A DNA stretch of 64,000 nucleotides from an uncultured Candidatus Saccharibacteria bacterium (lineage in GTDB: Bacteria; Patescibacteriota; CALEFQ01). The stretch covers positions 289,184 to 353,183 of the forward strand of contig OZ246404.1 in the NCBI GenBank assembly GCA_965230955.1, written 5' to 3'. The notes under the pieces were generated by a model that made no database searches, had not been told where the DNA came from, and saw only the letters and a list, made by a program, of their open reading frames with translations. Numbering within the stretch: position 1 is the stretch's first letter; every line of letters begins with the position of its first letter. Of this stretch, positions 1 to 64,000 are shown piece by piece. Both the position numbers and the translations under genes were made by a program.

Positions 1-2
1 TG

Positions 3-2159
3 AATCCTAACGATCCGGCTTATCCTAATGACTTCCTGGTATCTCAATGGAATTGGATTCTCAAGAGTGCGACTGTTCGGGTTCAGGCCGGTCCGGTTGT
101 ATCTCCGACACCGACTCCGACACCGACCCAGCAACCTCATGCCAAATTGCAAAAAACAGTGGCGAAAGCCGGCGTGGTCCAGCCGGGCAGTGCCACCACT
201 GTCAAACCGGGCGATACGGTTGAATATACGATTCAGCTGACAAATGACGGCAATCAGGATTTGCACAATATGAAAGTCATAGATAACTACGATACTACCC
301 ATCTGGAAAATATCGCGATTACTCAAGGCGCCCAGTGTCCGACAGTTACGAATGACCAGGTTTGTTTTTCCTTGGGAACGGTGTCGGCTTCCTCTCCGTC
401 CGCGGTGCCGGTGCTGAAGTACACGGCCAAAGTAAAATCAACCGCGCCGCAAAACACGGAAGTTAATAACAATGCCAATTGTATTTCCGATGAATTTCCC
501 GTGACTGGCGGAGGCGGTATTGCCGAAGCTTGCCATGCGTCTGCGATGTTCAAAGTTAACCAAGAAATTTTGCCGGTATCGGGCTATGAATTATGGGTCA
601 ATAAAGAGGTCGACAAGGCTTCTGCCAAGGTTGGCGATAAGCTCACTTATACCACTACCGCTGGCAACAAAGGCAAAAGTTCGGCCAACCATGTCTGGAT
701 GATTGATTCTCTCCTTTTCGCTGAAAACGGGCAGGTCGTCTTATCTCAATTGCAACAAGCCTTTGGGACGCTAAGTTTAAGCGCTAATGTTCTCGAAGTA
801 CAAGGCGCCTTGCAAAAAGGATTAGGCATAACCGATTCGGCTGCCTCCGCGGTTACCGACAATACGTCTCGGGTTTTCAAAAATAAACTTGGCGATGATG
901 CCACAACGGGACTGGAAATTTCTTCGACCGGTCCGGCTCAGGAAATCCTGGATCTCGACCGCGATGGCATCAAGGATACTATTATTCATCTGAAAGATGC
1001 GACTTGGGACGGAACCAGCGGCGGAGTACAGGCGCCTCATACCCAGAAACCTTACACCGGCGTCCGCAAAGATCTCGCGCCCGGTGACCACAAAATCATC
1101 AACACCGGATTAGTCGTTAAATTCAAAGATACCGGCGCGCCTGAAATTTATAATGATCCGGCTGATACGCTGGTCAAAGTTCCGGGTGTCTTGGAACAAA
1201 ATCCGGTTATCGGCGTGACCAAAACCGTTTCCGATACCGATGAAACCAATAAAACCTCAAATACCGCGGTAGCCGGCGAGGCGATGTCCTATACCGTTAC
1301 TTATACCAATACCGGTGCCGGTATGGCTCGCGGCGCTTTCATCGAAGATGATTATGACGAGCGCTATATCAAAATCACCGACGCCGCCGGTTCGCAAGAC
1401 AGCGGTTCGGCTTTGATGTGGTCTCTCGGAAATGTGGCGGCCGGACAAACTGTGTCAAAAACATTCAAAGTCGCCATCAATAGCAACCTGGCCGAGGTCG
1501 GAGCGACCTTCAAAAATGTCGGAATTGTCGGTGCCCAGGGTCAGCCGAATAAATCAGCTGAAACCACCACCACTGTTCCGGTGAAAACTTCTCCCAGCGA
1601 TCAACCGTATCTGGTTGATTCCAAAATTGTAGTTAATGAAAACGGCGGCGCGGTTCAGCCCGGTGATACTCTGCGCTACACGGTGACCATTGAAAACAAA
1701 GGCAAAGCGGCGGCGACCAATGTTTCGGCCGATGACACGCTGCCTTCTTCTCTGGAAAACCTCAAGATCGTAAGTATCCCGACCGGCGCCAAGGATGAAA
1801 CCTCCGGCAATAAAATAAAGATTTCCGGTTTCACGGTCAACGCCGGCGCTTCGGTGCAGATTGTGTATACCGCTCAGGTTAAAGCGGGAGTAGCAAACGG
1901 CACAAAGATTACCAATGACGTGGTTGTACTTTACGGCACTACCGGTGGACGCGCCACCGGCGTAGCCACGGGCCGAGTCGGCTCCGCTTTCACCGGTCCG
2001 AATACCGGTAGCGCTGAGGCCAACTTGATCGAAGCCGGCGTGGCGAAAGCCGCGGAAACCGGCGCCAATTCTCTCACGACCGCTCTGGTTGTGATCGGAC
2101 TGGCGATTGCTACCGGTATCACCGCGGTGGTACTGCGCAAACGGTCATTGGTCAGCTAA
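3..2159 (+). CDS. Surface protein with DUF11 (conserved repeat domain) repeats and a C-terminal membrane anchor; 5' end truncated by the window
   Basis: Frame is open from nt 3 with no upstream stop (..PTPTPTPTQQP..). Repeated motifs V.PGDTV.YTI.LTN.G and V.PGDTLRYTVTIENKGKAAATNVSADDTLPSSL are typical DUF11 repeats. The C-terminus is a TM helix plus basic tail (LVVIGLAIATGITAVVLRKR) preceded by GPNTG. Confidence 0.6.
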   Translation, partial: NPNDPAYPNDFLVSQWNWILKSATVRVQAGPVVSPTPTPTPTQQPHAKLQKTVAKAGVVQPGSATTVKPGDTVEYTIQLTNDGNQDLHNMKVIDNYDTTHLENIAITQGAQCPTVTNDQVCFSLGTVSASSPSAVPVLKYTAKVKSTAPQNTEVNNNANCISDEFPVTGGGGIAEACHASAMFKVNQEILPVSGYELWVNKEVDKASAKVGDKLTYTTTAGNKGKSSANHVWMIDSLLFAENGQVVLSQLQQAFGTLSLSANVLEVQGALQKGLGITDSAASAVTDNTSRVFKNKLGDDATTGLEISSTGPAQEILDLDRDGIKDTIIHLKDATWDGTSGGVQAPHTQKPYTGVRKDLAPGDHKIINTGLVVKFKDTGAPEIYNDPADTLVKVPGVLEQNPVIGVTKTVSDTDETNKTSNTAVAGEAMSYTVTYTNTGAGMARGAFIEDDYDERYIKITDAAGSQDSGSALMWSLGNVAAGQTVSKTFKVAINSNLAEVGATFKNVGIVGAQGQPNKSAETTTTVPVKTSPSDQPYLVDSKIVVNENGGAVQPGDTLRYTVTIENKGKAAATNVSADDTLPSSLENLKIVSIPTGAKDETSGNKIKISGFTVNAGASVQIVYTAQVKAGVANGTKITNDVVVLYGTTGGRATGVATGRVGSAFTGPNTGSAEANLIEAGVAKAAETGANSLTTALVVIGLAIATGITAVVLRKRSLVS

Positions 2160-2185
2160 TACACAGTGAATTTGTTTCTCGATAT

Positions 2186-2269
2186 CCAGGTGTGGCCTGC
2201 CGATTCGGCAGGCTGCACCTGGATTTGTTAAATTGAAAAGCTCTCTCGCGACGGCGAGAGAGCTTTTCA
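2186..2269. terminator. Two tandem GC-rich hairpins: CCAGGTGTGGCCTGCCGATTCGGCAGGCTGCACCTGG (2186-2222) and AAAAGCTCTCTCGCGACGGCGAGAGAGCTTTT (2236-2269), the second with a T-tract
   Basis: Perfect inverted repeats read directly; they lie downstream of the surface-protein gene. Confidence 0.6.
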
Positions 2270-2298
2270 AATATAGCGGGAGGGAGTAGGGTAAGAGT

Positions 2299-3069
2299 AT
2301 GAAGTCCAAAAACACATCCTCTAATGATGCTACGGCTCAAGTTTATGACATTGTCTGGGGGCCATTCACTAATCGAACCAAAACGGAACGAGAAGTGAAA
2401 TTCGTTTCCCGGCGCATTCGAGCCGGCGGAACCATTTTGGATCTGGGCTGTGGCACGGGGCGCCATTTGATTCCTTTGGCCCGGCGCGGATACCGCCTGG
2501 TCGGCATAGATAATTCCCGAAAGATGCTTGATATTCTGCGAAAAAAAATATCCGCGCACATGTTTCCACCCCGCCTGATTTTCGGTGATTTGCAGAGAAA
2601 AATAAAATTGCCCTTGGCTGACGGGGCAATTTGTTTTTGGAATGCTTTTTGTGAAATGGCGCTGACACCGGCGGCGGCCAAGCGAATTTTCCGGGCGGTC
2701 AATCAATCACTGAAAAAGCCGGGGATGTTTTTAATCGAGACGCCTAATCCGTTGATCATGGATTTGCGGGCCGGAGAATTCAGGAATTCGATCAGCCGGC
2801 GCGGAATCAAATATGATATACGGTTTTGGATAAAACATTATGATGTCAGGCGTAAAATTTTGACGGCGGAAGAGGAAGTGACCATTATCCGAAAAGGGCA
2901 GGTGTCGATAAAGCTCCGAGCGGCGTGCCGGCAGAAACTGTGGTCGGCGCGCGAACTCAAACTTTTGGCGCGCCAAGCCGGTTTGGCGCACCAGGAATTG
3001 CGGGGCGATGGTTTTGGCCGATTTTCTCGGGGATCTTCCCGCCATCAGATACAGGTGTTCTCGAAGTAA
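2299..3069 (+). CDS. Class I SAM-dependent methyltransferase
   Basis: Motif I ILDLGCGTGRH and a Rossmann-type layout; GGAGGG RBS upstream. Confidence 0.65.
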   Translation: MKSKNTSSNDATAQVYDIVWGPFTNRTKTEREVKFVSRRIRAGGTILDLGCGTGRHLIPLARRGYRLVGIDNSRKMLDILRKKISAHMFPPRLIFGDLQRKIKLPLADGAICFWNAFCEMALTPAAAKRIFRAVNQSLKKPGMFLIETPNPLIMDLRAGEFRNSISRRGIKYDIRFWIKHYDVRRKILTAEEEVTIIRKGQVSIKLRAACRQKLWSARELKLLARQAGLAHQELRGDGFGRFSRGSSRHQIQVFSK

Positions 3070-3077
3070 TCAAAAAA

Positions 3078-3140
3078 ACTCCCCCCACACTCAGGATTTG
3101 AAATATCCTTTCCAATGCCTGAGTGTGTGGGGAGTTTTAA
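3078..3140. repeat. Hairpin element of the CCCCACACTCAGG family (copy 1) between convergent genes; probable bidirectional terminator
   Basis: AACTCCCCCCACACTCAGG-loop-CCTGAGTGTGTGGGGAGTT. Stem and loop are near-identical to the copy at 59389-59454. Confidence 0.6.
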
Positions 3141-3148
3141 ATTGGAGC

Positions 3149-5323
3149 CTAGGGATTACCCAACATGATGCCGACAACCTTCGAGCCGTTGAGGAGATAG
3201 GCTTTGTTGGTGGTTTCATCTATGGCCATCCCGCGCAGATCGGTGAAGGTATCGGAGATGTATTGGTTTTTCATTTGACCGTCTTTGTCGAAAACCACCA
3301 GGCGTTTGTTTTGAGGATCGAGTATATAAATGCTGGCGGAATTTTCGTTGGTATAAATGGCGGTCGGCTGGTTTAGCGGAGTAGTCATTTCTCCCAGGTT
3401 GAATTCTTGGCGATTGCCGCGCAGAAATTTCAGTACCCGGCCGTCGCTGGTCAGGACATAAACCGAGCCGTCAATAGTGAGGTCTACCGCGCCGCTGAGA
3501 TCAACATCTTCCGTTAGCCAGTTGCTGGGCTTGGAAAAACCGCCGACTGTCAGTGAATGGCGTTGAATTCGATTATTGGCCGGATCAAGCGTGTAGAGCC
3601 GGTTCCCGAAAAGGCTAAGGGCCACGATTTGTTGGTCGGCGGGGAGCTCCGCGTCGGCTTCGTCCACGCTGGTGCCGTTAAAGGTGAAGCTGATCAGGGC
3701 CGGACTCGAGGATAGCAGAGCGACTTCTTTTTCGCTGTTGGCGATTGCTTTCAGCTGACCGGATGTTTTAACTTCCACGGCTTCAAATTTTTTGTCGCTC
3801 AGAAGATAAGTGTAAATTGAAGGCTGATTGGGATTGTATGAGGCCAAATATTTATCAGCCAGGATTAAGCCTTGGGGATTCACTCCGTTGCCCAGAGTGG
3901 AAAAATCTGCAACTGATTCCGGATTTTCCACCAGGGTGATGTGGTTGAGGCGCTGGCGTTCTTTTTCGATTTGGGCCAGAACGGCGGCGGCTTCATCATT
4001 GCGGTATTTAGTGGCTTGGACATCCTCGGCAATCTTTTGCGACTCATCTAATAATTGGCGCGCCTTGGCGTCGTTGCCGTAGATCAGAGCGGCCTGAGCC
4101 TCTTCTTGTTTCTGGCGGGCTTCGGTGGTGAGATTGTTGTATATCGCTCGTTGTTCTTGTGTCTGTTTACCGCCTTGTACCGCGAATAGGCTGATCAAAA
4201 AGGCGATGATCAGCGCCACAACGACAATGAAGAGTATTTTGCTGGTTTTGGGCAGCTTGTTGAACCAAGTGACGAATGATTCCCAGATTACTTTGCTTAA
4301 GTTCTGAATTGTCAGTAATAATTTTTTCCACCAGGGTTTGCGGCGCAAATCGGTATAAGCATAGGGCTTCCGGCTGGTGAGCGGTTCTTGGAGAGAGGGA
4401 GCCGCAGCGGATGGTTTTGGAGTTCTGGCAGTTTTGTCGTTTGACGCGATTTTCTTCCCTTTGAGTAACGGTAAAATTGTATTCTTGGTGCCGGAGGCTG
4501 TCTTGGCCGCGATTGAACGCAGGATGCGTGATGTTCGAGCTAAGGCTCCCGGGGTCTGTCGGGGAGTGGCGCCGGCTCGGGGCGCGCTTTCCGACTTAAC
4601 GGTGATATTTGGCATTGCGGCCGGTGCGGGGAGAGGTGACTTGGCCGGATCGGCTGCACTGACAATCAAGGCCGCCATGGCTTTCTTTTCCTGGAAAGAC
4701 ACCAATTTGCTCTGCAGGTGGCGTGCCGCAATATCAGGGGTAAAACGATCGATAATTTCTTTTATCTTTGGTTTTTCGATGTAGTCGAGGATGGAAGGTG
4801 AGAGAAAGACGAACTTGTCGTCGGGATTGAGTTTGCCGTTGATTATATTTTCGTAAGTTTTGAGAGGGTTGGGTTTTAGCGGAACCGAAGAGCTCTCTTT
4901 ATTGAGATGGGCCAGCTGTTGTCGGCGAACCAGAAAGGCGGAAGCGAGTCCGGAAGAAGTCAGGAATATTTCCTCTCCGACGATGGCGGTGATAACGCTG
5001 TTTAGTTTTCCGATCCAGCTGATTTCTCCGGCGGAGGCGAGGTCGCCCAGGATATCATTGACGCGCTTGATGGCGTACTCGAATTGTTGCTCGGCGGTTC
5101 GCTCGCTGGGGTGGTAGTATTCGTTTTGCATGATGGAAGCGATCGCTTCGGAAATTTCGGCGGTCTTGGGTGTTTTTTCGTCCGAGCTGATTAAGATCAT
5201 TAATCGTCCGTATGGTTCTTCTTCTTTTTCTTCCGGCTCAAAAACAAAAGTTTCAGCGAAGCCTTCGGAGGCATCGGGATTATAAATCAAAAGTTCGCTG
5301 ACGGTGGTATGTAGTTTGGGCAT
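3149..5323 (-). CDS. Membrane-anchored protein with a central TM helix and coiled coil plus a C-terminal NHL/YVTN-like beta-propeller repeat region
   Basis: 724 aa. TM segment FIVVVALIIAFLISLFAV, QEEAQA coiled-coil stretch, and C-terminal repeats of the type YTLDPANNRIQRH and IYILDPQNKRLVVFDKDG. Confidence 0.45.
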   Translation of the reverse strand: MPKLHTTVSELLIYNPDASEGFAETFVFEPEEKEEEPYGRLMILISSDEKTPKTAEISEAIASIMQNEYYHPSERTAEQQFEYAIKRVNDILGDLASAGEISWIGKLNSVITAIVGEEIFLTSSGLASAFLVRRQQLAHLNKESSSVPLKPNPLKTYENIINGKLNPDDKFVFLSPSILDYIEKPKIKEIIDRFTPDIAARHLQSKLVSFQEKKAMAALIVSAADPAKSPLPAPAAMPNITVKSESAPRAGATPRQTPGALARTSRILRSIAAKTASGTKNTILPLLKGKKIASNDKTARTPKPSAAAPSLQEPLTSRKPYAYTDLRRKPWWKKLLLTIQNLSKVIWESFVTWFNKLPKTSKILFIVVVALIIAFLISLFAVQGGKQTQEQRAIYNNLTTEARQKQEEAQAALIYGNDAKARQLLDESQKIAEDVQATKYRNDEAAAVLAQIEKERQRLNHITLVENPESVADFSTLGNGVNPQGLILADKYLASYNPNQPSIYTYLLSDKKFEAVEVKTSGQLKAIANSEKEVALLSSSPALISFTFNGTSVDEADAELPADQQIVALSLFGNRLYTLDPANNRIQRHSLTVGGFSKPSNWLTEDVDLSGAVDLTIDGSVYVLTSDGRVLKFLRGNRQEFNLGEMTTPLNQPTAIYTNENSASIYILDPQNKRLVVFDKDGQMKNQYISDTFTDLRGMAIDETTNKAYLLNGSKVVGIMLGNP

Positions 5324-5737
5324 AATGTCATTCTCAAAATAAATATCTGTTTTTTTGAGGGTGTTTTCTCGAAGCGACAGTTAAAATGCAGATGACCAAA
5401 GACGTAATTTAGTATAGTATCTTTGCCTGGTTTTCGCAAGGGGAAAATTTTTCTCGATTTGGCGTTGATTTGGAAACAATTTTTATGTTTGAGTCTGTTC
5501 TTAAGCCCGTGTCTCGGAAATCGAGGGGAGTGATATAGGGGAATTGGGACTAAAATTGTTCGGGCTGAACAAAATATCTTTACAACTGAACAACGGTCTT
5601 ATATACTAACTAAATATATGTGTTCATCATGTCTCGCCCAATGCTATCTCGGTGTGGCGGATGCTTCCGATCTGGGGCTATTGCTAAATTCGGTATCGGA
5701 GCGGCTTAATACTATTCATAATCCCTAATATTTTCAT

Positions 5738-6316
5738 ATGCTGGAACATCTTTTTAGCTCAAAAGTCCGAATCAAACTTCTCAGTCTCTTCCTGCTCAAT
5801 CCCGACCAGACTTATTATGTTCGGGAATTGACTCGTCGTCTCAATGAGCGAATCAACTCCATTCGGCGGGAGCTTGATAATCTTCAGAAATTGGGCTTGT
5901 TGGTCAGCCATACGGAAGACCGCAAAAAATACTACACCGTTAATCGCGATTTTGAAATTTTTGAAGAATTGCGCTCGCTGATTATCAAATCCGGCGTTAC
6001 GCCGCAGGAAAAAGCTATGCGGATGCTCCAGGCTCTGAAAGGCGTACACTTGGTCATTTTAACCGGCGTTTTTACTCAGCAAAGATTGCCCAAGACCGAT
6101 TTGTTGTTGGTTGGCGCGCCGAAGCGAGAAAAACTTCTGGACGCAGTGGCCGAGCTGGAAAAGACTGTCGGCAAGCAGATTCGGTATTCCGTGATTGATC
6201 AAAATGAGTATGATTACCGCCGTACCATGCATGATTTATTTTTGAGCGATATCGTTTCCAGTGAACACATCAAAGTATTAGATAGAACACCAAAGAAAAA
6301 AGAAGTGAAACAATAG
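5738..6316 (+). CDS. Winged-helix DNA-binding protein (putative transcriptional regulator)
   Basis: N-terminal wHTH-like segment VRIKLLSLFLLNPDQTYYVRELTRRLNERINSIRRELDNLQKLGLL. Confidence 0.4.
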   Translation: MLEHLFSSKVRIKLLSLFLLNPDQTYYVRELTRRLNERINSIRRELDNLQKLGLLVSHTEDRKKYYTVNRDFEIFEELRSLIIKSGVTPQEKAMRMLQALKGVHLVILTGVFTQQRLPKTDLLLVGAPKREKLLDAVAELEKTVGKQIRYSVIDQNEYDYRRTMHDLFLSDIVSSEHIKVLDRTPKKKEVKQ

Positions 6317-6342
6317 TCGCGGCCAATGCTTAGAATACAAGA

Positions 6343-6375
6343 ATAGCCAAGAAAGATAATTCTTGGCTATTTTTA
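6343..6375 (+). terminator. Rho-independent terminator ATAGCCAAGAA-agataa-TTCTTGGCTAT followed by TTTTT
   Basis: Perfect 11-bp stem plus T-tract downstream of the 5738-6316 gene. Confidence 0.7.
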
Positions 6376-6411
6376 GTTTCAGCTATTTTATATGCTTTTT
6401 CGCTTATCCCC

Positions 6412-6440
6412 TTGTCGGAAATATTTAGGTGTGCTATAAT
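6412..6440 (+). promoter_or_regulatory. Sigma70-like promoter TTGTCG-N17-TGcTATAAT upstream of the metalloprotease gene
   Basis: -35 at 6412-6417 and extended -10 at 6432-6440 with 17-nt spacer. Confidence 0.45.
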
Positions 6441-6461
6441 AAGTCTAGGTAAAAACAGCGG

Positions 6462-9140
6462 GTGATCTTATTCATGTATATGAAAGCACCCTCTTTTTTT
6501 AGGCTCAAACAACCGATTGAGCTAGGCTCGGTATTCTTGGCTGTATTGGTAACTTTGTTTTTGGTTAATAATAGCCTAAATGTTCAGGCGCAATTGCCCC
6601 AGGACTTGAATCTTGCCCAACCGGCCGATAAGGCCATTGGTGGTCAAGACGACGGTCGGGCCGATGCGCTTTTTATATTTTCAGCCGAAAGTGATACTCA
6701 GATGCGGACGACAATTGATCAGATTGAACAACAAAACGGCACGGTGACTAATCGTTTTCCGCCAAAAATCGCTTGGGGAAAATTGCCGCGCGACCAGGCC
6801 GGTCAAGTCGATCAGTTGCCGGGAGTCGAGGCGGTTCGTTTCGAGCAGGTCGATCCCTCTGATTTCGGTATTATCGATCCAGCTTCTATGGCCGGAATAA
6901 ATTCATGGAACGCTCATTTTGTGGCGGCGCCGGTGAAACCGGATAGCGGCCAGCCTTTAGTCAAAGATGATCTCGCTCCCGCGCCGAACTTGGATGGTCG
7001 CGCGGCAAAATTGGCTGGTATGGCTCAGCCCGATGCCCGGCAAGCCCGGTCCAATGATGCCTATCGGGCTCCGAACGGTGCCGGGTTTTATGATACGACG
7101 GAATACATGGCCGGCAATATTTCGGTGGCGGTGATTTTGCCCGAGAGTACCGGGGCCATTGACGCACAGACTGAATCCTGGGATTTGGCGCGCGAATCAG
7201 CCGTGGCGACTGAAGTCCAAAACGGCGTCAATTGGTGGTACAATCGAGAGCCGGCGGCGCAGATGTCTTTTACCTATCATTTTTATTACGGACGGACCGA
7301 TAGCCGGGCGCGCACCAGTTATGAGCCGATCACGCGAGCGGCTGATCCGTACGGCGAAAACGGCGAAAACTTATGGGTCAGTGAGATTATGCATAATTTC
7401 GGATATAGCGATTCGCAACGGCTGGACAAAGTCCGTCACTTCAACAACGATATGCGCGAATCGGACGGCTCGGATTGGGCGGTAACGTATTTTGTGGCGG
7501 ACAGTCTCAATGACGGCAATGGCGCTTTTGCCGATAACTATTTTGCCTACATGTGGATCGGCGGGCCGTATTCGGTCATGACTTATGACAACGACGGCTA
7601 CAGCATTTCAAATATGGACGCGGTCACGGCTCATGAATTTGGCCACGCTTTCTATGCCAACGATCAATATTCTTCGGCGTGTTCTTGCGACGAGCACCGC
7701 GGGTATTTGGATTATTATAATTATAACTGTGAAAATTCTTGCCCGCATAATGTTTATAGTATTATGCGCGGCCAGATATATCCTTATTCGGTCGGAGCGG
7801 TCGATATGTACGCCCGGGGGCAACTCGGAATCATCGATACTGAGCGTAATGGAATATTAGATGTGCTGGAAACGGCCCCGGATATTGAAATAGGCGAAGT
7901 GGAAGGGGGAATCGGCACGACCCATCCCACCATGACCGGCAGTACTTCGGTCACAAAAGTGGAAAACAAAAATCCTTACGGTCTGGGGAACGATATCACG
8001 GTGGCTAAAATTTCTACCGTTCAATGCCGGGCGGACGACGGCGAATGGGAAGAGGGCGAGGCGAACGATGGCGGTTTTAATGAAACGTCCGAAGATTTTT
8101 CTTGTTCACTGAATATTTCTCGCGGACGGCATACGATCGAGGTACGTTCCCGGGATAACTATAACAATTACAGCGAGACGAAAAAAATCACCCTTTCTTC
8201 CGGCGAGGCGCGGATTATTACTGTCCCTGGCAACGGCGGCGGACCGCAAGTGCGGGAGTTTTCTACCGCCGGCAAGACTCAACCGGAAAGTTTTTTTGCC
8301 TTTCCTTCTTATACTCGCAACGGCGCTCGGGTCAGTACCGGTGACGTCGATAAAGACGGAGGCGTGGAAATCGTAGCCGGTAGCGGGATCGGCGCCCAGC
8401 CGCACGTGGTGGTTTATGAAAAAAACGGTTCCAAGCGCGGCATCGATTATCGTCCCTTTGCTTCTTCTTTCCGAGGCGGAGTTGATGTGGCCAGCGGCGA
8501 TGTCGACGGTGACGGCAAAGATGAAATTGTCACCAGTCAGTTTACTCAGGGGCATCAAGTAAAAGTTTACCGCTATAATTCCAGCCGACAGATATTGGCG
8601 ACTTTTTCTCCTTTTGGGAAAATCACGGCGGGAGTGACGGTGGCGACCGGCGATGTTGATGAAGACGGGGTTAAGGAAGTAATTTGCGGCGCCAGTGTCG
8701 GGGGCGGGCCGCACATCCGGGTTTATGATATGAAAAACGGCCAGGCGGTCCTGAAATCAAATAGTTTCTTCGCTTTTCATAAAGATTCGCGTACTGGAGT
8801 TGATGTGTCCAGTGGCGATGTTAATGCCGACGGCGTTGATGAAATCGTGGTCAGCCAGCTTTATAACGGCGAGGCTTGGATGAAAGTCTATCAGTATAAT
8901 TCCGCTCGCACCGTTCTTGGTTCCTGGCGAGCTTTTCCGGCGGGCGTGGAGTGCGGCGCCAACGTGGAGATGATGGATGTTGATGGCGACGGACGCAGTG
9001 AAATACTGGTGGGACCGAATACCGGCGGCGGGCCGCAGGTGCGAGCCTTCGAGTACAATGGGACAGCCAAGAGTTTAAATTTCTTCGCTTATAGCAAAAG
9101 TTTCCGCGGCGGCGTCGTGCCGACGGGGGGATACTTCTAA
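6462..9140 (+). CDS. Secreted zinc metalloprotease (HEFGH zincin, M6/M64-like) with C-terminal FG-GAP beta-propeller repeats
   Basis: Signal peptide, then HExxH motif VTAHEFGHAFYANDQY. Repeated [ST]GDVDxDGxxEIV units (TGDVDKDGGVEIVAGSG, SGDVDGDGKDEIVTSQ, TGDVDEDGVKEVICGAS and others) are typical FG-GAP. Confidence 0.65.
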   Translation: MILFMYMKAPSFFRLKQPIELGSVFLAVLVTLFLVNNSLNVQAQLPQDLNLAQPADKAIGGQDDGRADALFIFSAESDTQMRTTIDQIEQQNGTVTNRFPPKIAWGKLPRDQAGQVDQLPGVEAVRFEQVDPSDFGIIDPASMAGINSWNAHFVAAPVKPDSGQPLVKDDLAPAPNLDGRAAKLAGMAQPDARQARSNDAYRAPNGAGFYDTTEYMAGNISVAVILPESTGAIDAQTESWDLARESAVATEVQNGVNWWYNREPAAQMSFTYHFYYGRTDSRARTSYEPITRAADPYGENGENLWVSEIMHNFGYSDSQRLDKVRHFNNDMRESDGSDWAVTYFVADSLNDGNGAFADNYFAYMWIGGPYSVMTYDNDGYSISNMDAVTAHEFGHAFYANDQYSSACSCDEHRGYLDYYNYNCENSCPHNVYSIMRGQIYPYSVGAVDMYARGQLGIIDTERNGILDVLETAPDIEIGEVEGGIGTTHPTMTGSTSVTKVENKNPYGLGNDITVAKISTVQCRADDGEWEEGEANDGGFNETSEDFSCSLNISRGRHTIEVRSRDNYNNYSETKKITLSSGEARIITVPGNGGGPQVREFSTAGKTQPESFFAFPSYTRNGARVSTGDVDKDGGVEIVAGSGIGAQPHVVVYEKNGSKRGIDYRPFASSFRGGVDVASGDVDGDGKDEIVTSQFTQGHQVKVYRYNSSRQILATFSPFGKITAGVTVATGDVDEDGVKEVICGASVGGGPHIRVYDMKNGQAVLKSNSFFAFHKDSRTGVDVSSGDVNADGVDEIVVSQLYNGEAWMKVYQYNSARTVLGSWRAFPAGVECGANVEMMDVDGDGRSEILVGPNTGGGPQVRAFEYNGTAKSLNFFAYSKSFRGGVVPTGGYF

Positions 9141-9206
9141 CAAGTAACTGGTAACAGATAACAAGTAACAAAAAAGACGCCCGCCGATTAGGCGAGAGTC
9201 TTTTTT
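9141..9206. repeat. Heptamer tandem repeat (CAAGTAA-type) followed by a GC hairpin with GCCGATTAGGC loop; bidirectional terminator
   Basis: CAAGTAACTGGTAACAGATAACAAGTAACAAAAAA, then AAAAAAGACGCCCGCCGATTAGGCGAGAGTCTTTTTT, located between convergent genes. Confidence 0.55.
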
Positions 9207-9229
9207 CATTAGTGATATTTTGAGGCAAA

Positions 9230-9658
9230 CTATTTTTCCCGGTAGCGGTAGTCATAAGTCGCGTAGGCGACTGTCAGCTCTTCGCCTTTTTTTATCTCCC
9301 GAGAGGTGGTGAAATTTACGCCCTCTTGCGCTATCTTTAGATTCGGGGCATCGGAAGTATTGAGAAAAAAAGATATATCCATGCCGTTCAGGGCGCAATC
9401 GGGAACGGAAATCATGCCATCGGCTTCGGTCACATAAAAATCATAGATCATTTTTTGGACTTCCGGATCTAATGTTTTTAATTCAGCCGGGCTGAATTTG
9501 TACCATTGATGTTTCGTGACTCCGGGAAAGGGATTGGTATTTTGGGGGATATCTCTGATCGCAAAAATTCCGATTCCGGCGATAGCCGATGTCTTCAAGC
9601 GGCAGTAGGTATTTTTTAGGTTTTCTAATAGTTGTTTCTTGTCGGGTGGCGTAATCAT
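9230..9658 (-). CDS. SET-domain protein (putative protein lysine methyltransferase)
   Basis: SET motifs AGIGIFA (GxG), LNTSDAPN (NHS-like) and EELTVAYATY (ELxxxY). Confidence 0.55.
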   Translation of the reverse strand: MITPPDKKQLLENLKNTYCRLKTSAIAGIGIFAIRDIPQNTNPFPGVTKHQWYKFSPAELKTLDPEVQKMIYDFYVTEADGMISVPDCALNGMDISFFLNTSDAPNLKIAQEGVNFTTSREIKKGEELTVAYATYDYRYREK

Positions 9659-9841
9659 AATTTATATTTATTTCGAATCGACCGCTCCTGAATTATAGTT
9701 AATATGGGAGCAGGTGGCAAATCCGGCTGGTCGGTAAAAATTTTTAAAAATCACAATTTTATCATTCGTTTCAGCTTTTCGGAGCTTGAATAATTTTGGC
9801 TTTGACGGAAGTCGGTGCTAACTCTGTGTATGGGCTAATTA

Positions 9842-9870
9842 TTGACAGAGACCGTCTTGTGTGTTATAGA
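9842..9870 (+). promoter_or_regulatory. Sigma70-like promoter TTGACA-N17-TGtTATAGA
   Basis: -35 at 9842-9847 and extended -10 at 9861-9870, upstream of the AGGAGG RBS and ATG at 9919. Confidence 0.4.
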
Positions 9871-9918
9871 TACATTATCTGAACTGGTTGGCAGTTTCAG
9901 TCTTGAAAGGAGGCGGTT

Positions 9919-10281
9919 ATGCTACCATATGTGGAAACGCGACGTTGTTTTGCACTTCCTCGTAGGTGCAGGGAAGGAAATTTCGAGATTCCAGCCTCGC
10001 AGAATCTATTTTGGCTGGAAGAAGTTGGTTCAGGAGAATTTGTCATCGTTTCTCAATCCGTTATTGACAAAATTCCCGAATCGGACAGGATTTCGGTGGC
10101 TGATTCCAGTTGCCAGCCCGAGTTTGCTGTTTATGACGTTGCGGGGACTCTGATGCCATCGGGAGAGTTCTGGTTGCCTTGTGAAGAGGCAACAAAAAAA
10201 GGACAAATGGTTTTCCGGCTCACGGCCGAGATGGTTCAGGTCCATTTGCCGAATTCTTTCCGGATTTTTCAGGAACCATAG
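9919..10281 (+). CDS. Hypothetical protein
   Basis: ATG preceded by AGGAGG at 9907-9912; no recognisable domain. Confidence 0.35.
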   Translation: MLPYVETRRCFALPRRCREGNFEIPASQNLFWLEEVGSGEFVIVSQSVIDKIPESDRISVADSSCQPEFAVYDVAGTLMPSGEFWLPCEEATKKGQMVFRLTAEMVQVHLPNSFRIFQEP

Positions 10282-10363
10282 TCAATCTGGTGCTTGCCTC
10301 CCGATTCATTTGCGGGAGGCTTTTTCTATTGACCGAACGAGCCGCTTGTCCTACGCTACAGAT

Positions 10364-11632
10364 ATGAAAAAAAAGGAAACTCTCTTTGATCGAAAAAACA
10401 ACGCCATCCCGTCAAATGCGCCTGCACCGCTGGCCGATCGGATGCGCCCCGCGCGCTTGGCTGATTTTGTCGGGCAGGATCATGTGCTCAGCGCCGACAA
10501 ACTGTTACCGCGACTGATTTTTAATGATGAATTATCTTCTTTGATTTTCTGGGGGCCACCGGGAGTGGGGAAGACCACGCTGGCGAAAATTATCGCCCAA
10601 CTGACAAAAGCGCATTTCATTTGTTATAGCGCCGTGCAAGTGGGAACCAAAGAGGTCAAAGAAGAAATCGCGCAAGCGGAACAGCGCTGGCTGCTGACTA
10701 AACGGCGCACGATTCTTTTTTTGGATGAAATTCATCGTTTCAATAAAGCCCAGCAGGATGTGTTGTTGCCCCACGTGGAATCCGGACGTTTGATACTTAT
10801 CGGCGCGACCACCGAAAATCCGTCTTTCTCCGTCATCCCCGCTCTGCTCTCGCGCTGTCGGGTTATTGTTTTGCATCGACTGGGAGAGTTGGATCTGAAA
10901 AAGCTGATCAAACGCGTCCTGGTTGACAAAGCGCAGGGCCTCGGCCGCCAAAAATTAAAAATCGCGTCGGCGGCGACGGATTTTTTGATCGATCTCAGTC
11001 AGGGCGATGCCCGGGCATTGTACACGATCTTGGAGATCGCGGCGCGCGGGAAGAAAAATGGCTCGACCATCGCCGTGGCCGATATCAGCAACGCCGCCAT
11101 GAGCCGGAGCATGATTTATGATAAAAACGGCGAAGAACATTACAATGTCATTTCCGCCCTGCATAAAAGTCTGCGTGACAGCGACCAAGACGCGGCGCTG
11201 TACTGGATGGCGCGGATGATTGAGGCGGGGGAGGATCCGCTCTATGTCGTGCGGCGGCTGCTTCGTTTCGCTTCGGAAGACATCGGGAATGCCGATCCGC
11301 AAGCTTTGATCTTGGCGGTGAGTGTGATGGAGACGATCAAGTTCGTCGGAATGCCGGAGAGTAACGCCGCGCTGGCGCAGTTAGTAATTTATCTCGCAAA
11401 AGCGCCAAAAGATAATACCGCTTACGTCGCCTATGGCTTGGCTTCGGCCGACGCCAAGAAGACGAGCAACGAGCCGGTGCCGATTCACTTGCGCAACGCC
11501 CCGACTAAGTTGATGAAAGAGCTGGGTTATGGCCAAGGCTATAAATACGCGCATAACTTCAAAGACGCCAAGGTGGATCAAGAGCATTTTCCGGGGAAGT
11601 TGAGGGGGAGGAAGTATATAAAAAAAACCTAA
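10364..11632 (+). CDS. rarA: Replication-associated recombination protein A (MgsA/RarA AAA+ ATPase)
   Basis: Walker [12 protein letters not shown], Walker [11 protein letters not shown], and the RarA-type C-terminal domain. Start chosen at the internal [11 protein letters not shown] (10364). Confidence 0.85.
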
Positions 11633-11728
11633 GGTCACTGCCTGCCGGTAGGCAGATCCCAATGTCAAAAATCGCTCTTGCCTTTTGCTCCCTGCTTTGT
11701 TATAATATGCCTAATTAAATAAAACCTT

Positions 11729-13690
11729 ATGAAAACTAAGATTAGGTTTAGTCTGGTGGCGGTTATTATTATGGCCGCTATTTTAGTTTTCACCGGCTGG
11801 CAGTGTCCGAAAAAGCCGGCAACTGACGCCGAAGGATTCCAGCATTTCAGTTCGGGAGATGAATTGGTCCAGGCTTTCCAGAAAGTGCATGATGATAAGC
11901 AGAGTTCCAAGAGTGAGATGGCCGAAGGGACCGGATTGACCGTTCCGCAAGCGGCTCCCGGTACAGCGAGTTCTGATGGTCGCGGCGGCGGGGAATTTTC
12001 CGAGACCAATGTTCAGGTGGCCGGCGTGGATGAAGCCGATATTGTCAAAACCAACGGCGAATATATTTATGCGCTGGCGCAGGGTAATCTGGTGGTCAGT
12101 CGAGCCTATCCGGCGGAGCAGACCGAACTGGTGGCGACGGTCACAATGGGCGACTATGTTCCCGACGAAATGTTCATCGAAGGCAATCGCTTGCTGATTT
12201 TTGGGACTGAATCCGGCCGGACGACCGCGTCATCGTCAACGTCCAGCAGCGTACCGCCCCGCTACCGTTCGCTTTTCTCGGTGCGTTTGTACGACATCGC
12301 CAACCCGCGCGATCCCAAATTCGTGGAGCGGCATGATTTCGAAGGCAGTTACGTGACGGCGCGCAAAATCGCCGGCCAAGTCTATTTTGTTTTCAATACC
12401 TATCCTTCTTATCGTGCCGGAATCGACTGTGCCGAATTGGTGCCGGGATACAAAAGTAATCGGTCGGATGTCGTTCCCCAAGCGACTGATTTCCAGCCGA
12501 TTGTCCCCTGTGGCGATGTCGGCTATGTCGAACCGCTGCGGGCCGAGAATTTTATCACCGTGGCGTCGCTCTCCATGACCGATGATCGCCAGCCGGTGCA
12601 ATCAAAAGTGATTGTCGGCACCGGGCAAAATGTTTATGCTTCGCTGGATAATCTTTATGTCGCCCAGACCAATTATCCTTCGTATTACTGGTGGGAGTCG
12701 TATAATGCCAGCGATGAAAAAACCGTGGTTTCCAAGTTTAATTTGGACCAGGGTCAAGTGGCTTTTTCCGCCAACGGTGAAGTCCCCGGCCACATCTTGA
12801 ATCAGTTTTCGATGGATCAGTACGATAATCATTTCCGGATCGCCACGACCGTGGGCCAGGCCTGGAATGAAAAAGAAAAATCAAAGAATAATATTTATAT
12901 CCTGGATTCCGCCATGAAACAATCGGGAGCGCTGGAAGATCTGGCGCCGGGCGAAACCATTTACTCGGCTCGTTTTATGGGGGAGCGCGGCTACTTGGTG
13001 ACTTTTAAAAAAGTCGACCCTCTGTTTGTAGTCGACTTGTCGAATCACAGCAATCCGCGGGTGCTCGGTAAATTGAAAATCCCGGGCTACTCCGATTATT
13101 TGCATCCTTATGACGCCAACCATATCATCGGAATCGGCAAGGAGGCCGAAGATGCTTCCACGGCGGAGACCTCCAGCCGCAATTTGGATTTTGCCTGGTA
13201 TCAAGGACTGAAAATGGCGCTCTTTGATGTCACCGATGTGGCTAATCCGGTGGAAATGTATAAAGAGGTGATTGGCGATCGCGGGACCGATTCCCCGGTC
13301 CTTCATGATCATAAAGCTTTTCTTTTTGACAAGAAAAAGAATCTACTGGTAATCCCGATCAGCTTGGCGGAAATTCAGGGGGAGAGAACCGCGGCCAACC
13401 AATACGGCAATACGGTTTATCAGGGAGCTTATGTTTACGACCTGACGCTGGAAAAAGGCTTTAACCTCAAGGGACGGATCACTCACGTGACCGATGAATC
13501 GGTCTTTGTGAAGAGCGGATATTATTACGAGACACTGGAAGCGATTACGCGCAGTTTGTATATCGATAATGTTTTGTACACGCTGTCGCCCTCGCATCTC
13601 AAGGCTAATCGTTTGTCCGATCTGAGTCTGGTAAAAGAAGTTAATTTCCCCGCCGACGATACCGCCGGTGCCAGAAATTATTATTACTAA
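11729..13690 (+). CDS. Secreted beta-propeller protein (COG4880-like)
   Basis: N-terminal signal/TM segment; motif SETNVQVAGVDEADIVKTNGEYIYAL is typical of this archaeal/CPR beta-propeller family. Confidence 0.5.
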   Translation: MKTKIRFSLVAVIIMAAILVFTGWQCPKKPATDAEGFQHFSSGDELVQAFQKVHDDKQSSKSEMAEGTGLTVPQAAPGTASSDGRGGGEFSETNVQVAGVDEADIVKTNGEYIYALAQGNLVVSRAYPAEQTELVATVTMGDYVPDEMFIEGNRLLIFGTESGRTTASSSTSSSVPPRYRSLFSVRLYDIANPRDPKFVERHDFEGSYVTARKIAGQVYFVFNTYPSYRAGIDCAELVPGYKSNRSDVVPQATDFQPIVPCGDVGYVEPLRAENFITVASLSMTDDRQPVQSKVIVGTGQNVYASLDNLYVAQTNYPSYYWWESYNASDEKTVVSKFNLDQGQVAFSANGEVPGHILNQFSMDQYDNHFRIATTVGQAWNEKEKSKNNIYILDSAMKQSGALEDLAPGETIYSARFMGERGYLVTFKKVDPLFVVDLSNHSNPRVLGKLKIPGYSDYLHPYDANHIIGIGKEAEDASTAETSSRNLDFAWYQGLKMALFDVTDVANPVEMYKEVIGDRGTDSPVLHDHKAFLFDKKKNLLVIPISLAEIQGERTAANQYGNTVYQGAYVYDLTLEKGFNLKGRITHVTDESVFVKSGYYYETLEAITRSLYIDNVLYTLSPSHLKANRLSDLSLVKEVNFPADDTAGARNYYY

Positions 13691-15541
13691 ATGAACGAAT
13701 CACCGCGCCAAATCAAAAAAATAGTTTTACTGGAGCCGAAAGAAGAAGGCGTCAACGTGTTTTCGTTTTGTAAAATACCGCGGCTGGGTGTGCCCATCTT
13801 GGCGACTTTGTTGCGCGACCGGGGTTACGCGGTAAAAGTTTATATCGAGAAAATGGCGCCGATCAACTGGCGTGAAGTTTACTCGGCGGATTTGGTGGGA
13901 ATTTCGATTGTGACCAATACCGCTTTCCCCAGTTACCGGATGGCCCAAAAGATCCGTGCCCGCGGCATCCCGGTGGTCTTGGGCGGACCGCATCCGACTT
14001 TTGAGCCGGAAGAAGCTTTGCAGTACGGCGATTATGTTTTACGCGGCGAGGGCGAGGAAAGCCTGATTAAATTAATTGAAAATTTAAACCGGCGGGGAGA
14101 TTTGCGCCAGGTTGACGGTTTGTGCTTCTGGGATAAGGCTCGCCCCGTCTATAATAAAGCGGCGACTTTTTGTCCCAATATCAATATTACTCCAGATTTT
14201 TCTTTGATTCACGGGGCCAAAAAATTCTACAATCGCCGTTTTCATTTTGATGTATCCTCGCTGGAAGTCTTGACGACGCGTGGCTGTCCTTTCGGGTGTA
14301 AATTTTGTTCGGTGATCCAGATGTCGGGACGTAAGATGCGGGAGCGAAAGGTGGAGCAAGTGGTGGATGAGATCGAGCATCTGGTCACCACTTATCGCCA
14401 AAAAAAGATGTTTATCGTCGATGATAATTTTACGGCCAATCGCGATCGGGCCAAGAAACTTTTGCGCTTGATGATCGCGCGAAAAATTCAGGTGAAAATG
14501 TCGGCTCAGGTTCGGGTTGAAACAGCCAAGGATTCGGAATTGGTCCAGCTGATGAAATTGGCCGGTATCCATATGGTGCAGATCGGCCTGGAGTCGGTCA
14601 ATCCCGATACTCTGAAAAACTTCAACAAGCGCCAGCAAGTCGAAGACATGAAAGCGGCGATCAGGGCTTTTACCGATGTGGGAATATTTGTCCATGGCAT
14701 GTTTATCATCGGCTCCGATTATGATACGCCGGCTACGATCGATGTGACGATCAAATTTGCGCAAGAAATGGGTTTGGTGGCGATTCAGTTATTGCCGTTG
14801 GGGCCGTTGCCGGGGACGGAATTGACGGCGGAATTACTGCGTGAGAAACGTGTGATTACGCGCGACTGGAGTATTTATGACGGAAATCGAGTGGTTCTCT
14901 TTCCGCGGCGGATGCGGCCGTCGGCCAATCAGAAAGCCATCTTTCGCGGCTATAAAAAGTTTTATACTTTTACCCGTCCGTGGCGTTATATTTTGAAACG
15001 GCAATGGGGTTATGCCGGTATTGCTATTTTTGGCTATTTTGCCTCGCGTAGTTTTGAACGCCAGCTTGGTCCTTATATGCGCTTTCTTGAATCGGTGGAA
15101 AAGGGCAAGTATCGCCAGACGGCGACAGGCGAAGAAATCATTGAACCGGTACAGCACGAAACCGAGGAAGGAATGGCTGATAACAGTATCAGTCGTCGTT
15201 TGGCTAAATATTTTGGCCGGTATGTTCCGGTTTTGCCACAGCAAGACTCCAGGAACGTTTTTCCTTTTTCGCGCTTGCTCCCGCGCCGTTTGAAATTGCC
15301 GATGCTGTCTAATCATTCCTTGGGAAAATTTCCAAAACGTTTAGCGCGGATTTTACGCCGTAGTCAGCGTCCCTTGGTTTTGGATTTTTCCGGGGTGAAT
15401 ATAACCGATCAAAAATTCTGGATGAAAATCCACCAGGCAGTTAAGCCTTTTGGTCAGAGAGTTCGTTTGAAAGTCAAAGCCGGAACGGCGCGTCTCTGGA
15501 ACTTGAAAAATTTACGCAATTTGACTATTATTGACGGTTAG
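13691..15541 (+). CDS. B12-binding-domain radical SAM protein with an additional C-terminal roughly 200 aa extension (possible STAS-like tail)
   Basis: N-terminal cobalamin-binding-like domain (GISIVTNTAFPSYRMAQKIRARGIPVVLGGPHPT) and CxxxCxxC cluster TTRGCPFGCKFCS. The C-terminal segment LVLDFSGVNITDQ...RLKVKAGTARLWNLKNL resembles a STAS/anti-sigma-antagonist fold. The start ATG abuts the previous stop codon. Confidence 0.65.
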   Translation: MNESPRQIKKIVLLEPKEEGVNVFSFCKIPRLGVPILATLLRDRGYAVKVYIEKMAPINWREVYSADLVGISIVTNTAFPSYRMAQKIRARGIPVVLGGPHPTFEPEEALQYGDYVLRGEGEESLIKLIENLNRRGDLRQVDGLCFWDKARPVYNKAATFCPNINITPDFSLIHGAKKFYNRRFHFDVSSLEVLTTRGCPFGCKFCSVIQMSGRKMRERKVEQVVDEIEHLVTTYRQKKMFIVDDNFTANRDRAKKLLRLMIARKIQVKMSAQVRVETAKDSELVQLMKLAGIHMVQIGLESVNPDTLKNFNKRQQVEDMKAAIRAFTDVGIFVHGMFIIGSDYDTPATIDVTIKFAQEMGLVAIQLLPLGPLPGTELTAELLREKRVITRDWSIYDGNRVVLFPRRMRPSANQKAIFRGYKKFYTFTRPWRYILKRQWGYAGIAIFGYFASRSFERQLGPYMRFLESVEKGKYRQTATGEEIIEPVQHETEEGMADNSISRRLAKYFGRYVPVLPQQDSRNVFPFSRLLPRRLKLPMLSNHSLGKFPKRLARILRRSQRPLVLDFSGVNITDQKFWMKIHQAVKPFGQRVRLKVKAGTARLWNLKNLRNLTIIDG

Positions 15542-15713
15542 GGTCGGTTTGCTTTTGATCCAGTATGATGCTGGTTTTTTGTTGGAATAACTTGAAAGGG
15601 AGGCAGGAAATCGTAATTCTAATTTTGAAACTTGCTTACGCAAGCAAGTTCGATATAATTTCAGAGCCCGGTATTTGAGAGTCATAATTTCGTTTTGAAT
15701 TTATTTTTACCGT

Positions 15714-16616
15714 ATGCGCATCGGCATTCCCCAGGCATTTATTTACTACAAACATCCAGGACTCTGGGAAGATTTTTTTCGAACCCTGGGATTGGAAGTA
15801 ATCTTGTCCGGTACCACCAATCGGGATATTTTAGAAGCCGGCGTGCGTATCACCGAAAGTGAAAGCTGCCTGCCGGTCAAAATCTACTACGGGCACTGCC
15901 AAAAACTGCTGGAACAAAAAATAGACATTCTCTTTTCTCCGCGTTATATCAGCCTTAAGAAAAATCGCTTGGGCTGTCCCAAGTTTTTTGCCCTGGCGGA
16001 TGTTATTCCTTATATGTTTGACCGTCGGGTCAAGATTTGCGCGCCGTATGTCAATTTTAATGAAAAAGACTTAGCCGCTACTCTGCGCGCCGTGGCGCAA
16101 AAGTTGAATTTTTCTGATGAAAAAATCGAGTCGGTTTTGCCGGCGGTCTTGTCTCGGGAAGAGGCCCGGCGAGCCGAAAAACAACGCCAGTTCGAAAATG
16201 TCATGGCTTCATCCCGGCCGATCGTTTTACTGATCAGCCACCCTTATAATCTTTATGATTCTTTCGTCAACGCCGATTTGGTTCGGCAGTTGCGTCGTTT
16301 GAAGGTGGAAATTCTAATGATAGATTGGATTCCGGTCACGACGTCTCATCCGCAGGATTTCTTTTTCCACTGGGATTTCGCCGAAGAAATGCTGAATCAA
16401 GTGGATGAGGTGGTAAATAGTCGGATTGCCGGCGGGCTTCAGGTATCGACGTTTAATTGCGGCTGCGATTCGGTTATAAAAGAATTCGTCGAGAAAAAAT
16501 TCCGCGCCGCCCAGCGTCCGTATATGCCGTTGATTTTGGATGAACATACCGCCGAGGCGGGGATCAAGACGCGCTTGGAAGCTTTTGTCGATACTCTAAA
16601 AAAACGGAAAATTTAA
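15714..16616 (+). CDS. HgdAB/DUF2229-family subunit (acyl-CoA dehydratase/reductase-like, double-cubane-type), set A subunit 1
   Basis: N-terminus MRIGIPQAFIYYKHPGLWEDFFRTLGLEVILS. Conserved Cys in ESCLPVKIYYGH and FNCGCD, and a C-terminal LDEHTAEAGIKTRLEAFVD motif. Paralogous to 34652-35608. Confidence 0.6.
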   Translation: MRIGIPQAFIYYKHPGLWEDFFRTLGLEVILSGTTNRDILEAGVRITESESCLPVKIYYGHCQKLLEQKIDILFSPRYISLKKNRLGCPKFFALADVIPYMFDRRVKICAPYVNFNEKDLAATLRAVAQKLNFSDEKIESVLPAVLSREEARRAEKQRQFENVMASSRPIVLLISHPYNLYDSFVNADLVRQLRRLKVEILMIDWIPVTTSHPQDFFFHWDFAEEMLNQVDEVVNSRIAGGLQVSTFNCGCDSVIKEFVEKKFRAAQRPYMPLILDEHTAEAGIKTRLEAFVDTLKKRKI

Positions 16617-16617
16617 T

Positions 16618-17709
16618 ATGTCAAAACGAATACGTAAAATCACTTTTCCTCATATGGGGCACTACGATGCCGCTTTTGAGGAAATAATGCGGGCGATGGG
16701 TCATATTCCGGTCATGCCCGACCCGATCAATCGGGCGACGGTGGAAACGGGCGTGAAATACGCCCCGGAATTTATTTGTTTTCCCTGCAAAGTAAATATC
16801 GGCGATGAGTTGAACGGTATTGCCAAAGGCGCGGACACGGTGGTGATGTTTTCCTCGAACGGTCAATGTCGCTATCGATATTACGCGGCGGTTCAGCGAA
16901 AGATTTTACATGATTTGGGCCAGAAGATTGATTTTTTTATTTTCACTCCGCGAGATTGGCTGAAAAAATTCAGTGAATTGACTAATCGAAATTATTTCAG
17001 TTTGCTCCTTAGATTTGTCAGTGCTTGGCGCAAAGTGAAAACTACGGAACTGGTGGAGCAGCTCGGTTATTACTACCGTCCGCGCGCTCTGCATCCGGAA
17101 CGTGTCGGAGGCATTCAGCAACGTTGCTGGAAATTAATCAGCCAAACAAAGTTGAAGAGCTATTTTAATTACCGCCGTTTGAAGCGGCAGATCAGAGAGG
17201 AATTCGAGGAAATAGAAATCAAGGATAATTTCCAGCCGTTGCGAATCGGGATTATTGGAGAAATATATAGCGTCATCGAGCCTTTTGTGAATCAGAATAT
17301 CGAGGAGTCCCTGGGTAACCTGGGAGTGGAAGTGACGCGTCGGTTGAATTTATCTCATTTTGTAAAAGAATTTCAGCCGTGGAACAAACGGTACGAAGCG
17401 CGGTTGACCCGTCCTTATATCGGTTATGTGGTTGGCGGTCATGGTCGAACTTCCGTGCTGCATTTGCTAGAGTATTGCCGGGAAAATTTTGACGGCGTGA
17501 TCCATCTGGCGGTTTTCGGCTGTATGCCGGAAGTGACGGTTCGCCCGATCCTCTCAAAGATCAGTCAGCAAAAAAACATGCCGTTTATTTCTCTGTCCCT
17601 TGATGAGCATAGCGGCCAGGCGGGAGTCCAGACACGGGTGGAGGCGTTTGTGGATTTGATTAAAGGAAAAATCCGAAATCCGAAATCAGAAATCCGAAAC
17701 AATACTTAA
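16618..17709 (+). CDS. HgdAB/DUF2229-family subunit, set A subunit 2
   Basis: Conserved Cys in EFICFPCK and AVFGCMPE, and a C-terminal LDEHSGQAGVQTRVEAFVD motif. Paralogous to 35613-36773. The C-terminal tail IRNPKSEIRNNT is encoded by a GAAATCC heptamer repeat. Confidence 0.6.
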   Translation: MSKRIRKITFPHMGHYDAAFEEIMRAMGHIPVMPDPINRATVETGVKYAPEFICFPCKVNIGDELNGIAKGADTVVMFSSNGQCRYRYYAAVQRKILHDLGQKIDFFIFTPRDWLKKFSELTNRNYFSLLLRFVSAWRKVKTTELVEQLGYYYRPRALHPERVGGIQQRCWKLISQTKLKSYFNYRRLKRQIREEFEEIEIKDNFQPLRIGIIGEIYSVIEPFVNQNIEESLGNLGVEVTRRLNLSHFVKEFQPWNKRYEARLTRPYIGYVVGGHGRTSVLHLLEYCRENFDGVIHLAVFGCMPEVTVRPILSKISQQKNMPFISLSLDEHSGQAGVQTRVEAFVDLIKGKIRNPKSEIRNNT

Positions 17710-17796
17710 GTCCCAATCATTAAATTATAAACTTTTAAATTTTGGGATTGGAATTTGGGAATTGTTTCGTGCTTTGATATTCGAATTTCGAATTTT
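17666..17796. repeat. Heptamer (GAAATCC) tandem repeat palindromic element overlapping the 3' end of gene 16618-17709
   Basis: GAAATCCGAAATCCGAAATCAGAAATCCGAAAC ... TCGAATTTCGAATTTT, with an inner CCCAATC/GGGATTGG palindrome. Confidence 0.55.
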
Positions 17797-17815
17797 ACCT
17801 GGAAAGGAGGCCTTT

Positions 17816-18031
17816 ATGTCCTTGAAAGAGTTTTTTCAGAAGAGGTTAGCTCGGGAAATGGGTATTCGCGAGGAAGAAGTGACCGAAAAACGCTGTGCCG
17901 AGTTTGTTCTCAGGCATTGCCCTCTGCGGCATCGTTCTTCGCCGGCTGATCGACGATTTAAGCATATCAGTCGGGAAGAATTCGAAGCGCTCAAGCGCAA
18001 TAACGATGCTTTTGCGGCCAGTCTGGATTGA
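17816..18031 (+). CDS. Hypothetical small protein (71 aa)
   Basis: AGGAGG RBS 7 nt upstream of the ATG; basic/Cys-containing protein; followed by hairpin CCCGGTAACAATAAAGTTACCGGG plus T-tract. Confidence 0.4.
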   Translation: MSLKEFFQKRLAREMGIREEEVTEKRCAEFVLRHCPLRHRSSPADRRFKHISREEFEALKRNNDAFAASLD

Positions 18032-18114
18032 TAGAAAAATCTTCCCACCACCCGGTAACAATAAAGTTACCGGGTTTTATTTTACTTGTTTGAAAGTTAT
18101 CCACACCTTAAATA

Positions 18115-18143
18115 TTGACGTTCGGTTTTTGTTCGGATATGAT
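18115..18143 (+). promoter_or_regulatory. Sigma70-like promoter TTGACG-N17-TATGAT for the small-ORF/lexA unit, overlapped by inverted repeat TTGTTCG(18129-18135)/CGAACAA(18155-18161)
   Basis: Read directly. The inverted-repeat half-sites resemble Gram-positive LexA (Cheo) half-sites but in non-canonical spacing. Confidence 0.35.
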
Positions 18144-18180
18144 CAGGGTGCAGGCGAACAAAATACGAATATATAAAAAT

Positions 18181-18336
18181 ATGACTGTCAAAAGTAAAAA
18201 TGACTTGGACAAAGTCCAGCTCTATATCCAAAAACTGCAAGAGATTAAAGGCTTCCTTCAGCAGGCCCACATTGAAGAACGAGAGGAAAAAGAAGGCCTG
18301 GATCTCCGAATCAATTGCTATTGGAATAACGTTTAA
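18181..18336 (+). CDS. Hypothetical small protein (51 aa) upstream of lexA
   Basis: ORF MTVKSKNDLDKVQLYIQKLQEIKGFLQQAHIEEREEKEGLDLRINCYWNNV, promoter upstream, GC hairpin (18341-18377) downstream. Confidence 0.35.
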   Translation: MTVKSKNDLDKVQLYIQKLQEIKGFLQQAHIEEREEKEGLDLRINCYWNNV

Positions 18337-18340
18337 TAAA

Positions 18341-18377
18341 CCAGGTGCGGCCTGCCGAATCGGCAGGCTGCCCCTGG
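18341..18377. repeat. GC-rich hairpin of the GCCGATTNGGC family: CCAGGTGCGGCCTGCCGAATCGGCAGGCTGCCCCTGG
   Basis: Near-identical to the hairpin at 2186-2222. Confidence 0.6.
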
Positions 18378-18391
18378 AACGGAATGATTTT

Positions 18392-19003
18392 ATGGGTAAA
18401 TCTTTGACTAAAAAACAGACTGAAATTTTGAATTACGTGGCTGATTTTGTGGGGGAGCACAGTTATGCTCCGAGTTACCGTGAGATCGCCCAGCACTTTA
18501 AATTGTCATCGGTAGCGACCGTCCATGATCACATTTCTTCTCTGGTGGCGAAAGGTTTCTTGCGCGATGCTGATGGTGAGGCGCGCGGGATTGAGTTGGT
18601 TACCAGAGAGGATCATCCCTTAAGTACGGTCGAGTCCTTGCCGCTTTTGGGTTTAATTGCGGCTGGGGAGCCGATTGAAGCCATTGAAAGTCAAGAGAGA
18701 ATCGATGTGCCGCAAAATATGCTTGGTTCCGGTGACTATTTTGCGTTGCAGGTAAAAGGATTGTCCATGATCGAAGATGGAATCAACGATGGGGATTTTG
18801 TTATCGTGGAAAAACGCAGTGTCGCCAACAATGGCGATATCGTGGTGGCCTTGCTTAATGGCCGTGATGCTACATTGAAGCGCTTTTATCAGGAAGCACA
18901 GCGTGTTCGCTTGGAGCCGGCAAATTCCAGCATGAAACCGATCTTTGTCCGGCAGGGACTGCAAATCCAGGGCAAAGTTGTGGGGCTGATGCGTAAATAT
19001 TAA
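18392..19003 (+). CDS. lexA: LexA repressor (S24 peptidase)
   Basis: N-terminal wHTH (LTKKQTEILNYVADFVGEHSYAPSYREIAQHF) and a C-terminal S24 domain with GLSMIEDGINDGDFVIVEK and the Ser/Lys dyad region. Confidence 0.85.
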   Translation: MGKSLTKKQTEILNYVADFVGEHSYAPSYREIAQHFKLSSVATVHDHISSLVAKGFLRDADGEARGIELVTREDHPLSTVESLPLLGLIAAGEPIEAIESQERIDVPQNMLGSGDYFALQVKGLSMIEDGINDGDFVIVEKRSVANNGDIVVALLNGRDATLKRFYQEAQRVRLEPANSSMKPIFVRQGLQIQGKVVGLMRKY

Positions 19004-19150
19004 CTTTCAAATAAAATGGTCGTTACCTGGAGACAAATAAACAAAAGCGAAGAAGTATCCGCCCCTCATGCTTTCCGAGTGTTCTTTTTCGGGCTATTGC
19101 TTGGCGGCTTAGTTGCTTCCATGGTTGCCTGGATTATTTGGCGATAAGAA

Positions 19151-19220
19151 GGGTCTTTAGTCTTTGGTCTTTTGACATTTAATATCCGGCTAAAGACTAA
19201 AGACCAACGACTAAAGACCA
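19151..19220. repeat. Heptamer (GGTCTTT/AGTCTTT) palindromic element immediately upstream of dinB
   Basis: GGTCTTTAGTCTTTGGTCTTTTGAC-loop-CTAAAGACTAAAGACCAACGACTAAAGACC. Confidence 0.6.
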
Positions 19221-19223
19221 ATT

Positions 19224-20393
19224 ATGTCCTGTATAATTCACGTTGACATGGATGCCTTCTTCCCCTCAGTCGAGCAGGTGCTTAATCCGAAATTAAAAGG
19301 TAAGCCGGTTATTGTCGGGGCCAAGCCGTCAGAGCGGGGAGTCGTGTCTTCAGCCAGTTATGAAGCTCGGGTTTTTGGAGTCCATTCGGCCATGCCTTCG
19401 GTGCGGGCAGGGCAACTGTGTCCGCAGGGTATTTTCATCCACGGTCATTATGATGCTTATCAAAAATATTCGGCGGCTATTCGCCGGATTTTTTTGCATT
19501 ACACCGGGGCCATGGACATGGTGTCGCTCGATGAAGCATATTTGGATTTCACCGGCTATGAATTACTGTACTCCGATATTCCCTTGATCGGACGGCGCAT
19601 TCAACAGGATATTTTTCGCGAGACCAAGCTGTCTTGCTCGGTTGGGGTAGCATCGTCTCGGGTCGTCGCCAAGGTGGCCAGCGATTTCAAAAAACCGCGC
19701 GGATTTACGGTCGTAGCTCCAGGTTATGAAAAAGATTTTTTTGCGCCTCTGCCGATCCGCAAATTACCGGGTATCGGGCCCAAGAGCGAGGAAGCGCTCA
19801 AGAATATCGGTATCAAAAAGCTGGGTGATATTTCCCGCCGCCCTTTGGAATTTTGGGCGAGCACCTGGGGCAAAGCCGGGGTGGCGCTATGGTATGAGTC
19901 TCGGGGACAAGATTATGGCCGTTTTTCGGCTACCCCGAAAAATCATTCTGTTTCTCGAGAAACTACCTTCAAAGTTGATACTCAGAATCAAACTCTTTTG
20001 CACTCTACTTTGGCGTATCTGGTCGAAAAAGCTGCCTATGATTTGCGTTTCCAGAGCGCTAAAGCCCAGGAAGTAAAAGTAAAAGTGCGCTATGAGGATT
20101 TTACGACGACTACCAGCGGCAAAAGACTGATGTTGGCGACGAGCAATACCACCGATCTCCATCGCGCGGCCAAAAACATTTTTGAGCGTCTGTATAAAAA
20201 AGGCCAGCGGGTTCGCCTGTTGGGCGTTGGTTTCGGCTGTCTGAAGCCTGACCGGGAGCAGGGTTCGATCTTTGACCTGCTTGAATCAAAAGAAAATCAC
20301 AAGCTCATTTCGCTGAACAATGCAGCGGATAAAATCAGGGGACGGTATGGTTTTGGGTCAATTGGTGTTTTGGGGGCGGCCAAAGAAGGATAG
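19224..20393 (+). CDS. dinB: DNA polymerase IV (Y-family translesion polymerase)
   Basis: IIHVDMDAFFPSVE, SLDEAYLD and the little-finger domain; adjacent to lexA. Confidence 0.85.
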   Translation: MSCIIHVDMDAFFPSVEQVLNPKLKGKPVIVGAKPSERGVVSSASYEARVFGVHSAMPSVRAGQLCPQGIFIHGHYDAYQKYSAAIRRIFLHYTGAMDMVSLDEAYLDFTGYELLYSDIPLIGRRIQQDIFRETKLSCSVGVASSRVVAKVASDFKKPRGFTVVAPGYEKDFFAPLPIRKLPGIGPKSEEALKNIGIKKLGDISRRPLEFWASTWGKAGVALWYESRGQDYGRFSATPKNHSVSRETTFKVDTQNQTLLHSTLAYLVEKAAYDLRFQSAKAQEVKVKVRYEDFTTTTSGKRLMLATSNTTDLHRAAKNIFERLYKKGQRVRLLGVGFGCLKPDREQGSIFDLLESKENHKLISLNNAADKIRGRYGFGSIGVLGAAKEG

Positions 20394-20470
20394 TGTAGAA
20401 TTTTGCAAAAATAAAACGACCACATAATGGCGGGTCGTTGTCGCCTTGCTGTTCAATTTTCCCGGTTTGT

Positions 20471-20800
20471 TTATTTCCGGTGCATTTCTTTGGCGGGGAT
20501 AAACCGAAGAGGTTCTGATCCGAGCAGATGCGGTTCGCAGTCAACTCCTATGTCGTTGTCGGCGAGTGCATCGATGATGAGGCGGATCGTTTCATAATCA
20601 TAGGAGCAGACGAGGATAAACGGTTTTTTTTGCGCGGTTCCGTCACAGGATTCGGTTATACATCCTGGGGACGTGAAAAAAGTGGTGATTGCATCTTTTT
20701 CAAGCTTGAGATCCCGCATTACTCGATTGATGCAGGGTTTCAGCTTTTCCTCGTACATGCTCCATTCAAATCCGAAAATCATGATATTGTGCATGGTCAT
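20471..20800 (-). CDS. Hypothetical protein (109 aa)
   Basis: AGGAGG RBS upstream on the minus strand; no recognisable domain. Confidence 0.4.
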   Translation of the reverse strand: MTMHNIMIFGFEWSMYEEKLKPCINRVMRDLKLEKDAITTFFTSPGCITESCDGTAQKKPFILVCSYDYETIRLIIDALADNDIGVDCEPHLLGSEPLRFIPAKEMHRK

Positions 20801-21040
20801 TCCTCCTTTCCTTAGATGGGTTGACCAAGACCTGTGAATTTATCATGAATTGTTTTTTTTTGTCAAACCTAGCCTCTGCTGTTGTTTTATGGAGAGTGTA
20901 GGCAGTAGGATGATGAGTTTTTGGCTGATCAATCGTTTCTTTTTGAGTATCCACAACTAAAAAACAAAAATTAATTAATATTGGCTTATATTAGCCGATA
21001 TTTTTTATTGGTCACTCTATTTGACATGGTTGACAGGTGG

Positions 21041-21069
21041 TTGAGTTTAACATCTCAGTGGTGTATAAT
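21041..21069 (+). promoter_or_regulatory. Sigma70-like promoter TTGAGT-N17-TATAAT for the mraZ/dcw operon
   Basis: -35 at 21041-21046, -10 at 21064-21069. Confidence 0.45.
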
Positions 21070-21087
21070 GGATTGTAGAGGGGAATA

Positions 21088-21123
21088 GTGGATAAAAGTG
21101 GGGAAAAGCAGGCCTTTCTGTGG
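21088..21123 (+). promoter_or_regulatory. Putative MraZ operator: three GTGG(A/G) boxes (21088, 21098, 21120), the first two spaced 10 bp apart
   Basis: GTGGATAAAAGTGGGGAAAAG...CTGTGGATAAC just downstream of the -10. MraZ is known to bind direct GTGG/TGGG repeats at 10-bp periodicity upstream of mraZ. Confidence 0.35.
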
Positions 21124-21212
21124 ATAACCTCAAGAGAAATGTCCAATTTCCAGTATCTGGAGATTGGGTGTCGGTCAGTATTAATTATCTAGAAATCGGT
21201 AATTCTTTACTT

Positions 21213-21644
21213 ATGTTTATCGGCGAGTATACACATTCAGTCGATCAAAAAGGCCGGATTGCTGTTCCGGCAAAATTTCGTTTGGAATTGACCCGCGGGG
21301 CGGTAATTACTCGCGGCTTGGATAATTGTCTTTTTATTTATACCAAAAAAGAGTGGCAAAAACTGGCGGAGAAAATGACCGCTATGCCGATCGGGCAAAA
21401 AAACTCTCGCGCTTTTGCGCGTTTGATGCTGGCCGGAGCGATGGATGTTGAGTTGGATGTTCAGGGGCGAGTCGTGATTCCGGAATATTTGCGGCAGTTC
21501 GCGACCATTCAGAAGCAAGCGGTTGTGGCCGGTTTATATAATCGCATTGAAATTTGGGATCTGGCGAAATGGCAAGCTTATAAAGCGGCTACCGAAAAAA
21601 ACAGTGAAGATATCGCCGAACGAATGGGAGAATTGGGAGTCTAA
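21213..21644 (+). CDS. mraZ: Transcriptional regulator MraZ
   Basis: MFIGEYTHSVDQKGRIAVPAKFR and a second DxxxR repeat (LDVQGRVVIPE). Confidence 0.85.
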   Translation: MFIGEYTHSVDQKGRIAVPAKFRLELTRGAVITRGLDNCLFIYTKKEWQKLAEKMTAMPIGQKNSRAFARLMLAGAMDVELDVQGRVVIPEYLRQFATIQKQAVVAGLYNRIEIWDLAKWQAYKAATEKNSEDIAERMGELGV

Positions 21645-21716
21645 AATTTTAGATTCAGAGTGCAAAATTAAATCGGTATTCTTTGTGATTCTGCATTTTG
21701 AATTCTGAATTTGAAT
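21644..21716. repeat. Imperfect palindromic element with TTGAATTCTGAAT core between mraZ and rsmH; related copy upstream of mraY (61229-61258)
   Basis: AGATTCAGAGTGCAAAAT...TGCATTTTGAATTCTGAATTTGAATC, compared with GCATTATGAATTTTGAATTCTGAATTATC at 61229. Confidence 0.45.
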
Positions 21717-21722
21717 CACTTT

Positions 21723-22655
21723 ATGTCGCAACATATTCCGGTCCTATTGCGTGAAGCGATTGCTTTCCTTGATCTTACGGGAGGGGAGCGAATCATTGAT
21801 GCGAATGTCGGATTGGGCGGTCATGCTCAAGTCGTTCTGGAAAAGATCGGTAAGCACGGGCAGTTTCTCGGAATTGATCGCGATGCAGAAGCTCTGCGGG
21901 AGGCTCGGCAAAATCTTTCCGCTTATGGCGAGCAAGTGACCCTGGTTCACGACACGTTCAGCCATTTGAGTGAAATCGCTTTGAGTCATAATTTCGGCGA
22001 TGTTGATGGCATTTTGTTTGATCTGGGACTGTCCAGTTGGCAATTGGGTAGCTATAAACGAGGATTCAGTTTTCAACGGGACGAATTGCTCGATATGCGT
22101 ATGGATCAGAGCCGAGGTTTGACTGCCGCTGAATTGCTCCATGCTTCAACCGAATCGGAATTGGTACGGATATTTCGCGAATTCGGCGAAGAACCTTTCG
22201 CCCGCCAGATTGCCGGTGCCATTGTATTCCGGGAAAAGAAAGAACGTCTGAATCGGACGGGGGAGCTGGTCGAGGTGATTATGTCGGCCGTGCCGAAAAA
22301 ATTTCATCACGGAAGAATTCATCCGGCGACCAGAGTTTTTCAGGCCTTGCGCATCGCGGTCAATGATGAACTGAATGAATTGAAAAAGGTTTTACCACAG
22401 GCGCTGACGATACTCAGGCCCAAAGGGCGGCTGGTGGTAATATCCTTTCACTCGCTGGAAGATAGAATCGTCAAAGATTTTTTCAAGCAGGAGTCAAAAG
22501 ATTGTATCTGCCCGCCGGAATTGCCGGTTTGTCGCTGTAATCATCGGGCGCGACTGACAATTCTGACGAAAAAGCCCATAACGCCAACCCAAGAAGAATT
22601 ATCTAATAATCCGCGTGCGCGCAGCGCTAAGCTGCGAGCCGTCCAAAAAAAATAA
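21723..22655 (+). CDS. rsmH: 16S rRNA (cytosine1402-N4)-methyltransferase RsmH (MraW)
   Basis: MSQHIPVLL.., DANVGLGGH, position in the dcw cluster. Confidence 0.85.
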   Translation: MSQHIPVLLREAIAFLDLTGGERIIDANVGLGGHAQVVLEKIGKHGQFLGIDRDAEALREARQNLSAYGEQVTLVHDTFSHLSEIALSHNFGDVDGILFDLGLSSWQLGSYKRGFSFQRDELLDMRMDQSRGLTAAELLHASTESELVRIFREFGEEPFARQIAGAIVFREKKERLNRTGELVEVIMSAVPKKFHHGRIHPATRVFQALRIAVNDELNELKKVLPQALTILRPKGRLVVISFHSLEDRIVKDFFKQESKDCICPPELPVCRCNHRARLTILTKKPITPTQEELSNNPRARSAKLRAVQKK

Positions 22656-22662
22656 CAAAAAT

Positions 22663-23022
22663 ATGGCTCATTATCTGACCTTGACTTCAAATTTCAGCAC
22701 CGGCCTGGGTCGGCGCAAAAAAACAGTCCGCCGCAATTTACAAGCCGGTCCGGTGACCATGGGCTATGTCGTCGTTTTTATGATCGCATTGCTTTGCTTT
22801 TTCTATCTGTTTCAAGTGGTTTTTGTATCCACGGCCGGTTATGAAACTTCTGAAATGGCCGCTGACATAAAAGAACTGGAAAAATCAAACAGCCGGATCC
22901 AATTGGAAATAAACGAGGCTCAGTCATTGCAGAAAATTCAAGCCGGAATCGATCAGGCCAGCCTGGTTCCGATTGAAAAAGTGAAATTTGTTGCGGCCGA
23001 CGGTTCAATCGCCAGTCGCTAG
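22663..23022 (+). CDS. ftsL: Cell division protein FtsL-like (single TM plus coiled coil)
   Basis: 119 aa, one TM helix, coiled coil, located between rsmH and ftsI. Confidence 0.5.
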   Translation: MAHYLTLTSNFSTGLGRRKKTVRRNLQAGPVTMGYVVVFMIALLCFFYLFQVVFVSTAGYETSEMAADIKELEKSNSRIQLEINEAQSLQKIQAGIDQASLVPIEKVKFVAADGSIASR

Positions 23023-23134
23023 CGATAATGCCTAGATACTTTAAGTATGTTAAAATGGAGCCGGTCACGCTAACGTGACACTGTGCTCTCTCCGGCGAGT
23101 AGCCGAGGAGGCGAGGCGGCTCTATTTTATTTAG

Positions 23135-24880
23135 ATGATCAAAAGAAGATCTGCCGCAAAATTATTTGCCAATTTTGACCGTTCCCTGATTTTGTTGGGT
23201 ATTGTTTTTATTGTGGCGATAATTATGCTGGTTCGTTTATTTAATATCCAAATTCTGGCGGCGCCTCATTATCAGGCGCTGGCCAAGGATCAGCACGAGC
23301 TGTATGAAGAACTCGTCCCGCAACGGGGTAGTATTCTGGTGGAGGATTCTTCTTCGCCGACGGGAACTTTTACTTTGGCGGCCAATAAGGATCTTTATTT
23401 GGTTTATGCCGTGCCTCGAGAAATCGAAGACGCCACAGACGTGGCTCGGCAATTGCACGAAATTATTCAGTTGGAACCGCAGGAAATAATCGACAAAATC
23501 GGGACGGATAAAGACGATCCTTATCAACCTATTGCGCGCAAGCTGGATAAAGGACAGGCTGATCGGGTTCGGGAATTGAATCTGAAGGGTTTGCGGCTAC
23601 AATCGGAAGATGTCCGGTTTTATCCCAATAGCACTTTGGCCAGCCATGTCTTGGGCTACGTGGGCTATGACATGAATAATAAATTGGGCGGAGTCACCGG
23701 TCTGGAAAAATATTATGAAGAAGAATTATCGGGACAACGCGGCGAATTGTTGGCGGAAAAAGACGCTCGCGGCCAGTGGTTGCCGGTCGGCGACAAAACC
23801 ATGGAGCGGGCGACCGACGGTTCCGATTTGGTTTTGACGCTGGACCGTACGATTCAATTCAAGGCGGAAGAAATGATCAAGCGGGCGGTCGAAGATCACG
23901 GCGCGGATAATGGCACGGTGATTGCCATGAATCCCAAAACCGGCGAAATAATCGCCATGGCGAATTATCCGGATTTTGATCCGAACGCTTATCAGCAAGT
24001 GGAAGATATAAGCGTTTTCAACAACTCGGCTGTATTTGATCGCTATGAACCGGGTTCCACCTTCAAGGTTTTGCAAGTGGCCGCGGGAATCGACGCGAAT
24101 AAAATCAGTCCGGAAACGACCTTCAATGATAGCGGTTCCATCAAGGTGGGGAGCTATACCATTTACAATTTTGAAAATCGATCCTATGGAAATTTAACGG
24201 TAACGCAGGCTATCGAGAAGTCGGACAACGTTGTCATGACTCAGATCGCCCAATTGCTGGGGCCGGATTTGATCAATCATTATTTCGACCAATTCGGATT
24301 GCGGAAGTTGACCGGGATCGATACGTCCAAAGAAACGGAGAATTACATTAAACCGGCCAAAGAGTGGAAAGATATTGATGTGGCCACTTCGGGATTCGGG
24401 CAGGGTGTCACGATTACTCCGATCCAATTGGTGGCGGCCGTTGCATCTTTGGTAAATAATGGTAAAATGATGCAACCTCATCTGGTGAAGGAGATTCGCC
24501 ATCCAGATGGGACGATCGAAAAAATCGACCCCAAATTCGTGCAACAGACGGTTCAGGGGAAAACAGCGGCCGCTTTGGTCGCGATTATGCGCAGCTCGGT
24601 CAAGAACGGTTTTGCCAAACCGGCGGAAGTGACGGGGTATGAAATTGCCGGAAAGACCGGGACGGCTCAGGTGGCTTCCAGTGATCAAAAAGGCTACGAC
24701 GCCAATAAAAAAATCGTATCCTTTATTGGCTTTCCTTCCGGCGATCCGGAGTTTGTCATGCTGGTAAAAGTTGATAATCCCAAAGGTGCGGAAGAGGCCG
24801 GCGTGACGGTGGCGGCTCCGCTTTTCCGAGATTTATCTAAATTTATTTTTTCTTATCGCGGCATCCCCCCAACTGAATAA
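23135..24880 (+). CDS. ftsI: Penicillin-binding protein 2/FtsI (transpeptidase)
   Basis: SxxK (GSTFKV), SxN (KSDN), KTG (GKTGTA); N-terminal TM anchor. Confidence 0.85.
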   Translation: MIKRRSAAKLFANFDRSLILLGIVFIVAIIMLVRLFNIQILAAPHYQALAKDQHELYEELVPQRGSILVEDSSSPTGTFTLAANKDLYLVYAVPREIEDATDVARQLHEIIQLEPQEIIDKIGTDKDDPYQPIARKLDKGQADRVRELNLKGLRLQSEDVRFYPNSTLASHVLGYVGYDMNNKLGGVTGLEKYYEEELSGQRGELLAEKDARGQWLPVGDKTMERATDGSDLVLTLDRTIQFKAEEMIKRAVEDHGADNGTVIAMNPKTGEIIAMANYPDFDPNAYQQVEDISVFNNSAVFDRYEPGSTFKVLQVAAGIDANKISPETTFNDSGSIKVGSYTIYNFENRSYGNLTVTQAIEKSDNVVMTQIAQLLGPDLINHYFDQFGLRKLTGIDTSKETENYIKPAKEWKDIDVATSGFGQGVTITPIQLVAAVASLVNNGKMMQPHLVKEIRHPDGTIEKIDPKFVQQTVQGKTAAALVAIMRSSVKNGFAKPAEVTGYEIAGKTGTAQVASSDQKGYDANKKIVSFIGFPSGDPEFVMLVKVDNPKGAEEAGVTVAAPLFRDLSKFIFSYRGIPPTE

Positions 24881-24976
24881 GATATAAGAAATAAGATGTA
24901 AGATTTAAGAAAAAGTATTTTCTTATATCTTAACTCTTATATCTTAATTCTTACATCTTACATCTTACATCTTAAT
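24876..24976. repeat. Heptamer (TAAGAT-type) tandem repeat palindromic element between ftsI and murF
   Basis: AATAAGATATAAGAAATAAGATGTAAGATTTAAG...CTTATATCTTAACTCTTATATCTTAATTCTTACATCTTACATCTTACATCTTAAT. Confidence 0.6.
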
Positions 24977-26281
24977 ATGCCTGTTCTGAAACGAACAATT
25001 GAAAAGGTCTTGAAATTCTATGCCCGGGCTGTCATTAAACGACGGCAGCCTTTAGTTGTGGGCGTGACAGGCAGTATAGGTAAGACCAGCACGAAAGAGG
25101 CGATCGCGTTGGTGCTGGCCAGCCGTTGGTCCGTGCGCCAGAGTCAGAAAAATTATAATAATGAATTGGGCGTGCCGCTGACCATTTTGGGACTGGATAC
25201 GGGCGGTCGAAGCGCGGGAGCCTGGTTAAGGATACTCACGGTCGGATTTTTCCGGGCCTTGTTTGGTACCGGCAAATATCCCCAGGTCTTAGTCCTGGAA
25301 TTGGGGATCGATCGTCCGGGCGATATGGATCCGCTGCTGTTTATGTCGAAGCCGGCGATCGGCGTCATCACTACCATTGGTCCCACCCATTTGGAATTTT
25401 TCGATAGCATCAATGAAATCGCCAAGGAAAAAGGCAAACTGGTGCGCTCTCTGAATCACGGCGGTTTCGCGGTGCTGAATTTTGACGATCAGCGCGTCAG
25501 TGATTTGGCCAATACCGTTACGGCGGAAGTATTGACTTATGGATTTCAAAAAGGAGCGGCGGTTCGCGGCTTAGTTACTCCGGCTGGCATGAGTTTGGAT
25601 AGCGACCATTGGCTGGATAGCCCGGCGAGCGGAAGAACGGGTTTGAGCCTAAAAATTTCCTACCGCGGCAATATTGTGCCCGTCCGTCTGCCGTCGGTCG
25701 GGTTGCCTCAGGCCTACGCGGCTCTGGCAGCGGCGGCGGTGGGTTTGTCTCAGAAGATGAATTTGATTGAAATCGCCAATGCTTTGCACCGATGTTGTTC
25801 TTTGCCCGGACGTATGAATCTGATAGAAGGAATAAAGAAAACACTGATTGTGGATGATTCATATAATTCAGCCCCGGTTTCAGCCATTTCCGCGCTGTCT
25901 TATCTCCAGAGCATGAAAGGCAGCGGGCGCAAAATCGCGGTTTTGGGCGATATGCTGGAATTGGGAATTTATACCGAAGAGGGACATCGCGAGGTGGGGA
26001 CGCGCGCGGCCGAGGCGGTTGATATTTTGGTGACTGTCGGTCGACGAGCGAAATTCATGGCTGAGGCGGCTCGCACGGCCGGGATCTCCATGGCGAAGGA
26101 ATTTGACAGTTATCAGGAAGTCGGTAAATACTTAGAAAGTATTTTGCATCCCTATGACATGGTGTTAATCAAGGCGTCGCAGGGAATTCGTCTGGAAAAA
26201 GTGGTAAAAGAGATTATGGCTCGACCCCAAGACGCGGAAAAATTGTTGGTCCGGCAGGGGAAGAGATGGCAGGAAATATAG
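24977..26281 (+). CDS. murF: UDP-N-acetylmuramoyl-tripeptide--D-alanyl-D-alanine ligase
   Basis: Mur ligase P-loop GVTGSIGKTSTKE and MurF-type NYNNELGVPLT. Confidence 0.75.
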   Translation: MPVLKRTIEKVLKFYARAVIKRRQPLVVGVTGSIGKTSTKEAIALVLASRWSVRQSQKNYNNELGVPLTILGLDTGGRSAGAWLRILTVGFFRALFGTGKYPQVLVLELGIDRPGDMDPLLFMSKPAIGVITTIGPTHLEFFDSINEIAKEKGKLVRSLNHGGFAVLNFDDQRVSDLANTVTAEVLTYGFQKGAAVRGLVTPAGMSLDSDHWLDSPASGRTGLSLKISYRGNIVPVRLPSVGLPQAYAALAAAAVGLSQKMNLIEIANALHRCCSLPGRMNLIEGIKKTLIVDDSYNSAPVSAISALSYLQSMKGSGRKIAVLGDMLELGIYTEEGHREVGTRAAEAVDILVTVGRRAKFMAEAARTAGISMAKEFDSYQEVGKYLESILHPYDMVLIKASQGIRLEKVVKEIMARPQDAEKLLVRQGKRWQEI

Positions 26282-26287
26282 TCGCTG

Positions 26288-26333
26288 GTCATTAGTCGTT
26301 AGTCTTTAGCCAACGACTAATGACTAAAGACTA
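26288..26333. repeat. Palindrome GTCATTAGTCG-N15-CGACTAATGAC with AGTCTTTAG repeats (murF terminator region)
   Basis: Perfect 11-bp stem; same heptamer family as at 19151 and 30034. Confidence 0.55.
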
Positions 26334-26339
26334 TTTTAT

Positions 26340-26415
26340 GGCGCCATCGTCTAGTGGTCTAGGACACTGCCCTCTCACGGCAGGAACCTGGGTTCAAATC
26401 CCAGTGGCGCTACCA
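26340..26415 (+). tRNA. tRNA-Glu (anticodon CTC)
   Basis: Cloverleaf GGCGCCA-TC-GTCTAGTGGTCTAGGAC-A-CTGCC-CTCTCAC-GGCAG-..-CTGGGTTCAAATCCCAG-TGGCGCT-A-CCA. Confidence 0.85.
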
Positions 26416-26497
26416 ACGAATTTTGCTTCTCTTGGGAAGCAAAAAAGACAGTAAAAGATGATAAATCGCATAAATAAGTAAAATTAGCTGTGGATAT

Positions 26498-26998
26498 ATG
26501 ACAATTAAGAAAAAAGTACAATATATTGAGGGCTTAATTTCTGGTTGTCAGCGGAATGATTGCCAGGATACTTGTTGTGATGACGATCAGGTGGAAGAAT
26601 GGGTAAATGAATATTTTGCATTTCACGAAAGAATGAAAGATCATTTGACGTCACTAGGGATAAAGATTGAGTTCATTGGAGATAGAGTCCGTTTTAAAAA
26701 CTGCACAGATGGCAAAAGATGTAAACTCTTAAAACACTCTCTAAACAAAGATGTTGATCCGCGCCCCATCGATTGCAAAATATTTCCTTTTGTCGTGGAT
26801 TGGGATTCGATAGACTTTGATAGGAAAATAGTAGATTTATATTATTGGGATGATTCTTGTCCCTTGGTTAAGGAAAATAAAATTCCTGGTGATTTTCTGA
26901 AAGAAGTAGAGAATATAATAAAGCGGGACTTTGCTGTGCTATTTTACGGAGCGAGGTTTGCAGTCAGATTTAAAGATAAACCGACTGCCACAGCCTGA
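26498..26998 (+). CDS. Cys-rich hypothetical protein, possibly YkgJ/UPF0153-like (CxxCxxCC-type metal-binding)
   Basis: N-terminal GCQRNDCQDTCCDDD plus additional conserved Cys; lies in the low-GC islet. Confidence 0.35.
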   Translation: MTIKKKVQYIEGLISGCQRNDCQDTCCDDDQVEEWVNEYFAFHERMKDHLTSLGIKIEFIGDRVRFKNCTDGKRCKLLKHSLNKDVDPRPIDCKIFPFVVDWDSIDFDRKIVDLYYWDDSCPLVKENKIPGDFLKEVENIIKRDFAVLFYGARFAVRFKDKPTATA

Positions 26999-27142
26999 TT
27001 ATCTGTGAAGGATGGGAATATGGAAATCACCATCCAATTCCCTGGAAAAGGTTCCGATTATGTCTACTGTGGCCTACCAAGTTACTTTCTTTTGGTTGGA
27101 ATTAAATTACCAGGCCAAATCACGAAAAAATAATAGCCATTT

Positions 27143-27397
27143 ATGGAACTTATAGACATAGTGGGTTATTGCGCCGGAATTCTGGTTGTCATATCCTTAC
27201 TTCCGCAGACGATTAAAAGTTGGCGGACAAAATCAACAAAAGATTTATCTTATTGGAGATATATTATTTATGTCGTTGGGTTGGTCTTATGGATTACATA
27301 TGCAATCATAATTCATAACGGACCTGTGGCGGTAATGAATAGTGCCGGGTTGGTTCTTGCTGTTTCGATTCTTATGCTCAAGATAAAATACGGATAA
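27143..27397 (+). CDS. SemiSWEET (PQ-loop, 3-TM sugar transporter)
   Basis: 84 aa, three TM helices, PQ motif LLPQTIKSWRTKSTKDLS; low-GC islet. Confidence 0.6.
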   Translation: MELIDIVGYCAGILVVISLLPQTIKSWRTKSTKDLSYWRYIIYVVGLVLWITYAIIIHNGPVAVMNSAGLVLAVSILMLKIKYG

Positions 27398-27489
27398 TTC
27401 ATTTTGTCACATTATCTTGTTCCTGAGTAACGTCTGTGTAACAAGTTTTTGAACTATTTCGGCCTCAAGAATATTTAAATATCAAATTT

Positions 27490-27735
27490 ATGGTCATGGA
27501 ACTTAAGGGTAACGAGCTATATAATCTAAAAGTCCCGGCCGGAAAACATACCTATTTTTTTGATGTTAGAAAATCAGAGAGCGGCAATTATATCGTGATT
27601 ACCGAGACGCGGCGGGATGGTAAAAAATTTATCCATGACAGAATAACGGTCTTCGACGACCAACTTGATAATTTTGTCAAAGGCTTGGAGGAGGTAAAGA
27701 AATTTCTCCGAGGGAAACAGATTAAATATAGCTAG
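27490..27735 (+). CDS. DUF3276/PUR-alpha-like small nucleic-acid-binding protein
   Basis: 81 aa; KTYFFDVRKSESGNYIVITETRRDGKKFIHDRITVFDDQLDNF resembles bacterial Pur-alpha repeat proteins. Confidence 0.4.
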   Translation: MVMELKGNELYNLKVPAGKHTYFFDVRKSESGNYIVITETRRDGKKFIHDRITVFDDQLDNFVKGLEEVKKFLRGKQIKYS

Positions 27736-27871
27736 AACGCAATTTCTATAACTTCTTTGGTTGAAAAAGATTGAATCGTTTTGGGGTTTATTCTGAAATT
27801 CAATCGAATAGTTTTTGAGAAATCGTGGTTGATAGGTAGAAGCCATTTAAGCGCCTAAAGCGTTTTTTATT

Positions 27872-28954
27872 ATGTCGGATAATTTACCGGGACTTACTCA
27901 AATTTTGAAACAGATGTTTCGGCTATGGAGCCGAACCGGCTGGTCCGCCAAATGGCGGCTGGTCGTTTTGGGCTGGCATTTAAAACAAACGGAAAAACGG
28001 CGCCGTCAGCTCTGGCTGGAAAAAAAGCTTTTGGTCCCGATGGGTCTGGGTTTAAGCCCGACGATGAAATGCGATCTGGCTTGCCAAGGTTGTTACGCGC
28101 GTAACTATCCCCGTGGTCGGGAATTACCTCTGGCGGTTTGGAATCGGTTTCTCGGACAAGCCGTGGACTCCGGTGTTTTTTTCTTCGTGGTGACCGGGGG
28201 AGAGCCGCTCGAGCGTCCGGAGATTTTAAATTTGTTCGAAAATTATCCTTCGGCCTTGTTTTTACTGGTGACCAATGGCTTGAAAATAGATGAAACACTG
28301 GCATGCCGCCTGGCGCGTTTGGGGAATGTTATGCCGATGGTGAGTGTCGAGGGGTTTGAACCGGAGACTGATCAGCGCCGCGGGAAAGGAATGTATCGCA
28401 ATATCTTGAAGACATTGGAAATACTCAAGAAACAAAAAATATTGTTTGGGTTTTCCGCCACGGTGACCAAAAATAATGCGGCTGTTTTGGGGAGTGACCG
28501 ATTCATTGACGAAATGATTGACCGGGGCTGCACGGCCGGCTTCTATAATGATCTCATTCCCGTCCAAGCGGAAGATTTTTCTCTGCTTCCCGATAAATCC
28601 GCGGCGGAAAATTTCCGGTGGAACCTGAAAAATTGGCGTCAGCGGAAGCCGATTCTTTTGGTTCATTTACCGGATGATGAATATGATGAACAGGGCTTTT
28701 GCCGAGCGGTCCGTAGCGGAGCGATGCACGTCAATGCCCAAGGATTTGTTGAGCCTTGTCCTTTTGCCCATGTGGCACGGGAGAATATCAGCGACTGCTC
28801 TTTTGAACAGATTCTCGGCTCTCCTTTTTTGACGGCGATTCGTCAGCATCCGACAATGCTCAAGCAGGGCGATGTCGGTTGCGCGCTGGTGAGCAATCGA
28901 GCTGAACTGAATCTGCTGATGAAAAAACATCAGGCTCAGCCGACCGAGAAGTAA
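27872..28954 (+). CDS. Radical SAM protein with a C-terminal Cys cluster (SPASM/twitch-like)
   Basis: CxxxCxxC CDLACQGCY, glycine-rich VVTGGEPL, and C-terminal Cys in CRAVRSG...EPCPF...DCSF. Confidence 0.6.
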   Translation: MSDNLPGLTQILKQMFRLWSRTGWSAKWRLVVLGWHLKQTEKRRRQLWLEKKLLVPMGLGLSPTMKCDLACQGCYARNYPRGRELPLAVWNRFLGQAVDSGVFFFVVTGGEPLERPEILNLFENYPSALFLLVTNGLKIDETLACRLARLGNVMPMVSVEGFEPETDQRRGKGMYRNILKTLEILKKQKILFGFSATVTKNNAAVLGSDRFIDEMIDRGCTAGFYNDLIPVQAEDFSLLPDKSAAENFRWNLKNWRQRKPILLVHLPDDEYDEQGFCRAVRSGAMHVNAQGFVEPCPFAHVARENISDCSFEQILGSPFLTAIRQHPTMLKQGDVGCALVSNRAELNLLMKKHQAQPTEK

Positions 28955-29000
28955 AATTTTGCTAAATCGGCCGGATTTGATATATACTAGCTATTGTCTT

Positions 29001-30035
29001 ATGAATAAATTACTACTGATTGTAATTGTCTGTTTGATTATCGGCATAGCCGTTGTTTGGTGGTGGGGACGCAGTCCTTCCCCGGCGGCTGATATTTTGG
29101 ACGTGGGGCAAGAGTTGGTGGCCGATAATCAGGATCAAAGCTTCAAAAAAGAACCGGCAGTGCCAATTGTTTCCAAGGAGCCGGTTACTCTGCTGGCGGT
29201 CGGCGATGTGATGCTTTCTCGGCATGTCTGGACCAAGATCAAAGAGCACGGGGGAGATCCGCGTTATCCTTTTGTGGAAACGGCTCAATTTACCAAATCC
29301 GCGGATATTACTTTTGGAAATGTGGAAACGGCGGTTTCCGATCTATCCGCTCCGCCGGCCGAAGGGATGAGTTTCATCACTCCGACCAAGGCGATTGAGG
29401 GTCTCAAATATGCCGGGTTTGATATCGTGTCGCTGGCGAATAATCACTCGCTCAATTTCGGACGTGAAGCCCTGCTGGATAGCGTCAATCAATTGGCCGA
29501 CCAGGGAATCAAGTCCGCCGGCGCCGGCGAAAACATCGAATCGGCGCACGCCCCGGCGATTTTGGAAGTGAAGGGAAACAAAATAGCGTTCTTGGCTTAT
29601 CAGAATGTCGGTCCGGAAGACGCCTGGGCCGCCACGGCGACCAAAACTGGTCTAGCGTGGATGAATATTCCACAACTGCAACAAGATATTAAGGCGATTC
29701 GCGACCAGGTCGATTATGTCATCGTTTCGATGCATGCCGGCACTGAGTATGTCTTTGACCCGATTGCTTCGCAAAAAGAATTTGCTCATGCGGCAGTTGA
29801 CTCCGGGGCCGATTTAGTCATCGGTCATCATCCTCATGTGATTCAGGACAAAGAGATCTACAAAGACAAACAGATTATTTATAGTCTGGGCAACTTTGTT
29901 TTCGACCAGATGTGGTCGGAAGAAACCCGATTGGGTGAAGTCATGACGGCCACTCTCGATAACGGGAAGATTGAGGATATTAATTTTAAAACAGTTAAAA
30001 TCTTTGATTATTGCCAGCCGAAGCTTATTGATTAG
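29001..30035 (+). CDS. CapA/PgsA-family metallophosphoesterase (poly-gamma-glutamate synthesis/capsule family)
   Basis: N-terminal TM, LLAVGDVMLSRH, GFDIVSLANNHS, MHAGTEY, GHHPHVIQ motifs. Confidence 0.65.
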   Translation: MNKLLLIVIVCLIIGIAVVWWWGRSPSPAADILDVGQELVADNQDQSFKKEPAVPIVSKEPVTLLAVGDVMLSRHVWTKIKEHGGDPRYPFVETAQFTKSADITFGNVETAVSDLSAPPAEGMSFITPTKAIEGLKYAGFDIVSLANNHSLNFGREALLDSVNQLADQGIKSAGAGENIESAHAPAILEVKGNKIAFLAYQNVGPEDAWAATATKTGLAWMNIPQLQQDIKAIRDQVDYVIVSMHAGTEYVFDPIASQKEFAHAAVDSGADLVIGHHPHVIQDKEIYKDKQIIYSLGNFVFDQMWSEETRLGEVMTATLDNGKIEDINFKTVKIFDYCQPKLID

Positions 30036-30100
30036 TCTTTGGTCTTTAGTCTTTAGCCATAAAAAAAAGGCCAAAGACCAAAGACTAGAGACCAAAGACC
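30034..30100. repeat. Heptamer (AGTCTTT/GGTCTTT) palindromic element between capA-like and trxA
   Basis: TAGTCTTTGGTCTTTAGTCTTTAGCC-ataaaaaaaa-GGCCAAAGACCAAAGACTAGAGACCAAAGACC. Confidence 0.6.
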
Positions 30101-30114
30101 TTAATCAAAACCCC

Positions 30115-30429
30115 ATGACCATTCTTACGAAGGACAACTTCGACCAAGAAGTACTTCAATCTAAAGTGCCCGTCTACGTCGATTTTTTCGCCACCTGGTG
30201 CGGCCCCTGCCGGGCTTTCGCGCCGATTTTTGAGGAATTCGCTCAGGAAATGGGCGATAAAATCAAAGCTTATAAATTTGATGTCGATTCCTCCCAGGAT
30301 TTGGCGGCTCGATATGAAGTTCAGACCATTCCGACTATCGTACTTTTTAAGCAAGGGAAGGTCGCCGAGAGAGTGATGGGCGTAAAATCGAAAGAAGAAC
30401 TGCGCGGTATGCTGGAGAAAGAGGAATAA
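30115..30429 (+). CDS. trxA: Thioredoxin
   Basis: WCGPC active site; 104 aa. Confidence 0.85.
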   Translation: MTILTKDNFDQEVLQSKVPVYVDFFATWCGPCRAFAPIFEEFAQEMGDKIKAYKFDVDSSQDLAARYEVQTIPTIVLFKQGKVAERVMGVKSKEELRGMLEKEE

Positions 30430-30572
30430 TTCCCGCTATTTTGCTTCGAATTTTATTTAAAAAGCGAGGTCGAAACTCGCTTTTTAATATAATTGATTAA
30501 TTGCCGGTATCGGGACGAATGTTTATGGGCCATAAAAAAACCACCAACGTGGAGGTTGGTGGTTTTTACTGA

Positions 30573-31139
30573 TTATAGATCAGCGGAAGATGTCTTATAC
30601 ACAGTTACGGTCACCAGTGTTTTTTCAGTGAAGCTTACGCCGACCGACATGGTTCTCTCACCTTTAGTGGCGGTGTAATTCACGTATTTTTCGGCGCCTG
30701 AGCCCCAGGTATCCGTGGCATCAATGGTCCAGCCATTGGATTCGATTTGGGCTTTGTACCAGTCGGAGACTTTATCGACGCTGTCATCGGTCTCAAAAGT
30801 AGCGGAAGCGGAATCAGCATCTTCGCCGGAACCGACATGAGAAAAAGTCAGGGTCTTTTGGGCGTACAACGGCACGTCAGTCGGAAAATTCTTGGGCAGT
30901 TCAGAGGAGCCGAAGCTCATGGTGCCTTCTTCAGAGGTGATGGTCAGTGAATTGTCGGCTGAATTGACATCAACTTTTTCGCCGGTCGCTTTTTCCAGAA
31001 TTCGTTCGGTAGCGAGATCGGTAGTTTGCTCGGAAACCGCTTTCTGCAACGGATTGGTGCAGCCGGTGGCCGTCAGGGTAAAAATGGTGGCGACAGTCGC
31101 CAAACTCATGATGAGGGTCGTTTTTTTTGACATAAACAT
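30573..31139 (-). CDS. Lipoprotein, function unknown
   Basis: Signal peptide with lipobox LTATGC; Ser/Thr/Asp-rich mature part. Confidence 0.5.
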   Translation of the reverse strand: MFMSKKTTLIMSLATVATIFTLTATGCTNPLQKAVSEQTTDLATERILEKATGEKVDVNSADNSLTITSEEGTMSFGSSELPKNFPTDVPLYAQKTLTFSHVGSGEDADSASATFETDDSVDKVSDWYKAQIESNGWTIDATDTWGSGAEKYVNYTATKGERTMSVGVSFTEKTLVTVTVYKTSSADL

Positions 31140-31242
31140 TGGAATGCCGGTACTGCCGGTCTAGTTAGAACCTAAAACAGTACTGACTAAATTAAGCTGA
31201 CTGAGGCAGTTTAGCATAAGTGATAGAATTCTGCCAGCTCGC

Positions 31243-31300
31243 TTGACAGGTGCCGGCGAATAACTATAATGAATTTAGCACTCACCGCTTTCGAGTGCTA
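31243..31300 (+). promoter_or_regulatory. hrcA promoter (TTGACA-N15-TATAAT) with a perfect CIRCE operator TTAGCACTC-N9-GAGTGCTAA (31274-31300)
   Basis: -35 at 31243-31248, -10 at 31264-31269. CIRCE TTAGCACTCACCGCTTTCGAGTGCTAA matches the HrcA operator consensus exactly. Confidence 0.85.
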
Positions 31301-31349
31301 ATAAAGGCCGCTGTCGCTTTACCTGAGCGGACATCGGCGGATAAACGAT

Positions 31350-32117
31350 ATGACTGATCGACAAAAAGCCATTCTGGGAGCGATTGTCCGCGAATATACC
31401 GAAACAGCGGAACCTGTCGGGTCAAAAGTGCTTGTGGAAAAGTACTTCTTTAAGCTCTCGCCGGCTACGATTCGAAATGAAATGAAAGTGCTCGAAGAAG
31501 AAAAATTCATTGAGCAGCCGCATACATCCGCCGGCCGGGTGCCTACCAGCCGCGGTTATCGATTTTTTGTCGATACCATGATCAATTATGTCGATCTGGC
31601 GCGGCGCGAGCAGGTTAAATTTGAAACCAAGTTAAAGCAGATTCGTCTCGGTTACGACCGGGTTTTGAAAGAAGCGGCGAATATGATGGCCAAAATTTCC
31701 GGTAACGCTGCCTTGACGGAGACGGACCGCGAACACGCTTTCTGTTCCGGTATCGCGAATTTGCTGCATTTGCCGGAATTTTCCAATGTGGAAAAGGCTT
31801 GCAAGCTGGCAGAAGTTTTTGAACGCTTGAGCGAAGAGATTCCGGAAATCGAGCACAAAAAACCGGCGGCCAAAACGGGTGAAGTGGTTGTCTATATCGG
31901 CGCCGAAACAAAATTAACCAAAGAACTGGATTGCAGCTTGGTGATTTCCAATTATCAATTGCCGTCGGGGGAGACGGGGCATATCGCTATTATGGGGCCG
32001 ACGCGCATGAAGTACGATAAAAATATTTCCCTGGTCCGTTATTTGTCCAAACTGCTGGGCAGCACTATTTTCCCGGTTTTAGCGATAGTCATTTTAGACG
32101 CGACTAATGTTATCTAA
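31350..32117 (+). CDS. hrcA: Heat-inducible transcription repressor HrcA (short form)
   Basis: N-terminal wHTH with SPATIRNEM; located upstream of grpE-dnaK behind CIRCE. Confidence 0.75.
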   Translation: MTDRQKAILGAIVREYTETAEPVGSKVLVEKYFFKLSPATIRNEMKVLEEEKFIEQPHTSAGRVPTSRGYRFFVDTMINYVDLARREQVKFETKLKQIRLGYDRVLKEAANMMAKISGNAALTETDREHAFCSGIANLLHLPEFSNVEKACKLAEVFERLSEEIPEIEHKKPAAKTGEVVVYIGAETKLTKELDCSLVISNYQLPSGETGHIAIMGPTRMKYDKNISLVRYLSKLLGSTIFPVLAIVILDATNVI

Positions 32118-32122
32118 TCAAT

Positions 32123-32623
32123 ATGGTTATCAAGAAACCCGCCGATGCTTCGCCGGCCGCTATGCGTAAATTGGAATCGGAACTGAAGAAATTTCGCGAT
32201 TTGGCTGAGGAAAATCTGCGTGGTTGGCAGCGCGCCCGGGCGGATTATCAGAACTTGCTCAAACAATCGGCGCGGGAAAAAGACGACTGGGTGAACACCG
32301 CCAACGAACAATTGATTCTGGAAATCTTGCCGGTGCTGGATAATTTCAATCATGCTCTCAAGCACTTGTCGCCGGAGGCCGCTCGGCAGGATTGGGTAAA
32401 AGGAATATTATTCATCAAAACTCAGTTGGAAAATGTTCTTTCGGCTCAGGGCGTTTCCCCGCTGAAATCATGGCATCAGCCGTTTGATCCGCATCGACAC
32501 GAAGCGGTGGAAACGGTGCCTGGCCCGAGAGAGTTAAAGGATAAGGTGGTGGAAGAACTGCAAAAGGGTTATTTGCGCCAAGGCCGAGTGATTCGGGCGG
32601 CGCGAGTGAAAGTAGGAGGCTAA
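32123..32623 (+). CDS. grpE: Nucleotide exchange factor GrpE
   Basis: Coiled-coil N-terminus and GrpE C-terminal beta domain; operon context. Confidence 0.8.
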   Translation: MVIKKPADASPAAMRKLESELKKFRDLAEENLRGWQRARADYQNLLKQSAREKDDWVNTANEQLILEILPVLDNFNHALKHLSPEAARQDWVKGILFIKTQLENVLSAQGVSPLKSWHQPFDPHRHEAVETVPGPRELKDKVVEELQKGYLRQGRVIRAARVKVGG

Positions 32624-32681
32624 CCAGATTATTTATTAAAAGTTTAATCCCGTCCCGGGATTAAACAGCAAGCTAAATATC

Positions 32682-34568
32682 ATGTCAAAAATTCTCGGAA
32701 TCGATTTGGGGACGACTTTTTCCGCCATGTCCGTCGTCGAAGGCGGTAACTCCAAAATTGTCGAAAACAAAGAGGGCAATCGTACTACTCCTTCGGTAGT
32801 GGCGATGAGCAAATCCGGCGAAAGATTGGTGGGCTTGGTGGCCAAACGCCAGGCGGCGACTAATCCGGAAAATACCATTTTCAGCGCCAAGCGTTTTATC
32901 GGCCGCCGGTATTCCGATCCGGAAGTCCAGCGCGATAAGGAGCTGGTGCCGTTTGAGGTTCGGGAAGGGCGAGATAACGGCGTCGAAATCAAAATGGGCG
33001 ATAAATGGTTTACCCCGCCGGAAATTTCTGCGATGGTTTTGCAGAAGCTAAAGGCCGATGCGGAAGCCAAGCTCGGGACTACGATCAAAGAGGCGATTAT
33101 TACCGTGCCGGCTTATTTCGATGATTCTCAGCGCCAGGCGACCAAGGACGCCGGCAAGATCGCCGGTTTTGACGTGAAGAGAATTATCAACGAGCCGACG
33201 GCGGCGGCGCTGGCTTACGGCTTCGATAAAAAGAAAAATGAAAAGATCGTCATCTACGATTTGGGCGGCGGTACTTTTGATGTCTCTGTCCTGGAAGTCG
33301 GCGATGATACGGTGGAAGTAAAAGCCTCGACGGGCGACACCCACCTGGGTGGCGATGATTTTGACCAGATGATCATGGGGTGGATTTTGGATGAATTCAA
33401 GAAAGATCAGGGAATTGATTTGAAAAAGGATCAGCAGGCTCTGCAACGCGTCAAAGAAGCGGCGGAAAAGGCCAAATGCGAATTGTCGACTACGAATGAA
33501 ACCGAAATCAATCAGCCTTTCATCACGGTGGATTCTTCCGGTCCCAAGCATTTGAACATGAAGCTCACTCGGGCGAAATTGGAAGAACTGGTGGCTGATC
33601 TGGTGGAAAAAACCATGATCCCTCTCAAGAAAGCTTTGGAGGAATCCAAATTAGATAAGAACCAGATTGATGAAGTGGTTTTGGTCGGCGGGCAGACTCG
33701 CATGCCGAAAATTCAGCAAGTGGTGAAAGAATTTTTCGGCAAAGAACCGAACAAATCGATCAATCCGGATGAGGTTGTGGCGCTGGGCGCGGCTCTCCAG
33801 GGCGGTGTGATGCAGGGAGATGTCAAAGATGTCTTACTGCTTGATGTCACGCCTCTGTCTCTCGGCATTGAAACGCTGGGCCGGGTTAATACGACGCTGA
33901 TCGGTAAAAATACTACTATTCCGACATCGAAAACCCAGATTTTTTCCACAGCTTCTGACAACCAGCCCTCGGTGGAAATAAATGTTCTCCAGGGCGAACG
34001 GCCGATGGCCGCGGATTGCAAATCTCTCGGGCGCTTTGTGCTGGATGGCATCCCGCCGTCGCCTCGGGGCGTGCCGCAGATTGAAGTTAAATTCGATATT
34101 GACGCCAACGGCATCCTGAACGTTTCCGCGCTGGACAAAGCGACCAATAAGAAACAGCACATCACTATTACCGCTTCTTCCGGCTTGACCGACGCCGAAA
34201 TTGAAAAGATGCGCAAAGATGCCGAAGTCCATGCCGGCGAGGATAAAAAGAAACGCGAATTGATCGAAGAAAAAAATAAAGCCGAATCTTTGATTTTTCA
34301 GACTGAAAAAGTTCTGAAAGATGCGGGCGGTAAAGTCGATGACAAGATAAAGAAATCTGTTCAGGAAAAGGTGGATGCCCTGAAAAAGGTCAAAGACGGT
34401 GACGATACGGAAAAGATAAAGAAAGCGGCGGATGAATTATCCGTTGAAATCCAAAAGGTCGGATCACAAATGTACCAATCCGCCCAGGGAGCGGCGGCGG
34501 GCAAGGGCGGTCAACCGGGGAAAGATGAACCGGTTCAGGGGAAGGTGAAGGACGACAAAAAGAAATAA
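32682..34568 (+). CDS. dnaK: Chaperone DnaK (Hsp70)
   Basis: [16 protein letters not shown], and full-length Hsp70 architecture. Confidence 0.95.
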
Positions 34569-34587
34569 CAGTCGTTAATAATGTTCC

Positions 34588-34630
34588 GGTAGGGGCAGGC
34601 CCCGCCGATTCGGCGGGGGCCGCCCCTACC
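34588..34630. repeat. GC-rich hairpin of the GCCGATTCGGC family: GGTAGGGGCAGGCCCCGCCGATTCGGCGGGGGCCGCCCCTACC
   Basis: Nested perfect palindrome downstream of dnaK. Confidence 0.6.
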
Positions 34631-34651
34631 AATGCAAAAAACCACTATCAA

Positions 34652-35608
34652 ATGACCATCGGCATCCCGCGCGCGGGACTTTACTATTTATATTATCCGT
34701 TTTGGAAAGCGTTTCTCGAAACGCTGGGTTTTACTGTTGTCTTGTCCGCTCCGACCAATCGCAATCTTTTGGAAGCGGGGTTGAAGGTGGCCAACAGCGA
34801 AACTTGTTTACCGATGAAATTACTGTACGGCCATATTCTGGATTTGCGCGGACGAGTTGATGCTGTTTTCTTGCCTCAAATGGATGAATGTCGTTGGGGA
34901 GAAGGCACTTACGGGACTTCGACTTACTTTTGCCCTTATTTTGTCGGTTTGGCGGATGTGATGGAAGCGGAATTTCCCGATCTGAAAATTTTGCGACCGG
35001 TCATGATGTTGCATGATAATGAGATAGTGTCCGAGACTTGGCTGGAATTCGGCCGTTCTCTCGGGAAAAAACCGGCTCTGGTGAAACAAGCCTTTGAAAC
35101 GGCGAATCGTGTTTATCGGTTATTTATCGACGAGCGCGAGAAACACAAACGGACGCCGATAGAAATTTTGGAGAAGCAGAAGCTGAACACGGGTAATTTT
35201 CGGAAGACGATTGCCTTGGTCGGACGTCCTTATCTCGTGTATGAAAGCGCGGCCAATTTGGAAATTATCAAAAAAATCAATCAGCGCGGCTATCGGGTCG
35301 AGACCATGGAAATGGTGTCCCTGGCCGACAGCCGGAGTGGTTTGCGGCAACTGCCTTATGCCCAGCGATCGCACTGGTACCAAACAAATGAAGAATACGG
35401 ATCGCTGATTCATTTTGGCCGGCGGTCCGATATCAAGGGAATCATTTATCTGGTGCCGTTCAATTGCGGTCCTGATTTCATGCTGGAAGAAGTTGTCATT
35501 TCCGACTTGCGTAAGCGAAAACCGGTGGCTATAATTTCCATCGATGAATCTACCGGCGAGGCCGGGCTGACGACGAGATTGGATGCCTTCCTTGATATGC
35601 TAAAGTAA
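34652..35608 (+). CDS. HgdAB/DUF2229-family subunit, set B subunit 1
   Basis: MTIGIPRAGLYYLYYPFWKAFLETLGFTVVLS; NSETCLPMKLLYGH; PFNCGPD; C-terminal IDESTGEAGLTTRLDAFLD. Confidence 0.6.
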   Translation: MTIGIPRAGLYYLYYPFWKAFLETLGFTVVLSAPTNRNLLEAGLKVANSETCLPMKLLYGHILDLRGRVDAVFLPQMDECRWGEGTYGTSTYFCPYFVGLADVMEAEFPDLKILRPVMMLHDNEIVSETWLEFGRSLGKKPALVKQAFETANRVYRLFIDEREKHKRTPIEILEKQKLNTGNFRKTIALVGRPYLVYESAANLEIIKKINQRGYRVETMEMVSLADSRSGLRQLPYAQRSHWYQTNEEYGSLIHFGRRSDIKGIIYLVPFNCGPDFMLEEVVISDLRKRKPVAIISIDESTGEAGLTTRLDAFLDMLK

Positions 35609-35612
35609 TTAT

Positions 35613-36773
35613 ATGATTTACGCTTCTTATCCGGCGCTCAACGAATACTTGGCCATGCGGGCTATGTTTCAATTTTTCGGCAAAAAATTTGCCGATTTGC
35701 CGCCGATTACCGATGAAATGCTGACCTGGGGTGAAGCCAAATCGCCGGAGTATGCTTGCTTGCCTTTTAAGATTTATCTCGCTTTTTGCCGGGAATTGGC
35801 TCGCCGAGGGATTAATGCTTTCTTTGTTCACGGTATCAGAAATATCCGCGCTTGCCGGTATATAGATTTATGGGAGGGAATTCAGAAAATAGTTCGGCGC
35901 GAGGGCTACCCTGATTTCACGGTTTATTCCTGGAGCGGTTATGGAGCGAAAAAATCATTCCAGACTTTACAAGAAATCATGGGCGGTCCGTCATACGCCA
36001 AAATGATTATCGGCGTTCTGGTATATTGCGCGACGCTTGATGCGACCGACCGTTTGAATGACTTGGCCAATGCCGCCCGGCCGCGGGAAATAATCGCCGG
36101 CAGCGTCGATAAGTGGCTGAGTGGCTGGCTGAAAAAGTTAGAAGCGGTTAATCGCAAAAGCCAACCGCCCCGGATTGTCGCGGCGGCTCGGAAGGATTTC
36201 AAAAAAATCAAACTGGATCAATCTCGTCCGATCGTTCGGGTGGCCTTGGCCGGTGATCTTTTCAAAATTCATGAACCGTTTTTCAATTTCGACACTATCC
36301 GGAAATTGAATCGTCTGGGAGTGGAGGTAAAACAGCCCCAGTCTTTTTCCCTGCTCTTCATGGGCGATAACAAAATTTGGCCGGGCGGTTATTATCATCG
36401 CCAAATCGCGAAATGCAAGAAAAAATCCAAGAAATATTTGAAATCCATCCCGGGCTCTTATTTGGATGTCGGCATCGGAGAAATTGTCGATCAATTGGAC
36501 GAGGGAGCGCAAGGCGTGGTGCATTTCCAATCTTTTGGCTGCATGCCCGATATTATGTTAAAACCGATCTTGGATCGGATCGCCAGAGATTATAAAGTTC
36601 CGATTATTCACTATATGCGCGATACTCATGCTTCGGACGCGGCCTACCAGACTCGTTTGGAAGCTTTTGCCGATTTATTAAAGCGAAAGGAACTAAATAA
36701 TAAAAATCAGAAGTACGAAATTAGAAATTCGAAACAATATTCAAATTCTAAGCACGGAAACCCCGGTGTTTAG
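35613..36773 (+). CDS. HgdAB/DUF2229-family subunit, set B subunit 2
   Basis: EYACLPFKIYLAFC; QSFGCMPD; DAAYQTRLEAFADLL. The C-terminal tail KYEIRNSKQYSNSKHG is encoded by a heptamer repeat. Confidence 0.6.
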   Translation: MIYASYPALNEYLAMRAMFQFFGKKFADLPPITDEMLTWGEAKSPEYACLPFKIYLAFCRELARRGINAFFVHGIRNIRACRYIDLWEGIQKIVRREGYPDFTVYSWSGYGAKKSFQTLQEIMGGPSYAKMIIGVLVYCATLDATDRLNDLANAARPREIIAGSVDKWLSGWLKKLEAVNRKSQPPRIVAAARKDFKKIKLDQSRPIVRVALAGDLFKIHEPFFNFDTIRKLNRLGVEVKQPQSFSLLFMGDNKIWPGGYYHRQIAKCKKKSKKYLKSIPGSYLDVGIGEIVDQLDEGAQGVVHFQSFGCMPDIMLKPILDRIARDYKVPIIHYMRDTHASDAAYQTRLEAFADLLKRKELNNKNQKYEIRNSKQYSNSKHGNPGV

Positions 36774-36824
36774 ACATTTTATTTATGATTTATGATTTGT
36801 TTCTGATTTCTAATTTCGGATTTC
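36715..36824. repeat. Heptamer (GAAATTC/GAAATTA) palindromic element overlapping the 3' end of gene 35613-36773
   Basis: ACGAAATTAGAAATTCGAAACAATATTCAAATTC ... ATTTGTTTCTGATTTCTAATTTCGGATTTC. Confidence 0.55.
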
Positions 36825-36852
36825 TTGCTTTATTTCATTAAAGAAATTAATT

Positions 36853-37833
36853 ATGCCTAAATCTTTTTTGGGAGTCGATGTCGGTTCGGTCAGTTGCAAT
36901 GTAATTGCGATTGATGAATCCGGTAAACTTTTAGCCAAAACTTATATTCGCACCCATGGCCAGCCGATTCAGGCGATCAAAAAAGGCGTGGCGGAAATTG
37001 AGCCGAAACTGAAAGATTATACCGTCGCCGGCGTAGGAACTACCGGGAGCGGCCGCAATCTCGCCGGAGTTTTGGTCGGGGCAGATGTCGTCAAAAACGA
37101 AATTACGGCGCATGCGGTCGCTGCCGCCAAAGAAATACCGGACGTGAGTACTGTTTTGGAAATAGGCGGCCAAGATTCAAAAATTATCATCCTGCGCGAC
37201 GGCATCGTGACCGATTTTGCTATGAATACAGTCTGTGCCGCCGGTACCGGCTCATTTTTGGATCAGCAGTGCGGTCGATTGGGAATTCAAATTGAAGATT
37301 TCGGCGATTTGGCCCTGCAATCAAAAACCAACGTCAATATTGCCGGCCGGTGCACGGTTTTTGCCGAATCGGACATGATCCACAAACAGCAGACCGGCGC
37401 CAGCCGCGAAGATATTATCCGCGGCTTGTGCGAAGCTCTGGTGCGCAATTACTTGAACAATGTCGCGAAAGGCAAGGATATCCAGGAAACGGTTGTTTTC
37501 CAGGGTGGAGTGGCCGCCAATAAAGGGATCAAAGCCGAATTTGAAAAGGCCTTGAAAAAAAAGGTGATCATTCCCAAAAACTTTGATGTTATGGGGGCGA
37601 TTGGTGCCGCAATTTTGGCGCAGGAATCGGCGCCGGTTCAGACAAAGTTCAAAGGTTTTAATATCGCCCAAACTGAATTCAAGACAACCGCTTTCCAGTG
37701 CCTCGATTGCGCCAATAAATGTGAAGTGGTGGAATTTCGCGAGAATGGCAAAGTTATTGCCCGGTGGGGTGACCGTTGCGGCAAATGGAGCGAAAATTTG
37801 GGCAAAAATCCGGCGGATAAAATAGAAAAGTAA
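36853..37833 (+). CDS. BadF/BadG/BcrA/BcrD-type ATPase (HgdC-like activase / archerase) with an extra C-terminal 4-Cys motif
   Basis: Acetate/sugar kinase fold motifs LGVDVGSVSCNV, VAGVGTTGSG, NTVCAAGTGSF and FQGGVAANKG; C-terminal CLDCANKCEVV...GDRCGKW. Confidence 0.7.
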   Translation: MPKSFLGVDVGSVSCNVIAIDESGKLLAKTYIRTHGQPIQAIKKGVAEIEPKLKDYTVAGVGTTGSGRNLAGVLVGADVVKNEITAHAVAAAKEIPDVSTVLEIGGQDSKIIILRDGIVTDFAMNTVCAAGTGSFLDQQCGRLGIQIEDFGDLALQSKTNVNIAGRCTVFAESDMIHKQQTGASREDIIRGLCEALVRNYLNNVAKGKDIQETVVFQGGVAANKGIKAEFEKALKKKVIIPKNFDVMGAIGAAILAQESAPVQTKFKGFNIAQTEFKTTAFQCLDCANKCEVVEFRENGKVIARWGDRCGKWSENLGKNPADKIEK

Positions 37834-37859
37834 ATTAGTTAATTGGGAGATAAAATGAT

Positions 37860-38597
37860 ATGGAAGTTGCCGGCCGCGAAAAATTTACCACGTTAGTCAT
37901 ATTCCTGTTGTCGGTAATTATCGTTTTGGCGGGAGCGGTTGTTTTTCTCTGGCGGGCCGCCGATCAATCGTTGGTCAACCGCTCTAAACAAGCCGAAGCC
38001 AGCGTGGTCGGTGTCGTGGCTACTAAAAACGTTGAAGAATCGTCCGGTCTTTTCTTCGGCGGCGCGGTGAACAGCGATGTTTTGGAGGCGGCCGGCGGGG
38101 GGACGGGATTTTTTGTCAGCCCCGAAGGCTTAATCGCCACCAATGACCATATCTTGGCTGGAGAAAATTACACGGCTGTTACCGCGTCCGGAGAAAAATT
38201 TCCGGCTCGAGTGATCCGGCAGTTTCCCGAAAAAGATATCGCCTTTTTGAAAATAGACGGCGGTACTTGGCCGGCAGTGGAATTTAAATTGTTACCCCCG
38301 GTGGTTAAGGGACAAAAAGTTTTTTCCCTGGGGAATAGTCTCGGATACTATTCCGGCACGCTGCATACGGGCGTGGTTTCAGCGCCTAATCGAAGGATCG
38401 AGAAGAATGGCCTGTCTTTTGAGGAGATGGTTCAGGTGGAAATGCATATTGCCGAAGGTGATTCCGGTGCTCCGTTGTTTGACGAGACCGGTCGGGTGAT
38501 TGGAATGTTGACGGCCTTTGATGATCGAGCCGAGGGTTTGGCCTTTGCCATCCCCGGCCGCCGGATTGTCGAGGCTTTAGATCTTCTGGAAGAGTAA
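37860..38597 (+). CDS. Trypsin-like serine protease (S1C, no PDZ domain), membrane-anchored
   Basis: GTGFFVSPEGLIATNDHI (His), D, GDSGAPLF (Ser); N-terminal TM. Confidence 0.7.
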   Translation: MEVAGREKFTTLVIFLLSVIIVLAGAVVFLWRAADQSLVNRSKQAEASVVGVVATKNVEESSGLFFGGAVNSDVLEAAGGGTGFFVSPEGLIATNDHILAGENYTAVTASGEKFPARVIRQFPEKDIAFLKIDGGTWPAVEFKLLPPVVKGQKVFSLGNSLGYYSGTLHTGVVSAPNRRIEKNGLSFEEMVQVEMHIAEGDSGAPLFDETGRVIGMLTAFDDRAEGLAFAIPGRRIVEALDLLEE

Positions 38598-38633
38598 GTT
38601 ATAAGCCTTTCATCGATAACTATAAATAATCAG

Positions 38634-39896
38634 ATGGAAAATCAAACTGCTAATAATTTTTCCGCTTCCGGCAATGTTTCGGGCAACTTGCCTTCCGGCT
38701 CGAAGCCTAAAACTCCCTGGACGGGCGTGATTATTTTATCGTTGGTTGTCAGTTTTGTCGTCAGTTCCACGGTGGGGTATCTGACCGGCGGCAAAATCGG
38801 CAATCTATTCAATAAAAATTCGGTGCGGGGAGAGATTCCTGGATTGACCACGGTAGTCGATCAAGCGCAAGAGGAATCGGCTGTTATTTCCGCCGTGGAA
38901 AAAGCGCAGTCGGCCGTGGTGAGTATTGTAGTGACCAAGGATCTGAGCAAGCTGTATCAGGAAAATAATTCTTTTTCCCCTTTTATGTTCCAACTGCCGA
39001 GTTCCGGACAGGATCAAAAACAGGAAATCGGCGGCGGTACGGGTTTCTTCTTGAGTTCCGACGGATTGGTTTTGACCAACCGTCACGTGGTAGCTGATGA
39101 CACGGCCGAGTATACCGCGATCACCCCGGACGGTACCCGCTATGACCAGGTCAGAGTGCTGGCGCGCGATTCGGTTAATGATATGGCTTTGCTGAAAGTG
39201 GAGGGCGATAATTTTCCCACCGTTGAACTGGGTGATTCCAGCAATCTGAAAGTCGGCCAGACCGTTATCGCCATCGGCAATACTTTGGGCGAGTATCAAA
39301 ATTCCGTGACCCAGGGCATTGTGAGCGGTTTGGGAAGAAGTATCACGGCCGGCGGCAGTTATGGTCAATCCTCAGAACGTTTGACCGATATCATACAAAC
39401 CGATGCCGCCATTAATTCCGGCAATTCCGGCGGACCGCTGGTAAATCTGGCCGGGCAGGTAATCGGGGTTAATACCGCGGTGGATTTTTCCGGACAATCG
39501 GTGGGATTCGCTCTGCCGATCAATAGCCTAAAGCCTGAAATTCAAAGCGTTAAAGAGCAAGGCAAGATTATCCGTCCGTATCTCGGGGTGCGATATGTTT
39601 TACTGAATGATCAAATTTCCAAACAAAATAATTTGCCGGTGAATTACGGCGCTTTGCTGATTCGGGGGCAAAAAATTTCCGATCTGGCTATTTTACCCGG
39701 AAGCCCGGCCGATAAAGCCGGCCTAGAAGAAAATGACATTGTGCTGGAAATCAACGGCCAGCGTTTGGATGAAAATAACGACTTGACAGCCGAGATAAAT
39801 AAATTTAAGGTTAGCGATCAAGTCAAACTCAAGGTCTGGCATGACGGCAAGGAAAAAGAAGTAACGGTGAATTTACAGGAACGGCCCAATCAATAG
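38634..39896 (+). CDS. htrA: HtrA/DegP-family serine protease with PDZ domain
   Basis: GTGFFLSSDGLVLTNRHV, GNSGGPLVN, and PDZ segment ILPGSPADKAGLEENDIVLEINGQ. Confidence 0.8.
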   Translation: MENQTANNFSASGNVSGNLPSGSKPKTPWTGVIILSLVVSFVVSSTVGYLTGGKIGNLFNKNSVRGEIPGLTTVVDQAQEESAVISAVEKAQSAVVSIVVTKDLSKLYQENNSFSPFMFQLPSSGQDQKQEIGGGTGFFLSSDGLVLTNRHVVADDTAEYTAITPDGTRYDQVRVLARDSVNDMALLKVEGDNFPTVELGDSSNLKVGQTVIAIGNTLGEYQNSVTQGIVSGLGRSITAGGSYGQSSERLTDIIQTDAAINSGNSGGPLVNLAGQVIGVNTAVDFSGQSVGFALPINSLKPEIQSVKEQGKIIRPYLGVRYVLLNDQISKQNNLPVNYGALLIRGQKISDLAILPGSPADKAGLEENDIVLEINGQRLDENNDLTAEINKFKVSDQVKLKVWHDGKEKEVTVNLQERPNQ

Positions 39897-39902
39897 AGGG
39901 AG

Positions 39903-40136
39903 GTGAAGGTGAGACGAGATAAAATTTCGAAAGAAGAGTATCTAGCGGATCAGCGGGGCGGGGCAACACGATTGCGCTGGCGGGCGATACGGGCGCATTT
40001 TTCCGACAAGCCGGTAGAAGCGGCTCGCTTCTGCCTCCGGCATGGTCCCTGTCCGGAAATCATTTTTACCGGCCTGGAGTTCAATGACCCGGACTGGTAC
40101 AATGAATTTTTCATGGAGTATTTTCGACGGGCCTAA
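39903..40136 (+). CDS. Hypothetical small protein (GTG start)
   Basis: GAGGGAGG RBS; followed by hairpin GGGCCTAAAGC/GCTTTAGGCCC at 40130-40154. Confidence 0.3.
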   Translation: MKVRRDKISKEEYLADQRGGATRLRWRAIRAHFSDKPVEAARFCLRHGPCPEIIFTGLEFNDPDWYNEFFMEYFRRA

Positions 40137-40199
40137 AGCATCGCTTTAGGCCCTCAACCTTTTATTTTTTACCATTTTATCTGTTTAAACGCGGAGTCC

Positions 40200-41279
40200 A
40201 TGGCTAAAGATTATTACGAAATTCTAGGAGTTGCCAAAGACGCTTCCGATGACGACATCAAGCGGGCTTTTCGGAAACTGGCGCATCAGCACCATCCGGA
40301 TAAAAACGGCGGCGACGCGGAAAAATTCAAAGAAATCAACTCTGCCTACCAAGTATTGTCGGATAAACAAAAACGCGCGCAATATGACCAATTTGGTTCC
40401 TCCTTTGAAGGGGCGGGGCCGGGCGGTCCATCGGCGGGCGGTTTTGGAGGATTCGACTTTTCCAATTTCGGTGGCGCCGGCGGGGCGCAACAATTTGATT
40501 TTAGTGATTTAGGCGATATTTTTGGTGGCGTATTTGGTGGTCGGTCGCGTCGTCGATCCGGTCCGGTGCCGGGCGACGATATAGAAATGGTTGTCAATCT
40601 GGAGTTCATGGAAGCGGTTCAAGGGACTCAAAAACAATTACGCGTTTTTAAGCGAATGAATTGTTCCCATTGTCACGGAAATGGAGCGGAACCGGGGACC
40701 CCGATCGTGACCTGTACCGAATGCGGTGGGACCGGCCAAGTAACTACCGTTCGCCAAACTATTTTAGGCGCTTTTCAACAAGTCACTACTTGTCCCAAGT
40801 GTCGGGGCGAGGGAAAATCTGCTAAAAAACCGTGCCGGCAATGCGGGGGAGACGGCCGGGTGCGGGATTATGATACATTTACCGTGAAAATTCCAGCGGG
40901 TATTGATAACGGTCAGACTATTCAGCTCGACGGCCGCGGCGAAGCGGGCGAGAAGGGCGGGCCGGCGGGCGATTTATATTTGCGAATCAAGGTCAAGGCG
41001 CACGATGTTTTCCGCCGCGATGGTTTTGATATTTTTTCGCGCCAGCCGATAAGCTTCAAGCAGGCGGCGCTGGGCGATAGAATCACAGTGGCCGGATTGG
41101 AAGGGGAAGAGGAAATAAAAATCCCGGCCGGCACTCAGACCGGAACTGTTTTCAAACTGCGGGGAAAAGGGATTGTGCACCTGCACAGCACTCGGCGCGG
41201 CGATCAACTGGTGGAAGTGGTTTTGGTCACCCCCAGAAAACTGACTCGAGAACAAAGAAAAGGTCTGGAAATCTTATAA
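40200..41279 (+). CDS. dnaJ: Chaperone DnaJ
   Basis: J-domain [15 protein letters not shown] region, and four CxxCxGxG zinc-finger repeats. Confidence 0.9.
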
Positions 41280-41283
41280 ATAT

Positions 41284-41316
41284 AAAACAGCCCGTGTCTG
41301 ATCCGGGCTGTTTTTA
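41284..41316 (+). terminator. Rho-independent terminator AACAGCCCG-tgtctgat-CCGGGCTGTT followed by TTTTATT
   Basis: Perfect stem plus T-tract after dnaJ; also serves the convergent minus-strand gene. Confidence 0.7.
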
Positions 41317-42870
41317 TTGGGGCAGGATTAATCCCCGTCCCAGGATGATCAAAGCTGTCACCGCAATAAAGCAGTAAATAGTGAGCAGATAATATTTATC
41401 CTGAGCTTTAATTTCGCCGATCAGCCAATAAATGAAAAAGGCAAACAGAGCCGTGAAAATAAACAATATCCAACTGAAATATTGGTAGAGAATAAATGGT
41501 ACGGTGAGAAAAGAAATAGCGACAAGTATTCCGACCAGGCGATGGGTAATGGCCGGTGAAAATCGCCGGCTTAACAGTGACGGTATCGTATTGACGCGGT
41601 TGGCTGTATCGCCGGCGATATCTTTCAGGTCTTTCACGATGGAAACAATTGTGACCAGTACCAGTGTCATAAAAACCAGGGCCGGGGGAAAGCTTTGGAA
41701 ACTCTGCTCGGGCGAAAATACGGCAAACCCGGCCAGCAAGCAGATCAGGGCGGCCAGGGCGATGACAAAATTAGAAATCCCGGCGAGTTGCCGCAGGCGC
41801 AGGGGCGGGCAGGAATAAAGAAAAGTTAAGATTATAAAGGCGAGTAGCAACATAAAAAAGGTGTGACTGACATAGCCGGCCGCTCCCAAGGAAATGATGA
41901 TCAATATGGCCGCGCCCCACCAGTAATCAGCGGGAATCAATTGCCCGGTGATTAATCCCCGGTGCGGATTCGATACTTGATCGATTTTTCGGTCCATCAC
42001 GTCATTAACCAGCGCTGCTTGCCCCCAGGCGCCCAAAATAGAGCAGACGGCTAGGATCATAGTGAAAATTATGTCCAACGACCAATCGATTAGCGCTCCA
42101 TAATAAGCCAGGCTGATGGCGATTCCCAGTCCGAGAAAAACTATGTAAATCAGGCCGCGATTTAAACGGGCGTTTTTAAATACTTGTTTAAAGGTGTCGG
42201 GTTGGTAAAGGCGCAGGAAAATTACTACGGCCAGAACTAGTAATAAATAGAAAAAACCGCCGACCGAGATTGAGGTCAGTGGAAAGTTGGCCAAAGAGAG
42301 TCCATTGGATAATTTTACCAGTAGTATTGGAGCGACTCCGGCGATCATGATAATCAGGTAAACGAGGATGGAAGCCAGGATCGCCTTGATGATATTTTTT
42401 GCCACCAGGATGACATAAGTGAAACAGCCGGTCATTATGACCAGTAGTTCGGTCATGATGCCGATCGTGACGCCGGTTTGATGATTGGGTCCGCACATGG
42501 TCAAAAGAGCGGAGCCCAATTCCGCCCAGGAATTGGGCTGGCAGTAGGCGATATCCAATCCCCGGCCTCCCGATACCGCCAGGTCGATCACCGGGGGCAG
42601 TAAAATAATCAGCGAGCCGAGGGTGATAAATTTAAAAACTGCGCCGATCGGGTGTTTTGTGATCAGGTGCAGAGCGATGATAATTACCAAGAAAACTAGC
42701 AGATACCAGGGCAAGAAATGCAGAAAAATCTCAGGCGCGATTTCTAAGGTCTTGGGTGTCCGGTAGAGATCTGTATCGGAAAAGCCTTCGAGGATGTTGC
42801 GTAAAATAATAATACCCGGCAAAAGCAGGGCGTAGGGCCAGATATTTTTTGGGGAGAAGTTTATTTTCAT
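41314..42870 (-). CDS. Polytopic membrane protein: N-terminal membrane domain fused to a UbiA-family prenyltransferase domain
   Basis: About 14 TM segments; UbiA motif NDVMDRKIDQVSNPHRGLITG in the second half. Confidence 0.5.
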   Translation of the reverse strand: MKINFSPKNIWPYALLLPGIIILRNILEGFSDTDLYRTPKTLEIAPEIFLHFLPWYLLVFLVIIIALHLITKHPIGAVFKFITLGSLIILLPPVIDLAVSGGRGLDIAYCQPNSWAELGSALLTMCGPNHQTGVTIGIMTELLVIMTGCFTYVILVAKNIIKAILASILVYLIIMIAGVAPILLVKLSNGLSLANFPLTSISVGGFFYLLLVLAVVIFLRLYQPDTFKQVFKNARLNRGLIYIVFLGLGIAISLAYYGALIDWSLDIIFTMILAVCSILGAWGQAALVNDVMDRKIDQVSNPHRGLITGQLIPADYWWGAAILIIISLGAAGYVSHTFFMLLLAFIILTFLYSCPPLRLRQLAGISNFVIALAALICLLAGFAVFSPEQSFQSFPPALVFMTLVLVTIVSIVKDLKDIAGDTANRVNTIPSLLSRRFSPAITHRLVGILVAISFLTVPFILYQYFSWILFIFTALFAFFIYWLIGEIKAQDKYYLLTIYCFIAVTALIILGRGLILPQ

Positions 42871-42937
42871 GAGACTCCATCTTATAAAATCACTCTAACA
42901 AAAAAGAGCCCGGCTGACCAGGCTCTTTTTTCGTCGA

Positions 42938-43612
42938 TTAGAGGAGCATCATGAGGGCTCCGAAGAACATTCCGCAACCGAAAGGATGTGACGTGCACCA
43001 TCCATTGGCCCAGCGGTAGGCATCACTGAACCAGCCGGCGTCTTTGACGCTACAGGCATCGGCGGCTTGGAGCGGTTCGGCAACTTGTAGGCCGCTTTTC
43101 AAATTATCACTGAGAGCGATCTTGGAAGCACCGGTGGCGTTTTTGATATTGGTAGCGATAGTTTGTACGTTGCTTGTGTCGCTACTGGTATTCGGCATTG
43201 CACCAGCAATTTCCACTGTAGTCGGAGATTTGATTTGTCGGTCTTTGGTTTTGGCGGTGTCGCTCATGTCAACCAGGTTGGCTTCGGTAATGGTAAAGGT
43301 GTCACCGCATTTCTTCCCGGTAACTTTTCCATCCATCCAGTATTTTGTCCCGTTGGAAGTCCATTCAAATTTTTGGGTGTCGATATTATAGGTTTGGCAT
43401 TGGACACTCAGAGGGGCGCCTTGTGTGTTGGCTTTTAGTCCGGAAACTTGAGTGGAAGTGGGCGTCGGGGTTGGAGTGGTGGTGTTGGAGGTGACGCCGT
43501 TATAGCGCAGGACCATGGTAGATCCCAGAGTCGTAAACGACATTACCAGCCAAATTGCTAATGCTCCGATGATCAGGCCGAGCACCAGCGAGATGACATT
43601 TTTTTTGTCCAT
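42938..43612 (-). CDS. Membrane-anchored secreted protein with PT linker, function unknown
   Basis: N-terminal TM, TTTPTPTPTSTQ linker, Cys-containing C-terminal domain; terminator hairpin AAAAGAGCCCGGCTGACCAGGCTCTTTT at 42910-42942. Confidence 0.45.
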   Translation of the reverse strand: MDKKNVISLVLGLIIGALAIWLVMSFTTLGSTMVLRYNGVTSNTTTPTPTPTSTQVSGLKANTQGAPLSVQCQTYNIDTQKFEWTSNGTKYWMDGKVTGKKCGDTFTITEANLVDMSDTAKTKDRQIKSPTTVEIAGAMPNTSSDTSNVQTIATNIKNATGASKIALSDNLKSGLQVAEPLQAADACSVKDAGWFSDAYRWANGWCTSHPFGCGMFFGALMMLL

Positions 43613-43797
43613 AAAATTAAATTAATTTTTGTTGGTTAAATAACGAAGAAGTTCGACCAACTTCTCAAATATTTGATTATATTATTGTACCTAAATATGT
43701 CGTAAAAATCAACTTTTTATCCACACCTGAACGCGGCTCTTTTTTTACAAAAAGGCGCGATTGTTGTATAATTTCATCATTGGTGAAATAAAAATAA

Positions 43798-44349
43798 ATG
43801 TCGTTTGATTTTTCCCAGCTGGCGGACGCAAGCACGCTCAACTGGGATGGTTTAACACAATTTTTGCAGCAAAATAACACCAGCTGGAATACAGCTATTT
43901 TGGTTTTATTTGCCGGTTTGATTATTTTCTATTTTGGCGCCGGTCTGGGTAAAACAGCCAAAGGAATTATGTCGGTCTATGTGGCTTTGGCGATTGTGAA
44001 TACCGTCAGTTTCTTCCGGCCGGATGGTCCGGAAGTAAATATTCCCGGCCTATTGGTGCTTAAACTCGGTTCATTTGTCGGGCTAAGCTTGATCATTCTG
44101 ATGCTGATTTCGCGATATTCTTTTCATCCGGTGATGCGGATTGATTTGTCGGGAAATGTGATCGAGCGGGTGATTTTCGGAGTTTTGGGTTCCGGTATGT
44201 TGATCGCGATCTTGATGTCATTTCTCCCATCGGAAATTATGGGCACGATCACTCCCGTTTTACGGTCAGTTTTCAATTCCGATATCGGTTTCGCCGCCTG
44301 GCTGATCGGGCCGCTAGTTTGCTTGTTATTTGTAAAATCTGACAAATAG
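43798..44349 (+). CDS. Integral membrane protein, function unknown
   Basis: Four or five predicted TM helices, no motif. Confidence 0.4.
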   Translation: MSFDFSQLADASTLNWDGLTQFLQQNNTSWNTAILVLFAGLIIFYFGAGLGKTAKGIMSVYVALAIVNTVSFFRPDGPEVNIPGLLVLKLGSFVGLSLIILMLISRYSFHPVMRIDLSGNVIERVIFGVLGSGMLIAILMSFLPSEIMGTITPVLRSVFNSDIGFAAWLIGPLVCLLFVKSDK

Positions 44350-44435
44350 ACTTGATTTTTCTGGATAAATAAGTATAGTTAGTGAGGTTGATTTGTGTTT
44401 TGACTTTTGACTTAGTTTTAGGCCCTTAGATCATC

Positions 44436-44533
44436 CTATTGCGCGCTCACTTCGTTCGCGCTTCGTAGAACAGGAACCGATAGATTAATGCGGGCCTGTC
44501 CTACGAAGCTCTCGCGAAGCGAGAGCGTAGTAG
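44436..44533. mobile_element. MITE-like inverted-repeat element (about 100 bp) inserted immediately 5' of tRNA-Ala(GGC); flanked by a duplicated tRNA 5' end (GGCCCTTAGaTCATC at 44421-44435 vs GGCCCTTAGcTCATC at 44535-44549)
   Basis: Terminal inverted repeats CGCTCACTTCGTTCGCGCTTCGTAGAACAGG / CCTGTCCTACGAAGCTCTCGCGAAGCGAGAGCG; direct repeat read from sequence. A paralogous element lies upstream of tRNA-Lys. Confidence 0.5.
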
Positions 44534-44609
44534 GGGCCCTTAGCTCATCTGGTAGAGCGTTCCCATGGCATGGGAGAGGTGACCGGTTCGAGTCCGGTAG
44601 GGTCCACCA
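44534..44609 (+). tRNA. tRNA-Ala (anticodon GGC)
   Basis: GGGCCCT-TA-GCTCATCTGGTAGAGC-G-TTCCC-ATGGCAT-GGGAG-..-ACCGGTTCGAGTCCGGT-AGGGTCC-A-CCA; G3:U70 Ala identity pair present. Confidence 0.85.
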
Positions 44610-44686
44610 TGTATCATTCTTGCGCATAGCAGAAATGCAATGCCGATTGTAAGAACCTTTGAGCTATTTGATAATTTCAAGAAATT

Positions 44687-45229
44687 ATGGCAATACGAAT
44701 AACTTATTTTGTTCACGGAACAACGACTGATAATGAAAAAAATGTTTCATCCGGTTGGTTTGATGTGGAACTTTCAAAGCTCGGTGTCAAGCAGTCAATT
44801 GAGCTGAAAGATAAGATCAAGGATAAAAAATTTGATATTGTCTTTTGTTCTGACTTGAAGAGGGCGGTCGACTCGGCAAAGCTTACCTTTGAGGGACAAG
44901 TCCCAATTTTGCAAGAGAAGAGATTGCGGGAATGCAATTATGGCAAGTATAATGCTCAGCCATCTGAGATCGTTGAACCAATGCAGGAAAAAAGCATTTT
45001 CGAAAGATTTCCCGAAGGTGAAAGCTATGAAGATGTGAAATTGAGAATTGCTGATTTTCTAGAGTTTCTGAAAAAAAACTATGACGGGAAATCGGTTGCG
45101 ATCGTAGCCCACAAGGCACCACAACTCGCATTAGATGTTTTGCTGAAAAAGAAGACTTGGGAACAAGCTTTCGCAGAAGATTGGCGTAAACGAAAAGCTT
45201 GGCAGCCTGGCTGGGAGTATAATATCTAG
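44687..45229 (+). CDS. Histidine phosphatase superfamily protein (phosphoglycerate mutase-like)
   Basis: N-terminal ITYFVHGTTTDNE (RHG-like) and overall branch-1 layout. Confidence 0.5.
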   Translation: MAIRITYFVHGTTTDNEKNVSSGWFDVELSKLGVKQSIELKDKIKDKKFDIVFCSDLKRAVDSAKLTFEGQVPILQEKRLRECNYGKYNAQPSEIVEPMQEKSIFERFPEGESYEDVKLRIADFLEFLKKNYDGKSVAIVAHKAPQLALDVLLKKKTWEQAFAEDWRKRKAWQPGWEYNI

Positions 45230-45342
45230 AGCGTGATGTTTTCTATCGGGAAATATATAGTTATGTTAATTGAATAGTAGGAATTTGTGTTTCCTTGCCG
45301 GTGTCCATGAAAAAAGTTCGAACATCCTCCGCTAGGGACCAC

Positions 45343-45390
45343 CAGCCCCACACTCAAGTTTTTTTCAAAAAAAACTTGAGTGTGGGGCTG
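45343..45390. repeat. Perfect palindrome of the CCCCACACTCA family (copy 2)
   Basis: CAGCCCCACACTCAAGTTTTTTT-C-AAAAAAAACTTGAGTGTGGGGCTG. Confidence 0.6.
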
Positions 45391-45519
45391 GAAAACCAAA
45401 GTTCAAAGCTTAAAATTCAAAGGAAATTTAAAATACAAACTTCAAGTGGTTTTGAATTTTGAGTTTTGCACTTTAGATTTTCAGTCCGTCTTGGGCGGAC
45501 TGTCCATGGGCACATAGCT

Positions 45520-45622
45520 TCCTCTCTCGCGCTTACTTCGTTCGCGCTTCGTAGAACAGGCTGCTGGCAATCAACCAGCAACGGGCCTGCCCTACGAAGC
45601 TCTCGCGAAGCGAGAGCGTAGT
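45520..45622. mobile_element. Second MITE-like inverted-repeat element inserted immediately 5' of tRNA-Lys; flanked by a 12-nt direct repeat of the tRNA 5' end (GGGCACATAGCT at 45508-45519 and 45623-45634)
   Basis: TIRs CGCTTACTTCGTTCGCGCTTCGTAGAACAGG / CCTGCCCTACGAAGCTCTCGCGAAGCGAGAGCG; the right end is identical to the copy at 44496-44533. Confidence 0.5.
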
Positions 45623-45698
45623 AGGGCACATAGCTCAGTCGGTAGAGCAGCTCCCTTTTAAGGAGAAGGTCGCAGGTTCGATTCCTGCTGTGCCCACC
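45623..45698 (+). tRNA. tRNA-Lys (anticodon TTT)
   Basis: GGGCACA-TA-GCTCAGTCGGTAGAGC-A-GCTCC-CTTTTAA-GGAGA-AGGTC-GCAGGTTCGATTCCTGC-TGTGCCC-A-CCA. Confidence 0.85.
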
Positions 45699-45864
45699 AC
45701 GCCACATCCCGGCCAGAGCCGGGAGTGGAAATCTAAAGCTTAAAGTTTAAAATTCAAAGGAAATTCAAAAACCAAAGTCTAAAACCGATTTCATATTTAA
45801 ATTTTGATCTTCCTTTGAATTTTTTTCTTTAAACCTTGGACTTTCACCGACGGGCGGTTACCCC

Positions 45865-45940
45865 GGGCCCATAGCTCAGTTGGTAGAGCGCGCCCTTCGC
45901 ATGGGCGAGGTCAGCGGTTCAAATCCGCTTGGGTCCACCA
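45865..45940 (+). tRNA. tRNA-Ala (anticodon CGC)
   Basis: GGGCCCA-TA-GCTCAGTTGGTAGAGC-G-CGCCC-TTCGCAT-GGGCG-AGGTC-AGCGGTTCAAATCCGCT-TGGGTCC-A-CCA; G3:U70 present. Confidence 0.85.
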
Positions 45941-45988
45941 AACCGCGCGCCTGGAGTTTAGGCGAGGTCAGCGGTTACCAGAGATCCA

Positions 45989-46411
45989 ATGAACTTTCCG
46001 GAACCAAAAAATGATCGTATGGGAAAAAAGGTTAACAGGTATATTTTTTGGGCACCGAGAATATTTACTATAGTATTTATCGCGTTTTTGGCGATGTTTT
46101 CATTGGATGTTTTTGGAAATAATTATAGCTTGGGTGAACTGACATTAGGACTGTTCATGCATAATATACCGGGATTGATCTTGATAGTAATTTTGTTGAT
46201 TTCTTGGAAATATGAAATAGTCGGTGCCATCACTTTTATTCTGCTTGGCATCGTGTACATTGCCATGATTACTGTTGGTCGTACTGACATTGACCAGTCG
46301 TCGGTATTTCAAATATTGATTAATTCCTTAGTTATTTCCGGGCTGGCATTTCTTATTGGAATTCTGTTTTTCTTGGGCTGGAAGCAAAAGAAGAACTTGA
46401 CTGTAAGGTGA
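45989..46411 (+). CDS. Small integral membrane protein, function unknown
   Basis: Four TM helices; start uncertain. Confidence 0.35.
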   Translation: MNFPEPKNDRMGKKVNRYIFWAPRIFTIVFIAFLAMFSLDVFGNNYSLGELTLGLFMHNIPGLILIVILLISWKYEIVGAITFILLGIVYIAMITVGRTDIDQSSVFQILINSLVISGLAFLIGILFFLGWKQKKNLTVR

Positions 46412-46444
46412 TTTCAAATTTTAAAAACCAATCGAATTCGTTGT

Positions 46445-46861
46445 ATGGGTGATATCAAAAAAATCGGATTATTGGTACTAAATGCTTCGGGTGATAAATT
46501 TTTGGTTTGCGAAAAAGACAAAAAAGACGTCACCTCTGATTACTTGATGCCGGGCGGACAATTGGAAGAACAGGGCGATCTCGCTTGCTTGCGTCGTGAG
46601 ATCAGGGAAGAATTAAACTGTGCTATCAATTTTGATACCGTGCAATATCTGGGTTTGTATGAAGATATTGCCGCCGGATTTACTGATCGGCTGGTGAAAA
46701 TAAAACTATACAGCGGAGAACTGATTGGCCAGCCGGTGGCTTCTTCGGAAATCAAATACTTGCATTGGATTGGCCGATCAGATGCTGAAAACCAGCGGGT
46801 GTCGCCGATTATCAGGAAAAAGATTATTCCGGATCTGATAAAGAGAGATATCCTAAAATAG
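46445..46861 (+). CDS. NUDIX hydrolase
   Basis: Nudix box GGQLEEQGDLACLRREIREELN. Confidence 0.65.
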   Translation: MGDIKKIGLLVLNASGDKFLVCEKDKKDVTSDYLMPGGQLEEQGDLACLRREIREELNCAINFDTVQYLGLYEDIAAGFTDRLVKIKLYSGELIGQPVASSEIKYLHWIGRSDAENQRVSPIIRKKIIPDLIKRDILK

Positions 46862-46917
46862 CCGGATATCTTGTTTTTTCTGGGACTACAGAGGATAAAA
46901 TTCACATCTAAATTTTA

Positions 46918-46994
46918 GGGCGCATAGCTCAGTTGGTTAGAGCGCACGCTTCACACGCGTGAGGTCTCAGGTTCGAATCCTGATGCGCCCACCA
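46918..46994 (+). tRNA. tRNA-Val (anticodon CAC)
   Basis: GGGCGCA-TA-GCTCAGTTGGTTAGAGC-G-CACGC-TTCACAC-GCGTG-AGGTC-TCAGGTTCGAATCCTGA-TGCGCCC-A-CCA. Confidence 0.85.
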
Positions 46995-47080
46995 GTAAGT
47001 TTGTTATAGCCTCAACGGCTTTTTATTTTTCTTTAGAATAGTGGTAAACTTTAAGGGGTGAGATATTTCATGCTTTTTAT

Positions 47081-47884
47081 ATGAAAACTGATTATAAAAA
47101 ATTTGCTGAAAATTTAGCACGCCAGTCAGGAAAGATTATCAGGAAAAATTTTAGTTTGGGAATGGAAAAAAAATGGAAAAAAGATATCACGCCGGTAACG
47201 GTCACAGATTTAGCTGTCAATAAATTGGTTTTGGATGCGGTAGTCAAAAATTTTCCGGATCATAGCGTGATTGCTGAAGAGGGAAGCTATTTGGTCCCAG
47301 GGAGTAATTATGCCTGGGTTTGTGACCCGGTCGATGGCACTATCCCTTTTTCGCATGGAGTGCCAACTGGCATTTTCTTGCTTGCTTTGGTCAAGTCGGG
47401 AGAACCTATTCTCGGTATTGCTTATGATCCTTTTCTCGATCGGGTATTTTTGGCGGAGAAAGGGCGAGGCGCCACGCTAAATGGTCAACCGATTAGGGTA
47501 AATAAGGAAAAACAACTTCAGGGACAATCGGTCGTGGGTCTAGTGCACTGGGGATTAAAGAATGATCCAATGGAAAAGGCTTTTATCGAGATGAATGATC
47601 GCTGGGGTTTTATTCAAATGTGCCTGTGCTCTATTGGTTACATGACTGTGTTGGTTGCTGGCGGAGAATTTACGGCGGCTATTTTCCAGGGCCGGCATCC
47701 ATGGGATGCGGCTGCCATGAAATTGCTAGTCGAGGAAGCTGGGGGTAAAGTCACTAATATTTTTGGAGAAGAGCAGCGCTATGATCGAGATACGCTGGGA
47801 TTTATTGCCAGCAACGGTCTCGTCCATGGTGAATTGGTGCGATTAATTAAGAAATATGTTAAGCCGGCCGATCTCCCGAAATAA
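47081..47884 (+). CDS. Inositol monophosphatase family protein (IMPase/SuhB-like)
   Basis: Motifs AEEG, WVCDPVDGT and WDAAAM. Confidence 0.75.
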   Translation: MKTDYKKFAENLARQSGKIIRKNFSLGMEKKWKKDITPVTVTDLAVNKLVLDAVVKNFPDHSVIAEEGSYLVPGSNYAWVCDPVDGTIPFSHGVPTGIFLLALVKSGEPILGIAYDPFLDRVFLAEKGRGATLNGQPIRVNKEKQLQGQSVVGLVHWGLKNDPMEKAFIEMNDRWGFIQMCLCSIGYMTVLVAGGEFTAAIFQGRHPWDAAAMKLLVEEAGGKVTNIFGEEQRYDRDTLGFIASNGLVHGELVRLIKKYVKPADLPK

Positions 47885-48434
47885 ATTTGCCTCCCGCGCG
47901 GGAGAAAAACTCGATTTTGCCATGGCGCATTTCAAAATTGACGTCCGGGGTTTAGTTTGCGCCGATCTGGGATCGGATCGTGGCGGTTTCACGGACTGCT
48001 TGTTGCAACGCGGAGCAAAAAAAGTTTACGCGGTGGAGCGCGGTTATGGCCTGCTGGAGTGGAAACTGCGCCAAGATTCGCGCGTAGCGGCGCTGGAGAG
48101 GACGAATGCTTTACATGTGAAATTGCCGGAGCCGGTTGATTTTATCTCAATTGATGTCGGCTGGACGCAACAAAAGATGATTATTCCGAAAGCGCTGGAA
48201 TTGCTAAAACCGCAGGGCCGGATAGTGTCACTGCTAAAACCTCAATATGAGGTCGAAAAGAAGTTTCTGCGCGAGGGGAAAGTTTTGGCGGAAAAACTAC
48301 CGGAAGTAATCAGCGGGGTCAAGCAAGCTTTGACGGCCTTGCCAAATTGCCGAATTATCGGTTGCGTCGAATCGCCTTTGGTCGGGAAAAGCGGGGGAAA
48401 TGTCGAGTACTTATTTTTTTTGGCGAAAAAATAA
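47856..48434 (+). CDS. TlyA/FtsJ-like rRNA 2'-O-methyltransferase (no S4 domain)
   Basis: SRAGEKLDFAMAHF...VCADLGSDRGGFTDCLLQRGAKKVYAVE closely matches the TlyA methyltransferase core. Overlaps the previous gene by 29 nt in another frame. Confidence 0.6.
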   Translation: MLSRPISRNKFASRAGEKLDFAMAHFKIDVRGLVCADLGSDRGGFTDCLLQRGAKKVYAVERGYGLLEWKLRQDSRVAALERTNALHVKLPEPVDFISIDVGWTQQKMIIPKALELLKPQGRIVSLLKPQYEVEKKFLREGKVLAEKLPEVISGVKQALTALPNCRIIGCVESPLVGKSGGNVEYLFFLAKK

Positions 48435-48569
48435 TTTTTGAGACTGAGTAAACGGTCTTTTTTTATTGTCATTTTATTTGACAGTGACTGCATTGACAGG
48501 GGGAGTGGCTGGTGCTAAAAGGAGAGGAATAGTTCCATGACAACAACCATTCCTTAGAAGGAGGAAAAT

Positions 48570-49436
48570 ATGAAATGGTTAATTCTGTGTTGGTTCTGTT
48601 TTTCCATTGCGTTGGCGTCGATCGATCTTCGGGCGGCGACACTGGATACTCCCACTCCAACGAATCCTTGGATTGCTTTCACTGAAGTTTCGGAATATGG
48701 CGATCCGAACGGATACGCCAGTGGCGAAGTGGGCAATGTCGCTTATCAGGATTATCAGGTCGAAGTGTACATCAAAGTGGGAGATTCGTGGTGGACCAAG
48801 CCTTACTCCGAATATCCGTTTACGGACGTCAATGATTCTACCGGGGCTTGGGATTGTGACATTGTCACTTATTACACCGACAAATTTGCGACTGAGATTG
48901 CTGCCTTCTTGCTTCCGATTGGCGCGTCAGCCAACCTGTGCCTGCCTTGCTACACCTTGCCTTCAATCCCCGGAGCTCCTTATGTCTGGTTTGATCGTAG
49001 TGCTCCGCCGAGATATGTCTCTTTTGCCGGCTATACCTGGCAAGTTAAGCGCGCCGATGTCCCGATGGGTCCCGGTCCCAACCGTTTCTCTGTTCGGCCG
49101 GAGGATGTCTGGGTTGATCCCGAAGGAAATCTGCATCTGACAATCAATCAGGTTGGTGGTTACTGGTGGTGCACGGAAGTGATCAATACTTCCTCGCTGG
49201 GATATGGGACTTACATCATCCAGACTCGAAGCCGGGTTGATATCATCGATCCCAATATGGTGGTTGGTCTGTTCACTTGGGATACCGGTTCTCCCGAAAC
49301 AAGCTATCGCGAAATGGATATTGAGTTTGCCAGATGGGGCAATCCTTCTAATTTCACCAACTCGCAGTACGCGGTTCAGCCTTGTTCGAGTGCCCAGGAT
49401 GCGAGGACCGCTGTCATCGTTTCCAAGTCGATTTGA
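48570..49436 (+). CDS. Secreted concanavalin-like/GH16-like beta-sandwich protein, N-terminal part; probably continues in the 49382-50281 frame (frameshift)
   Basis: Signal peptide; ExDxE-type motif REMDIEFARWGNPSN typical of GH16 catalytic strands. The reading frame ends at 49436 while an overlapping frame continues. Confidence 0.4.
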   Translation: MKWLILCWFCFSIALASIDLRAATLDTPTPTNPWIAFTEVSEYGDPNGYASGEVGNVAYQDYQVEVYIKVGDSWWTKPYSEYPFTDVNDSTGAWDCDIVTYYTDKFATEIAAFLLPIGASANLCLPCYTLPSIPGAPYVWFDRSAPPRYVSFAGYTWQVKRADVPMGPGPNRFSVRPEDVWVDPEGNLHLTINQVGGYWWCTEVINTSSLGYGTYIIQTRSRVDIIDPNMVVGLFTWDTGSPETSYREMDIEFARWGNPSNFTNSQYAVQPCSSAQDARTAVIVSKSI

Positions 49437-50281
49437 CCGAGGCGGAGAAGGATCTGACAAATTATCTGATCTGGCAACCGGGCAGTGTCACCTTCAAATC
49501 TTATCTGGGCGCGCATTTGGGACATGAGCCGCCGTCGGAAGATCTGATTGCCGAATGGACTTATACCGGTCCGTATACCAAGGTCCCGGGCGATGAAAAT
49601 TTCCGGATCAATTTCTGGCTTCTCAACGGACTGGCTCCGATTAGCGGTTTGGGCGACGAACTGATTGTTACCGGTTTTGCTTGCCAGGATTGTGCGCCGA
49701 CGCCGACTCCCTCTCCCACCAATACCGGTAGCGGTTCGCCGACGCCGACTATGACGCCCACGAAAACACCAACGATTGTGCCCAGTGCTTCGCCGACAGC
49801 CGTGCCGACAGCGACGCCGACCGAAACAGTCGGTCCGGGGACTCCGACTTATACTCCAGTTCCACCGACGTTTACGCCTTCGCCATGTCCAACCGACACG
49901 CCATTTGAGACCCCGACCGCTATTCCTACCGGCCGAGGGGTTGAGCTGTATCTGCCGTCCGATTTTTTCCATCCTGGTGATTCGTTCGAAGTCAAAGCTT
50001 TTGTCTACTGCTGGGAAGAATGCAATCTGGATGTATACTTCTTTGCTTTTCTCGATATTCACGGCAGTTACTGGTTCGCGCCATCTTTCTCCACCGGCTT
50101 TGACTACTTGGAGATTTTTCTCTCCCCAGGCATGGTAAGCTTCGAAATTGTGCCTCCGATTATTTGGCCGTCTGGTGTCGGAACGCAAACCGGCCTCAAG
50201 TTCTGGGGAGCGCTGACCGATACTGAGATCACTGAAATTCTCGGCGAGTATGCGGTCTGGGAATTCGGGTACTCTGAGTAA
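49382..50281 (+). CDS. Continuation of the GH16-like protein (beta-sandwich end NFWLLNG), PT-rich linker and C-terminal domain of unknown function
   Basis: The frame opens at 49352 with no ATG before the overlap; PTPTPSPT...TPTYTP linker; possibly one disrupted gene with 48570-49436. Confidence 0.4.
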   Translation: MFECPGCEDRCHRFQVDLTEAEKDLTNYLIWQPGSVTFKSYLGAHLGHEPPSEDLIAEWTYTGPYTKVPGDENFRINFWLLNGLAPISGLGDELIVTGFACQDCAPTPTPSPTNTGSGSPTPTMTPTKTPTIVPSASPTAVPTATPTETVGPGTPTYTPVPPTFTPSPCPTDTPFETPTAIPTGRGVELYLPSDFFHPGDSFEVKAFVYCWEECNLDVYFFAFLDIHGSYWFAPSFSTGFDYLEIFLSPGMVSFEIVPPIIWPSGVGTQTGLKFWGALTDTEITEILGEYAVWEFGYSE

Positions 50282-50578
50282 GGGAACTATGTCAATTTGC
50301 AGGGTGAATCTCGCGATTCGCCCTGTTTTCTTTTTTATTGCCAAACTGTCGGTTTATCGGTATAATTTTATACGCCGTCGACCGGGAAAAAGGCGGCGGT
50401 TTGAGCCTTTAAAGTATTTCCGAAAACATGGAAATCAATAATTTCTTCTTCGTCGTAGTGCTGGTTGTGGCTTTGTTTGTATTGGGCTTGGTTTTCTTGG
50501 GGACGGATGAGGGAAGCTTCCAAGAAGTTTCCGCCTCGCTCGAGGCCGAAGTCCACAGTATCGGTATAAATTAATTTC

Positions 50579-50959
50579 ATGAAATTTACCTTGCAAAATT
50601 CGCGCGGATGGCTTGAGCGTGATTTTATGCGCAAGATAAATTATATCGAGCACCGCGATCGCTACTCGCCCGGGACCAGTTATATTCGTCGTGCCAAACC
50701 GGGTGGTTCATTTTATCCCCGCTATCATGCCCATGTTCGCCTGCAGGGGACGCAAGTCGAAATCGATTTGCATTACGATTGGCGCCGTCCGATGCACGTA
50801 AAAGAAGCGCGGTCGTCCGATTCCGCCGGTGATGTGGTGGAGCGCGAAGTTGAACGCATCAAGGCCGTGGCGGCGCGTTTAGCGGCGGAAGAACCGGCCG
50901 TAACCTCCGAAGATGATCAGCCCAAAAAAGGATTTTGGGGCAGGCTGTTTAAGAAATAA
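50579..50959 (+). CDS. Hypothetical protein
   Basis: 126 aa, basic, no motif. Confidence 0.35.
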   Translation: MKFTLQNSRGWLERDFMRKINYIEHRDRYSPGTSYIRRAKPGGSFYPRYHAHVRLQGTQVEIDLHYDWRRPMHVKEARSSDSAGDVVEREVERIKAVAARLAAEEPAVTSEDDQPKKGFWGRLFKK

Positions 50960-50961
50960 AT

Positions 50962-51028
50962 AGTCAAAAATCAAAAGTCAAAAGTGCGATGATTTAACTT
51001 TGGACCTTTGACTTTTTACTTTTGACTT
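50962..51028. repeat. Heptamer (GTCAAAA) palindromic element
   Basis: AGTCAAAAATCAAAAGTCAAAAGT...TTTGACTTTTTACTTTTGACTT. Confidence 0.6.
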
Positions 51029-51466
51029 ATGAAAAGAGAGCATTCAGCCGGCATAATTCCAGTATGGATCAAGGATGAGCAGGTCCGGTTTTTGTTGCTG
51101 AAAAGTAAAACATACGGTCATTGGATGTTTCCCAAGGGGCGTTCGGAACCGGGTGAAGATGACCGGGCGACCGCTCACCGGGAATTGTTTGAAGAGACCG
51201 GGATCGATAATATTTCTTTAATTGATAAAGCGGTTTTTACGGAAAACTGGTGTTATTCCCGAGCGGGAGAAGATATTTCCAAAGACGCGAAATATTTTTT
51301 GGGAGTAGTCACGGCCGGAGACGTAAAGCCGCAGCCGGAAGAAATTACGGACTACCGCTGGGTGACGCTTCCCGAAGCCCAAAAATTATTGACGCCACAT
51401 CCGAGCAAGGCGGGAATATTGAAGCAGGCGTTTAGAGTATTGCAGCAGGAACAGCTGATTGATTAA
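51029..51466 (+). CDS. NUDIX hydrolase
   Basis: Nudix box GRSEPGEDDRATAHRELFEETGI. Confidence 0.65.
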   Translation: MKREHSAGIIPVWIKDEQVRFLLLKSKTYGHWMFPKGRSEPGEDDRATAHRELFEETGIDNISLIDKAVFTENWCYSRAGEDISKDAKYFLGVVTAGDVKPQPEEITDYRWVTLPEAQKLLTPHPSKAGILKQAFRVLQQEQLID

Positions 51467-51534
51467 GTCAAAAGTCAAAAGTCAAAAGTCAAAAGTTCAT
51501 AACTTTTTGCTTTTGATTTATTACTTTTGACTTT
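51467..51534. repeat. Heptamer (GTCAAAA x4) palindromic element between the NUDIX gene and aspS
   Basis: AGTCAAAAGTCAAAAGTCAAAAGTCAAAAGT-tcataa-CTTTTTGCTTTTGATTTATTACTTTTGACTTT. Confidence 0.65.
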
Positions 51535-51540
51535 ACACCA

Positions 51541-53307
51541 ATGCTTCGTACCAACACTTGCGGCGAACTTACCAAGAAGCACGTTGCTAAAAAAACCATC
51601 CTTTGCGGCTGGGTCAATTCCCGGCGCGATCATGGCGGTTTGATTTTTGTTGATCTGCGGGATCGCTATGGGCTGACGCAGGTGGTATTCGATCCCAAAA
51701 AACAAGAAGTTTTTAAATTGGCGGACAGTTGCCGTCCGGAATTTGTTATCCGGGTAGAAGGCGAGGTGCGGGCGCGGCCGGCCAGCATGATCAATCCCGA
51801 TTTAACGACGGGGGAGATCGAAGTGGCGGCTGAGGCGATCGTGATTTTATCGAAATCATTGACTCCGCCGTTTGAGATCAATGATAAAAAGCGGACGATG
51901 GCGAACGAGGAACTGCGGTTGAAATACCGGTATTTGGATTTGCGCCATCGGTATTATTTGGAAATACTTCAGAAAAGGGATGAAATTTTTACTTTCATCC
52001 GGGAATTTTTTCATCGAAAAAAATTCATCGAAGTCCAGACGCCGATTCTGGCCAATTCCAGTCCCGAGGGAGCGCGTGATTATCTGGTGCCGTCGCGCTT
52101 GCATCCGGGAAAGTTTTACGCCTTGCCCCAGGCGCCCCAGCAATTCAAACAATTGCTGATGGTCGGGGGCTTTGATCGTTATTTTCAAATTGCTCCTTGT
52201 TTCCGCGATGAAGATCCGCGGGCCGACCGCCATCCGGGCAGCTTTTACCAGATCGATTTTGAAATGAGTTTTATCGAGCGGGAAGATTTATATGAATTGC
52301 TCGAGCCTTTTTTCATTGAAATGACGGAAAAGTTTTCTTCCAAGAAAGTAATGACCAAACCTTTCCCGCGGTTGAGTTGGGACGAGGCGATGGACACCTA
52401 CGGTTCGGACAAGCCGGATTTGCGTTATGAATTGAAATTTGTCGATGTTACTAAAGTATTTGCGGCCACCAAATTTCAGGTTTTCGCCAAAAGTTTGGGA
52501 AAAGGCGGCCTGCTCAAAGCTTTGCGCGTGCCGCAAGGCTCCAAGCTGACTCGCAAGCAGATCGATGAGCTGACGGAATTGGCTAAGCAGCAGGGACTGG
52601 GCGGGCTGGCCTATATTTCTTACAAAGAAAAGCCGATTTCGCCGATTCTTAAATTTTTGTCCGAAAAAGAGATTGCATCCATAAAAAGTGAAACCAAGGC
52701 TCAAGACGGTGATATCGTATTTTTTGCGGCCGATCAATGGGAAACCGTGGTCAAGGCTCTGGGGAAAGTGCGCTCCCGGGTCGCTGAAATGCTGAAATTG
52801 GCCGATCCTAATGTACTGGCCTGGGCCTGGATTTACGATTTTCCGATGTATACGGTCAGCGATGTCACCGGCCAGCTTGATTTTGAGCATAATCCTTTCA
52901 GTATGCCGGTCGGCGAGGAAAAAGCTTTAGAGCAAAAAGACAAAACCAAGATTCGTTCCCAGCAATTTGATGTGGTGGCTAACGGCTACGAGTTGGGAAG
53001 CGGATCAATTCGGAATCATAAGCCCGAATTATTGTACAAAGCTTTTGAATTGGCCGGTTATACCCGAGTTGAGGTTGACCAGAAATTCAAGCATATGATT
53101 GAAGCCCTGAAATTCGGCGCGCCGCCTCATGGGGGAGCGGCGCCGGGGATTGATCGCATCCTCATGCTGTTGCTTGATTGCCATAGTATCCGTGATATTT
53201 ACGCTTTCCCTCTTTCCGGTAACGCGCAGGATTTGATGACCGGCGCGCCGAGTGAAGTGGGAGAGAAGCAGTTGAAGGAATTGCATATTAAAATTGCAAA
53301 ATCTTAG
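51541..53307 (+). CDS. aspS: Aspartyl-tRNA synthetase
   Basis: Class II aaRS motifs, N-terminal OB fold, GWVNSRRDHGGLIFVDLRDRYG. Confidence 0.9.
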   Translation: MLRTNTCGELTKKHVAKKTILCGWVNSRRDHGGLIFVDLRDRYGLTQVVFDPKKQEVFKLADSCRPEFVIRVEGEVRARPASMINPDLTTGEIEVAAEAIVILSKSLTPPFEINDKKRTMANEELRLKYRYLDLRHRYYLEILQKRDEIFTFIREFFHRKKFIEVQTPILANSSPEGARDYLVPSRLHPGKFYALPQAPQQFKQLLMVGGFDRYFQIAPCFRDEDPRADRHPGSFYQIDFEMSFIEREDLYELLEPFFIEMTEKFSSKKVMTKPFPRLSWDEAMDTYGSDKPDLRYELKFVDVTKVFAATKFQVFAKSLGKGGLLKALRVPQGSKLTRKQIDELTELAKQQGLGGLAYISYKEKPISPILKFLSEKEIASIKSETKAQDGDIVFFAADQWETVVKALGKVRSRVAEMLKLADPNVLAWAWIYDFPMYTVSDVTGQLDFEHNPFSMPVGEEKALEQKDKTKIRSQQFDVVANGYELGSGSIRNHKPELLYKAFELAGYTRVEVDQKFKHMIEALKFGAPPHGGAAPGIDRILMLLLDCHSIRDIYAFPLSGNAQDLMTGAPSEVGEKQLKELHIKIAKS

Positions 53308-53362
53308 AATAATAAAAAAGCGGCTGCCAAATGGTAGCCGCTCAATATGCCGAGAAAAGGCG

Positions 53363-53758
53363 TTAACGATTTCGAAAACAGTCCAGTTCTTTGCTCATTG
53401 TCTCGATCAGTTTGGTGGCAAGTATCAGATCGCGCTCTCGGAATTTTGTGCGGCGGATATTGCTTCGCGAATCTGTCAATACGACCCCTCTGGTAATTTG
53501 TCCTTGTTTTTTGCTCCAAACGGGGCTGGAGATACTTGCTCGGCGGTAAATGTAAACAAAATATTTACCGTTTAACTGGATGGCGACTATATCGCCGTTG
53601 TGAAATTTCTGCTTTTTCATGTCGGCACCTTGTCCCAATGCTGTTCCGGATACTGTTCCATAGGACCTTCCTCCTTTTTTCAAAAAAGCTTTTCTGGTAT
53701 TACTGCCGAGGGCAGTTTCTTGTTCCTGTTGAATTTGCTTCCATTCTTTCTTTGTCAA
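53363..53758 (-). CDS. Hypothetical protein
   Basis: 131 aa, basic, no confident motif. Confidence 0.3.
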   Translation of the reverse strand: MTKKEWKQIQQEQETALGSNTRKAFLKKGGRSYGTVSGTALGQGADMKKQKFHNGDIVAIQLNGKYFVYIYRRASISSPVWSKKQGQITRGVVLTDSRSNIRRTKFRERDLILATKLIETMSKELDCFRNR

Positions 53759-53850
53759 TATACAATTTACTTAACGGTAAAGTATATCAATAGATATCTT
53801 GGAAGTCAACTGTAGGAAAGACGGTAAAGCGCACTAGGGTGGGGTAGACC

Positions 53851-53883
53851 GCCCCCACACTCAAGTACCTTGAGTGTGGGGGC
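53851..53883. repeat. Perfect palindrome of the CCCCACACTCA family (copy 3) in a divergent intergenic region
   Basis: GCCCCCACACTCAAGTACCTTGAGTGTGGGGGC. Confidence 0.6.
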
Positions 53884-53981
53884 TCCCCTATCGTTTTAAA
53901 AAAATATTTTTTCCCGATTAATAATACCCGGCATAATAATTAAAAAAGGGGACTTGCCGGTCTCTGCCCTATCAGTTTCTC

Positions 53982-54806
53982 ATGGCTGAAATCTTGACGG
54001 TCCAAAACAAAAAGTCTTTTGACCTTCCCGGCGGAGTGATCGAGAAGTATACGTTTGTTTTGTCTGACGGGGAAAAAATCGAATCGGTTTATCGCAAATC
54101 AAAGGGGCAAGCGGAAGTATATTTGTCGTCGCAGGTGGGCTGCGGCGTCGGCTGCTCTTTTTGCGCCTGTTCGGAAGAATGGCTGATTCGCGATTTGACC
54201 TGGAAAGAAGTAGCCGCCCAGGTGGAAGCGGTTTTGGAGAACAAAAAATACCACCAGTTATCAATCCTGTTCAACGGTATCGGCGAACCGACGGATAATG
54301 GCGCGGCGGTGACCAAAGCGATTAAATATCTGCTTAAGCATTATCCTGGCGCGCACATCAAAGTGACAACCACGGGATTAAGGGAAAAAGTTTTGAAATC
54401 CTGGGCTCGCCTGCCGGTGTCACTCCAGCTGTCATTACACGCCCCGACCACGCAGTCGCGGGAAAAAATCATTCAGACCTTGATTGATATCAAACGTATC
54501 GTCAAGGCTGCTCGGCAGTGGTCCAAAGCCCGCGGAGAAAAAGTGACGGTCAATTATCTTCTCTTGAAAGATTTCAATGATTCTTACTCGGCGATTGATC
54601 AATTACTGAAACTGCTGGATCCCAGGTTTTTTCGGATTATGTTTTCTCATCTCAATCAGGTGGCTAATCGAGATTTCCCCTACCTAGAATCAGATAGATT
54701 TGCTATCCTAAAAGAGTATGTGGCGGAAAAAGGCTATGAGGTGACGGAATTCGATGATGCCGGGAAACGCGCCGGGGCGGGGTGTGGGCAGCTCACTAGC
54801 AGTTAA
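53982..54806 (+). CDS. rlmN: RlmN/Cfr-family radical SAM RNA methyltransferase (short form)
   Basis: SSQVGCGVGCSFCAC cluster motif and C-terminal GAGCGQL (methyl-transfer Cys motif). Confidence 0.6.
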   Translation: MAEILTVQNKKSFDLPGGVIEKYTFVLSDGEKIESVYRKSKGQAEVYLSSQVGCGVGCSFCACSEEWLIRDLTWKEVAAQVEAVLENKKYHQLSILFNGIGEPTDNGAAVTKAIKYLLKHYPGAHIKVTTTGLREKVLKSWARLPVSLQLSLHAPTTQSREKIIQTLIDIKRIVKAARQWSKARGEKVTVNYLLLKDFNDSYSAIDQLLKLLDPRFFRIMFSHLNQVANRDFPYLESDRFAILKEYVAEKGYEVTEFDDAGKRAGAGCGQLTSS

Positions 54807-54861
54807 AAAAGATATTAAGACGTTAAGAAAATTAAGATATTAAGATATAATTTTAAGTAGC
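54806..54861. repeat. TTAAGAT-type heptamer tandem repeats
   Basis: AAAAAGATATTAAGACGTTAAGAAAATTAAGATATTAAGATATAATTTTAAG. Confidence 0.5.
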
Positions 54862-54864
54862 ATC

Positions 54865-55185
54865 ATGATTATAAAGAAATTAGATAAGCCGGATCGTATT
54901 ATTGCCCCGCCGGTGTCGAGATATCTCAAGTCGCGTTTCCAGATATTGGCTCCGGGCGAGGAAGTCGGGGAACACGTGACCGATCAGCGGGAAGAAATAA
55001 TCATAATCCTGAAAGGAGTCGCGACTATCGTGGAAAAGGGTCAGCCTCAGGTCTTGGCTTCGGGACACGCGGTCTACTTGCCTTCCGGCGTCCGGCACAA
55101 TGTCCGCAACGACGGGACAGAGCCGTTGCACTATGTTTATGTGGTGGCGTTGTTTGATGGCGAGGATCATCACCACCATCACTAA
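54865..55185 (+). CDS. Cupin-domain protein ending in a native penta-histidine tail
   Basis: Cupin-like core (GEEVGEHVTDQREEIIIILKG...HNVRNDGTEPL) and C-terminus DGEDHHHHH encoded by CATCACCACCATCAC. Confidence 0.5.
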   Translation: MIIKKLDKPDRIIAPPVSRYLKSRFQILAPGEEVGEHVTDQREEIIIILKGVATIVEKGQPQVLASGHAVYLPSGVRHNVRNDGTEPLHYVYVVALFDGEDHHHHH

Positions 55186-55244
55186 GTCAAAAGTAAAAAG
55201 TAAAAAGTTCTGAACTTTTGACTTTTGACCTTTGACTTTTGACT
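55186..55244. repeat. Heptamer (GTCAAAA/GTAAAAA) palindromic element
   Basis: AGTCAAAAGTAAAAAGTAAAAAGT-tctgaa-CTTTTGACTTTTGACCTTTGACTTTTGACTT. Confidence 0.6.
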
Positions 55245-55252
55245 TAAAATTT

Positions 55253-55762
55253 ATGCCTCTCCTACCCAAATTCCAAAAATTTCTCGATGCCAACAAGGCT
55301 AAGTATGAAATTTTGGCGCACAAGAAAGTTTTTACCACTTATGACACGGCGCAGACTTTGCACGTGGATCTCAAGAGTGTCGCCAAAACACTGTTCGTCA
55401 AAACCGACAGTGATTATGTTTTCGTGATTTTGCCAGGCACCAAGCGATTCGACCAAACCAAGCTGAAAAAGCTGATCAATGATACTCGGAAAAAAGAAGC
55501 CAAGAAAGCCGGCGCGAAGCCGAAATTGGTCAAAAAAGTTGAGCTGACCAGAGAAGCGGCCATCAAGAAAATGGTGACCAAGAAAGTCGGCGCGCTGGTA
55601 CCCTTCGGGCATCTCTATGATCTGCAGACTTTTTACGATAAAGGGCTGGACAATGCCAAGAAGCTGATTCTCAATGCCGGCTCTTTCACGGATTCCGTGA
55701 TGATGACCCCGAAAGAATATTTGAGATTGGAGAAAGCGGTGGCGGGGAGATTCTCGAAATAG
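55253..55762 (+). CDS. YbaK/ProX-like aminoacyl-tRNA deacylase domain protein with a Lys-rich insert
   Basis: HKKVFTTYDTAQTLHVDLKSVAKTLFVK and the C-terminal deacylase-like fold; start chosen at the ATG after the repeat. Confidence 0.45.
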   Translation: MPLLPKFQKFLDANKAKYEILAHKKVFTTYDTAQTLHVDLKSVAKTLFVKTDSDYVFVILPGTKRFDQTKLKKLINDTRKKEAKKAGAKPKLVKKVELTREAAIKKMVTKKVGALVPFGHLYDLQTFYDKGLDNAKKLILNAGSFTDSVMMTPKEYLRLEKAVAGRFSK

Positions 55763-55780
55763 ATTTAAAAACATAAAATC

Positions 55781-55800
55781 CCTGCCTGCCGGCAGGCAGG
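55781..55800. terminator. Perfect GC palindrome CCTGCCTGCCGGCAGGCAGG after the ybaK-like gene
   Basis: Read directly. Confidence 0.5.
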
Positions 55801-55896
55801 TAAAAGAAATTTAAAGGCAAGAGCTTAAAGCATGACCCTTTAGATTTTAAGCTTTGAATTTCTTTTAAACTTTTCGTCTTTTAGCTTTAGATTTTC

Positions 55897-56592
55897 ATGT
55901 ACAAGGTTCAACTCGCTCAATTTACCGGTCCGCTCGATTTACTCCTGCAGCTGATCGAGAAAGAAGAAATGGACATCACGACTGTCAGCCTGGCCAAGGT
56001 GGCGGATCAGTATTTGGATTACATGAATCAGATTGAAAACTTGAGCCCGCGGGATATCGCCGAATTTTTAGAGGTGGCGGCGCGCCTGATCTTGATCAAG
56101 TCCAAAGCGCTTTTGCCTCAGCTGGAATTCAGCGATGATGAAGAATTAAGCGCCGAGGAATTGGCCCTGCGTCTGCAGGAATACAAAAAGTTCAAGCAAG
56201 CCGGGCTGGGATTACGCCGGCTTTTGGATCGGAAGCATTATTCTTTCGGCCGGCAGATTTATCTGGAGGAAGAAAAAGTATTCAGCCCCCCGCCGGACTT
56301 GACGACGCAGACTTTGCGCGAAACTTTTGCCGCTGTTTTGGGCGCGGTGCCCCAGATGGATTATTTGGAAGAAGAGGTAATGGTTGACGTCGTGTCGCTG
56401 GAGGATAAAATAGACCATATCCGTAGTACTCTGACGGAGAAATTAAATACCCATTTTCATAAGTTGCATGATTCCAAGTCCAAGATGGAAATTATCGTTA
56501 CTTTCCTGGCTATGCTAGAATTGATGAAACAGCGAATCATTGACGTGAACCAGGATCAGATTTTCGGCGCGATTGAGTTGAAAAAGATATAA
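55897..56592 (+). CDS. scpA: Segregation and condensation protein A
   Basis: MYKVQLAQFTGPLDLLLQLIEKEEMDITTVSLAKVADQYL. Confidence 0.8.
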   Translation: MYKVQLAQFTGPLDLLLQLIEKEEMDITTVSLAKVADQYLDYMNQIENLSPRDIAEFLEVAARLILIKSKALLPQLEFSDDEELSAEELALRLQEYKKFKQAGLGLRRLLDRKHYSFGRQIYLEEEKVFSPPPDLTTQTLRETFAAVLGAVPQMDYLEEEVMVDVVSLEDKIDHIRSTLTEKLNTHFHKLHDSKSKMEIIVTFLAMLELMKQRIIDVNQDQIFGAIELKKI

Positions 56593-56632
56593 AAGATATT
56601 AAGAGTATTAAGATATTAAGAAAGTTAAGAGT
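56590..56632. repeat. TTAAGAT-type heptamer tandem repeats between scpA and scpB
   Basis: AAAAGATATTAAGAGTATTAAGATATTAAGAAAGTTAAGAGTT. Confidence 0.5.
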
Positions 56633-56645
56633 TTGATGGTAAATT

Positions 56646-57338
56646 ATGGCTAGTTTGAAGCAAAAAGTTGAAGCTTTGTTGTTTGTCGCCGGGCGGCCGG
56701 TGGCGCTGTCTGATTTGATTAAATTTACGCAAGCCGACGAGGCGGCGGTGAGCGCGGCCGTGGATGAATTGGGGCGCGATTACCAGGCCAGCGAACGGGG
56801 AATTCAATTGATGAGAAATGCCGGTGAAGTTCAGCTGGTTTCTCACGGCGAAACGCGGTCAGTGACCGAGCCTTTTCTGAAAGAAGATATCGAGGGCAAT
56901 CTTTCCCGTTCGGCGCTAGAAACTCTTTCGATTATCGCCTACCGCCAGCCGATTACCAGGCCCGAGATTGATTTCATTCGCGGGGTAAACAGTACTATTA
57001 TGCTGCGCAATTTGTTGATGCGCGGGTTGGTGGATCGCAAGCGATCGGGCAAAGACGCTCGTATGTTTGAATACGTGATAAGTTTTGATTTGCTGAAAAT
57101 GCTGGGTATTTCCAAAATCCAGGATTTACCGGAGTTCGTGGCCCTCAATCAGAGCCAATCGATGAAATTGATCGAGAAAAATATGAAAGTGACTGAGGCG
57201 GACGACGTCGAATCGGCGGACAAATCGGTTCAGGAAAATGTCGAAGCGCCGGCCAAAGAAGAAAATGAACCTGCGCCGGAAAAAAATACTTCGGTCTCAA
57301 TTCCGGTGAAAATCGTGAAAGAAAACCCTACTGAATAG
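56646..57338 (+). CDS. scpB: Segregation and condensation protein B with an acidic C-terminal extension
   Basis: Tandem winged-helix ScpB motifs (LEALLFVAGRPV, LETLSIIAYRQPITRPEIDFIRG). Confidence 0.8.
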   Translation: MASLKQKVEALLFVAGRPVALSDLIKFTQADEAAVSAAVDELGRDYQASERGIQLMRNAGEVQLVSHGETRSVTEPFLKEDIEGNLSRSALETLSIIAYRQPITRPEIDFIRGVNSTIMLRNLLMRGLVDRKRSGKDARMFEYVISFDLLKMLGISKIQDLPEFVALNQSQSMKLIEKNMKVTEADDVESADKSVQENVEAPAKEENEPAPEKNTSVSIPVKIVKENPTE

Positions 57339-57434
57339 CGCAAAAAAGTTCTCAAATAGAAAAATTTCGGTGTAATTAGATAAATGATTAAAATTTTTTC
57401 TATCGTTTGATTTTTAGCAAAATAAAACAAAAAT

Positions 57435-58607
57435 ATGGACAACCCAAACCAACCAAAGCCTGTGCACAAAACCAACTGGATGGTCATCATTCTGTTGATT
57501 ATTATCTGTGCTGTCGTGGCGTTAGGTATTTGGTGGTGGCAGCAGGAAACGACCAGAGTGGCGCAATTGGAGTGGCAGCTAGGGCAGTTGCAATCTAACT
57601 CAGACTGGGAAGTCTACAGTAATCCTGATCTAGGTTTTTCCTTGCGACATCCGGTGGCGGCCAAGCTCACGCACGAAACAAATCTGTTCTCCGGTGGTTT
57701 GGTTTCGTTTTCGGGCTCGGGTCTGTCATTCGACGTTACTACCCTGGTGGCCAATAACAAATCTTTAGCCGACTATTCATACCTGGATACGGCAGTTTCC
57801 TCCGAAACGACATTGGGTGATAGCCCGGCTCTAGTATTCAAATCAGCCACGGGATTTTGCGGTACCGGTAGCTGTGGCCTGCCTTTTGTGGCTATCTCCA
57901 CCAAACACGGCGACTATTTTTATAATTTGATTTTTTCCGGTGACGCGGTCTGGGATGAGACCGAGCGCGAAATAGCCAATTCCTTCACTTTTGTCAGCCA
58001 ACCGACGGTGATAGCGACTCCGACTCCGACTCCAACCCCGACTGCGACGGCGAATGAATATGCCGGCTGGAAAACATATACCGATGAAAAATTAAAAATA
58101 GAATTTAAATATCCCGCGGACTGGAAAGGAATTGAAGAGGAAGCTCGAAAATGCGATAATCCCGCGGCCGCGACCGGATCGGACCCGTGCGAGCATATAA
58201 ATTTATTAGTAACGGCTTTCAAAAACCTGCAAGCTTATATGGCGGGACCGAGCATCGCTTCGGCCAAGAGCGTGCTTTATGAGAAATATCCGGTTGGTCG
58301 GGGCGGGTATTGGGGCGATGAGGTCAATAAAATCACCGATCTCAATTCGGTAAAAAATTATTGCGCCAAGATCGGCGGTACGAAATGCCGCGTATACCAA
58401 AATACTAACGGCGTTACCATTGCCCGCAGTGTTGAGCAGAATTGCAGCGAAGCCGGATGCAGTGGTGAAATTGTCATGTACTATGTAAAACTGAATAATG
58501 ACATTTTCCCGGCGATGGTTTTTTCCACCGCCGCCTTGAAAGATACGGGGGTAGTTGATTTGGAAGTAGATATGGACAAACTAGTCAACAGCTTGAAATT
58601 TATATAA
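57435..58607 (+). CDS. Membrane-anchored secreted protein with PT linker, unknown function (paralog 1)
   Basis: N-terminus MDNPNQPKPVHKTNWMVIILLIIICAVVALGIWWW is near-identical to the next gene; PTPTPTPTPTAT linker. Confidence 0.5.
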   Translation: MDNPNQPKPVHKTNWMVIILLIIICAVVALGIWWWQQETTRVAQLEWQLGQLQSNSDWEVYSNPDLGFSLRHPVAAKLTHETNLFSGGLVSFSGSGLSFDVTTLVANNKSLADYSYLDTAVSSETTLGDSPALVFKSATGFCGTGSCGLPFVAISTKHGDYFYNLIFSGDAVWDETEREIANSFTFVSQPTVIATPTPTPTPTATANEYAGWKTYTDEKLKIEFKYPADWKGIEEEARKCDNPAAATGSDPCEHINLLVTAFKNLQAYMAGPSIASAKSVLYEKYPVGRGGYWGDEVNKITDLNSVKNYCAKIGGTKCRVYQNTNGVTIARSVEQNCSEAGCSGEIVMYYVKLNNDIFPAMVFSTAALKDTGVVDLEVDMDKLVNSLKFI

Positions 58608-58622
58608 TTTAAGTCGAAACCT

Positions 58623-59369
58623 ATGGACAACTCTAATCAACCTAAGCCAGCTCACAAAACCAACTGGATGGTCATTGTTCTATTGATCGTGATCGTTGGC
58701 ATTGTTGGCGTAGGTATTTATTGGTGGGTACTTGATACCGCCAAGATCAATGACTTAAAATATGAATTGGCTCAAAAAGGAATTTCAGTGACCGCTACGC
58801 CGACTGCGACTGTTACGCCGACGGCTACGACTACTGTTACTCCAACCGCGACGGCAGCTGATCCATATGCCGGCTGGAGAACTTATCGGAATGATTATTA
58901 CGGATTCGAAGTAAGATACCCCAAAGAATGGCAAGTTTCCAATCCGAAAACCTCTGTTATGAGTACTAAAAAAGATGAATTCATCGATCAGCCGCATGAC
59001 GGGATTTTGACTGTTTTTGCTGGTCCGGGTAATTTTGATTTTCATATCACCACCCAAAAAACAAACGAACCTTTCTCGATTGGACCAACTGGCATCGGCT
59101 GGATCCGGACGGAGGCGGGGAACAAGGTGTCTTTTTCCGGAACAGAAGCGCAAAAGTACTACCAAATCTACTACACCGAAGAAAACAAGCATAGCAGTTT
59201 CCATTATACAAAGATCGGGCAGAAAGATAGTCTGATGTTTACTATCGGTGATCGCGAATACATATTGGCTTGTACGCGCAAGAGCGGTCAGGAATATCTT
59301 AATTCAGTGGTGGATCAAAAAACCGAGGATACGGTTGATAAGATGGTGGAATCTTTTCGGCTAATCTAG
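58623..59369 (+). CDS. Membrane-anchored secreted protein with PT linker, unknown function (paralog 2)
   Basis: N-terminus MDNSNQPKPAHKTNWMVIVLLIVIVGIVGVGIYWW; TATPTATVTPTATTTVTPTAT linker. Confidence 0.5.
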   Translation: MDNSNQPKPAHKTNWMVIVLLIVIVGIVGVGIYWWVLDTAKINDLKYELAQKGISVTATPTATVTPTATTTVTPTATAADPYAGWRTYRNDYYGFEVRYPKEWQVSNPKTSVMSTKKDEFIDQPHDGILTVFAGPGNFDFHITTQKTNEPFSIGPTGIGWIRTEAGNKVSFSGTEAQKYYQIYYTEENKHSSFHYTKIGQKDSLMFTIGDREYILACTRKSGQEYLNSVVDQKTEDTVDKMVESFRLI

Positions 59370-59388
59370 GCGAATAAGTCATTATCAA

Positions 59389-59454
59389 AAATTCCCCTCA
59401 CACTCAGGATTTGGAATGACCTTTCCGTGCCTGAGTGTGGGGGGAATTTTTTTG
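59389..59454. repeat. Hairpin element of the CCCCACACTCAGG family (copy 4)
   Basis: AAAATTCCCCTCACACTCAGG-ATTTGGAATGACCTTTCCGTG-CCTGAGTGTGGGGGGAATTTTT; the loop is conserved with copy 1. Confidence 0.6.
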
Positions 59455-59486
59455 ACAAAAAATTGGTTTTGTGTTAAGTTTGCCTT

Positions 59487-59546
59487 AATTCCCCTTCGTC
59501 CCGCGAGGCGGGACTTCGGCCTACGGCCGACAAAGGTCGGGGAATT
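59487..59546 (+). ncRNA. Candidate structured leader RNA (multi-stem) upstream of the D-Ala-D-Ala carboxypeptidase gene
   Basis: Outer stem AATTCCCC/GGGGAATT encloses hairpins GTCCCGC-gag-GCGGGAC and GGCC-tac-GGCC. Secondary structure is inferred from sequence only. Confidence 0.25.
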
Positions 59547-59598
59547 TACGTTCCGGAGAGTTTTGCTCTACGAATAATCTTAGCTGCTGGGAACTTCA

Positions 59599-60552
59599 AT
59601 GTTTAGCCAAATCGCCACAATTTTCTTTGTCTTAGTTTCGCAACTGGGCATTTCCGCTTCGGCCAAGGATGTTTTGGCGTCAGCGCTACAGAGTTACACT
59701 CCGCAAAAAGAATATGTTATGGCCCAGACCGATGGTTTGCAAGATAGCCAAGTGGCTTCGGAAGTGATCAGTACTCTGTCGCCCTTACCAGGCAAAATCG
59801 GGTCGGAAGCCACGATTTTCGTTGACGCCCGTTCGGCGATCGTACTGGATTCCGCCACCAAGGAAGTGCTGTTTGAATCCGACGCGCACAAGGAAATGGC
59901 CATGGCCTCGATCACCAAGTTGATGACGGCCTTGCTGGTGATCGAAAAAGGCAATTTAAATGATGTCGTGACCGTGACCCAGGAAGATGTCATTGAAACC
60001 GGCTCGGATATTGATTTGCGAAGCGGCGAACAAGTTCGGCTCGGCGATTTGCTCCGGGCCACCTTGATCAAATCGGCTAACGACGCGGCTTATACGATGG
60101 CGCATCATGTCGGCGGGACGACGGAAGATTTTGTCAAAATGATGAATCAAAAAGCTGAAGAACTGGGGCTGAAAGAGACTCACTATATGAATCCTCACGG
60201 TTTTGATGAAGTCGGCCACCATTCCAGCGCTTATGATATTTCCTTGCTGATGTCGCATGCCATGGAAAACAAGACTTTTAGCGATATCATGAAAATGAAA
60301 GAATGCGATGTGGCTATTCTTAATTCTGACCGGATATCCCACGTCTCCACGACGAACGAATTGTTGAAGAGCGATGATCCGCTGATCGAGGGCGGAAAAA
60401 CCGGTTTTACCGATGAAGCGGGAGAGGCGGTCGTGCTTGCGGCCAAAAATCCGGCCGGACATCGGATTATCACCGTGATTCTCAATAGCCCACGCCGTTT
60501 TGCCGAAGGAAAAAAATTGATCGATTTTGTATATGAGAAGTACCAATGGTAG
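59599..60552 (+). CDS. dacA: D-alanyl-D-alanine carboxypeptidase (PBP5/DacA-like, S11)
   Basis: SxxK (SITKLMT), SxN (KSAND), KTG (GKTGFT). Confidence 0.75.
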   Translation: MFSQIATIFFVLVSQLGISASAKDVLASALQSYTPQKEYVMAQTDGLQDSQVASEVISTLSPLPGKIGSEATIFVDARSAIVLDSATKEVLFESDAHKEMAMASITKLMTALLVIEKGNLNDVVTVTQEDVIETGSDIDLRSGEQVRLGDLLRATLIKSANDAAYTMAHHVGGTTEDFVKMMNQKAEELGLKETHYMNPHGFDEVGHHSSAYDISLLMSHAMENKTFSDIMKMKECDVAILNSDRISHVSTTNELLKSDDPLIEGGKTGFTDEAGEAVVLAAKNPAGHRIITVILNSPRRFAEGKKLIDFVYEKYQW

Positions 60553-60600
60553 AAATAAGTCAAAAGTCAAAGGTCAAAAGTGAAGACGTTGAAGATAATA

Positions 60601-60632
60601 AAAAAGCGCGGCGGAAGGTCGCGCTTTTGTGA
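60601..60632. terminator. Rho-independent terminator AAAAGCGCG-gcggaaggt-CGCGCTTTT
   Basis: Lies between convergent genes; the stem is flanked by A and T runs. Confidence 0.65.
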
Positions 60633-60649
60633 TTGATCTGGAGACAGAG

Positions 60650-61060
60650 CTAATTACTTTTCTGTCCAAAATCTGGATGTTGAGATAGAAAAGTATCCAG
60701 AGTGTTTTTGTCGGTAAACATGATCAGGTTACAATCATCATGCCCTTCGATAGTTCTGCCGTAATCGCTTTTAGCGAGCCAGATGGTATCAAAAGGCTGG
60801 GGCCATTTGTCACCGGCCAAAAGTGATCGGGATTCGTTCCAGCTGATAATTTCCACTTTCTTGAGAAGTTGGCTTGATTGTGGCAATATCAGCAATTGAG
60901 GCGAATCACCTTTGGGGGAGTAAGAAATGTTTAGAATCTTAATCTCCTGTACTTCCCATAAGGGTGCAGCCTCCGCCCGCAAGCTGATGTAAACCACGCC
61001 GGCAACGAAAAAAAGGGCAATGGTTAGGGCAATGCTAAAGGGATGTTTTATTACTGCCAT
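60650..61060 (-). CDS. Secreted/membrane-anchored hypothetical protein
   Basis: N-terminal TM/signal peptide; no motif. Confidence 0.4.
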   Translation of the reverse strand: MAVIKHPFSIALTIALFFVAGVVYISLRAEAAPLWEVQEIKILNISYSPKGDSPQLLILPQSSQLLKKVEIISWNESRSLLAGDKWPQPFDTIWLAKSDYGRTIEGHDDCNLIMFTDKNTLDTFLSQHPDFGQKSN

Positions 61061-61264
61061 AAAGACCTCCTTTGTTAGCAGTCAATGAGAAAACTAGGGC
61101 TAAATTAACAATTATTCAGGGGCCGGTCAAGTAGTTTTTCCATTAGACAAGGGGCGTTTCTTATGGTAATTTATAAGTAGCTAAAACTGTGCAAAACTGG
61201 TGTTTTTGGTTAATTATCTTAGTTAGTTTTGCATTATGAATTTTGAATTCTGAATTATCTTCTT

Positions 61265-62308
61265 ATGCTTGAACTCTTTGAATTCCAAGATCCGGAGAAG
61301 GTGAATAACCTGATCTTTGTATTGGCAATGTCGATCGGGTCTTTTGGTTTGGCTATGGCTCTGACCCCGTTGTTGACTCATTTTTTGTACAAATACAAAT
61401 TTTGGAAAGTCCAACAGAAAAAATCGGAAGTGACGGGAGAACAAACTCCGATTATTCAAAAACTTCACGCTCAAAAACACCAGCGTAATCTGCCGACCAT
61501 GGCCGGAGTGCTGATTGTTTTTGTGGTGATTGCGCTTACTTTGGTTTTCAATCTCGATCGTTCGCAGACATTTTTGCCCCTGTTTGCGATCGGCAGTTTC
61601 GCCGTGATTGGGATTATCAACGATTATATCAATGTTCGCCGGATTGGCGCCTCGGCCGGTATCAGTTCGCGTTTGAAATGGATTTTACTTCTGGCTTTGG
61701 CCGCAGGTTGCGCCTGGTGGTTTTACTATAAACTGGGTTGGAGCACCATTCATATCCCAGCTTGGGGCGATTTGGAAATCGGTTGGTGGTATTTCCCGCT
61801 GTTCATGCTCGTCATTGTTTCTACCGCCAATGCGGTCAATATTACCGATGGTTTGGATGGTTTGGCCGGCGGGTTGACTTCGATGGCTTTCGGCGCTTTT
61901 GGTGCGATTGCTTTTGCCCGAGGACAGATCGGTCTGGCGGTTTTTTGCGCCACGGTTATGGGAGCGCTATTGGCCTATACTTGGTTCAATATTTATCCGG
62001 CGCGTTTCATCATGGGCGATACCGGCTCACTGGCGCTGGGAGCGACGCTGGGCGTGGTGGCCATGCTGACTAATTCGGTTTTGATTTTACCGATCATCGG
62101 TTTTGTTTTCGTGATTGATACCGGGTCTTCCTTACTCCAGTTATCTTCGAAAAAACTTTTCAAGCGGAAGATTTGGCCGATCGCGCCGCTACATCATTAT
62201 TTTGAATACAAGGGCTGGCCGGAGACCAAGGTGACGATGCGCTTCTGGGTGATCGGGGCGATTTTCGCCATCATCGGCCTGGCGATTGGGTTGATTGGCA
62301 GGGGGTAA
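61265..62308 (+). CDS. mraY: Phospho-N-acetylmuramoyl-pentapeptide transferase
   Basis: HAQKHQRNLPTMAG (KxxTPTMGG-like), NAVNITDGLDGLAGG, ten TM helices. Confidence 0.75.
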   Translation: MLELFEFQDPEKVNNLIFVLAMSIGSFGLAMALTPLLTHFLYKYKFWKVQQKKSEVTGEQTPIIQKLHAQKHQRNLPTMAGVLIVFVVIALTLVFNLDRSQTFLPLFAIGSFAVIGIINDYINVRRIGASAGISSRLKWILLLALAAGCAWWFYYKLGWSTIHIPAWGDLEIGWWYFPLFMLVIVSTANAVNITDGLDGLAGGLTSMAFGAFGAIAFARGQIGLAVFCATVMGALLAYTWFNIYPARFIMGDTGSLALGATLGVVAMLTNSVLILPIIGFVFVIDTGSSLLQLSSKKLFKRKIWPIAPLHHYFEYKGWPETKVTMRFWVIGAIFAIIGLAIGLIGRG

Positions 62309-62376
62309 GTAACAAGTAACAAGTAACAAATAGGAATATATCTATTTTTGTTACTTTTTACCTGATACCTGTTAAT
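62306..62376. repeat. Heptamer (GTAACAA) palindromic element starting at the mraY stop codon
   Basis: GTAAGTAACAAGTAACAAGTAACAAAT...TTTGTTACTTTTTACCTGATACCTGTTAAT. Confidence 0.6.
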
Positions 62377-62383
62377 TGTTTCC

Positions 62384-63517
62384 ATGTTTCTCAAAAAAGA
62401 TAAAAAAGAGCCGCCAAAGTATTATGTCTGGATTCTCCTGGGGATTATTGTGTTTGGCCTGATCCTTTGGGTTTGGCAATGGTGGCAAGCTCGCTTGCCG
62501 GAGGATCCGAAAAAGGCCGTGGCGGAAGTGACGGCCAAAATGGATAAGATCAAATCGGTCGACCTGCAAATCACCCATGTCTTATCCGCTCCGGATAGTG
62601 AAGCGGTCGAGGTTAGCGCGCAGGTTGAGCTGAAGCTTCCCGATGAATATCAAGGAAAAATGAAAATCACCGGTCCTGATTCATTTCTGAAAGATTTGCC
62701 GTTTTCGGCCGAGCGTGATTTCGCGCGAATTCAGCACAAAGAGTATACCCGGGATCAGGGCCAGGCCGACTGGGTTGATCAGTCGGTTGATCCGGATTAT
62801 GTCCCATTTTTGAAAATTGAACCGTTGTCATTCCTGAATTTTTCTTTGGACAACGCCGACATTGCTCGGGAAAAAGACGAAACAATCGCGGGCACAAATT
62901 ATGCCGTGTATTCTTTCGGCTATTCTCGGGAAAAATTGGCGGAAGCTCTCAAGCCTTTCTCTCTTTTGATTGATGAAATTCCGGCGGAGGCGGAAGTCCG
63001 CGGGCAAATTTGGTTTAATCCCAAAACTAGATTGCTCTACCAACAAAAAGTGTCGGTGCTATTGCCGGGGCTGGGCGGAGAAGAAGCCACGACGGTTTTT
63101 TCGGATTATGACGGAATGGTGATGATAACTCCTATGGATAAAGTCGTGTCGGCGACGCCGGCTGATTCCGGGCAAACCAACCAGGAAGGCAGTCAAGAGC
63201 GCGAGGAGCGCAATCAGAAACGGCAGGTCGATTTATTGGCAATCAAAGCCGCGCTGGAAAAAATCTACGATGACGAGCATGTTTACCCCGAATCGGCCGA
63301 ATCGGCTAACATCGGCGATGATCAGTCGGAAGTTCATCAGAAACTTTTGAAATACTTAAAAGAAGTGCCGGCCGATCCCCAGTCGCCGAAATATTATTAC
63401 GCCTATAAATGCACCGGGGGAGAACAATTCGAGCTGACCGGTATTCAGGAAAGCGAGGCCGGCAGTCCTAAAGTCATCATGCTGACTCAGGGGTTTGATT
63501 ATTTTAAAGATAAGTAA
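62384..63517 (+). CDS. Membrane-anchored secreted hypothetical protein
   Basis: N-terminal TM; no recognisable domain. Confidence 0.45.
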   Translation: MFLKKDKKEPPKYYVWILLGIIVFGLILWVWQWWQARLPEDPKKAVAEVTAKMDKIKSVDLQITHVLSAPDSEAVEVSAQVELKLPDEYQGKMKITGPDSFLKDLPFSAERDFARIQHKEYTRDQGQADWVDQSVDPDYVPFLKIEPLSFLNFSLDNADIAREKDETIAGTNYAVYSFGYSREKLAEALKPFSLLIDEIPAEAEVRGQIWFNPKTRLLYQQKVSVLLPGLGGEEATTVFSDYDGMVMITPMDKVVSATPADSGQTNQEGSQEREERNQKRQVDLLAIKAALEKIYDDEHVYPESAESANIGDDQSEVHQKLLKYLKEVPADPQSPKYYYAYKCTGGEQFELTGIQESEAGSPKVIMLTQGFDYFKDK

Positions 63518-63588
63518 CAAGTAACAGGTAACAAGTAACAAATTGGAAAAACAGCCATTTTGTTACCTGTTACTTGTTAACTGTTAAT
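63512..63588. repeat. Heptamer (GTAACAA/GTAACAG) palindromic element starting at the stop codon
   Basis: TAAGTAACAAGTAACAGGTAACAAGTAACAAATT...TTTGTTACCTGTTACTTGTTAACTGTTAAT. Confidence 0.6.
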
Positions 63589-63596
63589 TGAATCAT

Positions 63597-64000
63597 ATGT
63601 ACGATATCATCATTCGCCAGGGGACGATTATTGACGGTACCAATCGCCGGAAGTATTTGGGCGATGTCGGTATCAAAAACGGGCGTATCGCAAAAATTGG
63701 AGAACTAAAAAATGACCGAGCGACCAGCATTATCGAAGCCAAGGAAAAATTGGTTGTGCCTGGTTTTATTGATATTCTCAATCACAGCGATGGCTACTGG
63801 ACGATGTTTAATTTCCCCCGAGTGGAAAGTCTGACCCATCAGGGGATTACGACTATGATTGGCGGCGGGAGCGGGACTTCTCTGGCTCCGCTGGTTTCAC
63901 CTCAAACTATTCAGACCATTCGGCGTTGGACCAATGTGGAAGAAATCACCCTGAACTGGTTGACGGTGGCGGAATTGTTGGATGAAATTGAGCGCCAGAA
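63597..64000 (+). CDS. Amidohydrolase-family protein (D-aminoacylase/N-acyl-D-amino-acid deacylase-like), 3' end beyond the window
   Basis: MYDIIIRQGTIIDGTNRRKYLGDVGIKNGRIAKIG...PGFIDILNHSD is typical of the metal-dependent amidohydrolase N-terminus. Confidence 0.55.
   Translation, partial: MYDIIIRQGTIIDGTNRRKYLGDVGIKNGRIAKIGELKNDRATSIIEAKEKLVVPGFIDILNHSDGYWTMFNFPRVESLTHQGITTMIGGGSGTSLAPLVSPQTIQTIRRWTNVEEITLNWLTVAELLDEIERQ

Follow-up and report, generated by a model that had tools for sequence, protein, structure and literature searches.

The window analysed here, a stretch of 64,000 nucleotides from an uncultured Candidatus Saccharibacteria bacterium, contains four consecutive genes on the forward strand. 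They encode an exported beta-propeller protein, a B12-binding radical SAM protein and two paralogous iron-sulfur subunits (A1 and A2, together set A). A second subunit pair (set B) and an ATPase are located further downstream.

11678-11706, + strand: candidate sigma-70-like promoter 5' of the beta-propeller gene (TTGCCT-17-TATAAT, extended TG)
11729-13690, + strand: PF09826 beta-propeller protein of 653 aa, exported, with a hydrophobic signal or anchor segment at the N-terminus (Pfam)
13691-15541, + strand: class-B radical SAM enzyme with a B12-binding domain, 616 aa (Pfam, family alignment)
15209-15538, + strand: predicted STAS-like domain at the C-terminus of the radical SAM protein, about 110 residues, aa 507-616 (AF2 and Foldseek)
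15542-15713, + strand: spacer between the radical SAM gene and A1, with a weak hairpin and T-run (15560-15574) and an 8-bp palindrome (15631-15650)
15714-16616, + strand: A1, DUF2229 or Red1-type [4Fe-4S] subunit, 300 aa, Cys52/Cys88/Cys249 (Pfam, alignment, AF2)
16618-17709, + strand: A2, HGD-D-like or Red2-type [4Fe-4S] subunit, 363 aa, Cys54/Cys84/Cys302 (Pfam, alignment)
17816-18031, + strand: small open reading frame, 71 aa, with a GGAGG ribosome-binding site (same-position frame in relatives)
18050-18075, + strand: intrinsic terminator, 10-bp GC-rich stem and T-run (folding energy against shuffles)
34652-36773, + strand: set B, paralogous to set A (Red1 34652-35608, Red2 35613-36773)
36853-37833, + strand: HgdC-type ATPase or "archerase" activator (BcrAD_BadFG, E 2e-47)

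The coordinates of the four genes are exactly those of the first-pass annotation, and so is the junction at which the TAA of the beta-propeller gene (13688-13690) abuts the ATG of the radical SAM gene at 13691. The intergenic distances in the window are 172 nt between the radical SAM gene and A1 and 1 nt between A1 and A2. The candidate promoter has the top score in the region, matching 10 of 12 positions, and is a consensus match only. Hairpin folding of the interval 15541-15714 recovered no significant terminator before A1. The hairpin with its T-run at 15560-15574 (-5.8 kcal/mol, z -0.03) is not credible as a terminator, and the palindrome at 15631-15650 (-10.9 kcal/mol, z -2.8) lacks a T-run. 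The terminator at 18050-18075 reaches -17.3 kcal/mol (z -4.45), with none of 200 shuffled sequences folding equally well. A promoter-like site, no significant internal terminator and a strong terminator at the end suggest that the four genes likely form a single transcription unit. The spacer also contains promoter-like hexamers, hence A1 and A2 could have their own promoter. In two relatives (L174 and L176) the same gap is just 3-5 nt, which points to translational coupling of the radical SAM gene and A1. The operon proposed in the first-pass annotation is thus supported by the lack of a significant terminator in the spacer, the short gaps in relatives and the retention of the neighbours in five of eight CPR lineages. 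The 71-aa open reading frame has counterparts called at the same position, upstream of lexA, in L001, L004 and L174 even where set A is missing, and the match is positional. It is probably either the final gene of this transcription unit or associated with lexA.

The N-terminal part of the radical SAM protein is a B12-binding Rossmann domain (PF02310, 57.2 bits, cut-off 32.1, about aa 29-125), followed by a Radical_SAM domain (PF04055, 88.3 bits, cut-off 29.5, core aa 194-357). The motif TTRGCPFGCKFCS is found at residues 195-207, and the CxxxCxxC cysteines C199, C203 and C206 are invariant across 24 homologues. A conserved hydrophobic linker spans about aa 440-455. On these sequence features, the protein is a member of the class-B, putatively cobalamin-dependent, radical SAM superfamily. 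The N-terminal Rossmann domain and CxxxCxxC core are shared with BchE, HpnJ, QCMT, TokK, the ladderane-lipid radical SAM enzyme, GrsA/B and Gmm. Unlike these characterised class-B enzymes, for which such modules are unreported, members of the family bear STAS-like or DUF2229-like C-terminal modules. No NCBIfam equivalog reached its cut-off, the top score being BchE with 168 bits against 481, followed by HpnJ (133 against 578), TIGR04072 (126 against 360) and QCMT (89.5 against 360). Assignment to a named class-B equivalog (BchE, HpnJ, HpnR, PhpK, QCMT, ladderane radical SAM and others) was therefore rejected, as all fell below curated cut-offs. With 2071 matches at E <= 1e-10, the protein sits in its own large uncharacterised class-B family of more than 2000 members. 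Sequence matches in the PDB were QCMT, TokK and TsrM. The best full-length solved relative is the protein glutamine C-methyltransferase QCMT (9ccb, E 8e-13; PMC12931638), at 51 bits a similarity of generic class-B level. Membership in the Mss membrane-spanning lipid synthases, for which a published criterion is at least 30% identity and E <= 1e-50 to Tmari_0825 / WP_129545148.1 (PMC13159169), is unlikely because a review places Mss alongside Tes and Gms as auxiliary-cluster enzymes, apart from B12-binding radical SAM enzymes (PMC13459092). A search of the window found no cobalamin riboswitch. Among PADLOC anti-phage models, the radical SAM protein gave only a generic match (PDC-M51A, 77 bits) and the other five proteins tested gave none. 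A known anti-phage defence system is not supported, as no specific component model matched.

The C-terminal tail of the radical SAM protein had been described as reminiscent of STAS domains, and this held for the fold. The AF2 model (pLDDT 73.8, pTM 0.66) shows a beta-alpha-beta-alpha-beta-alpha pattern, the topology of SpoIIAA, RsbS/RsbV, MlaB and the C-terminal domains of SLC26 and YchM. Foldseek ranked STAS proteins at positions 1-9 among PDB matches (TM 0.45-0.61, probability 0.96-1.0). Sequence-level support for the window protein did not follow. Pfam STAS and STAS_2 gave no match to its tail even at E <= 10, and an exhaustive profile search of 1.84 billion proteins found no bridge to canonical STAS domains. 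STAS or STAS_2 were the top families for two of 11 tails scanned (E 0.002-0.007), presumably two from Bacillota. Unlike canonical STAS domains, the window tail has no conserved phosphorylatable position. In the anti-sigma-antagonist subclass a Ser/Thr follows the conserved Asp where helix 2 begins, and CPR tails have Q, Y, P, S or K there. The tail is also joined to an enzyme, unlike canonical domains in transporters or partner-switching modules. We assign the tail a predicted STAS-like fold with moderate confidence, based on the model. As a separate observation, a stand-alone STAS gene lies directly upstream of the homologue at one Bacillota locus.

A1 matches Pfam DUF2229 with 154 bits against a gathering score of 29.4 (E 4.5e-45). 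A2 matches HGD-D with 43.6 bits against 28.4 and, weakly, DUF2229 with 36.3 against 29.4. Three cysteines are invariant in each subunit type, C52, C88 and C249 of A1 across 25 sequences, and C54, C84 and C302 of A2 across eight A2, B2 or Red2 sequences, one of them fused. The AF2 model of A1 (pLDDT 90.3) has HAD beta, DCCP and MbdO/N as its nine best PDB matches (3o3n_B, 7yyl, 6eno, 9gai_B and similar), with E down to 7e-9 and TM 0.55-0.60. A2 retrieved DCCP (E 7e-4) and HAD beta by sequence. A1 is collinear with residues 396-708 of L059, a fused activator-Red1-Red2 protein of PlsA/Ger-type architecture (E 2e-45), and A2 aligns with residues 782-1143 of the same protein, at an identity of only 23-30% for set A. 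A1 and A2 are a compact, split Red1/Red2 pair of the HAD/BCR/double-cubane superfamily, with three cysteines each as predicted cluster ligands. The earlier call of an HgdAB-like pair is borne out by the fold, taken from the A1 model, and by the invariant cysteines. The A1 fold and three cysteines per subunit are shared with HgdAB/HadBC, class I benzoyl-CoA reductases and DCCP, and a C-terminal motif can be aligned with DCCP and HAD beta. Sequence similarity to HAD, BCR and DCCP is confined to about 65 C-terminal residues. Set A is also smaller than those subunits (300 and 363 aa versus 375-440 aa) and, unlike HAD and BCR systems, has no CoA-ester pathway genes nearby. Identification of A2 as a double-cubane cluster protein (NF040772, 16.7 bits against 350) or as benzoyl-CoA reductase subunit C (TIGR02263, 18.5 bits against 421) was rejected, both NCBIfam scores being far under the curated cut-offs.

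Set B and the adjoining ATPase are present as previously claimed, the latter identified by BcrAD_BadFG. The comparison of the two sets called for earlier gave identities of 30% and 25%. Set A is 38-48% identical to stand-alone CPR cassettes, and set B is more divergent from typical CPR cassettes than set A. The ATPase matches 1hux (E 2e-37) with both cluster cysteines conserved, the bridging-cluster Cys pair of HgdC/HadI. With the L092 activator, which partners A-like pairs elsewhere, it shares 58% identity. No activator adjoins set A, as had been noted, and the single one in the window adjoins set B. The ATPase presumably injects electrons into set B and, acting in trans, into set A. Its use by set A is plausible given that the window holds no second activator and given the identity to the L092 protein. 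The presence of such iron-sulfur systems in a CPR-like genome had been called unusual. This did not hold, as split cassettes of DUF2229, HGD-D and activator are common in CPR.

The CPR-like label itself fits, with nearest relatives labelled Patescibacteria, Saccharibacteria or ACD. An A-type pair, taken as one with at least 54% identity to A1, occurs in five lineages and in each of them lies directly 3' of this radical SAM gene. No A-type pair away from it was seen among the CPR loci found. The next-closest A1 homologues (47% or less) are located in activator-containing cassettes. The four-gene block is retained with a different upstream flank in L176. L010, whose contig does not reach the upstream side, retains the core of radical SAM gene, A1 and A2 next to another downstream flank. 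The RarA to MraZ region is mostly syntenic across the clade, so the adjacency is partly inherited. Three independent deletions, in L001/2, L003 and L094, removed set A and left the radical SAM gene intact, which indicates that the enzyme works without set A. The neighbourhood of the two is thus kept in five lineages, and set A is dispensable for the radical SAM gene. From these gene losses, set A appears accessory to the radical SAM enzyme. The beta-propeller protein (PF09826, E 2e-170) is encoded 5' of the radical SAM gene in five of the six CPR lineages with a visible upstream side, with its stop abutting or overlapping the radical SAM start in the window, L001 and L176. In L174 the core stands without a beta-propeller gene or remnant, and none was found next to about 150 non-CPR homologues. 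The beta-propeller protein is thus not a general operon partner, and its link is restricted to the CPR clade.

Outside CPR, about 18 of 79 representative genomes, among them Nitrospirota, Schekmanbacteria and others, encode a homologue of the radical SAM protein that ends in a DUF2229-like domain. Comparison of the non-CPR extensions with DUF2229 by hhalign gave a probability of 97.4% (E 1e-11), and four of nine extensions have Pfam DUF2229 matches. The longest fused domains retain all three Cys ligands, and short forms are degraded, Cys-less, docking-like stubs. Roughly half of the family members lack any additional domain. With the exception of L059, no Red2 or activator gene was found within 8-10 kb of non-CPR homologues. 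Judged from sequence and gene order, the family is evolutionarily coupled to Red1 (DUF2229), by fusion in other phyla and by adjacency in CPR. Fusion and adjacency together support a functional link to set A, and the radical SAM enzyme and reductase subunits very likely work together. The fusion is the best evidence for such a link and was absent from the first reading. No description of the fusion-plus-adjacency link was found in the searchable literature, and the link is new.

We consider it somewhat more probable than otherwise that the locus (about 11.7-18.1 kb) is an operon specific to the CPR clade, centred on an uncharacterised class-B radical SAM enzyme, and works by the following mechanism. 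The HgdC-type ATPase at 36853 would take an electron from a low-potential donor, and ATP hydrolysis would drive it into the A1/A2 clusters. A1 and A2 would share a probably hydrophobic substrate with the radical SAM enzyme and reduce or dehydrate it in a ketyl-type reaction, or they would feed the chemistry of that enzyme. The radical SAM enzyme would modify the shared substrate by H-atom abstraction. The STAS-like tail may act as a protein-docking or regulatory module in place of the fused DUF2229 of other phyla, with set A extending the pathway as an accessory, non-essential part. The most likely substrate class would be a membrane glycerolipid from the host, proposed because of the analogy with PlsA/Ger (ester to ether) and with known B12-radical-SAM lipid modifiers (PMC13459092). 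PlsA and Ger, with CPE1194/1195 and Tmari_0479 as reference proteins, are ester-to-ether lipid reductases with two BcrAD_BadFG domains fused to DUF2229 and HGD-D (PMC13159169, PMC12838417). The genes described here have the Pfam set of the plasmalogen synthase PlsA/PlsR and of Ger, namely BcrAD_BadFG, DUF2229 (Red1) and HGD-D-like (Red2), and A1/A2 are collinear with the Red1-Red2 part of L059 with conserved Cys ligands. Unlike PlsA/Ger, they encode separate proteins of about 300, 360 and 326 aa spread over two loci. A single ATPase domain stands where PlsA/Ger have two, the likeness being one of domain set and of the fused L059, and set A is not accompanied by an ATPase, lying 19 kb from the only one seen in the window. 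By this analogy, lipid remodelling is the leading guess for the operon's role. Weighing against the proposed mechanism are the three losses of set A, the scarcity of Red2 and activator genes near non-CPR homologues, the long spacer with its promoter-like sites and the fact that neither the radical SAM enzyme nor the A1/A2 pair has a characterised orthologue.

The locus might alternatively consist of two unrelated neighbouring units, with the beta-propeller and radical SAM genes forming one and A1/A2 being a displaced CPR reductase cassette in the role of set B. The inherited synteny from RarA to MraZ, the threefold loss of set A without effect on the radical SAM gene, the long window spacer with its promoter-like hexamers and the identity of set A to stand-alone cassettes are all consistent with such a chance arrangement. 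It would however have to accommodate independent fusions with DUF2229 in distant phyla, A-type pairs never seen apart from this radical SAM gene, the short gaps implying translational coupling and the persistence of the block despite changed flanks. We regard two unrelated units as unlikely.

Two further explanations, both less probable, assign the radical SAM enzyme a different partner or role. The enzyme could be a maturase, for example a C-methyltransferase, that modifies the exported beta-propeller protein before secretion, with A1/A2 peripheral. Such maturation has parallels in QCMT/Mmp10 acting on methyl-coenzyme M reductase and in anaerobic sulfatase maturases. The tight junction of the two genes, their retention as a pair in lineages without set A and QCMT as the closest full-length solved relative would fit a maturase. 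The QCMT similarity is however generic, no beta-propeller gene neighbours the non-CPR homologues, and L174 lacks the presumed target altogether, which makes the proposal rather improbable. Slightly more doubtful still is that A1/A2 and the ATPase are a dedicated low-potential electron supply for reductive activation of the [4Fe-4S] cluster of the radical SAM enzyme, or contribute an auxiliary cluster, in organisms with little flavodoxin or ferredoxin, the fused DUF2229 of other phyla then being an auxiliary-cluster domain. The superfamily is made for ATP-driven electron injection, as in the matched DCCP:DCCP-R and HAD activator structures. Retained ligands in long fused domains, docking-like short forms and the lack of catalytic partner genes near fused forms agree with electron delivery. 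To our knowledge, no archerase-type system has been described that reduces a radical SAM cluster, and both the survival of the radical SAM gene after set A loss and the many family members without an extra domain argue against it.

The operon with a shared, probably hydrophobic substrate is our preferred reading. CPR bacteria generally have no lipid synthesis of their own and depend on their hosts. The operon pairs two enzyme types with known anaerobic lipid modifiers among them and is one candidate route for CPR membrane remodelling. As a speculative extension, the widespread radical SAM family and the Red1/Red2 archerase module might constitute an unrecognised composite system that couples H-atom abstraction with ATP-boosted one-electron reduction to remodel host ester lipids in CPR. 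Equally tentative, as part of the same joint reading, is that its products would be ether or otherwise modified lipids made from host-derived ester lipids. The link by fusion and adjacency provides a first functional handle on the groups annotated as "B12-binding radical SAM protein" and "acyl-CoA dehydratase activase-related protein", and suggests that two modes of radical generation may be combined in one system.

An ORF and Pfam check recovered, at the same positions, the four + strand genes that the first-pass annotation had read as an operon:

11729-13690, + strand: beta-propeller gene, 653 aa (PF09826 Beta_propel, E 2e-170)
13691-15541, + strand: class-B (B12-binding) radical SAM (rSAM) gene, 616 aa (PF02310 B12-binding and PF04055 Radical_SAM, both above gathering scores)
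15714-16616, + strand: A1, Red1-type subunit of set A, 300 aa (DUF2229, E 4.5e-45)
16618-17709, + strand: A2, Red2-type subunit of set A, 363 aa (HGD-D C-terminal region and weak DUF2229)

The TAA stop codon of the beta-propeller gene abuts the rSAM ATG with 0 nt between them, as had been described. A promoter-like site (TTGCCT-17-TGnTATAAT, 10/12 matches) is found at 11678-11706. A strong terminator in the gap ahead of A1 had been named as a feature that would separate the units. The sole candidate within 15541-15714 lies at 15560-15574 (-5.8 kcal/mol, z = -0.03) and folds no better than shuffled sequence, leaving no credible terminator there on the fold-versus-shuffle test. A strong hairpin (18050-18075; -17.3 kcal/mol, z = -4.45) is located 3' of A2 and a 71-aa ORF, and the gap between the rSAM gene and A1 is 5 nt and 3 nt in the homologous loci L174 and L176, respectively. 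Together, these sequence features make it most likely that the four genes share one transcript, and the operon claim holds.

The spacer between the rSAM gene and A1 contains a perfect 8-bp palindrome at 15631-15650 (ACTTGCTT-ACGC-AAGCAAGT; -10.9 kcal/mol, z -2.8), which lacks a T-run; instead of a terminator, it may represent an operator or an RNA element. The 71-aa ORF (17816-18031), between A2 and the terminator, has a strong GGAGG ribosome-binding site and no match in Pfam or PADLOC. A small ORF, likened to it by position alone, occurs at the same place 5' of lexA in L001, L004 and L174, also where set A has been deleted. An Rfam scan for riboswitch control returned tRNAs only, and a defence-system reading was rejected on a negative PADLOC result. 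The lexA ORF (18200-19003) is 267 aa as called compared with 203-204 aa in relatives. Translation probably begins instead at the internal Met that precedes GKSLTKKQTEIL, about 63 codons into the called ORF. Immediately 5' of the gene, at about 18115-18165, there are GTTCGG / CGAAC-like repeats. A large FG-GAP-repeat surface protein (892 aa; 6462-9140) is encoded two genes 5' of the beta-propeller gene; between them lie RarA/MgsA (10181-11632) and, on the opposite strand, a SET-domain-like gene (9230-9658). In L003, an FG-GAP gene (2914-5553) is directly 5' of the beta-propeller gene. Almost all 2-kb bins of the window (1-64000) show positive GC skew, the cumulative skew rises throughout, and the + strand carries nearly all long ORFs. 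The window therefore belongs to a single replichore and its genes are strongly co-oriented.

The rSAM protein carries the CxxxCxxC motif at C199/C203/C206 and is the only member of its family in the window. Its closest relatives stem from Patescibacteria, Saccharibacteria or ACD assemblies, hence the candidate phyla radiation (CPR) label fits. The family is large (2071 proteins at E <= 1e-10 among 8000 candidates scored) and spans Nitrospirota, Desulfobacterota, Bacillota, Aminicenantes, Armatimonadota, Elusimicrobia and other mostly anaerobic lineages. None of the NCBIfam equivalogs was reached, the best being BchE (168 bits vs a cut-off of 481), and the solved structures AprD4, QCMT (9ccb; PMC12931638) and TokK resemble the protein generically only. 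Flanking-ORF clustering of 81 non-CPR loci revealed no recurrent metabolic partner; the clusters comprised sigma-54 regulators (22 loci), MltD-like proteins and lineage-specific housekeeping genes. Three architectures make up the family. The core-only form has about 460 aa, a STAS-like tail is added in the CPR clade and in about 14 of the 79 representative genomes (mostly Bacillota), and a DUF2229-like tail in about 18 of the 79 (mostly Nitrospirota).

The first-pass annotation had likened the rSAM C-terminus to STAS domains, which is borne out at the level of fold and not of sequence. For the last 110 residues, an AF2 model (pLDDT 73.8, pTM 0.66) shows the order beta-alpha-beta-alpha-beta-alpha, and STAS proteins, including RsbS, SpoIIAA and RsfB, fill the top nine places among its PDB matches (TM 0.45-0.61). 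The window tail itself has no Pfam match. Weak STAS/STAS_2 matches (E 0.002-0.007) appear in 2 of 11 tails scanned, presumably both Bacillota ones, and the phospho-Ser position of STAS is not conserved in the CPR tails. When 1.84 billion proteins were searched exhaustively by profile, no sequence bridge to STAS emerged, and the six matches returned were all fragments of the same family. The predicted STAS-like fold is thus moderately supported, whereas STAS family membership at sequence level is not. Derivation of the CPR tail from a diverged DUF2229 N-terminal tail was rejected (hhalign probability 3.8% vs DUF2229-like tails, 0.2% vs DUF2229). In one Bacillota locus (L006, JAAYFF010000046.1), a stand-alone 100-aa STAS protein (PF01740; 6388-6690) is encoded directly 5' of a STAS-tailed rSAM homologue. 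This arrangement, which did not recur in other Bacillota loci at E < 1e-5, might reflect STAS-STAS partner switching in the lineage concerned.

Outside CPR, long-form rSAM proteins have a C-terminal extension that shares homology with the N-terminal half of DUF2229 (hhalign probability 97.4%, E 1e-11, 138 columns). Pfam detects DUF2229 in 4 of 9 such tails, and in the reciprocal search the tail profile matches true DUF2229 proteins. The longest forms (820 aa in Schekmanbacteria L025, also L096 and L103) contain a near-complete DUF2229 domain with all three Cys-ligand positions kept (SESCLPVK, QYCTKL, GSEGCFSS). Profile searches found no Red2 or activator genes near non-CPR fusions, except in the Elusimicrobia genome L059. 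Locus L008 (ERZ27297473 contig) encodes a 325-aa HGD-D family protein (5182-6159, opposite strand) two genes 5' of an rSAM homologue with a DUF2229 tail, and a HepT/MNT toxin-antitoxin pair lies between the two. The HGD-D gene was missed by the Red2 profile and therefore belongs to a different HGD-D subfamily.

The description of set A as an HgdAB-like pair is upheld by the A1 fold and by invariant Cys in both subunits. The A1 model is confident (pLDDT 90.3), and 2-hydroxyisocaproyl-CoA dehydratase beta, the double-cubane protein and MbdO/N account for its top nine structural matches (E down to 7e-9, TM 0.55-0.60). Invariant Cys are C52, C88 and C249 in the A1 family, and C54, C84 and C302 in the A2/B2/Red2 family. 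End to end, A1 aligns with residues 396-708 and A2 with residues 782-1143 of a fused activator-Red1-Red2 protein in L059. The architecture of this fused protein is that reported for Ger and PlsA/PlsR, namely two BcrAD_BadFG, DUF2229 and HGD-D domains designated Act1/Act2 and Red1/Red2 (PMC13159169; PMC12838417). The paralogous set B (Red1 and Red2; 34652-36773) and a BcrAD_BadFG ATPase (36853-37833) are present as reported. The latter, the only such ATPase in the window, is a competent and genuine activator of the HgdC type (1hux, E 2e-37) that retains both Cys of the bridging cluster. Set A is nearer to typical CPR cassettes (38-48% identity) than set B (25-34%), and the ATPase is 58% identical to the L092 activator, which partners an A-like pair. 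Activation of set A in trans is thus plausible, if unproven. The earlier view that such Fe-S systems are unusual in CPR was mistaken, as cassettes of split Red1, Red2 and activator are common there. Set B and the ATPase form an Fe-S reductase cassette within a heat-shock chaperone cluster (31350-41279), 3' of hrcA-grpE. The cassette and two trypsin-like/HtrA proteases (37860-38597 and 38634-39896, between the ATPase and dnaJ) are flanked by dnaK (32682-34568) and dnaJ (40200-41279). A typical CPR cassette in Nealsonbacteria (L091, CP179887.1) has an intein inserted in its BcrAD_BadFG activator (9362-11215; 617 aa product), and this intein carries a LAGLIDADG homing-endonuclease domain.

Adjacency was compared across eight CPR lineages. 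Intact set A lies directly 3' of the rSAM gene in five of these (the window, L176/177, L004/5, L010/L093 and L174/175) despite changing flanks, with a 1475-aa surface protein replacing lexA downstream in L010 and Ddl replacing RarA upstream in L176. In CPR, A-type pairs were encountered exclusively beside this rSAM gene. Scanning metagenome contigs for further CPR-clade loci yielded two only, one of them new. Fusion and CPR adjacency are two independent lines of sequence evidence arguing that the link between the rSAM gene and set A is real. The link is not obligatory, though. Three lineages lost set A by different deletions, leaving a chimeric stub in L001/2 (A1 residues 1-56 and a C-terminal fragment, with the ligand Cys changed to Gly), A2 residues 153-361 only in L003, and nothing in L094. 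The rSAM gene is intact in each, hence the dependence on set A implied earlier needs revision. The rSAM unit and set A being mere neighbours, devoid of functional coupling, appears improbable.

Conservation of the beta-propeller gene is also partial. It is found 5' of the rSAM gene in 5 of the 6 CPR lineages with that side visible, but is absent without remnant from L174 and missing from every non-CPR rSAM locus. A 54-aa ORF 5' of the L174 rSAM gene was considered as a beta-propeller remnant or precursor peptide, and rejected for its low complexity and lack of beta-propeller similarity. We regard a role of the rSAM enzyme as beta-propeller maturase as quite unlikely. A1/A2 might alternatively serve the rSAM enzyme as a dedicated electron-delivery or auxiliary-cluster system, which we consider very unlikely. 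Our somewhat favored reading is that the operon encodes an rSAM enzyme and a Red1/Red2 reductase of the archerase type that work together on one shared substrate. The observations of the first-pass annotation are confirmed and its interpretation is partly supported.

Under this favored reading, the ATPase would serve set A in trans and A1/A2 would perform ATP-boosted one-electron chemistry on the substrate of the rSAM enzyme, with the STAS-like tail possibly acting as a docking or regulatory module. A host-derived lipid might be the substrate by analogy with PlsA/Ger and the B12-rSAM lipid modifiers GrsA/B, Gmm and HpnP/R (PMC13459092), which is a rather doubtful proposition. Identity with Mss is unlikely, given that PMC13459092 describes Mss as resembling Tes, not as a B12-binding enzyme. 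The searchable literature yielded no description of the coupling of class-B rSAM with DUF2229/Red1 or of the STAS-like variant. Every component falls within a known superfamily, and of the operon only the rSAM gene is constant, the beta-propeller gene and set A being accessories to it.

Follow-up and report, generated by a model that had tools for sequence, protein, structure and literature searches.

An AT-rich stretch behind tRNA-Glu(CTC) of a Patescibacterium is probably a composite of two imported single-gene units and a resident DUF3276 gene

Gene exchange between Patescibacteria and DPANN archaea is on record (PMC12455944), and only a small number of DPANN families without a known function are detected in bacteria, according to PMC8204110. 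The genes reported to be exchanged in this way are small, often membrane-associated, and present at high identity in both groups (PMC12455944; PMC8204110), as are the two genes at the centre of this report. Islands that adjoin tRNA genes, in turn, are recognised by their odd composition, their variable presence, and a boundary exactly at the 3' end of the tRNA, together with an integrase and a repeat of the tRNA end. Here we describe a stretch of about 1.4 kb directly 3' of tRNA-Glu(CTC) that resembles both systems in part. It lies in a window (the whole stretch of DNA analysed, 64 kb in length) from an uncultured Candidatus Saccharibacteria bacterium. In our assessment the AT-rich stretch is probably a composite, in which a variable slot with two imported single-gene units stands beside a resident DUF3276 gene, and not one island.

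The left backbone flank of the locus is murF (24977-26281, + strand; Mur_ligase_M and Mur_ligase_C matches), the last gene of a conserved mraZ-rsmH-ftsL-PBP-murF block. It is followed by tRNA-Glu(CTC) at 26340-26415 (+ strand; ARAGORN; Rfam RF00005, 62.7 bits), a succession that recurs in 30 of 75 Patescibacteria loci, and behind murF this tRNA gene is an ancient landmark. The comparison drew on three reasonably close relatives, L004, L015, and L029, with MurF identities of 81%, 64%, and 61%, respectively. MurF of other Patescibacteria is only 35-48% identical, and a metagenome scan with MurF for nearer relatives yielded one new locus at 61%, all others being at or below 48%. Between murF and the tRNA lies an imperfect palindrome of TAGTCTT/TGGTCTT-like heptads (26275-26337; inverted repeats I1 and I7), a member of a small group of hairpin elements lying between genes, with further copies at 19190-19218 and 30035-30100, and also in L004.

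The drop in GC content immediately 3' of the tRNA, described in the initial annotation, is borne out. At 36.2% GC (0.362), positions 26416-27870 are the minimum among all 1455-bp intervals of the 64 kb (mean 0.475, or 47.5%; sd 0.029; z = -3.9). The second-lowest non-overlapping interval has a GC of 0.397, and intergenic DNA elsewhere in the window averages 0.393, above the value for this stretch. Along the profile, ~0.50-0.52 over murF gives way to 0.35-0.39 at ~26350-27850, and 0.50 is reached again with the radical SAM gene. All three small open reading frames claimed for the stretch are present on the + strand, encoding 166 aa (26498-26998), 84 aa (27143-27397), and 81 aa (27490-27735). 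Their GC3 values are 0.33, 0.38, and 0.46, with z-scores of -3.6, -2.7, and -1.15 against 62 putative genes (mean 0.53, sd 0.056). The same gene arrangement occurs in at least six independent assemblies (runs SRR10083287-SRR10083310) and is therefore not an assembly chimera. With Rfam at a permissive threshold, the tRNA was the sole match in 26200-28000, and no riboswitch was found there upstream of the 84-aa frame. Folding of the four spacers placed hairpins on both sides of the 166-aa frame; the spacer at 27736-27871 folds stably (z = -2.9) but is weakly conserved in L004.

Alignment with L004 divides this stretch at base resolution. By blastn, homology ends with the final base of the tRNA (26415) and restarts at 27474, from where 27474-30431 corresponds to 11900-14870 of L004; between the breakpoints lie 1058 bp in the window and 2445 bp of unrelated DNA in L004. 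The content of the slot 3' of tRNA-Glu differs in L004, L015, and L029, with a different gene again after the tRNA in L029 (MurF 61%), and only 26416-27473 is a variable slot among the relatives. The resumed backbone (27474-27871, + strand; blastn against L004, alignment, and terminator scan) consists of the 81-aa DUF3276 gene and the intergenic region downstream of it, with a terminator-like hairpin at 27849-27865. It leads into the right backbone flank, a radical SAM/SPASM gene (27872-28954, + strand) that shares 74% identity with its L004 counterpart and is followed by a gene for a PGA_cap protein and then by thioredoxin. An ancestral arrangement with the same three genes at this tRNA in all relatives, which the initial annotation had set against its own reading, was not what we found: of the three, L004 has only the DUF3276 gene here, and L015 has the 166-aa gene in its cassette without SemiSWEET.

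The first unit in the slot is a single-gene cassette common to the window and L015 (26419-27056, + strand; ends approximate, from the window/L015 alignment). Its parts are a hairpin at 26421-26444, an AT-rich leader, the 166-aa gene (hereafter 8-Cys), and a hairpin at 27010-27035, both hairpins having been located by folding. The 8-Cys gene and its flanks are ~93% identical in DNA between the two genomes; identity is 91% in the 82-bp spacer upstream of the gene, and similarity fades ~58 nt beyond the stop codon. At the protein level identity is 92%, with 4-fold sites at 0.84. The adjoining tRNA, by comparison, reaches no more than 72% identity and has compensatory changes in its anticodon stem, and backbone genes share 58-76% amino-acid identity with 0.26-0.49 at 4-fold third positions. 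The 8-Cys gene is also missing from L004, the nearer relative. The cassette is younger than the backbone around it, and its ~93% identity against 72% in the tRNA, with 4-fold values of 0.84 against 0.26-0.49, points to its recent exchange. To judge from these alignments, the pattern indicates a recent single-gene exchange, presumably with an L015-like Patescibacterium or a common donor pool.

An unlikely alternative is that no transfer took place: the region would be inherited and AT-rich by nature, relatives would differ through differential loss, and 8-Cys would be under extreme purifying selection. Both the 8-Cys and the SemiSWEET genes have a lower GC than the host in each of the genomes examined, so that part of the GC deficit is intrinsic and not a sign of foreignness. 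The DUF3276 segment is AT-rich in the window and in L004 alike, non-coding DNA makes up 31% of the stretch, and intergenic GC tends to be low. The resident DUF3276 gene, too, has a raised synonymous identity to L004 (0.72, n = 18), which implies that small conserved genes can inflate this measure, and the argument for 8-Cys is therefore carried mainly by the conserved non-coding flanks beside a diverged tRNA. Selection on a protein cannot keep such flanks, which are unrelated in other hosts, yet in L015 the leader is retained next to a tRNA and backbone that have diverged far more. Vertical descent also fits poorly with the 62-82% identity between bacterial and archaeal copies and with the scatter of the archaeal 8-Cys members, which form three separate clades in a neighbour-joining tree of that family.

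The DUF3276 gene is, by its position, a resident and lineage-specific backbone gene: it lies in the synteny shared with L004 from 27474 onwards and therefore belongs to the backbone. Its product shares 89% identity with that of L004, where the gene is syntenic with the radical SAM and PGA_cap genes, and the L004-type cluster is the sole homologue found among 5.8 billion sequences. The assignment of this protein to DUF3276 stands, as PF11680 is passed at 35.2 bits (cut-off 23.1; 1.5e-8; residues 8-75). Sequence-level matches to PUR proteins are weak (PF04845, E 0.026, under the cut-off; 3NM7, E 0.005; 3N8B, 0.034; Pur-alpha, E ~0.9). Its weak similarity to the Borrelia burgdorferi PUR-like proteins (3NM7 and 3N8B) and to the Pur-alpha repeats is co-linear, and it may be a single PUR-repeat-like protein; unlike the DUF3276 model, it has only 81 aa and spans positions 10-83 of 131. 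Relative to known PUR-like proteins it is lineage-specific and kept directly upstream of the radical SAM/SPASM gene. In L004 the DUF3276 stretch has a GC of 0.36-0.38, as AT-rich as in the window; since this part is shared backbone, low GC alone is not a mark of foreign DNA. Its AT-richness is probably intrinsic, stemming from a small protein rich in Lys, Asn, Ile, Phe, and Tyr and from long AT-rich spacers.

These data bear directly on the reading of the initial annotation, in which the entire 1.4 kb with its three genes is one acquired islet integrated at tRNA-Glu, and which we now consider very unlikely. An islet would be in keeping with the even GC of its three sub-parts (0.358-0.365) and the adjoining tRNA, and none of the three genes follows murF and tRNA-Glu in more distant Patescibacteria loci. 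It breaks down, however, at the L004 breakpoint 16 bp 5' of the DUF3276 start, from where the DNA is shared backbone, and at ~27056, where similarity to L015 ends and beyond which that genome has nothing of the stretch in common. The DUF3276 protein is also without cross-lineage homologues, unlike 8-Cys and SemiSWEET, and neither an integrase nor an att repeat was found. Horizontal acquisition, proposed for the islet as a whole, thus holds for the 8-Cys gene, with its ~93% DNA identity to L015 against 64-72% for the L015 backbone, and is likely for SemiSWEET, but fails for the DUF3276 gene.

The composite locus is like tRNA-adjacent genomic islands in its odd composition, variable presence, and boundary exactly at the tRNA 3' end. 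It is unlike them in having no integrase or tRNA-end repeat, in that the exchanged DNA lies after the CCA and not inside the tRNA, and in that the slot is made up of separate single-gene units of ~0.4-0.6 kb. Repeat and domain searches agree with the earlier remark that no integrase or flanking direct repeat is visible: genes from mraZ to dnaK have no integrase or recombinase domains, the tRNA 3' end is not repeated directly within 25800-29200, and a search of direct and inverted repeats around the stretch for att sites, terminal inverted repeats, and target duplications gave short chance matches only. The tRNA as an integrase-type att site was accordingly rejected, the exchanged DNA starting past the CCA. 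Also very unlikely is that the cassette, as a minimal mobile or selfish element or as a piece of a phage or defence hotspot, targets tRNA 3' ends: it does begin at the identical position, ~4 nt past the CCA of tRNA-Glu, in two diverged genomes, is bounded by hairpins, and sits in a slot as variable as those of defence islands, but in five other genomes the context and flanks of 8-Cys are unrelated with no tRNA adjoining, an alignment-based scan of 2.9 million viral contigs found no relatives, PADLOC gave no match and PHROG insignificant ones only, and terminal inverted repeats and duplications were not found. Across seven distinct contexts, 8-Cys has no conserved neighbour.

The rest of the variable slot (27057-27473, + strand), for which L004, L015, and L029 have no counterpart, contains the SemiSWEET gene. 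Its identification is genuine, with the 84-aa product passing PF04193 (PQ-loop; 40.9 bits, cut-off 22; 1.8e-10) and PF03083 (MtN3_slv; 38 bits, cut-off 23.7), and falling 0.5 bit short of NCBIfam NF037968 (SemiSWEET_2; 79.5, cut-off 80). Residues 2-84 align without gaps to 4RNG (4.6e-14), 9KAX, 4QNC, and 4X5M, with E-values from 5e-14 to 2e-9. The PQ motif (P21-Q22) falls in the first of three TM helices, and W50 and N66 correspond in the alignment to W48 and N64, the pocket residues of the LbSemiSWEET structure (4QNC). Like the solved SemiSWEETs of Leptospira biflexa (4QNC), Thermodesulfovibrio yellowstonii (4RNG), and E. coli (4X5M), the protein is a single triple-helix bundle with a PQ hinge in TM1; unlike them, it falls within a tight subgroup (73-83% identity) that extends across Patescibacteria and DPANN archaea. 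The view that SemiSWEETs are rare in bacteria does not apply in this setting, where 239 matches at 71-100% identity were found in these two groups, one 82% identical copy adjoining archaeal PolB and FEN1. On indirect evidence, namely its absence after tRNA-Glu in all three relatives together with its codon usage, horizontal acquisition of the SemiSWEET gene is likely.

The 8-Cys protein is an orphan, defined by its open reading frame, family alignments, and an AF2 model (pLDDT 88.5). It has no match in Pfam, NCBIfam, or a PDB sequence search, and Foldseek with the model against PDB and BFVD gave nothing better than E 0.02 or TM 0.29. Its family comprises 124 matches at 56-94% identity in Patescibacteria (L017 and L122 among them) and DPANN archaea, the archaeal members lying on genuine archaeal contigs with L21e, TFIIB, S8e, or ZPR1. 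An apparent co-occurrence of 8-Cys and SemiSWEET in archaea was discarded, as the archaeal 8-Cys protein (P0066) and the archaeal SemiSWEET (P0228) lie on different contigs, both of 9806 bp. Eight cysteines (C17, C22, C26, C27, C69, C75, C93, and C121), R89, and P97 are invariant even among relatives that are 20-32% identical.

The CxxxxCxxxCC cluster reported for this protein is there (C17-x4-C22-x3-C26-C27), but its label as YkgJ-like failed every profile test. PF03692 gave nothing for the window protein at E <= 0.1, for 39 close family members at E <= 10, or for 10 divergent members at E <= 1, while E. coli YkgJ, the positive control, matched at 2.4e-11; hhalign of the 8-Cys alignments against E. 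coli YkgJ returned probabilities of 0.2% and 0.4%. With PF03692 unmatched, the label is not confirmed. The likeness lies in small size, eight conserved cysteines, and an N-terminal cluster ending in CC, as in YkgJ/CxxCxxCC proteins (PF03692; COG0727, 'Fe-S-cluster containing protein'), and in an R-P-x-x-C-[KR]-x-[FY]-P-like motif, which is typical of the YkgJ family. Unlike the C-x2-C-x2-CC signature of YkgJ, however, the spacing in the 8-Cys family is invariably C-x4-C-x3-CC. Three members carry the JGI label 'Fe-S-cluster containing protein'.

In the composite reading that we prefer, tRNA-Glu(CTC) closes a conserved cell-division and cell-wall block, from mraZ to murF, across many Patescibacteria, and the DNA right after it is a slot whose content changes lineage by lineage. 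Here 26416-27473 would hold two independent, self-contained single-gene units, the ~640-bp 8-Cys cassette and the SemiSWEET gene, drawn from tight families that appear to be passed around among ultra-small bacteria (Patescibacteria) and archaea (DPANN). With mobility gene, att repeat, and target duplication all unfound, the insertion mechanism is unsupported; we infer import into this lineage by integrase-independent DNA uptake, possibly followed by illegitimate or microhomology-mediated recombination beside the tRNA. As for function, a SemiSWEET dimer would be a putative sugar uniporter serving uptake in an auxotrophic symbiont, and the PUR-like protein might dimerise and bind single-stranded nucleic acid. 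The 8-Cys protein may bind two metal centres of the Cys4 type (Zn or Fe-S), and its invariant Arg and acidic residues would fit an enzyme, a nucleic-acid-binding protein, or a redox protein.

As a genomic feature, the locus is a small variable tRNA-adjacent region of an ordinary kind, and its AT-rich dip is not equivalent to a foreign insert, one third of the stretch being resident backbone. At the same time, it offers an unusually clean, base-resolved case of recent single-gene transfer between diverged Patescibacteria. The 8-Cys family is uncharacterised and strongly conserved, with a confident model and no detectable Pfam, PDB, or BFVD relatives, and is present in both ultra-small bacteria and archaea. 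Families without a known function that are common to these two groups are reported to be few (PMC8204110), which makes 8-Cys a sensible candidate for structural and biochemical studies of the traits that episymbionts share. We see a distinct but minor chance that it represents an undescribed metal-binding fold family, nearly confined to Patescibacteria and DPANN symbionts, that moves repeatedly and recently as a recombinase-free cassette of ~640 bp and has reached the site 3' of tRNA-Glu at least twice. If such a roaming family exists, 8-Cys would serve as a marker for, and perhaps as an effector in, a common 'episymbiont toolkit' kept by inter-domain gene flow, and the co-resident SemiSWEET subgroup would have the same role.

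GC content falls from 0.49-0.57 over murF to 0.35-0.40 at about 26350-27850 and returns to 0.50 at a radical SAM/SPASM gene (27872-28954, forward strand), as measured in 300-bp windows. The stretch that follows tRNA-Glu(CTC) (26340-26415, forward strand; ARAGORN and Rfam), at 26416-27870, has a GC content of 0.362, lower than in any other 1455-bp window of the 64 kb (mean 0.475, sd 0.029; z = -3.9), and about 31% of it is non-coding, with a GC of 0.33 vs 0.393 in spacers elsewhere in the window. It carries three forward-strand genes, encoding a 166-aa protein with eight cysteines, here called the 8-Cys protein (26498-26998; GC 0.367, GC3 0.33, z of GC3 -3.6), an 84-aa SemiSWEET (27143-27397; GC 0.376, GC3 0.38, z -2.7) and an 81-aa DUF3276 protein (27490-27735; GC 0.394, GC3 0.46, z -1.15). 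All three are among the lowest-GC ORFs of the 62 putative genes in the window (mean GC3 0.53, sd 0.056), so that the GC scan, GC3 and ORFs bear out the AT-rich dip with three small genes described in the initial annotation. Recurrence of the same arrangement in at least six independent assemblies from related sequencing runs rules out an assembly chimera.

A second AT-rich stretch, at 44500-47900, contains the runner-up among non-overlapping 1455-bp windows (GC 0.397, near 45.7 kb); here the tRNAs Ala-GGC, Lys-TTT, Ala-CGC and Val-CAC lie among small accessory genes of low GC3 (His_Phos_1, DUF7670, NUDIX and inositol monophosphatase-family), and the stretch is a candidate for a further variable slot flanked by tRNAs. 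Over the whole window (1-64000) the forward strand holds almost every long ORF, GC skew is positive almost throughout and its cumulative curve climbs monotonically from about 2 kb onward, a pattern consistent with one replichore whose genes are strongly biased towards one strand.

The contents of the tRNA-Glu locus differ in each of three relatives, L004, L015 and L029, whose MurF proteins are 81%, 64% and 61% identical to that of the window. DNA homology with L004 (blastn, 72.7-80.6% identity over segments) breaks off precisely with the final tRNA base (26415) and is back at 27474, 16 bp 5' of the DUF3276 start codon, from where it continues through the radical SAM, PGA_cap and thioredoxin genes. 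The slot in between (26416-27473) comprises 1058 bp with the 8-Cys and SemiSWEET genes in the window vs 2445 bp of unrelated DNA in L004 (9455-11899). The latter is a mosaic of a 255-aa ORF at 0.55-0.60 GC, above the backbone, and an AT-rich portion (0.36-0.39 GC) with a 123-aa ORF; these and a 103-aa ORF had no Pfam, PADLOC or PHROG match. In L015 the tRNA is followed by an 8-Cys gene and then by aminotransferase, DUF218 and SDR genes, with no SemiSWEET, DUF3276 or radical SAM gene at the locus, and in L029 by a 183-aa secreted Cys-rich ORF that is unrelated. The variable segment covers only part of the AT-rich dip, and the initial reading of a single horizontally acquired islet holds only in part: one gene (8-Cys) was clearly and recently transferred and one (SemiSWEET) probably so, and the DUF3276 gene is resident.

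The case for transfer of the 8-Cys gene is carried by its non-coding flanks. Between the window and L015, backbone proteins share 58-76% amino acid identity, backbone DNA 64-73% and backbone four-fold third positions a saturated 0.26-0.49, and tRNA-Glu itself is 72% identical, with compensatory changes in the anticodon stem. The 82-bp spacer 3' of this tRNA is 91% identical, and the 8-Cys gene 92% at the protein and about 93% at the DNA level (0.84 at four-fold sites). This near-identity begins about 4 nt past the tRNA CCA end and persists for about 58 nt beyond the stop codon, to about 27056, where it is lost. Because only the coding region is alignable in other hosts (71-73% DNA identity), with unrelated flanks, conservation of the flanks between the window and L015 reflects recency, not function. 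Vertical inheritance would attribute the absence of the cassette from L004, a closer relative than L015, to loss there; this account fails because divergence is far smaller in the cassette than in the adjoining tRNA. We conclude that the 8-Cys cassette is the product of a recent horizontal exchange involving the window and L015. Synonymous identity alone is not decisive for small genes, since the DUF3276 gene also has raised four-fold identity with L004, 0.72 vs 0.41-0.47 in the genes next to it. Hairpins at 26421-26444 and 27010-27035, found by spacer folding, bound the unit, which thus looks like a self-contained transcription unit. In L015, a GC-rich palindromic element (GCCTGCCTACCGGCCACGCCCCGCC...GGCAGGCAGG, 8560-8640) that is absent from the window lies right after the common cassette.

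Assignment of the 84-aa protein as a SemiSWEET is secure: it passes both Pfam models, falling 0.5 bit under the NCBIfam SemiSWEET_2 cut-off, and aligns without gaps to the solved structures 4RNG, 9KAX, 4QNC and 4X5M (E 4.6e-14 to 2.1e-9), with P21-Q22 present and W50/N66 aligned with W48/N64 of the Leptospira protein. The accompanying remark that SemiSWEETs are rare in bacteria does not apply to these organisms, in which 239 relatives (71-100% identity) spread over both domains make them common; hosts include Kerfeld-, Falkow-, Magasanik- and Komeilibacteria and Aenigm-, Nano- and Micrarchaeota, and previous work mentions SemiSWEETs in DPANN MAGs (PMC10936187). A copy at 82% identity adjoins archaeal PolB and FEN1 in 24 contigs, others adjoin STT3/AglB or RadA, and that of a Kerfeldbacteria MAG lies among unrelated genes. 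The absence of a SemiSWEET gene from the tRNA-Glu slot in L004, L015 and L029, the GC3 of 0.38 of the window copy and its cross-domain identity far above that of MurF within Patescibacteria (35-48%) indirectly suggest that this copy is foreign and was probably transferred into the slot. In each of the four other genomes checked, the SemiSWEET gene is poorer in GC than its host, so the GC deficit is partly intrinsic.

The DUF3276 label of the 81-aa protein is upheld by PF11680 (35.2 bits, cut-off 23.1); its resemblance to Pur-alpha and to the PUR-like structures 3NM7 and 3N8B from Borrelia is weak but co-linear. It is 89% identical to its L004 counterpart, which has equally AT-rich surroundings, the gene lies immediately 5' of the radical SAM/SPASM gene in both genomes, and its homologues form a sole, L004-type cluster among 5.8 billion sequences; synteny and this single cluster mark it as a resident, lineage-specific gene. 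Only about 16-20 bp 5' of the start codon are conserved with L004, which implies a promoter in variable DNA or read-through from upstream. Comparison of 27490-27735 with L004 11916-12161 gives a four-fold identity of 0.72 (n = 18) and a codon identity of 0.76, vs synonymous identities of 0.41-0.51 in neighbouring genes; this could stem from a gene conversion of its own or from selection acting on the sequence as mRNA or DNA. Despite this, the downstream spacer (27736-27871) has diverged and is weakly conserved in L004; it folds into a long hairpin (-33.8 kcal/mol; z = -2.9 vs shuffled), has no Rfam match and includes a terminator-like hairpin at 27849-27865 (terminator scan).

The 8-Cys protein had been labelled YkgJ-like, a label that fails every profile test run. 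PF03692 did not match the window protein, 39 members or 10 divergent members, and hhalign against E. coli YkgJ gave a probability of <0.5%; as a positive control, E. coli YkgJ matched PF03692 at 2.4e-11. The likeness is one of motif: there are eight cysteines, the N-terminal cluster closes with CC, and R-P-x-x-C-K-x-Y-P resembles the R-P-x-x-C-[KR]-x-[FY]-P-like motif typical of the YkgJ family. Three members are labelled 'Fe-S-cluster containing protein' by JGI.

A search of 5.8 billion sequences returned 124 homologues (56-94% identity), none with a Pfam domain, and of 1.84 billion cluster representatives, searched exhaustively with an HMM, only 24 passed E <= 1e-3, indicating a small, tight family. 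Hits with a named source come from Patescibacteria (Buchananbacteria, Moranbacteria, Parcubacteria) and from archaea, the archaeal contigs being genuine, with ribosomal L21e, TFIIB and S8e (on a 1.19-Mb contig), or ZPR1 and archaeal-type ProRS. In a neighbour-joining tree without support values, the three archaeon-labelled members included fall into three separate clades among other sequences. The eight cysteines, R89 and P97 are retained in divergent members (20-32% identity), a set that the core subfamily extends by E38, H43, D62, R63, K76, D87, D92, K94 and D101. An alignment-based AlphaFold2 model is confident (pLDDT 88.5, pTM 0.83); Foldseek found no match to it in the PDB (best E 0.2, TM <= 0.28) or BFVD, and the profile retrieved no PDB sequence. 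Seven distinct neighbourhoods have no partner gene in common, and viral contigs, PADLOC and PHROG gave no viral, defence or phage signal. We infer that the protein may bind metal (Zn or Fe-S) at two Cys4 sites and have a charged surface that is conserved.

Upstream of the slot lie dinB, mraZ, rsmH, a small ftsL-like ORF, a PBP gene and murF, and downstream the radical SAM, PGA_cap and thioredoxin genes, followed by hrcA, grpE and dnaK. Top MurF matches across 185,579 species genomes were the MAG L004 (81%), a 'Patescibacteria group bacterium' (44%) and a Falkowbacteria MAG (41%), which places the window in a Patescibacteria (CPR) genome. Downstream sequence sufficed for 75 Patescibacteria murF loci; in 30 of these, tRNA-Glu(CTC) follows murF within 1.5 kb, with MurF identity as low as 37%. 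This murF-tRNA-Glu(CTC) pair is a deeply conserved gene-tRNA adjacency, and the tRNA is thus an old landmark that closes the division/cell-wall block. Neither the radical SAM gene nor any of the three islet genes lies near the more distant loci.

The region 27872-30429 could be a peptide-modification cluster: the best NCBIfam matches of the radical SAM/SPASM protein are peptide maturases, all far under cut-off, the PGA_cap protein partially matches the lasso-peptide Trp epimerase MslH (5.9e-25), and a thioredoxin gene is included. By tblastn, L004 has matches to the radical SAM and PGA_cap genes, and DNA homology with it extends through the thioredoxin region. Intergenic hairpins built from TAGTCTT/TGGTCTT-like heptads (e.g. 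GATTAGTCTTTGGTCTTTAGTCTTTAGCC...GGCCAAAGACCAAAGACTAGAGACC), with four matches vs 0.01 expected by chance, are common to the window (19190-19218, 26275-26337, 30035-30100) and L004 (2326-2394, 9312-9369) and may be REP-like elements or terminators.

Gene content and a repeat search agree with the original observation of no integrase or flanking direct repeat at the islet; nor did att repeats, target duplications or terminal inverted repeats turn up, and the exchanged DNA starts after the tRNA, not within it. The most economical reading would be that short DNA pieces entered a permissive slot, where an operon block ends, independently of any integrase. Gene exchange within Patescibacteria and between Patescibacteria and DPANN archaea has been reported (PMC12455944), and few DPANN families of unassigned function reportedly occur in bacteria as well (PMC8204110). 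A variable slot at a tRNA is a known kind of feature, and the orphan 8-Cys family is its one more interesting component.

Follow-up and report, generated by a model that had tools for sequence, protein, structure and literature searches.

Organization of the locus

Three adjacent genes, named here Red1, Red2 and Act and collectively the trio, lie on the plus strand of the window, i.e., the whole 64-kb stretch of DNA that was analyzed, and an ORF call placed them where the first-pass annotation had put them. Red1 (34652..35608, 318 aa) is a DUF2229 reductase subunit according to Pfam, an alignment of relatives and a structure model. Red2 (35613..36773, 386 aa) is a diverged paralogous reductase subunit representing the PlsR-equivalent region, as indicated by its paralogy with Red1, its model and alignments. 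Act (36853..37833, 326 aa) is an HgdC-type ATPase ('archerase') with Pfam, NCBIfam and PDB matches. The motifs previously quoted for the three proteins were all recovered, including MTIGIPRAGLYY... and DESTGEAGLTTRLDAF, as were the cysteine motifs SETCLPMK and YACLPFK, FNCGPD and FGCMPD, and CAAGTG. The proposed CPR origin of the DNA is supported by the closest homologues, which carry Patescibacteria or Buchananbacteria annotation.

The trio is located within a heat-shock operon. A promoter scan and reading of the sequence revealed a sigma-70-type promoter (TTGACA-16-TATAAT; plus strand, 31243..31270) that matches the consensus at 12 of 12 positions. Starting 4 nt past its perfect -10 box there is a perfect CIRCE, TTAGCACTC-N9-GAGTGCTAA (31275..31301), a predicted HrcA site and the sole CIRCE in the window at up to three mismatches. 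It is followed, all on the plus strand, by hrcA, encoding the heat-shock repressor (31350..32117; Pfam HrcA, 80.7 bits), grpE (32123..32623; Pfam GrpE, 132.6 bits) and dnaK, encoding Hsp70 (32682..34568), the last being recognized from its ORF and from its orthologues with HSP70 matches at the related loci L001-L009 (67-90% identity). Downstream of the trio and in the same orientation, there are genes for an HtrA-like serine protease without PDZ (37860..38597; Trypsin_2, 102 bits; NCBIfam Do/HtrA families below cut-off), for an HtrA/DegP-type serine protease with PDZ (38634..39896; Trypsin_2 and PDZ_2; TIGR02037, 276 bits) and for DnaJ (40200..41279; Pfam DnaJ, DnaJ_CXXCXGXG and DnaJ_C). The 303-nt spacer between htrA and dnaJ contains a 77-aa ORF (plus strand, 39903..40136) from the ORF call, which had no family match in Pfam and may not be a gene; in other CPR loci, this position is occupied by a DUF3467 gene. 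The operon probably ends 3' of dnaJ, where a terminator scan detected a weak hairpin that resembles a terminator and precedes a T-run (plus strand, 41296..41308). The Pfam and NCBIfam matches and the operator reading thus uphold the earlier proposal that the trio, together with two HtrA proteases, is inserted in a CIRCE-controlled hrcA-grpE-dnaK...dnaJ operon.

The 83-nt spacer between dnaK and Red1 harbors a GC-rich hairpin (plus strand, 34588..34630; -44.1 kcal/mol, z = -5.65), which had raised the concern that a terminator separates the trio from the chaperone genes. The hairpin is real and strong, but it has no U-tract and was not scored as an intrinsic terminator; possibly it is a partial terminator or an mRNA-stabilizing stem. 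It is absent from the 71% identical L001 orthologue, in which the spacer is 7 nt long. Neither a consensus promoter nor a canonical terminator was found between dnaK and dnaJ.

In addition, the window carries a second reductase pair on the plus strand. Red1b (15714..16616) was identified by sequence comparison as a further DUF2229 subunit with 30% identity to Red1, and its partner Red2b (16618..17709) shares 25% identity with Red2 and 33% with Firmicute Red2 proteins. No activase gene was found near Red1b, and Act may serve this subunit as well.

Reductase subunits and activating ATPase

In the Pfam search, Red1 covered positions 1-218 of the 218 of the DUF2229 profile (PF09989) with 171.4 bits (cut-off 29.4, E = 2.8e-50), in agreement with its earlier assignment. 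Red2 stayed below threshold (DUF2229, 23.2 bits; HGD-D, 20.6 bits); many of its orthologues have precomputed PF09989 and/or PF06050 matches, and it is paralogous to Red1 (BLASTP E = 9e-10, 26% identity across the C-terminal half). The last ~24 residues of Red2 form a non-conserved tail. Three cysteines per subunit, putative [4Fe-4S] ligands, are invariant, namely C52, C94 and C272 of Red1 (139/139 relatives) and C49, C81 and C310 of Red2 (105/105 relatives). The models of the single subunits (pLDDT 89.6 for Red1 and 87.1 for Red2) have the HgdA/HadB-type fold by comparison with the PDB. The top 10 matches of Red1 were DCCP, HadC, BzdO and MbdO, and the top 18 of Red2 were exclusively BzdNO, HadBC, DCCP and MbdON.

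Act scored 162.5 bits against BcrAD_BadFG in Pfam and 186.2 bits against TIGR00241 in NCBIfam (cut-off 125.4), and it matched the HgdC structure 1hux (E = 2.4e-37), with two cysteines of which its C128 and C167 align (motifs CAAGTG and CTVFAES). The additional C-terminal cysteine motif noted previously is present as C283-x2-C286-x3-C290...C309, and all six cysteines are invariant in 95/95 relatives. The second ATPase domain in the fused PlsA-type protein also has this 4-Cys module, whereas HgdC lacks it. The ATPase core of Act is nearer to activators of amino-acid fermentation (43% identity with an activase of Paraclostridium) than to the PlsA ATPase domains. Cysteine conservation in Red1, Red2 and Act is far above chance. 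Profiles, folds and conserved cysteines together support the assignment of the trio to the BCR/HAD/DCCP-type reductases with an HgdC-type activator.

Another possibility is that the trio works on CoA thioesters or small molecules, as a genuine 2-hydroxyacyl-CoA dehydratase, benzoyl-CoA reductase or double-cubane protein. HadBC, BzdNO, MbdON and DCCP are indeed the nearest solved folds, and databases label trio-type proteins '2-hydroxyacyl-CoA dehydratase' or 'acyl-CoA dehydratase activase-related'. However, the TM-scores of the Red1 and Red2 models against these folds are only ~0.5-0.6, a sequence search of both proteins against the solved HAD/BCR/DCCP chains gave no match, the HGD-D match is below cut-off, and the benzoyl-CoA reductase models in the NCBIfam profile search scored far under their cut-offs. 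Ligation of a DCCP-type double cubane, an option raised by the first-pass annotation, is also unlikely because only three cysteines per subunit are invariant; according to the work of Jeoung and Dobbek, the double cubane [Fe8S9] reportedly takes six cysteine ligands in one subunit. We thus regard a CoA-thioester or small-molecule enzyme as very improbable.

Distribution and gene context in relatives

The division of this machinery into three genes had been taken as a peculiarity of the locus. Our analysis revealed the Red1-Red2-Act form in almost every one of the 80 best GTDB loci, many from Firmicutes, and in the majority of the longer metagenome loci. The trio thus represents a large, widespread clade with three genes as its standard architecture, and it is the gene context, more than the three-gene split, that is the interesting part. 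Our literature search found no paper on this clade.

Synteny was observed in seven further CPR lineages, in which the trio is also located between dnaK and dnaJ (45-79% Red1 identity); the other genes inserted there vary among the loci, while the trio stays. Five other CPR loci include hrcA (L001, L003, L004, L009, and L091), and each has a perfect CIRCE 5' of that gene. Outside CPR, 33 of 78 loci have the trio right 3' of co-oriented spoVA or sigF genes, the position behind the spoVA operon that it takes in spore-formers, and in 15 of the 33 the gap does not exceed 35 nt. In three to five of the 78, belonging to Actinomycetota, it follows dnaK-grpE-dnaJ-hspR-clpB; an HspR operator was sought in the Actinomycetota loci and none was found. 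About half of the 78 have no stress or spore neighbor, and no lipid-metabolism gene was found beside the trio in any locus examined.

It appears most likely that the trio is transcribed from the CIRCE/HrcA promoter together with grpE, dnaK, the two HtrA genes and dnaJ, the dnaK-Red1 hairpin probably reducing read-through without abolishing it. Alternatively, the position in the chaperone operon may be an inherited gene order without regulatory meaning, the trio having its own transcript or being silenced by the hairpin, and not being heat-inducible. The strength of the hairpin is in line with this, as are the 449-nt dnaK-trio spacer of L004, the genes that separate dnaK from the trio in L003 and L006, the large share of non-CPR loci without a stress or spore neighbor, and the fact that the trio is not preceded by a second CIRCE, none being found directly before it in the long-spacer loci. 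Against it, the hairpin has neither a U-tract nor a counterpart in L001, and the spacer contains no consensus promoter. Furthermore, at least eight CPR lineages have kept the arrangement despite repeated rearrangements nearby, and in two other phyla the trio follows unrelated operons for stress or dormancy, often at gaps of 35 nt or less. An inherited order of this kind is thus unlikely in our view, and the stress co-regulation suggested by the first-pass annotation is strengthened but not proven by the comparison of loci.

Proposed function

The first-pass annotation had referred to fused activases of unknown substrate, a description that is now outdated. Proteins of the fused Act-Act-DUF2229 type are the plasmalogen synthase PlsA/PlsR and the glycerol ester reductase Ger, for which reduction of glycerolipids at the sn-1 ester has been shown (PMC13159169, PMC12838417, PMC9702350). 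E. coli expressing fused proteins of that architecture produces plasmalogens or alkyl ethers (PMC13159169, PMC12838417), and active orthologues have been reported from Listeria (PMC9702350). A 1475-aa Act-Act-DUF2229-Red2 protein of Listeria monocytogenes was used as a stand-in for the experimentally verified PlsA/PlsR/Ger. The BLASTP hits of the trio were collinear along this protein. Act aligned with its residues 318-632 (E = 3e-49, 32% identity), the 4-Cys module included, Red1 with residues 669-959 (E = 6e-24, 27% identity) and Red2 with residues 1009-1354 (E = 2e-4, 19% identity), and six of six reductase cysteines were aligned. Homology to the PlsA-type protein extends across all modules, i.e., ATPase, 4-Cys linker, Red1 and Red2. 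That the trio forms one enzyme system of the BCR/HAD superfamily, within the DUF2229 (PlsA/Ger) branch, is well supported by homology.

Homology also gives good support to a mechanism in which a homodimer of Act would use C128 and C167 to ligate a bridging [4Fe-4S] cluster, and ATP hydrolysis by Act would drive a very low-potential electron into the Red1/Red2 heterodimer, where each subunit would hold one [4Fe-4S] cluster on its three invariant cysteines. By analogy with the only characterized DUF2229 enzymes, the substrate would be the sn-1 acyl ester of a glycerolipid, converted to a vinyl-ether or alkyl-ether, and in a CPR bacterium such lipids would come scavenged from the host. According to a published report, CPR bacteria do not synthesize lipids and modify those that they scavenge (PMC7242380). 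We thus favor, with a probability of about 0.4, a heat-shock-co-expressed reductase that would convert sn-1 acyl esters of scavenged lipids to ether bonds. Given co-transcription, ether-lipid remodeling would then belong to the heat or envelope stress response, and the presence of HtrA envelope proteases in the operon fits an envelope-directed function.

A further reading keeps the same ATP-driven [4Fe-4S] machinery but assigns it a non-lipid substrate relevant to heat resistance or dormancy, the trio being a distinct sister of PlsA/Ger. An exhaustive search matched 2555 clusters, the best 150 of which were all stand-alone proteins (~300-370 aa, with a few shorter and probably partial) or Red1-Red2 fusions (~670-770 aa), with no fused Act-Act-DUF2229 protein among them; the trio is therefore a clade apart from fused PlsA/Ger, and its substrate may differ. 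The low identity to the Listeria protein and the proximity of the Act core to HgdC/HadI-type activators point in the same direction, and so do the neighbors, among which chaperones, ClpB and the SpoVA dipicolinate channel occur but lipid genes never do. The two divergent reductase pairs in the window also suggest more than one substrate. However, the sole DUF2229 enzymes of known function have glycerolipid esters as substrates, few other esters or thioesters seem plausible from CPR genomes, and the neighborhoods yield no candidate molecule. We consider a non-lipid substrate a serious option, albeit one that falls short of being probable.

As regards the ester-to-ether reading, the trio also follows genes for stress or sporulation in two other phyla, which suggests a possible link between stress and membrane hardening. 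In its broadest form, which we regard as rather doubtful, the trio would be an unrecognized 'stress etherase', a split relative of PlsA/Ger that converts esters to ethers or vinyl-ethers and has independently become part of three programs of stress or dormancy. These would be the HrcA operon of CPR, the HspR-type dnaK-clpB cluster of Actinomycetota and the forespore spoVA operon of Firmicutes. If true, CPR lipid auxotrophs could harden their membranes using lipids stolen from the host, and the trio would account for part of the spore or heat resistance of anaerobes.

Comparison with known systems

The operon shares with the HrcA/CIRCE-controlled hrcA-grpE-dnaK-dnaJ operons of Gram-positives the regulator gene, the perfect operator and the core gene order, and the window contains both the CIRCE adjoining a promoter and the hrcA gene that mark such a regulon. 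It differs in having five or six added genes between dnaK and dnaJ, i.e., the trio, the two HtrA proteases and perhaps the 77-aa ORF.

With respect to the HgdC/HgdAB and HadI/HadBC systems, Act is clearly homologous to HgdC, both cluster cysteines being aligned, and Red1 and Red2 resemble HadB and HadC in fold and in their three-Cys pattern. However, Red1 and Red2 show no detectable sequence similarity to HadBC/HgdAB, Act has an additional 66-residue 4-Cys tail compared to HgdC, and the neighborhood is devoid of CoA-ester metabolism. DCCP with its partner DCCP-R (PDB 6eno, 7yyl) resembles the trio in fold and in the ATP-dependent partner ATPase, and it is among the top structural matches. Nevertheless, DCCP is a homodimer, the identity in structural alignments is 12-14%, and instead of six cysteines in one subunit three are invariant in Red1 and three in Red2.

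Ger, exemplified by Tmari_0479 of Thermotoga maritima and by Desulfatibacillum alkenivorans, likewise contains PF01869 and PF09989 along with short stretches resembling PF06050, and the role of Thermotoga Ger has been tied to growth phase and temperature (PMC13159169, PMC8788747). It is, however, a single polypeptide of the B-B-D-(H/D)n type, whereas the trio has PF01869 and PF09989 on separate proteins and one B domain, and does not conform to the B-B-D single-polypeptide definition (PMC13159169). The published Ger search required at least 30% query coverage and E ≤ 1e-50, and split genes would escape it because of these criteria.

Finally, PlsA/PlsR is represented by CPE1194/1195 of Clostridium perfringens and by the single-gene PlsA of Enterococcus, Lactococcus, Bifidobacterium and Listeria. 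These have two fused ATPase domains in the order Act1-Act2-Red1(-Red2), while the trio consists of three polypeptides in the order Red1-Red2-Act, with a single stand-alone ATPase gene placed last, and thus departs from the PlsA/PlsR architecture. Accepted PlsA orthologues are 41-55% identical to C. perfringens PlsA/PlsR (PMC12838417), compared to 19-32% for the trio, measured against the Listeria stand-in. The modules are common to both systems, namely an HgdC-type ATPase followed by a 4-Cys module, DUF2229 and a second reductase domain, and the trio is predicted to be, like PlsA/PlsR, an oxygen-sensitive Fe-S enzyme of the anaerobe type.

Gene content and enzyme class of the trio

Three co-oriented open reading frames encode Red1, a DUF2229 reductase subunit (34652-35608, 318 aa), Red2, a diverged paralogous reductase subunit (35613-36773, 386 aa), and Act, an HgdC-type ATPase (36853-37833, 326 aa). 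The first-pass annotation had described this trio as lying inside the chaperone operon, an observation confirmed by the ORFs, the profile matches and the flanking genes. Every motif it quoted for the three proteins was found in the sequence, while its interpretation was supported in part and is in need of updating. Red1 matches the entire DUF2229 profile of Pfam (171.4 bits; cut-off 29.4), and the DUF2229 and HGD-D matches of Red2 are both sub-threshold. Act matches BcrAD_BadFG of Pfam (162.5 bits), the NCBIfam 'acyl-CoA dehydratase activase' model TIGR00241 (186.2 bits; cut-off 125.4) and the HgdC structure 1hux (E=2.4e-37). The paralogy of Red1 and Red2 was evident from pairwise sequence comparison (E=9e-10).

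No solved chain of the dehydratase (HAD), benzoyl-CoA reductase (BCR) or double-cubane cluster protein (DCCP) type was found by sequence for Red1 or Red2. The AlphaFold models of the two subunits (pLDDT 89.6 and 87.1, respectively) matched above background only the catalytic subunits of 2-hydroxyisocaproyl-CoA dehydratase, BzdNO and MbdON (the benzoyl-CoA and 3-methylbenzoyl-CoA reductases) and DCCP. Cysteine conservation was assessed with family members gathered from 147 loci, and revealed as invariant C52, C94 and C272 of Red1 (139/139 sequences), C49, C81 and C310 of Red2 (105/105), and C128, C167, C283, C286, C290 and C309 of Act (95/95). Three invariant cysteines per catalytic subunit fit one putative [4Fe-4S] cluster each, as in HadBC, and being only three they make a double cubane in Red1/Red2 unlikely. 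In the alignment with HgdC, Act C128 and C167 coincide with the cysteine pair that in 1HUX carries the [4Fe-4S] cluster of the dimer interface. The structure matches, the cysteine conservation and the HgdC alignment thus support well a mechanistic frame in which an Act dimer would spend ATP to drive a low-potential electron into the Red1/Red2 heterodimer. We place the probability of this class assignment at about 0.9.

Red2 ends in a low-complexity C-terminal tail of approximately 24 residues, followed by a gap to Act (36700-36852 for tail and gap); its orthologues stop earlier, and their genes overlap the Act gene or stand a few nucleotides from it. In some metagenome relatives, inteins with LAGLIDADG endonuclease domains split both Red2 and Act (locus L136, 7927-12392), the insertion sites being near the conserved cluster-cysteine motifs of the two proteins. 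Further intein-bearing loci are L097, L098, L101, L103, L108, L109, L122, L127, L134 and L140.

Organization of the chaperone operon

The flanks are as previously described, with hrcA, grpE and dnaK 5' of the trio and two HtrA-type proteases and dnaJ 3' of it. The window carries a sigma-70 promoter (12/12, 31243-31270) and a perfect CIRCE (31275-31301), and no consensus promoter or canonical terminator was found on the + strand between dnaK and dnaJ. Inside the trio the intergenic gaps are 4 nt and 79 nt; Act is separated from the first HtrA gene by 26 nt and the two HtrA genes from each other by 36 nt, and a weak terminator lies 3' of dnaJ. The hairpin after dnaK (34588-34630), which had been suspected of being a terminator, proved to be strong and real (-44 kcal/mol, z=-5.65) but has no U-tract. 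It may dampen read-through or lend stability to the mRNA upstream of it, and it is not kept in L001, the 71%-identical orthologous locus from candidate-phyla (CPR) bacteria, in which only 7 nt separate dnaK from Red1. Co-regulation of the trio with the chaperone operon is likely from this arrangement, and its co-expression upon heat shock would be fairly probable.

A search of the 64-kb window against Rfam yielded five tRNAs (Glu-CTC, Ala-GGC, Lys-TTT, Ala-CGC and Val-CAC; 26340-26415 and 44534-46994) and no other RNA family, hence neither a riboswitch nor a leader in the vicinity of the trio. The second HtrA gene and dnaJ are separated by a 303-nt spacer (39897-40199), where other CPR loci have a DUF3467 gene or no spacer; a 77-aa GTG-start ORF inside it has no family match. 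Converging on dnaJ from the - strand is a gene for a 518-aa UbiA-family prenyltransferase (41314-42870), whose position is kept in L001 (68% identity) and whose best matches, all sub-threshold, are chlorophyll synthase and archaeal geranylgeranylglycerol-phosphate transferases. Elsewhere, a small SOS-type module (18200-20393) pairs a LexA repressor gene with a downstream gene for a Y-family (IMS) DNA polymerase. In addition, a 360-aa radical SAM/SPASM protein (27872-28954), whose gene precedes those of a PGA_cap protein and a thioredoxin, was considered as a partner of the trio and rejected, as it matches no specific family and shows no link to the trio. It is absent at this position in L001.

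Conserved genomic context in other lineages

The trio was also found between dnaK and dnaJ in seven further CPR lineages, with Red1 identities of 71, 59, 58, 54, 49, 48 and 45%. What else is inserted there differs by lineage (HtrA, HIT, DUF3467, hsp20, a 1403-aa protease), and a perfect CIRCE precedes hrcA in every CPR locus that has hrcA. The CPR loci showed no convincing second CIRCE ahead of the trio, and the Actinomycetota loci no convincing HspR operator (HAIR), none having <=3 mismatches.

Among 78 non-CPR loci surveyed, 33 have spoVA or sigF genes of like orientation immediately before the trio, the gap being <=35 nt in 15 of the 33. The gene order in spore-formers is spoIIAA-spoIIAB-sigF-spoVAC-D-E-(EA)-(AF)-trio-...-lysA, which suggests that in spore-forming Firmicutes the spoVA operon may extend, unnoticed so far, into the trio (examples lie within L012-L085, e.g., L065, 4411-12731). 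This recurrent position suggests an unstudied sporulation function, and culturable trio-bearing spore-formers exist in Desulfosporosinus, Desulfotomaculum and Acetivibrio. Furthermore, clpB lies <=1.5 kb upstream of the trio in three non-CPR loci (two Actinomycetota, one Bacillota MAG) with a cluster of the type dnaK-grpE-dnaJ-hspR-clpB, and in two more Actinomycetota loci chaperone genes are found farther upstream in the flank. In the Actinomycetota MAGs and the one Bacillota MAG (L011, 700-13241; L016; L076; L050; L046), dnaK-grpE-dnaJ, clpB and a MerR/HspR-like gene lie upstream of the trio at distances from several hundred bases to several kb. No stress or spore neighbour is seen in about half of the non-CPR loci, some of which have short flanks.

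Three unrelated stress or dormancy gene sets thus precede the trio in three phyla, which speaks against a frozen accident and in favour of a functional link with heat resistance or dormancy. This recurrent association is the hitherto unreported feature; literature searches linking the trio to sporulation or heat shock, or Patescibacteria to plasmalogen or ether lipids, returned nothing relevant.

The trio clade and a second reductase pair

An exhaustive HMMER search with Red1 retrieved 2555 clusters at E<=1e-3 and 264 at E<=1e-30. The best 150 of the 2555 are stand-alone proteins of ~300-370 aa or Red1-Red2 fusions of ~670-770 aa, together with a few shorter, probably partial, stand-alone proteins. 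No fused Act-Act-DUF2229 protein occurs among these 150, so the fused proteins are more distant from the trio than expected; a first homologue search had likewise given split forms only among the matches listed. The Red1-Red2-Act order is shared by nearly all of the 80 best loci in GTDB species genomes (Desulfosporosinus, Desulfotomaculum, Pelotomaculum, Acetivibrio, Clostridium, Sedimentibacter, Orenia, Atribacterota, Actinomycetota and Chloroflexota), with identities to the window of 57-65% for Act, 31-38% for Red1 and 24-29% for Red2. The division into three genes, earlier regarded as a peculiarity of this organism, is hence nothing of the kind. Judged by sequence, the trio forms a putative separate clade in which splitting is the rule, and no member seems to have been studied so far. 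Published Ger (glycerol ester reductase) surveys demand that a match cover much of a fused query (PMC13159169), and Patescibacteria are without Ger homologues in the list of one survey (PMC11868695). Published gene surveys seeking long fused proteins would overlook split three-gene versions.

The window also encodes a second pair, consisting of a Red1b-type subunit (15714-16616, 30% identical to Red1) and a Red2b-type subunit (16618-17709, 25% identical to Red2), and no activase gene for it was found in the 64 kb. Its metagenome relatives are mostly Red1-Red2-Act trios where the contig extends far enough, and the closest adjoins a divergent hrcA-grpE-dnaK-dnaJ operon. We infer that the single Act may serve both pairs. 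Clusters with two reductase pairs and one activase, or with an extra Red2 after Act, occur in L036 (4481-10254; Red2-Act-Red1-Red2-Red1), L017 and L020, and echo the arrangement in the window. The second pair directly follows a gene for a 616-aa B12-binding radical SAM protein (13691-15541), itself located after a beta-propeller protein (11729-13690). This radical SAM protein was rejected as a conserved, Mss-like marker of a lipid cluster, given that only 1 of 57 related metagenome loci has a B12-rSAM neighbour, and a weak one. Its NCBIfam matches (BchE, HpnJ, 'lipid biosynthesis B12/rSAM') all fall far below their cut-offs.

Candidate substrate and implications

The long fused 'CoA-substrate-specific enzyme activases', which are the informative relatives of Red1/Red2, had been described as acting on an unknown substrate, a statement now outdated by published PlsA/PlsR (plasmalogen synthase) and Ger activities (PMC12838417, PMC9702350, PMC13159169). 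Plasmalogens were made in E. coli by PlsA/PlsR of C. perfringens and by single-gene PlsA of Enterococcus, Lactococcus and Bifidobacterium (PMC12838417, PMC9702350), while Ger ('modified PlsA') of Thermotoga and Desulfatibacillum yields 1-O-alkyl glycerol ethers (PMC13159169). By analogy, the best-supported candidate substrate of the trio is the acyl ester at sn-1 of membrane glycerolipids, whose reduction would give an ether or vinyl ether, a reading that we hold tentatively. It is favoured by the fact that the characterised DUF2229 enzymes all reduce glycerolipid sn-1 esters, by the envelope proteases in the operon, and by CPR bacteria lacking lipid synthesis and apparently modifying scavenged lipids (PMC7242380). 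It is weakened by the low identity to the fused PlsA-type protein, the separate clade status of the trio, the ATPase core of Act, which is closer to HgdC/HadI-type activators, and the absence of lipid genes nearby.

Bacterial ether and vinyl-ether lipids lie at the heart of the 'lipid divide' debate and of the use of palaeoclimate lipid biomarkers. If the trio acts on lipids, potential ether-lipid producers would extend to CPR bacteria, Atribacterota, many Clostridia and Actinomycetota, and bacteria unable to synthesise lipids would still remodel them, under chaperone-operon control. Should the trio act on something other than a lipid, it would remain a conserved, ATP-driven reductase of low potential with ties to stress and dormancy.

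Comparison with PlsA, PlsR and Ger

PlsA/PlsR and Ger share a layout in which a tandem of PF01869 ATPase domains is combined with a single PF09989 domain and a further reductase region. A 1475-aa protein with exactly this layout is present in a Listeria monocytogenes record mislabelled 'plasmid', and it was used in place of verified PlsA/PlsR/Ger sequences for all direct comparisons; active orthologues have been reported in Listeria (PMC9702350). Act (residues 4-311) aligns with residues 318-632 of the Listeria protein at 32% identity (E=3e-49), the alignment taking in the C-x2-C-x3-C...C module that HgdC lacks. Red1 (2-299) aligns with residues 669-959 (27%, E=6e-24) and Red2 (2-313) with residues 1009-1354 (19%, E=2e-4), and all six reductase cysteines of the two subunits are aligned. 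The collinearity of the trio with this fused protein, together with the aligned cysteines, marks the trio as a split and re-ordered relative of the PlsA/Ger type, with one ATPase instead of two.
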